A stretch of DNA of 37,209 nt from Archangiaceae bacterium (lineage in GTDB: Bacteria > Myxococcota > Myxococcia > Myxococcales > Myxococcaceae): positions 1 through 37,209 of the forward strand of contig JAYVCD010000007.1 in NCBI GenBank assembly GCA_043750125.1, written 5' to 3'. The notes beneath the pieces are model-generated. The model was given only the letters and a program-made list of their open reading frames with translations. It was not told the DNA's origin and did not search any database. The stretch's first letter is position 1. Each line of letters starts with the position of its first letter. Below are positions 1-37,209 of the stretch, piece after piece. Position numbers and translations under genes: made by a program.

Positions 1-1
1 C

Positions 2-1366
2 TACCGGATCGGGATCAAGGTGTTCGACGACAAGGGCGCGAAGCTGGCCGACATCAAGATCGGCAACGGCGACTTCTGCGGCTACGTCTTCAGCTTCCCG
101 GACGGCCGCCAGCGCTGCACCCGATGGGTCCAGCGGGTGAAAGACGGGCCGATCGCGCTCGACAACGGAGCGCGGGCGCCGATTCTCGATGACGAAGTGG
201 CCCCCAAGGGGCTGATCACCGCCCCCTGCTTCACCGGACTGCGCTACCTGATTCTGCCGGTGCGCTTCGAGGGCGACATGCTGGGCCGAATCATCTTCGG
301 GCCGTTTCTTCCGGAAGAGATGAAGGGCTTTCCCGATTCGGTCACCGACATTCAGGGCTTTGATGTCGGCAGCGCGCAGGCGCTGGTCGAGAAAGTGCGG
401 CGCGCGCCCGAGAGCACCGTCGCCCGGGTGATGAGCCACTTCGCCCAGGTCTTCGAGACCCTGCTGTTGGCGGGGCAGAAGATGTACCTCACCTCTCAAC
501 TGCACATCGAAGCGACGCTGGAGCAGAACAAAGAGCTCGAGGCCCGCAACACCAAACTTTCCGAGATGAACTCGCGCCTGAAGGAATTGGATCGTCTCAA
601 GTCGAGCTTCCTCGCCACCGTGAGCCACGAGCTGCGCACCCCGCTGACCAGCATCATCGGCTACAGCGAGATGCTCGCCGAAGGCCTGGCCGGCCCGATG
701 AACCAGGAGCAGGTCGACTACGTGCGCACCATCATGGACAAGGGCGAGACCCTGCTGAAGCTCATCTCGTCCATCCTCGACATCTCGCAGATTGAAGCGG
801 GCAAAGTCCGGCTGACGTTCGAGCCGATCGACGTCCAGGAAGTCATCTCGTCGAGCATCTCGTCACTCAAGCCGCAGGCGACGAAGAAGGGCGTGGTGCT
901 CGAGACCCATGTTCCGGCGAAGTTCGATCGGGTGGTCGCAGATCGCGACCGGTTGCGGCAGGTGGTGGTGAACCTGCTGGCCAACGCAGTGAAGTTCACT
1001 CCCAAGGGCGGCAAGGTCTCAGCGAGCCTGACCGCGGTCGAGCATCAGCCCGAGCTCAACGGCGCGGGCTACCGGATCATCGTCGAGGACACCGGGGTGG
1101 GAATTCCAAAGGACCAGTTCGACCGGATTTTTCAAAGCTTCTACCAGGTCGATTCGAGCAGCACCCGCGAGTACGGGGGAGCGGGGCTGGGGCTGGCGAT
1201 CGTCAAGAGCTTCGTCGAAGGCCACGGCGGGCTGGTGCGGGTGACCAGCGAGCTCAACAAGGGAAGTCGCTTCACCGCCATCATGCCGGTGATGCCGCCG
1301 ACCCAGATGGCCAATGTCTCCCCGCCCCAACTGCCGATCATCGAGGAACAGGTCGATCGCTTTTGA
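2..1366 (+). CDS. Sensor histidine kinase with PocR-like N-terminal sensor domain (5' end outside window)
   Basis: Frame is open from base 2 (YRIGIKVFDD...). H-box SHELRTPLTSI, N-box NLLANAVKFT, G1 DTGVGI, G2 GAGLGL. N-terminal FCGYV..RC / PCF.GL...ILPV pattern resembles PocR. Confidence 0.9.
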   Translation, partial: YRIGIKVFDDKGAKLADIKIGNGDFCGYVFSFPDGRQRCTRWVQRVKDGPIALDNGARAPILDDEVAPKGLITAPCFTGLRYLILPVRFEGDMLGRIIFGPFLPEEMKGFPDSVTDIQGFDVGSAQALVEKVRRAPESTVARVMSHFAQVFETLLLAGQKMYLTSQLHIEATLEQNKELEARNTKLSEMNSRLKELDRLKSSFLATVSHELRTPLTSIIGYSEMLAEGLAGPMNQEQVDYVRTIMDKGETLLKLISSILDISQIEAGKVRLTFEPIDVQEVISSSISSLKPQATKKGVVLETHVPAKFDRVVADRDRLRQVVVNLLANAVKFTPKGGKVSASLTAVEHQPELNGAGYRIIVEDTGVGIPKDQFDRIFQSFYQVDSSSTREYGGAGLGLAIVKSFVEGHGGLVRVTSELNKGSRFTAIMPVMPPTQMANVSPPQLPIIEEQVDRF

Positions 1367-1387
1367 GCTTCGGCTGAAAAGGCTCTT

Positions 1388-3259
1388 TCAGGGAAGCAGC
1401 TCGAGGACGTAGGCGCTCCACCGGCTCGAGCCCAACATCGAGCCGCGGCGCGCGTTGAGCTGAGTCGACTGGTAGCCCGTTCCGCCCAGGGTCAGCGAAA
1501 CCGAAACGTCGCCCAGAAAGTCGGTGGCGTTCGTGGTGCCGGGGTGGGTTCCTTCCCCCAGGCTTTGACCGGTCGAGCCCTGTCCGCCGGCGAAGACCAG
1601 GGTCCGGGTGCGGTCGACGGCGGTGACGGTGACACTCGTGGATCCCGTTCCGGCGCCCATCGCGATCGGCACCTGTTGAGCCGACGCGGTCGCTTTGAAG
1701 TCCACCTTCTCGTAGAGCACCGTCGCCAGAGCGGTCGCGCTGCAGAAGGCGTTGGTGCTCCCGTTGCCGCGCGAGAAGTTGACGCTGGTGCCGACCAGCT
1801 CGGGGCGCAGGGCGCGATCGCAGATGCCCGGTCCGATTTTGGGTACTTTCCATTGGGCGAGCAGCACTCCCGATTGGGGCGCCGGGGGGATGACCAGGGT
1901 TCGTTTCGCGCTCGCAGCGGCGAGGTCGGTGAAGGCCCGTTCGACCCCGATGCCGGGCAGGGTGACGACCTGGGCCACCATTTCGTAGGGGCTGCTGCAG
2001 GTGGTGAAAAACGTGAAATCCACCGCGGTGCCTGCGGCGTTGAGGTGGGCTAAGTTGAAGTCGCTTTCGTCGATGATGGTCCCGTCGTTGCGGCTGGCCG
2101 CGAGGACGAATGAGCTTCCCACCGGAGCCGCCGTGGCGAGGGGAACGCTGAGCCCGCCGTCGCAGAAAATCTGCGCCTTTTGCACCGTCGCCCCTTTCAC
2201 CTCGGCCACCTGCCATTGAATCAAGGCGTCGAGCTCGGTTCGTCCCCGACGACAGGTGATGCTCGAAAGTCCGTTCAGCTCGCAGATGACGGCCAGTGCT
2301 CCGGCCGCGTCGCTCGAAGAGGTCACCTGGTAGACGAGGAACGAGTCGCTCAGCATCAGCACCGGCGGCACCACCGCGCAGAGAGTTCCCGCATCGCCGC
2401 CGGCAATCACACACGCGCCGGCACGCACGACGGGCAACACGGTGTGCGGCTGGGTCGCGCTCAAGGTCCCCGACGAGGCGGTCAGGCTGTAGGCAAGCCC
2501 GGTGTTGCGCGCGACGTAGAAGGTCGCGTTCGAGGCCCCCACCGGCACGGTCAGCTGGGTGACCGGCTGGGTGCAGATGGAATCAGAATAGAAAAGGACT
2601 CCTGGGCTGGGCGTCGAGCCCAGCGCCACGGTCAGCGGAACGTTGCTGGTCATCGGCGCGTTGGCCGGGTCTCGTAGCTCAAGCGTGACTGCGCCTGAGC
2701 AGCCGCCGGCCCGAATCGTCTGGGCCGCGGTGGTGAATGCCAGCGCGCTCACCTGCCGGAACGCGCTGGTCGCCTGCTGGCTCGCCCCTTCGAGCCCGGG
2801 AGCGGTGAGCAGGATGTTGAACGTCCCCGCGTCCCCGGCGAAGAACGAGAAGCTGCCTGCGCCCGAATCCGCGGCGAGCGACAAGGGCAGCGGCGTGGTG
2901 CAGCCGGGACCCGAAAAGAAATCGAGCACTCCGCCCGGGCTCGCCGAGATCGACACGGGCGTCTGAATCGAGACCGCGCCTGCTCCCAGGTCATTGCGCA
3001 CCTCGAAGGTCAGCGGGGTGGAGCACGAGCCCACCCCCACGGCCTGAGGAGCGGAGGTGAGGATCAGCCGCAGCGGGCCGGCATCGACTTCATTGCCACC
3101 TCCCCCTCCGTCCAGCCGGTCGCCGTTGACGGCGCACACCCCCGCGCGGTCACAGAAATAGCCGCCGGAGCAGTCGGCGTCGCTCGCGCAGACGAAGGTC
3201 GATTGGCCGAGGTCGGTGCCTTCGCACGCACATCCCGCCAGCCCGGCCCCACCGGCCAA
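1388..3259 (-). CDS. Putative lipoprotein: short Cys-rich motif, two ~110-aa Ig-like repeats, ~350-aa C-terminal domain shared with 8213..12193
   Basis: 623-aa ORF. Lipobox-like LAG-C, CASDADCSGGYFC motif, repeats (LILTSAPQ..CS..FFS..C; LAFTTAAQ..CS..FYSD..C). Start codon uncertain. Confidence 0.8.
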   Translation of the reverse strand: MAGGAGLAGCACEGTDLGQSTFVCASDADCSGGYFCDRAGVCAVNGDRLDGGGGGNEVDAGPLRLILTSAPQAVGVGSCSTPLTFEVRNDLGAGAVSIQTPVSISASPGGVLDFFSGPGCTTPLPLSLAADSGAGSFSFFAGDAGTFNILLTAPGLEGASQQATSAFRQVSALAFTTAAQTIRAGGCSGAVTLELRDPANAPMTSNVPLTVALGSTPSPGVLFYSDSICTQPVTQLTVPVGASNATFYVARNTGLAYSLTASSGTLSATQPHTVLPVVRAGACVIAGGDAGTLCAVVPPVLMLSDSFLVYQVTSSSDAAGALAVICELNGLSSITCRRGRTELDALIQWQVAEVKGATVQKAQIFCDGGLSVPLATAAPVGSSFVLAASRNDGTIIDESDFNLAHLNAAGTAVDFTFFTTCSSPYEMVAQVVTLPGIGVERAFTDLAAASAKRTLVIPPAPQSGVLLAQWKVPKIGPGICDRALRPELVGTSVNFSRGNGSTNAFCSATALATVLYEKVDFKATASAQQVPIAMGAGTGSTSVTVTAVDRTRTLVFAGGQGSTGQSLGEGTHPGTTNATDFLGDVSVSLTLGGTGYQSTQLNARRGSMLGSSRWSAYVLELLP

Positions 3260-3389
3260 TGCCAGAAACAGAGCGGGGAGTTTGCTCGAAATGGACAGGA
3301 GGGAAAACCGGTTCGGATGAACGGAAGAGATTCGCGTTGCACGCGTTCAATGAAGTCTAGCGGCCACGCCTCTATATTGGCCAAACACG

Positions 3390-6300
3390 GTGCTCGAACC
3401 GAATCCTACCTCTGCGCCGGTTTCGGCACCGCTTCCGGTTCCGCCGCCTTACGAAGGGCGCGCCCAGCGTCTGCTTCAGCAGGTGCGTTCACGCCAGCGC
3501 CGCCAGCTTTGGGTGCAGGGTGGGCTGGTGGCCTTCGCGCTCGCAGCCGCACTGGTCATCACCGCGCTGCTGGTGGCCGCCGGAATGCCGCGCCTGGGAA
3601 AGACCGTGCTGTGGGCCGCCGCGGCGCTCTGCCCTGCGGTCGTGGTCTTCTTCGGCGTCGTCCTCGCCCGGCTCCGGGTGGGAGACGATGCGCGCACCGC
3701 CCGGCTGGTGGCCACCCGAGCCCCCGAGCTGTCGCTGGACGTGCTCGCCGCGGTCGAGCTGTCGCGCGCGCTGGGGGAACGCCATGACTTCTCGCCGGCC
3801 CTCGCCCACGCGTTCTTGCGCGAGGTCGACGCGCGCGCCTCGAAGGCCAACCTGGACCAGCTGGTCGATGCCCGCGCCGTCAACCGCACCGCGGGGGTGA
3901 TGGCCCTGGTCGTGCTGTTGTCCGTGGGCGCGCTCGGGATCTGGCGCGAGCGGGCGACCCGGGGAATCAACCTGCTGTTCGCTCCGGCGGCGGCGCGTCA
4001 GGTCCAGCGCCGCGAGCCGATTACCGGCGATGTGACGCTCACCTACCGCTACCCCGCGTATACCGGCCTCAGTCCGCGCACCGTCGAAGGGACCAGCGGC
4101 GAGCTGTCGGCGCTGGCCGGCACCGAAGTGAAGCTCGAGACCCGCGCCGACCGCGACGTAGAGACCGCCGAGTTGGACGTAAACGGGCAGCGCGTCCCGC
4201 TGAAGCGCACCGGGACCCGCGCGCTCGAAGGCACCGTCGTGCTGAGCAAGCCCGGCCAGTACCACTTCCTCTTCCTCGACGGGACGAGCGTGGTGGCCCA
4301 GGGGCCGCAGCTGCCCATTCGAATCGAGGCCGACGCACCGCCCGAAGTCCGACTCAATGGTCCGGCCGACGGGGTGGAAATCGACGGCAACGAGCAGGCG
4401 GTGACAGTGAAGTTCGACGCCAGCGACGACTATGGGCTGTCCGAGCTTTCACTGGTTTTCCGAGCCCCGGGCAAAGCCGAGCAGCGACTGAAGCTCGCCC
4501 ACGATGATGGCCGCAGCACCAAGGGGCAATACCGCTGGGATACCAGCGCGCTCAAGCTGCTCCCGGGTCAGAGCGTCAGCTACTACCTCGAAGCGGTCGA
4601 CAACGACGGCGTCGCGGGCCCGAAGAAGGGGGTCTCGCGCACCCAGGAGCTCAAGCTGTACAGCGCGACCGAGCATCGGCGCGAGGCGGTGCATAAAGCC
4701 GAGCTGCTCTGGGAACGGCTGGTGACCCACCTCGCCGACCGGATGGAGAGCTCGGATCGCCAGGCTCCGAAGCGGGAATTCGATGAGGTGCGCGCCGGCG
4801 CCGCGTTGGACGAACGAGGGATTACCCTTTCCTCCGATGCAATCGAGCTGGCCTCCGAGCTGGGCCGCGAGCGGGACGCACCCAACGAGTTGGTCGATGC
4901 GATTCAAAACGCGGGGGCCCAGTTGCGTGGAGTCGTCGCGTCCACCAGTGGCGCGCGGCGGGTCTACATTCGCCTCAAAGGCTCTGGCCCCGACTTCTCG
5001 GCGCGCCTGGCTTTGATGGCGAGCACCGAGGTGCTGAGCACCGAGAAGAGCGTCCTCTACCTCGAGTCGCTGCTCGATCGTCAGCGGCTCAAAGAGCTGA
5101 AGGAGCTCTCCGAGTTGCTGCGCGCAGATCGCCGCGACATGTCCAAGCTGATGGAAGAGTTTCAGCGCAACAACAAGGACGAGAAGACGCAGGCGAAGTT
5201 GCTCGAACAGATGGAACAGTTGAAGGCCGACATCTCGAAGCTGATGGAACGAATGGCCGAGCTGTCGAAAGGAATTCGCGACGAGCACTTGAACAAAGAG
5301 GCGCTGCAGGAGCTGATGGACAAGCGCGACATGAACGGGGCGCTGGATGAAATGGAGAAGCTGATTCGCGAAGGCAAAGTCGACGAAGCGATGAAGAAGA
5401 TGCAAGAGCTGTCGATGCAGATGGACGAGATGCTGCAAGATCTCGATCAGGCTTCGGACGAGGCAGATCAAGAAGCCGACCCCGAGCTGGCCCAGAAGTT
5501 CGAAGAGTTCAAACAGAACCTCGACGAGACCGTGGGCCAGCAGGCGAAGACCGCCGAGCAGACCCGCGCCCTGCGCGACAAGTACCGCGACCAGATGAAG
5601 CAGCGGGTGGCCAAGAAGGGCGAGGCGCTGAAGGCCGAGCTGCTCAAGAGCACCCAGGAGCTCAAGAAGTCCTACGAGTCGCTGGACACCGAGCACTACG
5701 GCAGCCGGTTCGAGCGGCCCCGCACCGAGGCGCTGCAGGAGCTCGAGCACCTGGAACAGGCGCTGAAGGCCGGAGACTTCGACCTCGCCGCCGAATCGGC
5801 CCAGGCGCTCACTCCCCGCGCGTCCGACCTCGCCTACCACGGGCTCGAGCAGCGCCGGCTCGATGAGCGCTTTGCCAACCCTCCCGAAGTGACCAAACAA
5901 TCGCAGCAGCTGGCAGACCGCCTTCGCAGCGATGCGGACAAGGCGGCGGACATCGAAGAGAAGCTCAAGAGCCTGTTTCCCAACCCGCAGCAGATGATGA
6001 GCGCCGAGGACAAGAAGCAGCTTGGAGAGCTGAGCCAGAAGCAGCGGCAGCTCGAGAAGAAAGGCGAGCAGCTCGAGCAGCAGATGGACGAAATCTCTCA
6101 GCGGGCTCCGGTCTTCAACCCCGAGGCCCGCTCGCAGATGGAACAGGCGGCGCAAAAGATGGCGGGCGCGACGCAGGGCCTCGAGGGCAAGGACGCGCGC
6201 AAGGCGCTGGGCGAGCAGCAGGGCGCCCTGGAAGGAATGCGGGGCCTGCAGCGACAGATGGAACAGTCCCAAGACCAGGGTGGGAAGAAGGGCGGAAAGA

Positions 6301-6497
6301 AGGGCGGGCTGCCGTTGCCGCTGGCGATGGGGGGCCGGGGCCGCGGGGTGAAGAAAGACAAGGTCGAGATTCCCGACGAAGATCCCAACGCGGCTCCGCA
6401 GCAGCTGCGCAAGGACGTGATGGACGCGATGAAGCAGGGCGCGCCGGACCGGTATCGCGAGCAGAACAAGAAGTACTACGAGGAGCTGGTGAAGTGA
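3390..6497 (+). CDS. DUF4175-like membrane protein with Ig-like middle region and long coiled-coil C-terminus
   Basis: Three N-terminal TM segments, YPAYTG and ASDDYGL motifs, Q/E/K-rich coils, C-terminal P..YRE....YYEEL. Located upstream of MoxR/DUF58/BatA. Confidence 0.8.
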   Translation: MLEPNPTSAPVSAPLPVPPPYEGRAQRLLQQVRSRQRRQLWVQGGLVAFALAAALVITALLVAAGMPRLGKTVLWAAAALCPAVVVFFGVVLARLRVGDDARTARLVATRAPELSLDVLAAVELSRALGERHDFSPALAHAFLREVDARASKANLDQLVDARAVNRTAGVMALVVLLSVGALGIWRERATRGINLLFAPAAARQVQRREPITGDVTLTYRYPAYTGLSPRTVEGTSGELSALAGTEVKLETRADRDVETAELDVNGQRVPLKRTGTRALEGTVVLSKPGQYHFLFLDGTSVVAQGPQLPIRIEADAPPEVRLNGPADGVEIDGNEQAVTVKFDASDDYGLSELSLVFRAPGKAEQRLKLAHDDGRSTKGQYRWDTSALKLLPGQSVSYYLEAVDNDGVAGPKKGVSRTQELKLYSATEHRREAVHKAELLWERLVTHLADRMESSDRQAPKREFDEVRAGAALDERGITLSSDAIELASELGRERDAPNELVDAIQNAGAQLRGVVASTSGARRVYIRLKGSGPDFSARLALMASTEVLSTEKSVLYLESLLDRQRLKELKELSELLRADRRDMSKLMEEFQRNNKDEKTQAKLLEQMEQLKADISKLMERMAELSKGIRDEHLNKEALQELMDKRDMNGALDEMEKLIREGKVDEAMKKMQELSMQMDEMLQDLDQASDEADQEADPELAQKFEEFKQNLDETVGQQAKTAEQTRALRDKYRDQMKQRVAKKGEALKAELLKSTQELKKSYESLDTEHYGSRFERPRTEALQELEHLEQALKAGDFDLAAESAQALTPRASDLAYHGLEQRRLDERFANPPEVTKQSQQLADRLRSDADKAADIEEKLKSLFPNPQQMMSAEDKKQLGELSQKQRQLEKKGEQLEQQMDEISQRAPVFNPEARSQMEQAAQKMAGATQGLEGKDARKALGEQQGALEGMRGLQRQMEQSQDQGGKKGGKKGGLPLPLAMGGRGRGVKKDKVEIPDEDPNAAPQQLRKDVMDAMKQGAPDRYREQNKKYYEELVK

Positions 6498-8200
6498 CGG
6501 CCCGCGCTGCGGTGCTGCTGTGCTGCTGCCTGGCGGCGACCGCCGGCGCCGCCACCGACTCGTTCCCCGAGCTGAAGGGAGAAGCGCGGGCCCGGATTCA
6601 GAACCTCGAGCAGTACCTGGCCGACTGGCAGCTGGCCCAGGCGCGCGAAGAGTTGCTCGAGCTGAAGAAGCTCGCCGACGACGACCACGAGGCGGTGCAC
6701 TACTTCTCGGGGCGAATCGCTTTCGAAGAAGGTCGGTACGCCGACGCGGTCAAAGAGCTGACGGCCGCGAAGATCAGCGAAAAACCGGGCGGGTACCTGA
6801 GCCTGGCCAGGGACACCCAGCGGCTGACCGCCGAATACGCCCACGCCCAGAGCGCGCACTTCATCTTCAGCTACCCGAAGGGGAAGGACGAGATCCTCGT
6901 CCCCTGGGCGCTCGAAGGGCTCGAGTCGATGCGGACCGCGATGGAAAAAGATCTCGGGTGGGCCCCGAAAGAAAAGGTGCGGGTCGAGCTGGTCTCCAAC
7001 GCCCACGAGCTTTCGAAGGTGTCGACGCTGACGTTCGAGTCGATTCGCACCACCGGGACGATCGCGATCTGCAAGTTCAATAAGCTGATGGTCACCTCGC
7101 CCAAGGCGGTGGTGCGCGGCTACGACTGGCTCGACACGCTCGCCCACGAGTACGTCCACTACGTCGTCGGCAGCGCGAGCAAGAACACCGTGCCCATCTG
7201 GATGCACGAGGGGCTGGCGAAGTACCTCGAGTCGCGGTGGCGCGGGCCGGCCGGTGCGGCGATGACTCCTTCTTCGCTGGCTTTGCTCGGCTCTCGGGTG
7301 CGCAGCAACAAGCTGATTCCCTTCGAGAAGATGCACCCCTCGATGGCGCTGCTGCCGACCGCCGAGGACGCGGCCACCGCCTTCGCCGAGGTCTTCTTCG
7401 CGATCGAACTCATCCACCGCCAGGGCGGCGAGGCGTCGCTCAAGCTGCTGCTGCAGAAGATGGCGTCGGGGGTGAACGACAAACAAGCGGTCGAGGCGGC
7501 CTTCAAGCAACCGTGGCCCATCTTCGAGAAACATTGGATGGCGCATCTGAAGGCGCAGCCGTTTCCGAAGGACCTCATTCCTCCTTCCAGCCAGGACAAG
7601 AAGGAACTGGTGGAATCGGTGCCGGGGAAGGTCAAAGAGAAGAAAGGGAGGGAAATCAGCTTCGGGGATTTCGCCGAGGTCAAAGAGACCGACGCCCGCA
7701 AGTGGGCGCACCTGGGAGAGCTGATGCGCGAGCGCAACCGGATGACCGCCGCCGCCGAGGATTACGGGCGGGCGCACGCGCTGGTCGGAGATCGCTACGA
7801 GGCGCTGAGCAACAAGTACGCGCTTTCATTGTTGGAGCTCAAACGATTGCCCGAAGCCCAGGCGGTGCTCGAGGGAAGTCTTCGGGTCCACCCGGGCTCG
7901 GCCCAGACCAACGTCCACCTCGGCCGGCTGCTGCTGCGCCAGCGAGACTGGCCCCGCGCGAAGCTCGCGTTCCTCGATGCTTTGGCCGCCAATCCATTCG
8001 ATGAAGAAGTCCACCTCTCGCTCTACAAGATCGCCCGTGCGACTGCAGACGCAGCCCTGACTTCCCGGGCCCAGGCGGCCGCCGCAACGCTGCTGGGTGT
8101 AGGTGCCAATCAGGTCGAGGGGTTGGCCAGGGAGCTGGGGGGTGAAGACCTCGTCACCGCGCCCCTCTCTTCGCAGGATGCCGGGCTGCCGACGAGGTAG
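6494..8200 (+). CDS. Secreted peptidase MA-like zinc metalloprotein with TPR repeats
   Basis: Signal peptide, LAHEYVH (HExxH) followed by WMHEGLAKY, TPR-like helices at both ends. GTGA overlap with upstream gene. Confidence 0.85.
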   Translation: MTARAAVLLCCCLAATAGAATDSFPELKGEARARIQNLEQYLADWQLAQAREELLELKKLADDDHEAVHYFSGRIAFEEGRYADAVKELTAAKISEKPGGYLSLARDTQRLTAEYAHAQSAHFIFSYPKGKDEILVPWALEGLESMRTAMEKDLGWAPKEKVRVELVSNAHELSKVSTLTFESIRTTGTIAICKFNKLMVTSPKAVVRGYDWLDTLAHEYVHYVVGSASKNTVPIWMHEGLAKYLESRWRGPAGAAMTPSSLALLGSRVRSNKLIPFEKMHPSMALLPTAEDAATAFAEVFFAIELIHRQGGEASLKLLLQKMASGVNDKQAVEAAFKQPWPIFEKHWMAHLKAQPFPKDLIPPSSQDKKELVESVPGKVKEKKGREISFGDFAEVKETDARKWAHLGELMRERNRMTAAAEDYGRAHALVGDRYEALSNKYALSLLELKRLPEAQAVLEGSLRVHPGSAQTNVHLGRLLLRQRDWPRAKLAFLDALAANPFDEEVHLSLYKIARATADAALTSRAQAAAATLLGVGANQVEGLARELGGEDLVTAPLSSQDAGLPTR

Positions 8201-8212
8201 GCTTCGAAGTCC

Positions 8213-11200
8213 TTGCGTACTTCGTCATTCCTGAAGCTGCTCGCCTGCTCGGGGGTCTGTCTGTCTGCCTGCCAGTGCGGTCCGCCCGAGGCTGCACTGC
8301 AGGTCGTCATCAACATCGACGCGGTCGTACCCGCGACCTGCGTCGAGTTCGAAGTCGCGTCCGGCGCGACGGTGCTGGCAGTTCAGAAGCTCCCGCGCCC
8401 CGCAGGCAAAGATTCCTTCCGGGTGGGAGTCAGGAAGTTGGCGCTGCCCGAACACCTGCAGCTGATCGCACGCAGCTATTTGTCCGCCTCGGGTTCCGGC
8501 TGCGCGGAGCCGCGGGCCCAGACGAGCGTCTCGAGCTCGGTGGACGCCCAGTTTCCGAAGACCAACCTGGCGATCTACACGCTCGAGATTCACCCCCCGG
8601 GCCTCGAGCTCGACGCCGATGGCGACGGGCACATTTCGATCGCCAGGGGCGGGGACGACTGCAACGACACCGACAGCGCAATCCACCCCGGCCTTCAGGC
8701 GGCGTGCGGCTCGACCCTCGACAACGACTGCGACGGGAAGATTGGCTGCGCCGATACCGAGTGCGTGGCCGCCGCGATCTGCACCACCTCGCCCGCCGCC
8801 CTCGCTTTCGTCACGCTCGCGGTGCCGGTCAACGCCAACGTCTGCAGCCAGGCACTGACGGTCGAGATGCGCGACGCAAGCATGAGCCCGATCGCAGCCG
8901 CCGTGGACACCCTCGTGGGCCTCGCCGTGAATCCCTCGGGAGGCGTCATCTTCTATTCGGACCCCGCCTGCCTGACCGCGGTGACCCAGGCCACGCTGCG
9001 CACCGGACAATCGCGTGTCTCGTTTCACTTCAAGGCCGCCGCGGCGAGCACCTTCGAGGTCAGTGCGCTCGTCCTGGGGCTGCCCCCCGCGGCCCAGACC
9101 CAGACGGTGACCGCCCTCGCGCCCACCCAGTTGGTGTTCGCCACTTCCTCCCAGGGCATCCTGGCGGGCGCCTGCTCGAGCGGAGTGACGGTTCAGACCC
9201 GCGACGGGGCAAACTCTGTAGCGCCGGTGAGCGCCGCGACGTCGATTGCCTTGAGCACCACCGGCGTCGCGGTCACCCTGTTCTCGGACGCGAGCTGCCT
9301 GACGGTGATCTCCGCTCCGGTTCCCCTCGCAGCGGGGGACTCTTCGATTGGCTTTTTTTTCAAGGGGACGGTCCCGGGAGCGTTGAGCCTCACCGCTGCT
9401 TCCGCCGGCCTGGCTTCCGCAATCCAGCCGCAGACCATTGGCGGAGGTCTTCCTTCCAGGCTCGGCTTCAGCCCGGCGCAGGCTCTGAGCGCAGGGCAAT
9501 GCAGCAGCCCCGCGTACGTCGAGACGCAGGACGTGAACGGGAGCGCCTCGAACATCTCGGGGTCGGCGCTGGCGGTCACGCTGGGGGGCCCGGCCCCGAG
9601 CTTCGCCTTCTTTTCGGACGCGGCCTGCTCCACGGCGGTCACGGGCCCGCTGAGCATTCCGGTCGGCGGCACCCGGGCGCCCTTTCACTTCAAAGGCACG
9701 GCGGCGGGCCCACAGACCATCAGCGCGACGGCCACGGCACTGACAGCCGCGATGCGCACCCACACCGTGAGCGCCGCGGCGCCCAGCGTGCTGGTCTTCA
9801 CTTCGGCGGTGCAATCGCAGGCGGCAGGCACCTGTTCCCAGTTTGACCTCGAAGCGCGCGATGCCTTCGGCAACCCTTCCGCGCCGGGAGCAGTCGCTGC
9901 GGTCGCGCTGACCTCGAGCGTGGCCGCGACGTTCAGCGCAACGGCGGGGTGCGCAGCGCAGGTCTCCTCGGTTGGCCTCACCGGCACCACGGTCAGCTTC
10001 TTCGCGCGCAGCAGCACTCTGGGCCCCGACAGTCTCACCGCCACCGCGCCGTTTGCCAGCGCGAGCCAGACGTACACGGTCACCGCCGCGGCGCAGGCGC
10101 GCCTGGTCTTCACGGTTCAACCGACCTCTGCGGCCTCTGGGTCGTCGATCGCTCCCGCGGTGCAGGTCAGTGTTCAAGATGCGCTGGGGAACCCGGTGGT
10201 TTCGACCGCGATGATCACCTTGTCGCTCGCCACCAACCCGGGCTCCGGAGTCCTTTCTGGAACGCTCACCGCGGCCGCCGTCGCAGGGGCGGCGAGCTTC
10301 GCTGGTCTTTCCATCGACAAGGCGGGCAGTGGCTACAGCCTGCTGGCGACTTCGACGGGCCTGACTTCAGTCACCAGTGGGGTCTTCAACATCACGGCCG
10401 GACCTGCCACCCGGTTGGTCATTCTGGGCACCCGGTTGACGCTTCCGGCGCTGTCTTGCTCTGCGCTTCGGTCGGTCGAGCTCCAGGACGCCAATGGCAA
10501 CCCGGTGCTGGCGGCCGCTGCCACCGCGCTCAACTACACCTCAGCTCCGGGCTCGGCGATGACGACGTTCTACTCGGACCCCGCCTGCGCCGTTCCCGCC
10601 ACCGCCGCGACCCGGACCATTGCCGCGGGCACCAACCAGGTCGGCTTCTACTTCCTCGCCCAGAACGCTGCCCCCACGCTGACGCTCACCGCGTCGCGGG
10701 GCGGCCTGACCAGTGGAACCCAGACCGCCACCATCGTCCCGGCCCTGCCCACCCAGCTGGTATTCACCACTCCCCCTGCGACGGTGGAGGCTGGCTTCTG
10801 CCAGGCCCTCACACTCGAACGGCAGGACTCGGCGGCGCGCCCCACCAGCCCGACCTTCCCGACGTTGGTGACCCGCAGCTCGAGTCCTCTGTCGGGCATC
10901 GAGTTCTTCTCTGATCCCGGCTGCGTCACTGCGCTCGCTGCGACCTTCGACATCCTTTCCGGCACCCCCAGCACGGTCGTGTACGTCAAAGGCATCAGCG
11001 GCAGTCTGGCGGGCACGATTCCCGGGGCTCAGACGTACGGGCTGACGGCCAGCGCGACCGGGCTTTCCAATGGCACCCTGAATGTCATCGTGTTGCCGAT
11101 GGTGCGCCGCGGCGGGTGCACCCTGCTCAATGGGAGCAACATGGTCACCTGTCCGGTGACTCCCGCAATTCCGGGTGGCGTCATCGCGCGCACGTTTCTC

Positions 11201-12193
11201 GTCTTTGCCGCCGCGGGGACTGCGGCCAGCCCGGGCGATGCGAACGTGGTGTGTCGGCTCAACAGCGGGGGCGGGGGCGGGGGCGTCGACGTGGTGTGCA
11301 ATCGGGCCGGGACCATCGGCGCCGTCTCGGTCGTCTGGCAGACGGTCTCGCACGCTCGCAGCTATGCGGCCGGAGGCATCACCGTCCAGCACTCGGCGGC
11401 GATCTTCAACGCCGGCAACCCCAGCCCGTTCAACGTGACGATTCCTTCAGTGGACGTGACGCAGAGCTTCCTGCTCTTCAGCACCGCGACCGTTGGAACG
11501 ACGAACGGGGCCAACGACTTCCTCACCGCCCGCCTCACCAATGCCACCACCGTCACGGTCGCCCAATCGCCGGTGGGCGGCAACTTCAGCAGCGTCGGGG
11601 GCTACTCGTTGCAGGTGGTGAGCTTCGCCAACAGCGCGGTGCTGCGCAGCATCGAGACCGCCGCGGTGGGCGAGGCGAGCGTCGCCGTCACCGGACTGGC
11701 GCCCGCGGTGGTGAACCGGACCTTCTCCTTGATGACTTCCCGGACCTCGACCGTCGCGGACGACGCAGCCATCTGCAAACGCAGGCTGCGCGGGGTGGTC
11801 AGCAGCGCGACGGGGCTCGCATTCACCCGGGGTGACGGAGCGGTGGGCAGCTGCGTCGATTCCGACATCGCCGAGCTCGCGTGGGAACGCATCGAGCTTC
11901 CGGCGGTGCATGGGGTCCAGTCGGTCACCGTCACCCACGCCAGCAACGCCGCGACCGGCAGTGCAACCCTCGCCTCCCAGGTGGACCTCACCCGCAGCGT
12001 GGTCTTGATGTCCGGGCAGGGGATGGGGGGACAGGCGGGGGGCGAGAGCAACTACAGCGCCAGTGCGGTGATCGGCGCGGTGCTGGGGCTGCCGACTTTC
12101 GACGCGGCCGGGACGACGGTCACCGTCACCCGGGCCGGCCCCAACTTCGGGACCGCGACCTTTAGTCCTTTCGTGATCCAGTTCGCGCCCTGA
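8213..12193 (+). CDS. Large surface lipoprotein with putative metal-binding motif, 7 tandem Ig-like repeats and C-terminal domain
   Basis: 1326 aa. Lipobox LSA-C, DADGDG..DCND..IHPG..C..DNDCDG motif, ~100-115-aa repeats beginning L(A/V)F(T/V). Confidence 0.85.
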   Translation: MRTSSFLKLLACSGVCLSACQCGPPEAALQVVINIDAVVPATCVEFEVASGATVLAVQKLPRPAGKDSFRVGVRKLALPEHLQLIARSYLSASGSGCAEPRAQTSVSSSVDAQFPKTNLAIYTLEIHPPGLELDADGDGHISIARGGDDCNDTDSAIHPGLQAACGSTLDNDCDGKIGCADTECVAAAICTTSPAALAFVTLAVPVNANVCSQALTVEMRDASMSPIAAAVDTLVGLAVNPSGGVIFYSDPACLTAVTQATLRTGQSRVSFHFKAAAASTFEVSALVLGLPPAAQTQTVTALAPTQLVFATSSQGILAGACSSGVTVQTRDGANSVAPVSAATSIALSTTGVAVTLFSDASCLTVISAPVPLAAGDSSIGFFFKGTVPGALSLTAASAGLASAIQPQTIGGGLPSRLGFSPAQALSAGQCSSPAYVETQDVNGSASNISGSALAVTLGGPAPSFAFFSDAACSTAVTGPLSIPVGGTRAPFHFKGTAAGPQTISATATALTAAMRTHTVSAAAPSVLVFTSAVQSQAAGTCSQFDLEARDAFGNPSAPGAVAAVALTSSVAATFSATAGCAAQVSSVGLTGTTVSFFARSSTLGPDSLTATAPFASASQTYTVTAAAQARLVFTVQPTSAASGSSIAPAVQVSVQDALGNPVVSTAMITLSLATNPGSGVLSGTLTAAAVAGAASFAGLSIDKAGSGYSLLATSTGLTSVTSGVFNITAGPATRLVILGTRLTLPALSCSALRSVELQDANGNPVLAAAATALNYTSAPGSAMTTFYSDPACAVPATAATRTIAAGTNQVGFYFLAQNAAPTLTLTASRGGLTSGTQTATIVPALPTQLVFTTPPATVEAGFCQALTLERQDSAARPTSPTFPTLVTRSSSPLSGIEFFSDPGCVTALAATFDILSGTPSTVVYVKGISGSLAGTIPGAQTYGLTASATGLSNGTLNVIVLPMVRRGGCTLLNGSNMVTCPVTPAIPGGVIARTFLVFAAAGTAASPGDANVVCRLNSGGGGGGVDVVCNRAGTIGAVSVVWQTVSHARSYAAGGITVQHSAAIFNAGNPSPFNVTIPSVDVTQSFLLFSTATVGTTNGANDFLTARLTNATTVTVAQSPVGGNFSSVGGYSLQVVSFANSAVLRSIETAAVGEASVAVTGLAPAVVNRTFSLMTSRTSTVADDAAICKRRLRGVVSSATGLAFTRGDGAVGSCVDSDIAELAWERIELPAVHGVQSVTVTHASNAATGSATLASQVDLTRSVVLMSGQGMGGQAGGESNYSASAVIGAVLGLPTFDAAGTTVTVTRAGPNFGTATFSPFVIQFAP
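8789..11090 (+). repeat. Seven tandem ~100-115-aa Ig-like coding repeats
   Basis: Units begin PAALAFV, PTQLVFA, PSRLGFS, PSVLVFT, QARLVFT, ATRLVIL, PTQLVFT. Six of seven carry a Cys pair (C(S/Q)...F(F/Y)SD..C or variant). Boundaries approximate. Confidence 0.8.
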
Positions 12194-12244
12194 ACGGAAT
12201 GCACGCGCGGGGGAAGGGTTAGGGCGCTAAGAGTGCCCCCGACC

Positions 12245-13240
<996 letters not shown>

Positions 13241-13245
13241 CGCTC

Positions 13246-14124
13246 ATGATCCTGGACGCTTCGACCCTCGCCAAACTCGACGGGCTCAAAGTGCGCGCCC
13301 GCGCGGTGGTCGAGGGCGTTCTGTCCGGCCTTCACAAGTCGCCCCACCAGGGACAGTCGGTCGAGTTCGCCCAGCACAAAGAGTACGCCCCGGGCGATGA
13401 GCTGCGGCACCTCGACTGGAAGGCGCTGGCCCGCTTCGACAAGTACTACATCAAGCGCTACGAGCATGAGACCAACCTCCGCGCGGCACTGGTGGTCGAT
13501 GCGTCCGGCAGCATGGGGTACGGCAGTGGGCCGCTGACGAAGATGGACGTGGCCCGCACGCTCGCCGGGGCCCTGGCCTACCTGTTGGTGCGCCAGCAGG
13601 ACGCTGCGGGAGTCTCGATTCTGGCGGGAAACGCGGTGCGCGATGTGCCTCCGCGCGCGGCGGCCAGTCACCTGAACGCGGTGCTCGACACCCTCGAGGC
13701 GGTGAAGGCTTCGGGGCCGACGAACCTGTTTTCGGCCGCCGACCACCTGGCCGAGAAGCTGCCCCGCCGGGCATTGGTGGTGGCCTTCTCGGACTTGTTC
13801 GACGACCGGGACGATGCGCTGCAGCGGCTGCTCGCGCTTCGGGCCCGCCGGCACGATGTCGCCGTCTTCCACCTGGTGGATCCCGCCGAGCTGTCCTTTC
13901 CGTTCGATGACCCGACGCTGTTCCTTTCGATGGAAGACGACCGGCGGGTCGAGGTCCACCCGCGGGAAATCAAGCAGAGCTACCTCGAAGAGTTCGGCCG
14001 CTTTCTGGTCGAGACCAAAGAGGCCTGCACCGCGGCCGACGTGGACTACGAGCTGGTTCGCACCGACGAGCCGTTGGACAAAGTGCTGCTGCGCTTTCTG
14101 GCCCGACGCATGGGGGGGCGGTGA
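13246..14124 (+). CDS. DUF58 domain protein (vWA-like)
   Basis: G.HKSP..GQSVEFAQHKEY.PGD..RHLDWK, MIDAS-like DASGSM. Start placed at ATG 13246, just after the moxR stop. Confidence 0.92.
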   Translation: MILDASTLAKLDGLKVRARAVVEGVLSGLHKSPHQGQSVEFAQHKEYAPGDELRHLDWKALARFDKYYIKRYEHETNLRAALVVDASGSMGYGSGPLTKMDVARTLAGALAYLLVRQQDAAGVSILAGNAVRDVPPRAAASHLNAVLDTLEAVKASGPTNLFSAADHLAEKLPRRALVVAFSDLFDDRDDALQRLLALRARRHDVAVFHLVDPAELSFPFDDPTLFLSMEDDRRVEVHPREIKQSYLEEFGRFLVETKEACTAADVDYELVRTDEPLDKVLLRFLARRMGGR

Positions 14125-16220
14125 GCTTCGCCCACCCGGCGTTCCTGTTCGGCTGTCTGGCGGCGCTGATTCCGCTGCTCGTGCACCTGTTTGATCGCCG
14201 GCGGCCGCGGCACGTGCCGTTTGGCGCCATCTCATTCGTGCTGCGCAGCCAGAAGCGCACCGCGTCGCGACTGAAGCTCAAGCGCCTGCTGCTCTACGCG
14301 CTGCGCACCTTGATTCTGCTCGCTCTGCCGGTCGCGCTCGCCCGCCCGGAATGGAAGCGGGAAGGGATTACCGCCAACTCTTCTGCGGGCCCGTCGGCGA
14401 CCGCGGTGGTGCTCGATGCGTCGCTGTCGATGCGATGGACCGATGGGACCTCGAACTTCGAGCGCGCCCGCGACGAGGCAAAACAGGCGCTGCGAGAGCT
14501 GGCGCCCGAAGAGCCGGCGACGTTGATGTGGTGCGATTCCCACCCCGCGCCTCCCGGGCCTCCGACCTTCGAGCGGCAGCGGTTGATGGCCCGGCTCGAT
14601 GAGGTGCAGCCCACGTTCGAGCCGGCCGACTTGAACAAGTGCCTCGAGCTGGCGGCGCGCGCGTTGGAAGACAGCCCGTTGCCGGGAAAGCGGTTGGTGG
14701 TGATCTCGGATTTCGCCACGTCTTCACTGCGATTGGAAGCCGCTCCGCCGACGGTGAAGGGCCTGAAGGAAGAGCAGATTCGCCCGGAAGTCGTGCTGCG
14801 CGATGCGGCGAAGAGCGCGCTGTTGCCCAACCGCGCGCTGGTGGACGTGAAGGCCGAGCCGGCGCTGCAGGTCGGCCCGCGCGCGTGGCAGTTCACCTTC
14901 ACCGCGAAGAATTTCTCGACCGAGGCCGCCAAGGACATCGAGCTGCAGCTGAAGGTGGACGGGGTGGTGGTCTCGAAGGGCTTCATCGACCTGCCCGCCA
15001 ACGGCACGGCGCAAAAGACGCTCAGCCACCGCTTCGACGGAACCGGCACGGTGTCGGTGGTCGAAGGCGTTCTCGCCCCCGATGCGCTGGTCGCCGATGA
15101 CGTGCGCGCGGTGGTACTGCCGGTGCCCAAGGACCTGAAGGCGCTGGTGGTCAACGGCTCGCCCAGTCCGCAGCGCACCCGGGACGAGGCGTTCTTCACC
15201 GAGGCGGCGCTGGCGGCGGCGGGCTCTCCGGTGCGCGCGGTCACCCGAGACGCCGAAGCGGCGTGGCGCGAAGACTTCAAGGCGTACGACGTGGTGTTGT
15301 TGCTGAACGTCGAAGCGCCCGGCCCCGAAGTGGCGGGGCGGCTGCAGGCGTTTGTCGAAGCCGGAGGCGGCCTGTTCCTCTCGGTCGGAGATCGGGTCGA
15401 GCCCGAAGCCTGGAACACCGCTCTGGGAGCCTTGCTGCCACGCCGCCTGCGGGTGGTGAAGACCGCGGTCGAGCCGGGCGCTGCGGACGCGGCGTCTCGG
15501 GCGGCGAAGCTGTCGCAGGTCGCGCTGACCCACCCGGTGCTCGCTCCGTTCAATGGTCGGGCGCGCGAGGGGCTGATGTCGGCTCGGTTCTTTCGTTACG
15601 TGCTGCTCGAAGGGGAATCGACCCAGGCTGGCGCCGGAGAAGTGCTCGCCTCGTTGGACGATGGCGCGCCGGTGTTGGCAATCGCGCGGCGGGGCAAGGG
15701 ACGGGTGGCCCTGTTCACCTCGACGGTGGATCGCGACTGGAGCGACTTCGCGATTCGCACCAGCTTTCTGCCCCTGATTCAGCGCATGGCGGCGTGGCTT
15801 GCGGGCGCGCTCGACGAGCACGAGTCGTTGCGAATCAAAGTGGGAGACACCCCGCTGCTGCGGCCCGAGCCGCCCACGGTGCTGCAGGCGATACGGGGGC
15901 CGTCGGGCAAAGACCTTCCCCAGGCCAAGCAGCGCGATGGCACGGTGCTGGTGGGTCCGGTGGTTGAACCCGGAGCGCACCTCTCGCGCGACGCCGATGG
16001 AAACGGGGTTCCCGCGCTCTCGTTCGCAGCGACGGTGGACTCGGCCGAAAGCGATCTGACCCGGCACTCGGCCGAAGCGCTCACTTCCTGGTTCGGCGAG
16101 GACACGGTGCGAGATGCGGGCGGGCCGACGGGGCCTTCGCCGAAGATTCCAGTCTGGACCTGGCTCATTCTGGTGGCGGTGCTGGCCTTCTTCTTCGAGG
16201 GTCTGCTGCTGCGGAAGTAG
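14121..16220 (+). CDS. BatA-domain / vWA domain membrane protein
   Basis: N-terminal MSFAHPAFL..IPLLVHL..RR (BatA), vWA DASLSM and VISDF, GATase-like FVEAGGGL region, C-terminal TM. Confidence 0.9.
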   Translation: MSFAHPAFLFGCLAALIPLLVHLFDRRRPRHVPFGAISFVLRSQKRTASRLKLKRLLLYALRTLILLALPVALARPEWKREGITANSSAGPSATAVVLDASLSMRWTDGTSNFERARDEAKQALRELAPEEPATLMWCDSHPAPPGPPTFERQRLMARLDEVQPTFEPADLNKCLELAARALEDSPLPGKRLVVISDFATSSLRLEAAPPTVKGLKEEQIRPEVVLRDAAKSALLPNRALVDVKAEPALQVGPRAWQFTFTAKNFSTEAAKDIELQLKVDGVVVSKGFIDLPANGTAQKTLSHRFDGTGTVSVVEGVLAPDALVADDVRAVVLPVPKDLKALVVNGSPSPQRTRDEAFFTEAALAAAGSPVRAVTRDAEAAWREDFKAYDVVLLLNVEAPGPEVAGRLQAFVEAGGGLFLSVGDRVEPEAWNTALGALLPRRLRVVKTAVEPGAADAASRAAKLSQVALTHPVLAPFNGRAREGLMSARFFRYVLLEGESTQAGAGEVLASLDDGAPVLAIARRGKGRVALFTSTVDRDWSDFAIRTSFLPLIQRMAAWLAGALDEHESLRIKVGDTPLLRPEPPTVLQAIRGPSGKDLPQAKQRDGTVLVGPVVEPGAHLSRDADGNGVPALSFAATVDSAESDLTRHSAEALTSWFGEDTVRDAGGPTGPSPKIPVWTWLILVAVLAFFFEGLLLRK

Positions 16221-16600
16221 GCGGGACGCAGACCGCGGCCACGGTCAGCAGCATCCACCCAATCGAGCAGACGATCGCCAGCTTCTCGAGGGGATCATCA
16301 CGATCCCCACCCCGCCCACCCCGGCGAGGATTCCGGCGAGCGCGGTCAGCCTGCCCGTCCGACGGCGATCCGGAAAGACCGCCGGCAGGACGAGGAAGAA
16401 GGGAATCAACGCGAGGGCATACGCGAGCAGGCCCCCCTGGGCGTATTGAGCACCGCTGGCGTTGGGGACCCCGTTGAGCGCGATCGGCCGGGGTACGCCG
16501 ACATCGAGAGCGCGATCAGCGTTCCGAAGATCAACAGCGGCAGCAGCACCGCCCACCCGATGGCCCGGCGAACGGCGCGGCCCGCCTCAGGCTCAAGCAA
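16221..16600 (-). pseudogene. Membrane-protein remnant split over three reading frames
   Basis: Frame 1 MLEPEAG..LIALSMSAYPG; frame 2 PIALNGVPN..GGVGIVMIPS; frame 3 LEKLAIVCSIGWMLLTVAAV. Hydrophobic segments are collinear, with frame switches near 16490 and 16288. Confidence 0.6.
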
Positions 16601-16895
16601 ACGCTTTGGCGAGCTGGTCGCACCGCGCGGCGAGCTTCACGTCTCGGGCGGTCAGCGCCTTCGAGTCATGGGTGAAGAGCCGCGCTGTGATTTTGGTCGA
16701 GCGAATGTCGAGGTCGGGGTGGTGGTCCTGCTCCTCGGCGAACTGGGCCACCTGCTGGACGAAAGTGATTCCCTCGAGAAACTTCGAAAACACAAACGTC
16801 CGCTCGAGCTCGCCACTCTGGGCGACCGACCACTGCGGATGTTCGACCAGAAACGCTTGAAGCTCTGCAGCGGACAGCGCGGGATCTCGTGACAT
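16593..16895 (-). CDS. phhB: Pterin-4-alpha-carbinolamine dehydratase
   Basis: 100 aa. LERTFVF..F, AEEQDHHPDL, FTHDSKALTARDVKLA family motifs. Confidence 0.92.
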   Translation of the reverse strand: MSRDPALSAAELQAFLVEHPQWSVAQSGELERTFVFSKFLEGITFVQQVAQFAEEQDHHPDLDIRSTKITARLFTHDSKALTARDVKLAARCDQLAKAFA

Positions 16896-17011
16896 GCCCC
16901 GTAAGTAACACCGTGTACGCTGCCGACCATCGGCTTCGTCGAGGCGCTCTGGGGCATATCCCCGGCCGGCTCCACCTTCCGGTCGGCCTGGGCTTCATTC
17001 TGCGCTGAGCT

Positions 17012-20000
17012 TCAAGGGCCGGGGCAGCCAGCCGCAGCGTTGCCCGTCGGAGCCGGACTCGACAGCGAGCCCACCGTCAGCGTGCACGAGGTGTGGGCAT
17101 TGACGGTGATTCGACCGACCGCTCCTCCGCCCCCGCCTCCTCCGCCATCTCCGGACGTGCCCGCGAAGCCCGCGGTCGGACCCAGCCCGGCACGCCCCCC
17201 GTTGCCGCCGTTTCCTCCCGAGTTCGCTCCGTTCATGCCCCCCATCGCGCTGACGGTGGGCGAAGTCGCGTCATCTCCGGGGTTGCCCGAATTCCCGCCG
17301 TCGTCGCCTCCTTCACCCCCGCCCCCGCCGTTGGCACTGAGGCGAGCCGTCACGGCGTAGGTGATTGAATCTCCCTCAAGAAGAATGGCCCCCCCGCTGC
17401 CGCCGCCCCCTCCCCCGGTGCGACTGGCGCCTCCCCGGCCACCTCCGCCCAGAGCCGAGATCCGCCCAGCGATGACCAAATTGCCTCCGGCCGAAATCTG
17501 AACCGCGCCTCCTCCCCCACCCCCCAGGCCTCCCGGAGCAGTGCCGGTGCCTCCCCTTCCACCCGAGCACCCGCCGCGCAGAGGGACCAGGGTCGCGTTC
17601 CCCCCCGCCAGCCCTTTGAGGCCCTTGGCCCCGCCGCTGCCCGAGACCTCTCCGGATTCTCCGTCGGTGCCAAACCCCGCCCCGCCGGCCCCGCCGCCCG
17701 AATTGCCGGACTGCATGCCCGGATTGCCATTGCTGGTTCCGCAGGCGGTGCTCGAGCCTCCGGGACCGGCGACCGTCGTCACCGCATCTGCGGTCACCGC
17801 GCCCAGGATGTTGGCGTCTGAAAATACGGCGAGCACGACGGGTCGGTTCCCGACGATCTGCACCGTGTTCCCGGCCACCACCATCAGGCTGATCATCGGA
17901 AGAATGACCAGGTCGGGCCCGCTCGATTGCACCTGCACCACTGGAACCGGCTGCACCTCGCCGCACCAATTGGAAAAAGTCAGCGTGGTGGAATTGAAGA
18001 CCGACACTCCGCAGTCGAACAGCAAATTTCCCACTGGAGTCAGCAAGCTGGGATCAAAGTTGCTCGGGGTGTATTTGAACGACGAGCACGCGCCGGCCTG
18101 GCACGTATTGCCCCCCGCGCACGCCGTCCCGTTGGTCGCAAAGCTGTCTGCCGGGCAGGTCGGGCTCGAGCCGGTGCAACTCTCGGCAGGATCACAGATG
18201 GCGCTGGCGCCCGCCGCGCGGCAAACGAAAGTCGCGGGCTTGTGCTGATCAACACAGACCCCCGCGCCATCGCAGGAGTCCGCGGCGTTGCAGTCGGTGG
18301 CGTCGGACGAGCCGCACGCGGTCGAGGCCGCCCCAAAGCCATTCGCCGGGCAGCTGGCCACGAGGCCGTCGCAGGTCTCGGCGGGATCACAGGCCGCGCT
18401 CGCTCCGGCGGGTCGACAGACGGTGGTCGCGGCCTTCACCCGGTCCACGCATCCTCCCGCCCCGTTGCATGAGTCCGGGGCGTTGCAGGCTGAGTTGTCG
18501 GCCGAGCCACACGCGGTGCTGCTGCTCGAAAACGCATTGGCAGGACAGAGCGCGGTGGTGCCATCGCACAGCTCGGCAGGGTCACAGGTGACATTGGCGC
18601 CCGCAGCGCGGCAGACGGTGGCGGAGGCCTTCACCCGGTCGACGCAGAGCCCCGTTCCACTGCAAGAGTCGGCGGCGTTGCACCCCGTGCTGTCGGCCGA
18701 ACCGCACGCGGTGCTGACGGGCGAGAAGGCATTGGCCGGGCAAGTGGCCACGACGCCATTGCAGGTCTCGGCCGGGTCGCAGGCCGGGTTGGCGCCGGCG
18801 GCGCGGCAAACAGTGGTGGCGGGTTTCACCCGATCAATGCAGCTGCCCGCTCCGTCGCAGGAATCCGCGTCGTTGCACGCGGTGGCAACGGCAGATCCGC
18901 ACGCCACGCCGGCGGTCGCAGCCGGGTACGCGCAGGTGCCACTGCTGCAGAGCGCCGCGGTGGCGGTGCGGCAGGCGGGGGGCGTCGCGCAGTCGGCCGC
19001 GGCGCAGCAGTTGGCTGCCGGAATACAGACGTTGTTGCACAGCTTGGTGCCCGCGCCGCAGCTGCACAGACCGGTGGAAACGGCACAGGTGCCTGCGGTA
19101 CCGCAGTCGGTGCTCACGCAGCAGCCCGTGCCCGGGGCGCAGAGGCCTGCGCAGACCCGTTGCCCGGCGGGACAGACGCAGGTCTCCGCCGAGCAAATCT
19201 GCCCCGGCACAACGGCGGCGCATTCGGCCGAATCGCAACAACTCGCCGAGGGGATGCAGGCGCTGCCGCAGATTTTCTGGCCGGCCGGACAGGCGCAAGA
19301 GCCCGACTGGCACGTCTGCCCAATGATGGGAGCGATGCAATCTGCGCTGGTGCAGCAGGTCGAAGCGGCGATGCAGTCTGCGCCACAGACCTTCTGGCCG
19401 GCTGCGCACGCACACGCTCCCGACTGACAGCTCTGGCCGGTGACCGCCGCGCACTCGACATCGCCGCAACAGCTCGCGGCGGAAATGCAGGCGCCATTGC
19501 ACGCCCTGGTCCCCGCGGCACAGGAGCAGCTCGAGCTTTGACAGGTACCGCCGCCGGCGCACGTCCGGGCATCACAGGTGGGGTCCGCGCAGTCGATGGC
19601 GCCGTTGCAGTTGTTGTCGATGCCGTCGTCGCACTTCTCGGCCTGGGTCGAGCAGCTGAGCGCCAACACCACCTGCTTGACCTGCCCTGCGACGAAAGAC
19701 TCGGGCTTGTCCTCACCTTCGAAGACCGCCACCAGCGGTTCGGTGCAGCCGTTGACGCCGTTCATCGCCCGCGCCTTGAGCCGAACGTTCGCGGGCCACA
19801 GTCCTTCGCTGATTCCCACCAGGTAGCTCTTCTTGGCGGGAACGCGCTTGAGCTGCGTCTTCTCGAGCAGCAGCCCGTCGGTGTTGCGCAGCTCGAGCAC
19901 GATGCAGTTGGCGGCGAGTGCGTCTTCTACGTCGATGCGCACCGACAGGCCGGCCCCGGTCAGCGGGTGCTGACACTGGCAGCCAGAAAAGAGGAATCCG

Positions 20001-20035
20001 ACGAAAAATACAGCGGTGCGAAACACAAATCTCAT
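17012..20035 (-). CDS. Cys-rich lipoprotein with disintegrin-like repeats and Gly-rich C-terminal domain
   Basis: ATG 20035 gives MRFVFRTAVFFVGFLFSG-CQC lipobox. EKCDDGIDNNCNG..DCAD motif, two Cys-repeat arrays, GGGGGSGGAILLE-type Gly-rich tail. Confidence 0.85.
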   Translation of the reverse strand: MRFVFRTAVFFVGFLFSGCQCQHPLTGAGLSVRIDVEDALAANCIVLELRNTDGLLLEKTQLKRVPAKKSYLVGISEGLWPANVRLKARAMNGVNGCTEPLVAVFEGEDKPESFVAGQVKQVVLALSCSTQAEKCDDGIDNNCNGAIDCADPTCDARTCAGGGTCQSSSCSCAAGTRACNGACISAASCCGDVECAAVTGQSCQSGACACAAGQKVCGADCIAASTCCTSADCIAPIIGQTCQSGSCACPAGQKICGSACIPSASCCDSAECAAVVPGQICSAETCVCPAGQRVCAGLCAPGTGCCVSTDCGTAGTCAVSTGLCSCGAGTKLCNNVCIPAANCCAAADCATPPACRTATAALCSSGTCAYPAATAGVACGSAVATACNDADSCDGAGSCIDRVKPATTVCRAAGANPACDPAETCNGVVATCPANAFSPVSTACGSADSTGCNAADSCSGTGLCVDRVKASATVCRAAGANVTCDPAELCDGTTALCPANAFSSSSTACGSADNSACNAPDSCNGAGGCVDRVKAATTVCRPAGASAACDPAETCDGLVASCPANGFGAASTACGSSDATDCNAADSCDGAGVCVDQHKPATFVCRAAGASAICDPAESCTGSSPTCPADSFATNGTACAGGNTCQAGACSSFKYTPSNFDPSLLTPVGNLLFDCGVSVFNSTTLTFSNWCGEVQPVPVVQVQSSGPDLVILPMISLMVVAGNTVQIVGNRPVVLAVFSDANILGAVTADAVTTVAGPGGSSTACGTSNGNPGMQSGNSGGGAGGAGFGTDGESGEVSGSGGAKGLKGLAGGNATLVPLRGGCSGGRGGTGTAPGGLGGGGGGAVQISAGGNLVIAGRISALGGGGRGGASRTGGGGGGSGGAILLEGDSITYAVTARLSANGGGGGEGGDDGGNSGNPGDDATSPTVSAMGGMNGANSGGNGGNGGRAGLGPTAGFAGTSGDGGGGGGGGAVGRITVNAHTSCTLTVGSLSSPAPTGNAAAGCPGP
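18125..18904 (-). repeat. Four tandem 195-bp (65-aa) disintegrin-like repeats
   Basis: Equivalent ACG codon blocks at 18897, 18702, 18507 and 18312 (exact 195-bp period). Consensus ACGS.D...CN..DSC.G.G.CVD..K.AT.VCR.AGA...CDPAE.C.G....CPA..F. Confidence 0.9.
18935..19529 (-). repeat. Five tandem ~38-39-aa Cys-rich repeats
   Basis: Consensus CxCxAGxxxCxxxCxxxxxCCxxxxC occurs five times. Boundaries approximate. Confidence 0.85.
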
Positions 20036-20078
20036 CCGCGACCACCTCGTCAGGCCCAGAGTACCACGCGCGGGTGGA

Positions 20079-20296
20079 TCACTGCCGTACGAGCCGAAAA
20101 CCCACACCCCGAACGGTTTTCAATTCGAAGCCCTCGCCCTTGAGCTTCTTCTTCAGGCTGCTGACAAAGTTGTCGACTGTGTGTGTGTCGACCACCACGT
20201 CGGCGCCCCAGACCGCGTCGAGAATTTCATCCCGGCTCAAAACCCGTTGTTCTCATTTGAGCAGGCAGACCAACAGGTCGAACTCTGTCGGGTCAA
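20079..20296 (-). pseudogene. OmpR/PhoB-type winged-helix DNA-binding domain remnant (receiver domain absent)
   Basis: PTEFDLLVCLLK*EQRVLSRDEILDAVWGADVVVDTHTVDNFVSSLKKKL..KTVRGV with in-frame TGA at 20253-20255. A 2-bp TG duplication displaces the canonical GFRL ending. Confidence 0.8.
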
Positions 20297-20779
20297 CCGC
20301 GTGCTTCAAGAACTGGGAGGACTGGTGGACCTTCGAGAACCCGCGCAGGTGAACTGCTGCCCCGGTGCCGTGGGAGATGAAGAAGGAACCATTTCTCTTT
20401 ACCTGACCGAGGATTCGTCGCTCACTTCCACCCTGAAGCCGACCGAGGTCAAGGTGCGCGTGCGGACCGTCGATTCGGTGGTCGCTTCGGTTCGGAAATG
20501 GCAGGGCGAAACGCCCCTCAATTTCTGCAGGCTGAATATTCAGGGAGGTGAGTTGGCAGCGCTCTGAGGCGCCACGGGATATCTGCGACAGGTCGAGGCC
20601 ATCTATACGGAGGTGAACTTCGAGGAACGGTATCGAAGCCTGGTTTAGCGCCCGAGGTCGACGCCTTCCTTCGGGAGCAGGGATTTTTGCCAGTGATGGG
20701 CCTGCTGGAAGGTTCGACTTTCGCCTCCTCGGGCACCTCGATGCTGAGCACACCAAACAAACAGGGCCCGAACCGATGA
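20297..20779 (+). pseudogene. FkbM-family methyltransferase remnant (C-terminal part)
   Basis: AVGDEEGTISLY..VRVRTVDS..LNIQGGELAAL*GATGYLRQVEAIYTEVNFEERY, then a frameshift to PEVDAFLREQGF. Stop at 20565-20567. N-terminal SAM-binding motif missing. Confidence 0.75.
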
Positions 20780-20820
20780 AGGTCCGAGCCCTGGCTGATT
20801 CATGAAATTTGAAGAACGAC

Positions 20821-21024
20821 TTACTTCTTGGGAGCCGGCTTCGCCGTGTCGGCAGCAGGAGCAGCCGCGTCGTCGGCCTTCTTCTCTTCGCCCTTCTTCT
20901 CTTCGCCCTTCTTCGCCTTCTTCGCAGACTTCTCGGCCGGCTTGGCCTCGGCGGCAGGCGCGGGATCAGCGGCAAACGCGTTGAGGGCGAAGATCGACAG
21001 GGCAACAGTGAGGAGTTTCTTCAT
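20821..21024 (-). CDS. Small secreted Lys/Ala/Glu-rich low-complexity protein (67 aa)
   Basis: MKKLLTVALSIFALNAFA signal peptide, GGAG RBS upstream, KKGEE duplicated as a 15-bp repeat. Confidence 0.85.
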   Translation of the reverse strand: MKKLLTVALSIFALNAFAADPAPAAEAKPAEKSAKKAKKGEEKKGEEKKADDAAAPAADTAKPAPKK

Positions 21025-21077
21025 GGTGATTCTCCGGTGATTTTGAAGGTACCGCTTGATGCGGCATTCCGGTGTTC

Positions 21078-21093
21078 GCAGCCGATGTGCCAG
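21078..21093 (-). promoter_or_regulatory. sigma54 (-24/-12) promoter for the small secreted protein
   Basis: Minus strand CTGGCACATCGGCTGC: TGGCAC plus exact GG-N10-GC spacing, ~54 bp before ATG 21024. Confidence 0.75.
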
Positions 21094-21133
21094 CCCACAG
21101 GGCCCTGAAATTCCATCGGAACCTTTCGACGGT

Positions 21134-21150
21134 TGGGGATGAGATCCCCA
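21134..21150. promoter_or_regulatory. Inverted repeat, candidate enhancer site
   Basis: TGGGGAT-GAG-ATCCCCA, perfect 7-bp arms, upstream of the sigma54 promoter. Second TCCCCA half-site at ~21177-21182. Confidence 0.55.
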
Positions 21151-21204
21151 CATTGCGGGTTGAGGTGTTGCCGCCTTCCCCAGTTTCAACCTAAGGACAA
21201 CGGG

Positions 21205-22620
21205 ATGGTTCGCCCTTCTTCCCGCCTACCGATTCGAGGCTTTCGGCTCGGCTTCCTGGTGGTGGTGGCGCTGCTGACCGGGGGCGCGGGGTTCATCCTC
21301 TACAGCGCCCAGCGCACCAACCAGCGGACGGATCATCTGGTCGCGGCCTCGATGGAACGCGAGCGGTTGATTGGACTGCTGCGTCTGGACGCGACCCTGC
21401 TTTCACAGGCAGCCAATGATCACATCAACGCCGAGACCGATGACGAGCGGCAGAGCGCCGACGGGGCGATGGGGGTGATCCTCGAAGAGATCCAGACCTC
21501 GTCCAACAAGTACACCTCGGACCTTCCGCGCAGCGAAGTGGTCACCTGGCTCAAGCTCAAAGAGACCAGCGAGAAGCTGGTGAAGACGGTCGGGGTGACG
21601 GTGAAGTACTCGAACCGCAAAGAGGCTGAGCGCGCGCGGCTTCACCTCGAGCAGGAAGTAAAGCCGATCAACTTCGAGCTCGATGACGTGGCGAACGAGC
21701 TGGCGCGGCAGAACGCGGAAGAGACGCAGAAGCTGCTCCACAACCTTCAAGATCTGCGCTGGCGGGCGACCCAGGCCGCGGTCGCCGTCGTCGGGCTGGC
21801 GGTGCTGCTGTCGTTGTTGGTCGCGCTGCAGGTGACGCGGCTGCTCAATCGGCAGCAACAGACCATTTCGGAGCAGATGAGCGAGCTCAGCCGCCGCAAC
21901 CAGGAGCTCGATTCGTTTGCGTCCCGGGTGGCGCACGACTTGATTTCTCCGCTCTCGCCGCTGAAGGGGTACCTCACGCTGGCGCGCCGACAGTCGGGCG
22001 ACCCGCAGATCAAAGAGCTGCTCACCCAGGCCGAGTCCTCCACCAGTCGAATGAGCGAGCTGGTCGACGCGTTGCTCCGCTTTTGCCGCGCGGGCAAACC
22101 CAGCGAGCGAAGCAGCGGCGAGCTCGACACTGCGGTGACGACGATTCTGCTCGAGCAAAGCCAGGCCGCGGCGGCGCTGGGCGTTCATCTCGAGCGGCAC
22201 CTGACTCCGAACGTTCAGGTCCAGTGTCCAGGCACGTTGCTGCAGTCGATCGCCCAGAACGTCCTTTCCAACGCGGTCAAATACACCGCTGGAAAACCTG
22301 ACGCCCGGGTGACGGTGCGGGTGAGCGCGGAAAAGGGCTTTGCCCAGCTGGAGGTCACCGACAACGGCCCGGGGATGAGCGAGGAGTCGCGCCAGCAGCT
22401 GTTCACTCCGTTCTTTCGTGCTCCAGAGGTGCGCGGCAAGCCCGGTCACGGGTTGGGGTTGGCGACCACCAAGCGGCTGGTCGAGGCCCACCACGGGAGT
22501 ATCGAAGTGAAAACCGCGCTCGGGGTGGGGACCCAGGTCTCGGTGCGGCTGCCGCTGGTCGAGCGGGCGCTGGACCCCGGATCTTCGCGCGTCGCCACGG
22601 CAGGGCTGAGCACCCGGTGA
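21205..22620 (+). CDS. Membrane sensor histidine kinase
   Basis: Two TMs flanking a helical periplasmic domain. H-box VAHDLISPL, NVLSNAVKY, DNGPGM, GHGLGL. ATG 21205 preceded by AAGGA. Confidence 0.92.
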   Translation: MVRPSSRLPIRGFRLGFLVVVALLTGGAGFILYSAQRTNQRTDHLVAASMERERLIGLLRLDATLLSQAANDHINAETDDERQSADGAMGVILEEIQTSSNKYTSDLPRSEVVTWLKLKETSEKLVKTVGVTVKYSNRKEAERARLHLEQEVKPINFELDDVANELARQNAEETQKLLHNLQDLRWRATQAAVAVVGLAVLLSLLVALQVTRLLNRQQQTISEQMSELSRRNQELDSFASRVAHDLISPLSPLKGYLTLARRQSGDPQIKELLTQAESSTSRMSELVDALLRFCRAGKPSERSSGELDTAVTTILLEQSQAAAALGVHLERHLTPNVQVQCPGTLLQSIAQNVLSNAVKYTAGKPDARVTVRVSAEKGFAQLEVTDNGPGMSEESRQQLFTPFFRAPEVRGKPGHGLGLATTKRLVEAHHGSIEVKTALGVGTQVSVRLPLVERALDPGSSRVATAGLSTR

Positions 22621-23957
22621 AGCCCAGAATTCTCACCGTCGACGATGATCCGCACGCGCTCGACTTGCTGCAGCGCCTGCTCGGGCCCATGGGCCAGGTG
22701 CGGCAGGCGTCGAACGCCGCGGACGCGGTGGCGATGCTGTCGAGCTCGGTGGTCTTCGACCTGGTCCTCACCGACATGGCGATGCCCAACCCGGGCGATG
22801 GGCTGACGGTGCTCAACGCGTCCCGCGAACATCAGCCCGAAACGCCGGTGGTGATCGTGACCGCGTACGGAAACATCGAAGGTGCGCTCGACACGATTCA
22901 GCAGGGCGCCTTCGACTACCTGTCCAAGCCGTTCGATGTCGATGCGATCATCCGCGTCGCGCGGCGCGCGCTGGACCAGAAGCGCCTCGTCGCCGAGAAC
23001 CGGAACCTTCGCCAGCAGGTCAAGCAGACCCGGCTGGTGGGACGAAGCTCGGCGCTGCTCGAGGTCTACAAGCAGGTGGCGCGGGCAGCTCCGTCGAGCG
23101 TTCCGGTGTTGATTACCGGAGAGACCGGCACCGGCAAAGAGCAGGTGGCCCGCGCGTTACACGAACGCAGCGAACGCGCCGCGGGCCCCTTCATCCCCGT
23201 CGACTGCGGCGCGATCGCCGAGTCGCTGATGGAATCCGAGCTGTTCGGGCACGCGCGCGGCGCCTTCACCGGCGCGACCGGGGCCCGGCGCGGGTTGTTC
23301 GAAGAGGCTTCGGGCGGCACACTGTTTCTCGATGAGATTGGAGATGTGGGGCCGAAGATTCAGGCCCAGCTGCTGCGCGCGCTTCAAGAGGGCGAGATCC
23401 GCCGGGTGGGCGAGAGCGCGGCGGTGAAGGTCGACGTGCGGGTGGTCGCGGCCACCAACAAAGACCTGTCCGCGCTGGCGGCGGAAGGGAAATTTCGGGC
23501 GGATCTTCTCTACCGGCTCGATGTGGTGCGGCTGCATCTGCCTCCGTTGCGCGAGCGACGCGAAGACATTCCGCTGCTGGTCGAACACTTCGCCTCGCAC
23601 CACGCCCGCGGAGGGGCAGGCCCGGTCGTCACCAAAGACGCCCTCGAGCGGCTGATGACCTACGACTGGCCGGGCAACGTGCGGCAGCTGGAGAACGTCG
23701 TCGCGCGCGCGCTGGCGCTCAACGCGACCGGGGTGGTGGGGCCAGGAGACTTCCCTGCTCCGATTGGAGATCGCGCTTCGAAGCCGCAGGGTCTGACCGG
23801 GGACAGTCCCACTCTGGCCGAGCTGTCGCGCCGCTACGCTGCGACGGTGTTGCAGCAGGTGGGAGGCAACAAGTCGGAGGCGGCCCGGCTGCTGGGAGTG
23901 GATCGCAAGACGCTCTACAAGCTGCTCGGGCCGGGCGTGGAAACCGAGAGCGAGTGA
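22617..23957 (+). CDS. NtrC-family sigma54-dependent response regulator
   Basis: Receiver (VDDD, LTDMAMP), Walker A GETGTGKE, GAFTGA, Fis-type HTH. GTGA overlap with the kinase. Confidence 0.95.
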   Translation: MKPRILTVDDDPHALDLLQRLLGPMGQVRQASNAADAVAMLSSSVVFDLVLTDMAMPNPGDGLTVLNASREHQPETPVVIVTAYGNIEGALDTIQQGAFDYLSKPFDVDAIIRVARRALDQKRLVAENRNLRQQVKQTRLVGRSSALLEVYKQVARAAPSSVPVLITGETGTGKEQVARALHERSERAAGPFIPVDCGAIAESLMESELFGHARGAFTGATGARRGLFEEASGGTLFLDEIGDVGPKIQAQLLRALQEGEIRRVGESAAVKVDVRVVAATNKDLSALAAEGKFRADLLYRLDVVRLHLPPLRERREDIPLLVEHFASHHARGGAGPVVTKDALERLMTYDWPGNVRQLENVVARALALNATGVVGPGDFPAPIGDRASKPQGLTGDSPTLAELSRRYAATVLQQVGGNKSEAARLLGVDRKTLYKLLGPGVETESE

Positions 23958-24547
23958 CGGCCGGCAGCGCGGGCCGGTACTCAGAGCTGCTGCTCGCCTC
24001 GACCTCAGCGGCGCGAAAGGCGTTGCTCACTGCGCTCGGGGTCCCTTTTCGATGTGAGGCCCCGGGAGTCGATGAGTCGGTGTCCCCCGGCACGTCGCCG
24101 GCCGAGGCGGTCGGGCTGTTGGCCGAGCGGAAGGCGCGGGCGGTCGCGGCAAGGTTTCCCGGAGCCCTGGTGATTGGGTCCGACCAGTTGGTGGAAGTCG
24201 ATGGGAACGCGCTGGGGAAACCTGCCGACGCGAAGGAAGCCCGGGCCCAGCTGCAAACGATGGCCGGGCGCAGCCACCAGATTCTCACCGGGCTGTGCGT
24301 GCTCGGCCCGGGCTTTTCGAAGACCGGAATCGACGCAGCGAAGCTGACCTTGTGGCCGCTGTCGGCTGCCGAGCTCGAAGGCTACGTGGCCACCGCAGAG
24401 TGGGAAGGCTGCGCGGGCAGCTATCGGGTCGAAGGCCGGGGCCAGGCGTTGTTCGAAAAGATTGAAGGGGACCGCACCGGAATTCAGGGGCTGCCGATGA
24501 CCTTGCTGGTGGGATTTCTTCGCGAGGCAGGCGTTTGGTTCTTTTAG
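23954..24547 (+). CDS. maf: Maf-family nucleoside triphosphate pyrophosphatase (YceF-like motifs)
   Basis: LASTSAARK, IGSDQ, LGKP, CAGSY, IQGLPM. Confidence 0.92.
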   Translation: MTAGSAGRYSELLLASTSAARKALLTALGVPFRCEAPGVDESVSPGTSPAEAVGLLAERKARAVAARFPGALVIGSDQLVEVDGNALGKPADAKEARAQLQTMAGRSHQILTGLCVLGPGFSKTGIDAAKLTLWPLSAAELEGYVATAEWEGCAGSYRVEGRGQALFEKIEGDRTGIQGLPMTLLVGFLREAGVWFF

Positions 24548-24763
24548 GAAAATGGCGCCCAGTGTACGGGCAGCTCTGACTTTTCGGGACAGCGGATGGG
24601 GCGCGTAAACGTTTGCAGGCGTTGCCCTTCAAACGCAGAATCGAGAACGGATTCGGGTCACGGGTTGCTGGCGTCGAGTCTCACCATTTTAAGTGCCCCA
24701 CTTTCTGACTGCGCGATGGATGGCGTTTCATTCCGCTGAAGCGATTGGCCCGAGCTCCACGAA

Positions 24764-26521
24764 ATGAGCATGCCGACCCGTCGGGCCTTGCGGCTGGTGA
24801 TTCGAAACCGAGATCAGCACCTGCAGCGGCTGCTTCCGCCCGGAGCGCAGGTTCGACTGGCGGGCCGAGCGCCGTGTGACGTTCAGCTGTCGGGGGTGGT
24901 GGGCGCGGTGCGGGTAGAGCGGGTGGAAGGCGCCGACGCGGTGCGGCTCTTCAACGAGAGTGCGCAGGAGCTCACGCTGGACGAAGTGCCGCTCGAGCCG
25001 GGGATGAGCGGGAAGCTGGGCCCGGGGTCCACCGCGCTGTGGGGGCCGGCCCGATTGGTGCTGGAGAACGGGGTGATGGCGGCGCCTGCCCAGCGGAGGA
25101 TCTGCACCCACTCGTATTTCGAGACGCGGCTGGAAGAAGAGTGCTTCCGCGCCGCACAACAGAGCACTTCCTTTGCGATTGTCGCGGTGGCGATTGCACC
25201 CGGCCCGTCGCCGAAGCAAATCGAAGAGCAGCTGGCCAACGTGCTTCGGGTGCTGGACGTGGTCTGCAGCTGGGGAGAGCGTCGGTACGAGCTGCTGCTG
25301 TTCGACGCCAACCCCGAGCAGGCCCGGATGATCTGCGCGCGGATCGTGACCGCGCTGTCGACGTTGGGAGCAATTCCGAAGCTGGGGCTCGCCTGCTTTC
25401 CGATCGATGGCGATGACCCCCACCTGCTGATCGAGAAGGCCAGCGCGACCCTGGTCGAAGGGGCGGTGGCCCGGGTGGAAGAGACGCGCCTGACGGGAAT
25501 GGGGCAGATCAACGCTTTGATTCAGCGCATCGCGCCCACCCCGCTGAGCGTGTTGCTTCAGGGCGAGACCGGAGTGGGCAAAGAGGTGGTCGCCCGAGCG
25601 ATTCACAAATTGTCGGTTCGCGCCCACAAGCCGATGGTCAACCTGATCATCGCCGCGATGCCCGAGACGCTGCTCGAGAGCGAGCTGTTCGGCTACGAGA
25701 AGGGCGCCTTCACCGGAGCGACCCAGGCGAAGACGGGCCTGCTGGAAGTGGCCGACGGCGGCACGGTGTACCTGGACGAAATCGGCGAGATGCCGCTGAG
25801 CTCGCAGGTCAAGCTGCTGCGGGTGCTCGAGAGTCGAGAGGTGGTCCCGGTCGGAGGAACGAAGCCGCGCCCGGTCGACGTCCGGATCATCAGCGCGACC
25901 AACCGGGACCTGGAACAGGAAGTCGAACGGGGGCAGTTTCGCGCGGACCTGATGTTCCGGATCAACGCGGTCACCATCCGGATTCCTCCCCTGCGCGAAC
26001 GGCTCGATGAGTTCGATGAGATCGCGCGCCGGTTGGTCGAAGAATCAGCGTTGCGAATGAGTCGGGAACCGGCGCAGCTGACCGCGGCGGCGCTGCAGTT
26101 GCTGCGCGCCTACCCGTGGCCCGGAAACGTGCGAGAGCTCAAGAACACTCTCGAGCGCGCGGTGGTGCTCTCGAAGACGCCGACCATTGACGTCGAGAGC
26201 TTCGATGAAGAGAAATTTCAGAATCGATTTGCGGTTCGACGGGGGGGACCGGGTCCTCGCCCGCTGGTGGCGGCGGCGGCGACTCAAAGTCCGCTTTTGC
26301 CGTCGGGCTCAGCCGAGCAGCTGCGGCAGCAGGCGAACGACGCCGAAAAGCAGGCGGCGATCGAAGCGCTCGAGGCGTGCGCCGGCAACCAGACTGCGGC
26401 GGCGAAGATGCTCGGGATTACCCGGCGAACGCTGATCGTGCGCATTCGAAAATATGGCCTTCCCCGGCCCCGGTCGGCCGAGGCGAGTGAGCCGGAAATC
26501 GACGCGCCTTCGAAGACGTAA
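24764..26521 (+). CDS. sigma54 enhancer-binding protein with FHA-like and degenerate GGDEF-like N-terminal domains
   Basis: [32 protein letters not shown]-terminal HTH. No receiver domain. The [33 protein letters not shown] segment has GGDEF-fold layout without the motif. Confidence 0.88.
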
Positions 26522-26523
26522 GG

Positions 26524-26570
26524 ACCCGCACCGCTCTCGAGCCCGAGGGGAAATGGGGTGCGGTGTGGGT
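26524..26570. other. Intergenic stem-loop
   Basis: ACCCGCACCGC ... GCGGTGTGGGT arms (one G-U pair) directly after the activator stop. No U-tract. Confidence 0.35.
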
Positions 26571-26630
26571 GCGTGATTCGCAGAGCGGAAACTCGTGGTT
26601 TGAAGTCATCGCCATTACACTCGACAGCCG

Positions 26631-27569
26631 ATGAGTGGCGTGTTCCGGGAAGAAGCCATCGCGCATCAGGAGGAACTGCGGCGCGCCCAGAACCTGGGGC
26701 GGCTTCTTCGGCTCACTCCCGCCTGGCTCGATGTGGCGTACCGGGCGGTGATCTTGATGATGGTCAGCGGGTGCGCTTTTCTGGCGGTGGCGCGCGTCGG
26801 CGACTTTGCCAGTGGGCCGGCGGTGGTGCGCTCGACCGCTCAGCAGATTCTCACTTCGACCCGCAGCGGGGTCGTGGCCGAGATTCACGTCCACCCCGGG
26901 CAGGAGGTCAAACGGGGCGACCTGTTGGTGCGGTTTGAAAGTCAGCCGTTCCTCGCCGAGCTGTCGGGGCTCGACGAGGCCATTCGCAACCAGACCCTGC
27001 GCAGCCTGAGCCATGTCGACGAGGAATCGGCCCGGGTGGCGCTGGCCAGTCTGTACGGTCAGCGAGACGAGATTCAGGCCCGGCTTCAGTCGCTGGGGGT
27101 GCGGGCGCCGTTCGATGGTCGGGTGCTCGACCTGCCTGTGCTGGTGGGCCAATACCGGGAAGCCGGTGACCCGGTGGCGCGAATCGAGAACGCCCAGGGC
27201 GCTTTCCGGCTGGTGGCGGCGGTGCAAGGCGAGTTTCGGCCGCTGTTGATGCCCGGCCAGGTGCTGGAAGTGGAATTCGACGGCTACCCCAACGCGATTC
27301 AAGAGCTGGTGGTGGGCCGGGTCTCGGATGCGGTGGTGGGCCCGGACGAAGTGCGGCGATACCTGGGCCGGTCGAACGCCGATGCGGTCGCGGTGACGGG
27401 TCCCCGGGTGCTGGTCGAAGCGGAATTCTCGAGCCCGACGTTCCGCCACCAGCATCAAGACCTGGCGTTGGTCGACGGGCTGACGGCGAAGGCGAGCGTG
27501 CGGGTTCAGTCGCAGCGGCTGATCGTCGCGTTGATTCCAGCCTTGAAGGCACTGCTCGACGATGGGTAG
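26631..27569 (+). CDS. HlyD-family membrane fusion protein
   Basis: FREEA N-terminus, single TM, lipoyl-like halves SGVVAEIHVHPGQEVKRGDLL and VRAPFDGRV. Adjacent to ABC transporter and TolC. Confidence 0.9.
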   Translation: MSGVFREEAIAHQEELRRAQNLGRLLRLTPAWLDVAYRAVILMMVSGCAFLAVARVGDFASGPAVVRSTAQQILTSTRSGVVAEIHVHPGQEVKRGDLLVRFESQPFLAELSGLDEAIRNQTLRSLSHVDEESARVALASLYGQRDEIQARLQSLGVRAPFDGRVLDLPVLVGQYREAGDPVARIENAQGAFRLVAAVQGEFRPLLMPGQVLEVEFDGYPNAIQELVVGRVSDAVVGPDEVRRYLGRSNADAVAVTGPRVLVEAEFSSPTFRHQHQDLALVDGLTAKASVRVQSQRLIVALIPALKALLDDG

Positions 27570-29775
27570 CCCCCTTCCCGAACCTCAGAGCACGGTGGTC
27601 GAACGCACGCTCGAGGCCTTGCGCCGCGCGACGATCGACCGGGATCCTTTCCGGTTCATCGAAGGCACGACGGCGGTCGACTGTGGCCTCGCGTCATTGG
27701 CGATGGTCCTCGCCTATCACGGGCGTCACGTCACCATCGAGCAGCTGCGAAAGACGCTGCCGATCGACACCGACGGAGTGAGCGCCCGGATGTTGCTCGA
27801 TGCGGCCCGGGTCTACGGGCTGCGCGCGCGGGCGGTGACCCTCGAGTTTGATCAGCTCGAGGCAGTGCCGCCTGCGTCGATCCTCTACTGGAACTTCAAC
27901 CACTTCGTGGTGCTCGACTGGGTTCGCGGCGGCAGCGCGCGGATCCTCGACCCGGCCTTCGGAGATCGCGAGCTGCCGCTGGATCAGGTGCGCAAGTCCT
28001 TCACCGGCGTGGTTTTGCTGTTGGAACCGACGGATCAATTCGAGCAGGTCGACACCCGGCCGTCCCTGTTTCGCTTCGTCCAGAAGGTGCTCAAAGACCG
28101 CGGGCTGATCGCGCGGATTCTGGTCGTCTCGGCCTGGATCCAGCTGCTCTCGTTCACCCTTCCGCTGCTGACCGGGTTGGTGGTCGACCGGTTGCTGCCG
28201 CGGAAAGACGAGGCGCTGTTCAAGGTCATCATCGCCGGGCTGGCCGTGGTGGTCGTCTTTCGCGCCTTCAGCGGGCTGGTGCGAGACCAGCTGATCTTGT
28301 ACCTGCGGACCCGTATCAACACCGAGCTGTTGGTCGGGCTTTTCGAACACGTCGTCCAGCTGCCGCTCGATTTTTTCCGCCGCAGACTCTCGGGTTCCCT
28401 GGTCCAGCGAATCGACAGCGTGGACTACATCCGCGAAGCGCTGGGGATCCAGGTGGTGTCGGTGTTGCTCGACGGGATCTTCGGCCTGTTGGCAGTCACG
28501 GTCTTGTTCTTCATCGACTGGCGCTTCGGAGCGCTGACGTTGTTCTGGAGCGCGGTCGACACCGCCGCGGTGGTTTCACGCTGGAAGCGCTTCTTGAAGA
28601 TCGCCCGGCGGCAGAGCGAAGAGGCGTCCCGCGCCCACGCCCAGCTGTTCGAGATGCTTTCCGGAATACAGATGATCAAGGCGGCGGGCGTCGAGCTGCG
28701 CATCCTCGGCCGCTGGGCCCACGCGCTGACCGACCAGCTGAACCTGCGGCTCGCGTTGGGCAGCATGGAAGCCTGGCTGAAGATGATCACCACCGGGATC
28801 GCGGTCATCGCTCCGGCCAGCGCGCTGATGCTCGGCACCCGCCTGGTGCTCGATGGGCAGATGAGCCTGGGCACGATGCTGGGAGTCAATGCGCTGGCGA
28901 TGTCGGCCCTCGTCGCGGCGGGATCCCTCGCCGACACGGTGCGCTCGCACCTCGAGTTGCCGGTGCACGCCACCCGAATTCAAGATCTGCTCGAGGTCGA
29001 GCCCGAGCACTTTGGGCGGACGGTGCGACCGGCAGGCCACCTGACCGGAGCGGTGAAGCTGTCGAAGGTCGTCTTCCGGTACGGGCCGCTGTCCCCGCTG
29101 GTGTTGGACGATGTGTCGCTGACGGTCGACGCGGGCCAGTTCGTGGCGATCGTGGGTCACTCGGGCTCGGGGAAGACGACGCTCGGCAACATGCTGATCG
29201 GGCTCGACTTGCCGGCCGAAGGCACGGTGGAGCTCGATGGGGTCAACATCCAGGAATTCGATCTGGGCACGGTGCGGCGGCAAACGGGAGTGGTGGGGCA
29301 AAAGACGTTTCTGCTCGCCGCCACGATTCGCGAGAACATCTCGCTCTTGGACAACGACATTCCGGTCGAGGAGATCATCGACGCCGCCCGGGTCGCAGCG
29401 ATTTCCGATGAGATCGAAGCGATGCCGATGAAGTACGACTCGCTGATCGCCGAAGACGGCAGCTCGCTGTCGGGAGGCCAACGCCAACGCCTGGCGATCG
29501 CGCGGGCCGTGGTCCGCAAGCCGGTGTTGATGCTGCTGGACGAAGCGACCAGCGCCCTCGATTCAGAGACCGAGCGGCGGCTGCAGACGAACCTGGCGTC
29601 GCTGCAATGCACCCGGATCGTAATTGCCCACCGGCTGAGCACCATTCGTCAGGCAGATCTGATCGTGGTGATGGCGAAGGGGAAGATCGTCGAGCAGGGC
29701 ACCCATTCGCAGCTGCTCGCGCTCAATGCCCATTACGCCCGGCTGATCGCCGCGCAGCTGGAACCGCAGTCGTGA
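27562..29775 (+). CDS. Peptidase C39-containing ABC transporter (PCAT, LanT/SunT type)
   Basis: DCGLASLAMV (Cys), NHFVVL (His), ILDPA (Asp). TM domain, GHSGSGKT, LSGGQRQ, LLDEATS, IAHRL. Confidence 0.95.
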   Translation: MGSPLPEPQSTVVERTLEALRRATIDRDPFRFIEGTTAVDCGLASLAMVLAYHGRHVTIEQLRKTLPIDTDGVSARMLLDAARVYGLRARAVTLEFDQLEAVPPASILYWNFNHFVVLDWVRGGSARILDPAFGDRELPLDQVRKSFTGVVLLLEPTDQFEQVDTRPSLFRFVQKVLKDRGLIARILVVSAWIQLLSFTLPLLTGLVVDRLLPRKDEALFKVIIAGLAVVVVFRAFSGLVRDQLILYLRTRINTELLVGLFEHVVQLPLDFFRRRLSGSLVQRIDSVDYIREALGIQVVSVLLDGIFGLLAVTVLFFIDWRFGALTLFWSAVDTAAVVSRWKRFLKIARRQSEEASRAHAQLFEMLSGIQMIKAAGVELRILGRWAHALTDQLNLRLALGSMEAWLKMITTGIAVIAPASALMLGTRLVLDGQMSLGTMLGVNALAMSALVAAGSLADTVRSHLELPVHATRIQDLLEVEPEHFGRTVRPAGHLTGAVKLSKVVFRYGPLSPLVLDDVSLTVDAGQFVAIVGHSGSGKTTLGNMLIGLDLPAEGTVELDGVNIQEFDLGTVRRQTGVVGQKTFLLAATIRENISLLDNDIPVEEIIDAARVAAISDEIEAMPMKYDSLIAEDGSSLSGGQRQRLAIARAVVRKPVLMLLDEATSALDSETERRLQTNLASLQCTRIVIAHRLSTIRQADLIVVMAKGKIVEQGTHSQLLALNAHYARLIAAQLEPQS

Positions 29776-31142
29776 CGGTGCGAGCCGTGGCGGCCTGGGT
29801 CGCGCTTTGGGCCACCGGGGCAGGCGCCGACCCGCTGACGCTGGACGAAGCGCTGGGACAAATCGATGGGTCGAGCGTCGAGGTGCTCGAAGCCCGGGCC
29901 CGGGTCGACCTGGCCCAGGCGCGCCAACGCACGGCGCTGGCCGGGTTGCTGCCGCGCCTCGAGGTGGCGGGGGCGATTTCGCGAAACTCGCTTCCCGCCG
30001 AGCTGGACTTCGTGGTGCCCGAGAAGGGCTACAGCGCTCGGCCGCTGGTCGGGCCGGGGATCCCGGCGGGCTCGCTCGAGCTGACGCCCAATGAAGTGAC
30101 GACCCTGACGGTGCAGCCGCTGACCCAGCTGTCGGTGACTGCGCAGGCGACGGTGCCGTTGCTCGATCTTCCGGCGGTGGGTCGGGTCCGCGCCACCGGA
30201 ACCCGGGCGAGGGCTTCAGGGCTGCAGCTTCAGCGGGTCCGCTTCGAGGCGCGGATCCGAATCTGGGAAGGGTTGCTGCAAGCCCGAGCGGCCGAGCAGC
30301 TGGTGTCGATTTCTCAGGCGCGGCTGAAGGTGGCGCGTGAACAAGAGCAGGCGGCGCGGCAGCGAACCCGTTCCGGAGAGCTGGCGCCGCTGGCGATGGC
30401 GAGGGCCGCCGCCACGGCCGCGGCAGCCGAGCGGACGCTGCGTCTGGCGAGGGCGAACGAGGTCGGAGCGCGACTGGCGATCGCCGCCCAGCTGGGGCGC
30501 GACGAACACTTCGCGGTGGGGGCGATTGCGTCTCCGGCGGCGGCGGCCTGGGAAGTGGACGACGCAAGCCAGAGCCCGAGGCTCACCGCGCGGCCCGACC
30601 TGCTGGCGGCGAATGCGTTGGTGGACGCGAGCCGGCAGGACGTCTGGACGGCGCGGCTGGGCCTGGCCCCTGAGCTCGATGCCAACGCCCAGTTCGTGGC
30701 GGGCAACGCCGAGAGCTTCAGCGGCGCCACCCAATACTGGCTGGTGCAGCTGCGGCTGCGGTGGAGGATTTTCGATGGGGGCCAGACGTACGGGTTGATT
30801 CGTGAAAGTGGGGCTCTGGTCCGCCAGGCGAGCGCGAACCAGCAGCGGCTCTCGAGAGAAGCCCAACGGATTCTGGGCCAGGCCAAAGAGCAGGTCGAAA
30901 CGGGAATTTCGGCGTTGGCCAGCGCCCGGGCCGAGCTGGCGTTTGCGACCGAGGCGCTGACCAGCGCGCGGGCGCTCTTCAACAGTGGCGAGGTGGGCTA
31001 CCTCGAGTTGCTCGACGCGCAGACCGGCCGGTTTGGAGCCGACGAGGCGGTGGTGATCGAACGGCTGCGGCTCGACGTGGGACGGCTGGCGTTGGCGCTG
31101 GCCCGCGGCGAGGAACCCGTGCCCAGCCCGGTCACGGAATGA
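29772..31142 (+). CDS. TolC-family outer membrane efflux protein
   Basis: GTG 29772 overlaps the PCAT stop. Signal peptide then LTLDEAL, LLPRLEV, RPDL, WRIFDGG, YLELLDAQ motifs. Confidence 0.9.
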   Translation: MTVRAVAAWVALWATGAGADPLTLDEALGQIDGSSVEVLEARARVDLAQARQRTALAGLLPRLEVAGAISRNSLPAELDFVVPEKGYSARPLVGPGIPAGSLELTPNEVTTLTVQPLTQLSVTAQATVPLLDLPAVGRVRATGTRARASGLQLQRVRFEARIRIWEGLLQARAAEQLVSISQARLKVAREQEQAARQRTRSGELAPLAMARAAATAAAAERTLRLARANEVGARLAIAAQLGRDEHFAVGAIASPAAAAWEVDDASQSPRLTARPDLLAANALVDASRQDVWTARLGLAPELDANAQFVAGNAESFSGATQYWLVQLRLRWRIFDGGQTYGLIRESGALVRQASANQQRLSREAQRILGQAKEQVETGISALASARAELAFATEALTSARALFNSGEVGYLELLDAQTGRFGADEAVVIERLRLDVGRLALALARGEEPVPSPVTE

Positions 31143-32007
31143 CGGCCAGCCCCCGATGCAGCCGCGCGAGGGTGCGCAGGTAGGTGCATTCCTCTTCGTC
31201 CAGCGGGCCGAGGGCGAGGGCGGCGTCGAGGCTGTGAACCTGGGCGGGGCTGCGAAACGCACACAGCACTCCGTCGAGCTCGGGCCGGGTGAGGACGAAG
31301 CGGTAATGGTCGGTGACCTCGGGCCGCCAGGCATCTTCCGGCAACCGCAGCTGCAGACAGCGGGCGGGCGAGACGTAGTCGGTGGTGCTCTTGAAGTTGT
31401 AGTGCAGCGGCCGCAGGGCGGGGACTTTGGGAAAGAGGTCCTTCTCGGCGCCGGGGTGGGCGGGGTTGTAGCGGGTGTAGGCGATGTCGATCAGCCGGTG
31501 CTGCAGCGCCATCACCGCGGCCGGGCGATCATGGAAGGAAGCGCCCACCGCCCGAACCCCGGGGAGGTCGGTGAAATGTTCCTGGTAGCGGTTGACCCGC
31601 ACGTAGAACTCGTTCGCGTAGGTGCCTCCAATGACGGTGAGGTCGACGCGCTCGAGGCCAGGCACCGCTTCGATCAGCTCGATGAACGGCAGGTGCGCGA
31701 ACTCGAGTTGGGTCACGTACGAGACCGCGGCCACCACCACGTCGTCCCGCACCGAGGGCCCGCGCGCGAACAACGCCTTCAGACCTTCGCGCAGGGCGCT
31801 GTACAGCGGCCAGTGCATGTCGGCGGTGACGAAGAAGAAATTGATTCCCAGGTCGTAGGCGTCGAGCACCGTCTGAGGGCTGTCGACGATGCCCAGACAA
31901 AAGGGGCTCACCCGCAGGCCCTGCTCGCCCAGGACCTGACGGTCTTTCAGGCGGGGAAGCGTGGTCCGCGGGACGGGGGCGAGGGAGGGAACGGAAGGGG
32001 CGGTCAA
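31132..32007 (-). CDS. Atypical aldo-keto reductase-fold protein
   Basis: LGEQGLRVSPFCLG, AYDLGINFF, GASFHDR, RYNPAH, YRFVLTRP, ALGPLDEEE follow the AKR layout. Probable TTG start at 32007 overlaps the lanB stop. Confidence 0.75.
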   Translation of the reverse strand: MTAPSVPSLAPVPRTTLPRLKDRQVLGEQGLRVSPFCLGIVDSPQTVLDAYDLGINFFFVTADMHWPLYSALREGLKALFARGPSVRDDVVVAAVSYVTQLEFAHLPFIELIEAVPGLERVDLTVIGGTYANEFYVRVNRYQEHFTDLPGVRAVGASFHDRPAAVMALQHRLIDIAYTRYNPAHPGAEKDLFPKVPALRPLHYNFKSTTDYVSPARCLQLRLPEDAWRPEVTDHYRFVLTRPELDGVLCAFRSPAQVHSLDAALALGPLDEEECTYLRTLARLHRGLAVIP

Positions 32008-35000
32008 GGTGCGGGCCGGGCGCGAAGGGTGATCAGCCGACGAACCCAGAAGTCGAGGAGAGCCGCTTCGTTCGCGCGCTGCTCGGAACGCAACATCCGG
32101 TTGACGTGCATGTGGACCCACGAGCCAAGCACGCCCCCGAGTCTTCCGTCGAGTTGAAGCGCGGTCAGGCCCTTCCACAGCGGGACGCAGCGCTCGCGCC
32201 AGGCAACGAAGTGCGGGCGGCTGTTCTCGAGCTCGGGGGGCAGCTGCGCGCCGCCGGTCGCGGCCTCGAGCTTCTTTCGCAGCATGCGGTGTTCGGCAGA
32301 GATCCGGTCCAGCCCGGCGCTCTTGATTCCGAGCTCTTCGCGAAAGCCGTCGCGGGCCGCGGTCCACAGCTTCAGTTGTTCTTCGTGCGGCAACGCGAGG
32401 GACTGCAGCATCGTCGAGAGGGCGACCCACGCGGCCAGCCACCGCGCGTCCCCGTCTTGCTCGGTGGTGCTGACGACGCCCACCACCAGGTCGCTGTCGG
32501 CGCAGAAGAACTTTTCCGCCAGGGCCATGCCGGACGGGCCGCCGTAGCGCTCGATTTCGCGCTCGTAGGTGTCGATGCGAAAGCGCCGCACCAACCGCTG
32601 TTCGCTGGCCCGCTGGTAGACCGCGCAGACCCGGGGCAGCACTTCTTTGAGCAGCACCTGGGGATCGCCGGAAAAACGCACCCGCAGGTGGGTGTCGGGG
32701 TCCGCGTAGCGAAGGAAGAACCAACCGGAGATCAACCCGTCGGCGCGCAGCTGGGCGACCAGCGGACCCAGGTGCTCGACCAGCACCCGGTCGGCGTCGG
32801 TCACTCCGCCATACCACTGGGTGTAGAGCCAGCCGCTGCCGGGGGGGAAAGTGCGCTCGGCCGGTGGCACCTTCTCTCGCGCCAGCAACGGGCGGCGAGG
32901 GGCCGAGGCCGTCGAGCCCAGGGGGACGACGAACTCGTTGGTGTAGCCCCCGTTTGAATCGGTCACCCCGCTCTGGCCGGGAACGGGCAACAGCTCCTCG
33001 AAGACCGCCACCGGACGTCGCACCGCCGTCGAGAAGGTGGCCTCGACGCTCAGCGGGTTGTCGAGGTCGGTCGGAAGCAGATTGTCGAACTCGCTGAGCG
33101 CGATGAACCGCGGCCAACCCAGCTGGGCGCGCAGCGTCTGGACCGAAGTGAAGCGGGCCGAAGGGCTCAAATCCCGCAGCGGCTTGAGCCTCGGCTCGTC
33201 GACGGTCCAGCGGGCCGGGGCGAGGATCAACCCGTCGAGCACCAGCCGCGGAAGCACCGGGGTGGACCGCAGCGCCCCCCAGTCGAACACCCCGGGCAGC
33301 TCGGCCTGCCGCTCGACCGAGCTCAAGAAGCGATAGGCGGCCAGGTTGTCGGGTGAAGAGGTGTTGTGCATGTGGGTCAGCCGCGGAAGCACTTCCCGCC
33401 CCAGCGCAGCGCTTCGCAACACCACCCGGTCTCCCCGGACCGAGACCCGCAGGTCGTCCATCGGAATCTGGTTTTCAGCCCGCGCGCTCGAGCGGCTGAG
33501 GTAGACGATCTCGTGGGTGCCCAGCACCGGCCGATGCATGATGTTGCCGACCCGGTCGGGAGGAATGTGCGCCACTTCGGCGACGATCGCCTCGGGGTGC
33601 GCGGCGGCATCTTGCTGCGCGTACCCTTTGACCCAGTCGCTGAGCCGGGGGTCGAGATGACAAAATCGGCCAAACCAGGCCGAGGCGTTGTGTTCCCGAA
33701 AGCCTCCCAGCACCGCCCGGGGCTTTCCGTCTTCCGGGGCCAGCACGATCAACCGCAGCGAGGCGCCCCGGGGCAGGTGCACCGCAGGGCTCTGGGCCGC
33801 CAGCTTCGCAAGCGCCGCGCGGTCGAGGACAATCGCCCGGTCGCCCCGCTGCAGCGCCTCGCCGACGCGGAAGCGAAGGTAGCGTTCGAACGGGGTGTCG
33901 CGGGCCACCGGGGAAGTGTCGGGAAGCTCGCCGCGCATCAAGCGGGCCAGTCGCGAAGGAGTCGCCCCGCTTTGAGGAGCGTCAGGAAACCCGATGCCCG
34001 ACTCTTCATCGAGCGCCTCGAGCAGGGGAACTTCGGCCGCTTCGTAGCGGGCATTGAAGGCGCTCTTGAAGCCCTCGAGCGCGCGCCGCCGAGGCGAGAG
34101 CCGAACCAACAGCTCGCAGACGAAGACCGCCTGACTGACCATCCGCTCGGACAGCACCACCCCGTCTGCCGAGCGCGCGAGGTCGACGTGAAGAAATTGC
34201 CCCCGGCTGGGTTTCAGCGCGCCGACGGTGGCCGACTGCTCGAGCGCTTCGTAGAGCGCCGGCGAGTTCCCCAGCGCGCGGGCATCGATCGCGGCCGCTC
34301 CTTCGCTCAATTTTCGCAGCAGCGGGGCCGCCGGGTGATCCACCGCGGCGAGCTGTTCGGCCAGCTCGAGGGCGGCGTCGGAACCGGTGGCGGTCGGTTG
34401 AATGTGGGGCACCAGCAGCTGGGCGTCGATCAGCGAATCGAGCCAGGGCAGGGTGTTGCCTTTCGCGGCGCTGTCCGCGCCCGGCCAGAGGGCGTCGAAC
34501 AGGCCTTCGAGGGTGATGGGAGCGCGGGCGAAGTTCAGTGTCTTCTCGAGGTCGTCGTCGACCTCCACCGCCGCCAGCTGAGACAGGCGCAGCTCGTCGC
34601 GCATCACCGTCTGAACGAAACGAAACCGATCGCCGACCCGGTACAGGCTGGTGTTGGTCTGGTAGCGAAGCTTCCCGCGCCACTGGGGGTCGCTGCCGAT
34701 CGCGCTGCTCAGCTTCCAGAGGTAGTCCATGTCCAGCCGGGTGAGCCGCCAGAACTTGCGCTCGAAATGAAGGCTTTGGGTGGCGCCCACCGCGGCGAAC
34801 GAGACCGACGAGAAGAGGCCGAACGGAGTCGCGCGCCCCGCCATTCGAAACAGGTAGCGCACCAGCGCCGATTCGACGCGCTGGCCCTGTTCGCTCTGGG
34901 GCGCTTCGAGCCAGGCGGGCAGAGATCCATGCAGCTGCGGGGAAGCGACGTAGAGCGCTTCGTTGATCGCCGGGTCGCAAACCACCGCCCGTAGCTTCTG

Positions 35001-35111
35001 GCGAATCGCCTCGGGGGACGGCGCGTTCCAATGGATCAGCGAATCGAGCGGGAGAAGAGGCATTCGAACCACTGCGACGCCGGAGTGCCGCAGTCCGTCT
35101 TTCCAATCCAT
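32004..35111 (-). CDS. lanB: Class I lantibiotic dehydratase (glutamylation + elimination domains)
   Basis: 1035 aa. VVRMPLLP, RYLFRMAGRATPFGLFS, FGRFCH, NIMHRP. Elimination domain WLY, FFLRYADPDTHLRVRF, YEREIERYGG, VHMHVNR. Confidence 0.95.
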   Translation of the reverse strand: MDWKDGLRHSGVAVVRMPLLPLDSLIHWNAPSPEAIRQKLRAVVCDPAINEALYVASPQLHGSLPAWLEAPQSEQGQRVESALVRYLFRMAGRATPFGLFSSVSFAAVGATQSLHFERKFWRLTRLDMDYLWKLSSAIGSDPQWRGKLRYQTNTSLYRVGDRFRFVQTVMRDELRLSQLAAVEVDDDLEKTLNFARAPITLEGLFDALWPGADSAAKGNTLPWLDSLIDAQLLVPHIQPTATGSDAALELAEQLAAVDHPAAPLLRKLSEGAAAIDARALGNSPALYEALEQSATVGALKPSRGQFLHVDLARSADGVVLSERMVSQAVFVCELLVRLSPRRRALEGFKSAFNARYEAAEVPLLEALDEESGIGFPDAPQSGATPSRLARLMRGELPDTSPVARDTPFERYLRFRVGEALQRGDRAIVLDRAALAKLAAQSPAVHLPRGASLRLIVLAPEDGKPRAVLGGFREHNASAWFGRFCHLDPRLSDWVKGYAQQDAAAHPEAIVAEVAHIPPDRVGNIMHRPVLGTHEIVYLSRSSARAENQIPMDDLRVSVRGDRVVLRSAALGREVLPRLTHMHNTSSPDNLAAYRFLSSVERQAELPGVFDWGALRSTPVLPRLVLDGLILAPARWTVDEPRLKPLRDLSPSARFTSVQTLRAQLGWPRFIALSEFDNLLPTDLDNPLSVEATFSTAVRRPVAVFEELLPVPGQSGVTDSNGGYTNEFVVPLGSTASAPRRPLLAREKVPPAERTFPPGSGWLYTQWYGGVTDADRVLVEHLGPLVAQLRADGLISGWFFLRYADPDTHLRVRFSGDPQVLLKEVLPRVCAVYQRASEQRLVRRFRIDTYEREIERYGGPSGMALAEKFFCADSDLVVGVVSTTEQDGDARWLAAWVALSTMLQSLALPHEEQLKLWTAARDGFREELGIKSAGLDRISAEHRMLRKKLEAATGGAQLPPELENSRPHFVAWRERCVPLWKGLTALQLDGRLGGVLGSWVHMHVNRMLRSEQRANEAALLDFWVRRLITLRARPAP

Positions 35112-35227
35112 GAGCGGGATTGTGCGGCCCCCCGCGGGGAAGGAACACTTTTACGAGCGCGAGCTGGCTCATTTCGGGCGCACCACCCCAGTTTCGGGGA
35201 GGATGGCGTGTTTTTTTCGAGACCCGA

Positions 35228-37209
35228 ATGGCCAACGACGAGGACAAGACCCGAGCGCAAGATGACTTCGGCGAGGGTCGGGTTCTGGTCCCGATTGGGG
35301 AAGAAGAACCTTTGCCCACGTTGCCGGACCGGCTCGGGGAATACATTCTCAAAGAGCGGTTGGGCGAGGGCGGTCAGGGGATCATCTTTCGAGCGGTTCA
35401 GGATCTGCTCGGCCGCGAAGTGGTGGTCAAAATCCTCAGCACCCGGGGCTTGACCGAGGCCGGCCGCCAGCGGTTTCTGCGCGAGGCCCGGCTCGCCTCG
35501 CTGTTGGATCACCCCTTCGCCGCCCACGTGTACGGCTTTGGAGCCGAGCCCGACGGGACGCTGTGGATCGCGATGGAGCTGGTGCGCGGGCGCTCGCTGT
35601 CGAGCCTGCTGGTCGGCAAACGGCGAATGCCGCTGCATCGCTTCACTCCGCTGCTGTCCGGTCTGTGCGAGGTGATTCACACCGCCCACGAGCAGGGCAT
35701 CGTCCACCGGGACATCAAGCCGGCCAACGTGATGGTGATCAGCCGGGCGGGTCGCTTGATGCCCAAGCTGCTCGACCTGGGGGTGGCGAAGACCCAGGCC
35801 GACGAGGGGACCCCGGGCGAGAAGGCCAAAGACTCGTCCACCCCGCCCCGCGACCCGACGGAAATCACTCCGAAGGTGCCGATTTCTGCCTGGGACCCCT
35901 CGCCGGGAGTGGCTGCGCCGAGCGCGCCCACACCCCGGGGAACTCAAGAGGCCAAAGTCCCCACCACTCCGACCCCCGGACAGCTGTCTGCGGTGCCTTC
36001 GGACCGGACGGATCTCGATTTGACCGGCACTGGAATTGCGGTGGGGACCCCGCGCTACATGGCACCCGAGCAGTGGATTGGGAGCGCCGACCTCGATCGC
36101 CGAGCCGACATCTACGCGCTGGGAGTCCTGAGCTTCCAGTGCCTCACCGGCCAGCTTCCCTTCTCGGGGGCCAACGACACCGAGCTGATGAGGGCGCACC
36201 TGTTCAGTCCTCCGCCCTCGCTGCCCGGCGACTTTCCGGCCGAGCTCTCAGTGGTGCTCGCGCGGGCGATGGCGAAGAAGCCGGAAGACCGGTTCCAGAC
36301 GTCGCTGACGTTCTTCGCCGCGTTTGCCGAGGCGGCCGGAGCGTCCGACACCCAGAGCGTGCTGCCGCTGTTCGACGAGGTGGTGCGAGACGAGGTGATG
36401 GTCCAGGCCCCTCAGCCGATCGCCGAATCGCTGTCTGGGTTGGATGCCGCGCGCACGCTCGATGAAGGGTGGACCCGGCTGCATCGAACGCTGCACGCCC
36501 TGGTGCAGTACCTGGCGCTGCTGAGCCTCAGCGCGCGCGGAACGCTGGGCCCGCCTCCGGACAACGACGAGGCCCAGGTCAGGGCGCTGCTGCGGCGGCT
36601 GCGTGCCTCGGGCCTGTCGTCTGCCGACTGGTTGGATCTGACGATTGCGTTACTGGCACCGTGGCGCCAGAAGCCCGCGGGCTTCGTCCTGCCAGAGCTT
36701 TTGGCGTTGTTCTTTCAGCCCGACGAGAAGAACAGCGCCGCGGTGGCGACCTTCAAGGCCCTCACCCGGCCTCCGCCCACCCCGGACAAAAAATACTTCA
36801 CCGAAGCGCTCGAGAGCCTCAACGCGCTGCTGCGTCGGGCGGCGGTGCTGACCCAGTACACGCTCGCCCGCCGGCTGGGGGCCACGCTCGAGTCCTGGTC
36901 TGGAATCCGGCGCGCCACCCGCCCGGGCTGGCCGAACCAGGACGACGCGCTGACCCTGGGTGAATTCGTCCTCGTCGATGCGGCGCTGGTTCCGGTGTTG
37001 AAGTTGAGCCCGCTGCTGCAGGCGCTCGAGCCGACTCCGGGGCAGAGCGCCGAGCCGTTCATGTTGTCGCGCTGGGGTCGCCGGGGCGCGGTGTTGAGCG
37101 CGCAGCCGCGCGACTTCGAGCGCTACGACGAACACGTGGAAGGTTGGCTCGAGAAGGTATTTCCCGGGCTGTTCACCGAAGGGGTGACCCACGAAGTCGT
37201 CGAGAAGGC
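35228..37209 (+). CDS. Hanks-type Ser/Thr protein kinase, multidomain, runs off the window
   Basis: Translated by hand from ATG 35228: LGEGGQG, VVVK, HRDIKPAN, DLG, GTPRYMAPE, DIYALG. No stop seen before the window end, so it is absent from the ORF track. Confidence 0.92.
   Translation, partial: MANDEDKTRAQDDFGEGRVLVPIGEEEPLPTLPDRLGEYILKERLGEGGQGIIFRAVQDLLGREVVVKILSTRGLTEAGRQRFLREARLASLLDHPFAAHVYGFGAEPDGTLWIAMELVRGRSLSSLLVGKRRMPLHRFTPLLSGLCEVIHTAHEQGIVHRDIKPANVMVISRAGRLMPKLLDLGVAKTQADEGTPGEKAKDSSTPPRDPTEITPKVPISAWDPSPGVAAPSAPTPRGTQEAKVPTTPTPGQLSAVPSDRTDLDLTGTGIAVGTPRYMAPEQWIGSADLDRRADIYALGVLSFQCLTGQLPFSGANDTELMRAHLFSPPPSLPGDFPAELSVVLARAMAKKPEDRFQTSLTFFAAFAEAAGASDTQSVLPLFDEVVRDEVMVQAPQPIAESLSGLDAARTLDEGWTRLHRTLHALVQYLALLSLSARGTLGPPPDNDEAQVRALLRRLRASGLSSADWLDLTIALLAPWRQKPAGFVLPELLALFFQPDEKNSAAVATFKALTRPPPTPDKKYFTEALESLNALLRRAAVLTQYTLARRLGATLESWSGIRRATRPGWPNQDDALTLGEFVLVDAALVPVLKLSPLLQALEPTPGQSAEPFMLSRWGRRGAVLSAQPRDFERYDEHVEGWLEKVFPGLFTEGVTHEVVEK

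Follow-up and report, generated by a model that had tools for sequence, protein, structure and literature searches.

The closest described relatives of the locus reported here are the class I lanthipeptide clusters (LanB, LanC, LanA and LanT, with NisB/NisC and MibB among the examples), with which it shares a full-length, glutamyl-tRNA-type LanB dehydratase, homologous to NisB and MibB, and a leader-cleaving ABC exporter. A second point of comparison is offered by the LanJ reductases, namely the Zn-dehydrogenase LanJA, the flavin reductase LanJB and the F420H2-dependent LanJC, which are described as turning Dha and Dhb into D-amino acids (PMC7268733, PMC9486802). They are oxidoreductase-fold accessory proteins encoded beside Ser/Thr dehydratases, as is the protein that forms the main subject of this work. 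In class V, the Ser/Thr dehydration pair is an APH kinase and a HopA1 lyase (PMC9486802), represented by the LanK/LanY proteins CaoK/CaoY and LxmK/LxmY. Surveys of lanthipeptide tailoring enzymes list the neighbours by Pfam family (PMC7268733), so that a family with no Pfam model would stay unseen. In the literature, supplements aside, no paper was found that links an aldo-keto reductase (AKR) with lanthipeptide or RiPP maturation.

The window, by which we mean the whole stretch of DNA analysed (37,209 nt), is an entire contig of its source assembly (MAG; 6.17 Mb, 89.4% complete), and it breaks off within a kinase gene of 5.4 kb, at a distance of 2.1 kb upstream of lanB. The features of interest are as follows.

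24764-26521, plus strand: sigma54-dependent activator with an AAA+ domain and a Fis-type HTH (PF00158, E 8e-66, and PF02954)
26631-27569, plus strand: HlyD-type periplasmic adaptor, 312 aa (Pfam HlyD_3 and HlyD_D23)
27562-29775, plus strand: PCAT with C39, TMD and NBD (PF03412, PF00664, PF00005)
29607-31142, plus strand: TolC-family outer-membrane channel (Pfam OEP, E 5.5e-29; TIGR01844 below cutoff)
31132-32007, minus strand: predicted barrel protein of the AKR superfamily, 291 aa, from a family yet to be characterised (AF2, Foldseek, hhalign)
32004-35111, minus strand: full-length LanB with glutamylation and elimination domains, 1035 aa (PF04738, E 5e-131; PF14028, E 6e-60)
35228-37209 (kinase from 35120 or 35228), plus strand: 5' portion of a gene for a Ser/Thr kinase-nSTAND1-WD40 protein, which diverges from lanB and is truncated at the contig end (Pfam Pkinase)

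The AKR-fold gene begins with a TTG codon and shares 4 nt with the lanB stop, an overlap found only in the window among the loci compared, and its own stop overlaps that of the convergent TolC gene (31142) by 11 nt. The initial annotation had described just such a tight two-gene unit, converging on HlyD-PCAT-TolC behind a sigma54 activator, and both the ORF coordinates and the Pfam matches agree with it. The true start of the TolC gene probably lies after 29775, and the N-terminal ~240 aa of the activator have no Pfam match. The PCAT scores 571 bits against its nearest NCBIfam model, TIGR03796, which is below the cutoff of 853. Its C39 region shows Cys41 and His114, which we take to be catalytic. 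Together with HlyD and TolC, this C39-bearing protein makes up a leader-removing exporter of the Gram-negative tripartite kind, in which the window differs from the class I clusters. It also differs in its extra, conserved AKR-fold gene overlapping lanB, and in that searches of the window and the MAG found neither LanC nor a precursor.

That the LanB is full-length and carries both glutamylation and elimination motifs, as first described, was borne out by the Pfam domains and by the motif columns, which are among the 93 kept by the window LanB out of 104 columns identical in 18 other LanBs. The protein matches the solved LanBs 9g04, MibB and NisB and, judged from these comparisons, looks functional. 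It also has the longest branch among the LanBs (1.4, against a median of 0.58) and departs more often than any other from columns that are invariant elsewhere (11/104), the LanB of locus L006, which belongs to a complete cluster, departing at 10/103.

The partner of LanB has no match to any Pfam or NCBIfam model, and in particular none to PF00248 at E<=0.01; across its family, PF00248 matched 5 of 30 members, weakly (best E 7e-5). Nevertheless, the AKR fold that had been assigned to it holds, as three approaches agree: the AF2 model (pLDDT 94.9) is an (alpha/beta)8 barrel, the top Foldseek matches are AKRs and SmbA (probability 1.00, TMq up to 0.73), and hhalign detects homology to seven canonical AKRs (97.8%, E 7e-13). 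With the barrel and the homology both present, we are confident, on the strength of the model and the profile alignment, in predicting an AKR-superfamily barrel. Canonical members such as AKRtyl (8jwo), YdhF (1og6), AKR14A1 (4ast) and L-galactose dehydrogenase (7smi) share the (alpha/beta)8 barrel, the N-terminal hairpin and profile-level homology with it, but identity is only 14-20% and the active site is different. The Asp, Tyr and Lys of the canonical tetrad (D48, Y53, K86 and H133 in the seven references) align with V60, H65 and V95, and the counterpart of the His is ambiguous, being G127 by strand register or H144 by hhalign, so that at least three of the four residues are replaced. The Asn and Gln that contact nicotinamide correspond to F158 and R179 by hhalign. 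Since these catalytic and nicotinamide-contact residues are replaced, the use of NAD(P)H by the partner is only putative, as is the label "reductase". The earlier proposal that the product is further reduced is likewise only putative, because three catalytic and two nicotinamide-contact positions are changed. In contrast to the LanJ reductases, the partner has no Pfam or NCBIfam match to Zn-dehydrogenase, FMN reductase or luciferase-like F420 enzymes, and combines an AKR barrel with non-canonical catalytic residues and a putative activity.

The partner belongs to an AKR-like family of 155 clusters at 50% identity (E<=1e-30), in which the neighbourhood of a LanB is a recurring theme. Among 14 genome loci (L002-L015), from Myxococcota, Planctomycetota, Verrucomicrobiota and Acidobacteriota, there are 8 in which the AKR-like gene has a LanB no more than 7 kb away, and the same is true of two (L054, L055) of the three metagenome loci of at least 4.9 kb, the third (L052) having a PCAT beside the AKR-like gene. 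In 2 of the 14 family loci (L009, L014), no peptide-modification genes were found near it. The pairing of LanB with AKR-like genes is not chance, and its recurrence across phyla upholds the earlier view of the two genes as a real functional unit. The PCAT/HlyD exporter likewise belongs to the cluster, as its counterpart in L002 shows, where the gene order is HlyD-PCAT-AKR-LanC-LanB, and where the adaptor in the same position and the PCAT are 33% and 42% identical, respectively, to those of the window. We conclude that the AKR-like family is genuine and new, and that it is an accessory to clusters of a kind already described.

One clade, which branches off with support (97/94) and holds 6 of 34 tree rows, has other neighbours, namely genes for JmjC proteins, APH kinases whose best NCBIfam match is LxmK, and HopA1-type lyases. 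Fusions occur as well, with HopA1 (123-293) joined to an AKR-like domain (308-589) in P0124 and JmjC joined to one in P0150. There are also differences from class V: the APH kinases of this sister clade score 57-61 bits, far below the LxmK cutoff of 315, and LanK (APH-type kinase) and LanY (HopA1-type lyase) are absent from the annotated genes of the window, occurring only in the sister-clade loci. No precursors were found in the JmjC/HopA1-type loci, and the substrates of the sister clade may therefore be proteins instead of small peptides. With LanB in some loci and APH kinase and HopA1 genes in others, the AKR-like family is thus a partner common to two unrelated dehydratase systems.

Starting from the observed gene content, fold, recurrent pairing and gene fusions, we consider it likely that the window holds a LanB-dependent (class-I-type) ribosomal peptide cluster, in which translation of the dehydratase is coupled to that of a protein from an undescribed family within the AKR superfamily, an accessory dedicated to Ser/Thr-dehydrating peptide pathways. 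In such a pathway, LanB would glutamylate Ser/Thr residues of a leader-bearing precursor and eliminate the glutamate to give Dha/Dhb, and the barrel protein would then work on Dha/Dhb or on the same beta-carbon chemistry. A first guess, offered tentatively and with rather more doubt than conviction, is that D-Ala/D-Abu would be formed by a conjugate reduction of a non-canonical kind, for which the invariant His65 would supply the acid; addition, isomerisation or a role as a non-redox partner are alternatives. The PCAT would cut a double-Gly-type leader, the product would be exported via HlyD and TolC, and expression may be controlled by the sigma54 activator and perhaps by the STAND kinase.

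Whether LanC belongs to this pathway is the point on which the two leading alternatives divide. In agreement with the initial annotation, which had noted no LanC in either unit, none (PF05147) was found among the genes of the window. The whole-genome search that it called for was run, and neither the Pfam model nor tblastn found a LanC in the MAG, while a custom LanC profile against all six frames gave a best E of 0.74 and no LanC; as a control, the same Pfam search found LanC in 5/5 and 9/10 other genomes. The first alternative, to which we give a little short of an even chance, is that an ordinary LanB/LanC lanthipeptide cluster was split by assembly, so that lanC and Cys-bearing precursors would be found on the far side of the 5.4-kb kinase gene or on a contig left out of the bin, and with the AKR-fold protein as an extra tailoring enzyme. 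In its favour is the comparison of neighbourhoods: besides the window there are ten LanB+AKR loci, and eight of them have a LanC no further than 10 kb away, another is interrupted by a contig end and one (L011) has none. The absence of LanC is thus no trait of the family. Homologous loci that all keep lanC had been named in the initial annotation as an observation that would refute its reading, and the comparison largely shows this; a LanC-less pair is seen again in L011 alone. Similarly, LanC is adjacent in the six genomes of the same family or order with the closest-scoring LanB matches (G020, G028, G036, G034, G030 and G059). L006 is a mirror of the window, as its LanC, two precursors, a FAD oxidoreductase and a large kinase are on one side and AKR-LanB diverges on the other, which places lanC and the precursors beyond the large kinase, on the side where the contig of the window ends. 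That end is overlapped by no other contig of the MAG, which is incomplete, whereas 6761-nt public contigs from the runs X1 and X2 begin at position 36540 of the window and extend 6091 nt beyond its end. Against a split cluster stand the position of LanC in six of those eight loci, where it directly adjoins LanB or the AKR-like gene (in the window both adjoining positions are otherwise occupied), the lack of any LanC fragment in 6.17 Mb, and L011 itself.

The second alternative, which we regard as possible at somewhat less than even chances, is a truly LanC-independent pathway of LanB and the AKR-fold protein, in which dehydro residues are kept, reduced or otherwise processed with no thioether rings. 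It is supported by L011, a locus midway along a 243-kb contig that consists of an AKR-like gene, a 450-aa CxxC-rich ORF, LanB and, as a candidate precursor, a small ORF lacking Cys. No LanC occurs in the 10 kb around its AKR-like gene or elsewhere in its 8.2-Mb genome; LanC-less LanB+AKR loci hence exist. Neither the MAG nor any of the fetched loci contains a homologue of the CxxC ORF, which also has no Pfam or NCBIfam match. A genome of the window's own family (G015; fragmented, 86% complete) likewise has LanB and an AKR-like gene and no LanC. The unique overlap of lanB with its partner and a LanB that is the most diverged with its motifs intact also fit, as does the LanC-free MAG. What counts on the other side is the contig end, the prevalence of LanC in comparable loci, the candidate status of the L011 precursor, the location of the two G015 genes on separate short contigs, and the precursor not found in the window.

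The search for this precursor gave no candidate in the intergenic regions of the window, the small ORFs and S/T/C-rich tails all being off-frame of larger genes, and models of the FDLD, NHLP and Nif11 kinds (NF038155, TIGR03793, PF07862) found nothing above cutoff in the MAG. When the MAG was searched by phmmer with 17 candidate precursors from relatives, E was 0.013 at best, and all seven matches inspected were off-frame and of low complexity. Related loci resemble class I clusters in having LanC together with precursors that are rich in Ser, Thr and Cys and whose leaders end in a Gly-Gly-type motif. Candidate double-Gly-type precursors were found in eight of the ten LanB+AKR loci besides the window (L006, L007, L010, L011, L013, L015, L054, L055), and 4 of the 17 candidate ORFs are Cys-free. 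An N-terminal lactate route, by reduction of a 2-oxoacyl group, was rejected, as the residue after Gly-Gly is, by our reading, not Ser/Thr in the candidate cores of L007, L010, L015 and L054.

It is improbable, in our judgement, that the AKR-fold protein is a non-catalytic subunit with a ligand-binding, regulatory or scaffold role. Some AKR-fold proteins have lost redox chemistry, the canonical catalytic residues are replaced here, sigma54 activators and kinases often adjoin, and SmbA, an AKR-fold protein (6gs8, 6gtm) whose entry titles name complexes with c-di-GMP and ppGpp, is among the best structural matches, though its TMq (0.55-0.57) is below that of the AKR enzymes. However, the invariant polar residues at the barrel strand ends are dense in His, Asp, Arg and Tyr (they include D63, H65, Y97, Q100, H159, R161, R179, N181 and H184), and the fusions are to enzymes (HopA1-type lyase, JmjC) and not to regulators. 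A decaying remnant that has lost lanC and lanA, with lanB and its partner drifting, would fit the long LanB branch with its many departures and the missing precursor, but is very unlikely given two intact reading frames, the invariant columns kept, nearly as many departures in the complete L006 cluster, the start/stop codon overlap and an intact exporter.

Returning to the reading of a LanB-dependent cluster with a dedicated barrel family, a bolder form of it, which we think doubtful, would make the AKR-fold family a new class of dehydroamino-acid-processing enzymes, which dehydratases of the LanB type and of the LanK/LanY type had each recruited on their own. In LanC-free loci such as the window and L011, LanB and the barrel would then yield non-lanthionine peptides, in which a re-tooled, His-centred AKR site would either reduce Dha/Dhb to D-residues or attach a different nucleophile to them. 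The links of the family to JmjC oxygenases and to two Ser/Thr dehydratase systems of unrelated mechanism make it a concrete candidate, open to testing, for new chemistry after dehydration. This chemistry would concern the Gram-negative phyla, from which, to our knowledge, few such peptides have been characterised, and the LanC-free versions, if real, would add a LanB-only product class.

Concerning regulation, a sigma54 promoter pattern with up to two mismatches gave 23 matches where 40 were expected, with none seen upstream of lanB or hlyD, and sigma54 activators also flank the AKR-like genes of L007, L008, L049, L062 and L084. The neighbouring kinase is represented at full length by P0280, a protein of 1807 aa encoded on a 24.7-kb contig, which is 100% identical to the window kinase over residues 300-660. 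A LanC-like domain within this kinase was considered and rejected, since P0280 carries only Pkinase, nSTAND1 and WD40; from its length, the kinase gene is expected to end near 40651.

The genes under study lie on a contig (C7, 37209 nt) that forms the entire window and belongs to a 6.17 Mb MAG of 460 contigs and 89.4% completeness. An ORF list and a Pfam scan of the window gave the gene content, and the layout proposed in the initial annotation, with a LanB, its partner, an exporter, an activator and their overlaps, was borne out as described:

24764-26521, + strand, sigma54 activator (ORF and Pfam)
26631-27569, + strand, HlyD adaptor (ORF and Pfam)
27562-29775, + strand, PCAT with C39, transmembrane and ATPase domains (ORF and Pfam)
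end at 31142, + strand, TolC-type channel (ORF and Pfam)
31132-32007, - strand, partner ORF, 291 aa (ORF list)
32004-35111, - strand, LanB, 1035 aa (ORF and Pfam)

The TTG start of the partner ORF and the lanB stop share 4 nt, the ORF's own stop shares 11 nt with the TolC stop, and 116 nt separate lanB from a Ser/Thr kinase gene that begins at 35228. Genes at positions 1-24500 are unrelated and encode MoxR/BatA, Maf, Cys-rich secreted proteins and a histidine kinase paired with its response regulator. The best sigma54-promoter-like site of the window, with one mismatch, is found here at 21078-21092, within an element on the - strand (20821-21092) that lies in the lowest-GC stretch (0.59) and adjoins the histidine kinase/sigma54 response regulator pair; just downstream of the site, a small ORF codes for a signal peptide with a Lys/Ala/Glu/Pro-rich tail after it.

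Both Pfam domains of the window LanB are complete, and the protein aligned with the solved LanBs 9g04, MibB and NisB across about 900 residues. The glutamylation and elimination motif columns were invariant in all eight LanBs of one alignment, and in another, of 19 LanBs, the window protein retained 93 of the 104 columns identical in the other 18; the LanB of L006, a planctomycete locus with a complete cluster, deviated at 10 of 103 such columns. The branch of the window LanB was the longest of all (length 1.4, median 0.58), and its top identity to any relative was 41%.

The partner protein had no match in Pfam or NCBIfam, and only 5 of 30 family members matched PF00248 (best E 7e-5). An AF2 model built from the 30-sequence alignment reached a pLDDT of 94.9 and gave at least 500 PDB matches in Foldseek at E<=0.001, with aldo-keto reductases (AKRs) and SmbA at the top among the matches listed. 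The family profile found AKRtyl at E 3e-4, and hhalign matched the family to seven canonical AKRs that came from weak-hit loci, at 97.8% and E 7e-13. By these model- and profile-based results, the AKR fold predicted in the initial annotation is correct. Fold and profile place the partner in the AKR superfamily, but its catalytic residues do not: in hhalign, V60, H65 and V95 took the positions of the canonical Asp, Tyr and Lys that all seven AKRs share, while the canonical His fell on H144 at low confidence, or on G127 by strand register. The Asn and Gln that contact nicotinamide in AKR structures correspond to F158 and R179. Strand-end residues invariant in the partner family are D63, H65, W66, Y97, Q100, H159, R161, R179, N181 and H184, and from sequence and model the protein looks like an enzyme, though not a textbook AKR.

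The partner family is real and moderately large, with 559 of 8000 scored candidates from a 90%-identity collection matching at E<=0.001, and 791, 395 and 155 clusters at E<=1e-3, 1e-10 and 1e-30 in a 50%-identity library. Among 14 clear loci in species-representative genomes (L002-L015), eight had a LanB within 7 kb of the family member, and these spanned Phycisphaerae, other Planctomycetota, Chthoniobacteraceae, Vicinamibacterales and Myxococcota; two long metagenome loci, L054 and L055, had the same pairing. The conserved LanB-partner module, with its new accessory family, is real. Since locus L002 has the order HlyD-PCAT-AKR-LanC-LanB, with identities to the window proteins of 33% for the adaptor and 42% for the PCAT, the exporter is part of the cluster, as first proposed. 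Candidate precursors with Gly-Gly-type leader ends were present in L006, L007, L010, L011, L013, L015, L054 and L055, and Cys was absent from 4 of the 17 candidate precursor ORFs of related loci. Two or three tandem candidates in planctomycete loci L013 (4418-5295) and L006 (3483-4012) share one type of basic, Glu-rich leader, with one L013 copy having no Cys. In L007, an ORF between the sigma54 activator and a cNMP-binding PCAT (4938-5999, - strand) gave E 3.6e-13 against TIGR04500 (putative peptide maturation system protein), a match that falls below the cutoff of that model.

A second context was found in L003, L004, L005, L012 and L060, where JmjC/cupin_8 genes accompany the family member, overlapping or abutting it in L004, L012 and L060. 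APH-type kinases occur in L004, L005 and L012 (the two scanned, from L005 and L012, had LxmK as best NCBIfam match, far below cutoff), and HopA1-family genes in L003 and L060. Family members of these loci form one clade (support 97/94), and natural fusions of HopA1 (P0124) and of JmjC (P0150) to an AKR-like domain exist among database proteins. A precursor was looked for in these loci and none was found; family loci L009 and L014 had no peptide-modification context nearby. In class V lanthipeptides and thioamitides, Ser/Thr dehydration is the work of a pair made up of an APH kinase and a HopA1-like lyase (PMC9486802). The partner family thus accompanies two unrelated routes to dehydroamino acids, which is the best argument for its acting on dehydroamino residues.

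Compared with class I lanthipeptide clusters, that of the window is a variant, with no LanC or LanA in the MAG and window data. The view of the gene pair as LanC-less held across the MAG, 89.4% complete, where Pfam search, tblastn and a custom LanC profile across six frames all found none; the same Pfam search was positive in all 5 genomes from which related loci came, and in 9 of 10 LanB-carrying genomes of the same family or order. Whether lanB-AKR recurs without lanC had a mixed answer: L011 had no LanC within 10 kb, nor did its genome (G066), but LanC lay within 10 kb in 8 of the 10 other LanB+AKR loci (L002, L006, L007, L010, L013, L015, L054 and L055), with L008 cut by a contig end. The closest-scoring LanBs within the window's taxonomic family mostly had LanC adjacent and no AKR-like gene; G015, of that family and 86% complete, had no LanC, and its LanB and AKR-like gene were on two different short contigs. 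Between the AKR-like gene and LanB of L011 is a 450-aa ORF (10924-12276, + strand) with an N-terminal CxxCxxC...CC motif, no Pfam or NCBIfam match and no homologue in any other locus compared.

C7 begins with the same 99 nt that contig C391 ends with, an assembly-graph overlap; at the 3' end of C7, no MAG contig overlaps it in this way. Past this end, public contigs from runs X1 and X2 (possibly the source samples) extend for 6091 nt. The truncated window kinase matches part of P0280, an 1807-aa Pkinase-nSTAND1-WD40 protein, at 100% identity. From this match the kinase gene is expected to end near 40651, and P0280 has no LanC domain. In L006, a large kinase gene diverges from AKR-LanB, with LanC, two precursors and an FAD oxidoreductase on its far side, a direct precedent for LanC and precursors past a kinase gene; in L002, the precursor is missing although the neighbourhood is complete. 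Given these precedents, absence of LanC from the window's pathway and its location elsewhere are about equally probable. At 35683-35773, a short stretch in the kinase domain, summed contig depth rises to about 630-700 in all four runs with many loose ends, as a conserved kinase motif common to many organisms' contigs would give. AKR-like genes repeatedly have a Kinase-nSTAND1 (STAND NTPase) protein encoded nearby, in the window (35228-37209, + strand), L003, L004, L005 and L084; that of L003-L005 is approximately 1000 aa and about 5 kb upstream, and in G015 an nSTAND1-WD40 fragment plus kinase adjoins the AKR-like gene.

The gene set, fold, recurrence and fusions are the demonstrated part of the mechanism. 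LanB would dehydrate a leader-bearing precursor, the barrel protein would modify Dha/Dhb or neighbouring beta-carbon chemistry, and the PCAT would cut a double-Gly-type leader and export the product via HlyD and TolC, with the sigma54 activator governing expression. A partner acting as a reductase that gives D-residues is plausible, by analogy to LanJ enzymes, which derive from three unrelated reductase folds (PMC7268733, PMC9486802), and from the Cys-free candidate cores; against this, the tetrad is lost and cofactor contacts are altered. Catalysis of another conjugate addition or isomerisation is an alternative, as is a non-catalytic role. The LanC-free, reductive pathway first suggested is a plausible candidate.

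A literature search found no paper that connects the maturation of lanthipeptides, or of RiPPs, with an aldo-keto reductase. Genome mining has described, in myxobacteria, a LanB/LanC cluster that includes a sigma54 regulator (PMC11876861). A large lanthipeptide survey catalogued neighbour genes by Pfam (PMC7268733), an approach by which the partner family would be overlooked. Large Cys-rich secreted repeat proteins, with weak Disintegrin and MopE-motif matches, are encoded in the window at 17012-20107 (- strand) and 8213-12193 (+ strand), and the AKR-like genes of L003-L005 and L011 likewise have DUF4215 or MopE/FG-GAP Cys-rich proteins beside them, which may be a coincidence in Myxococcota.
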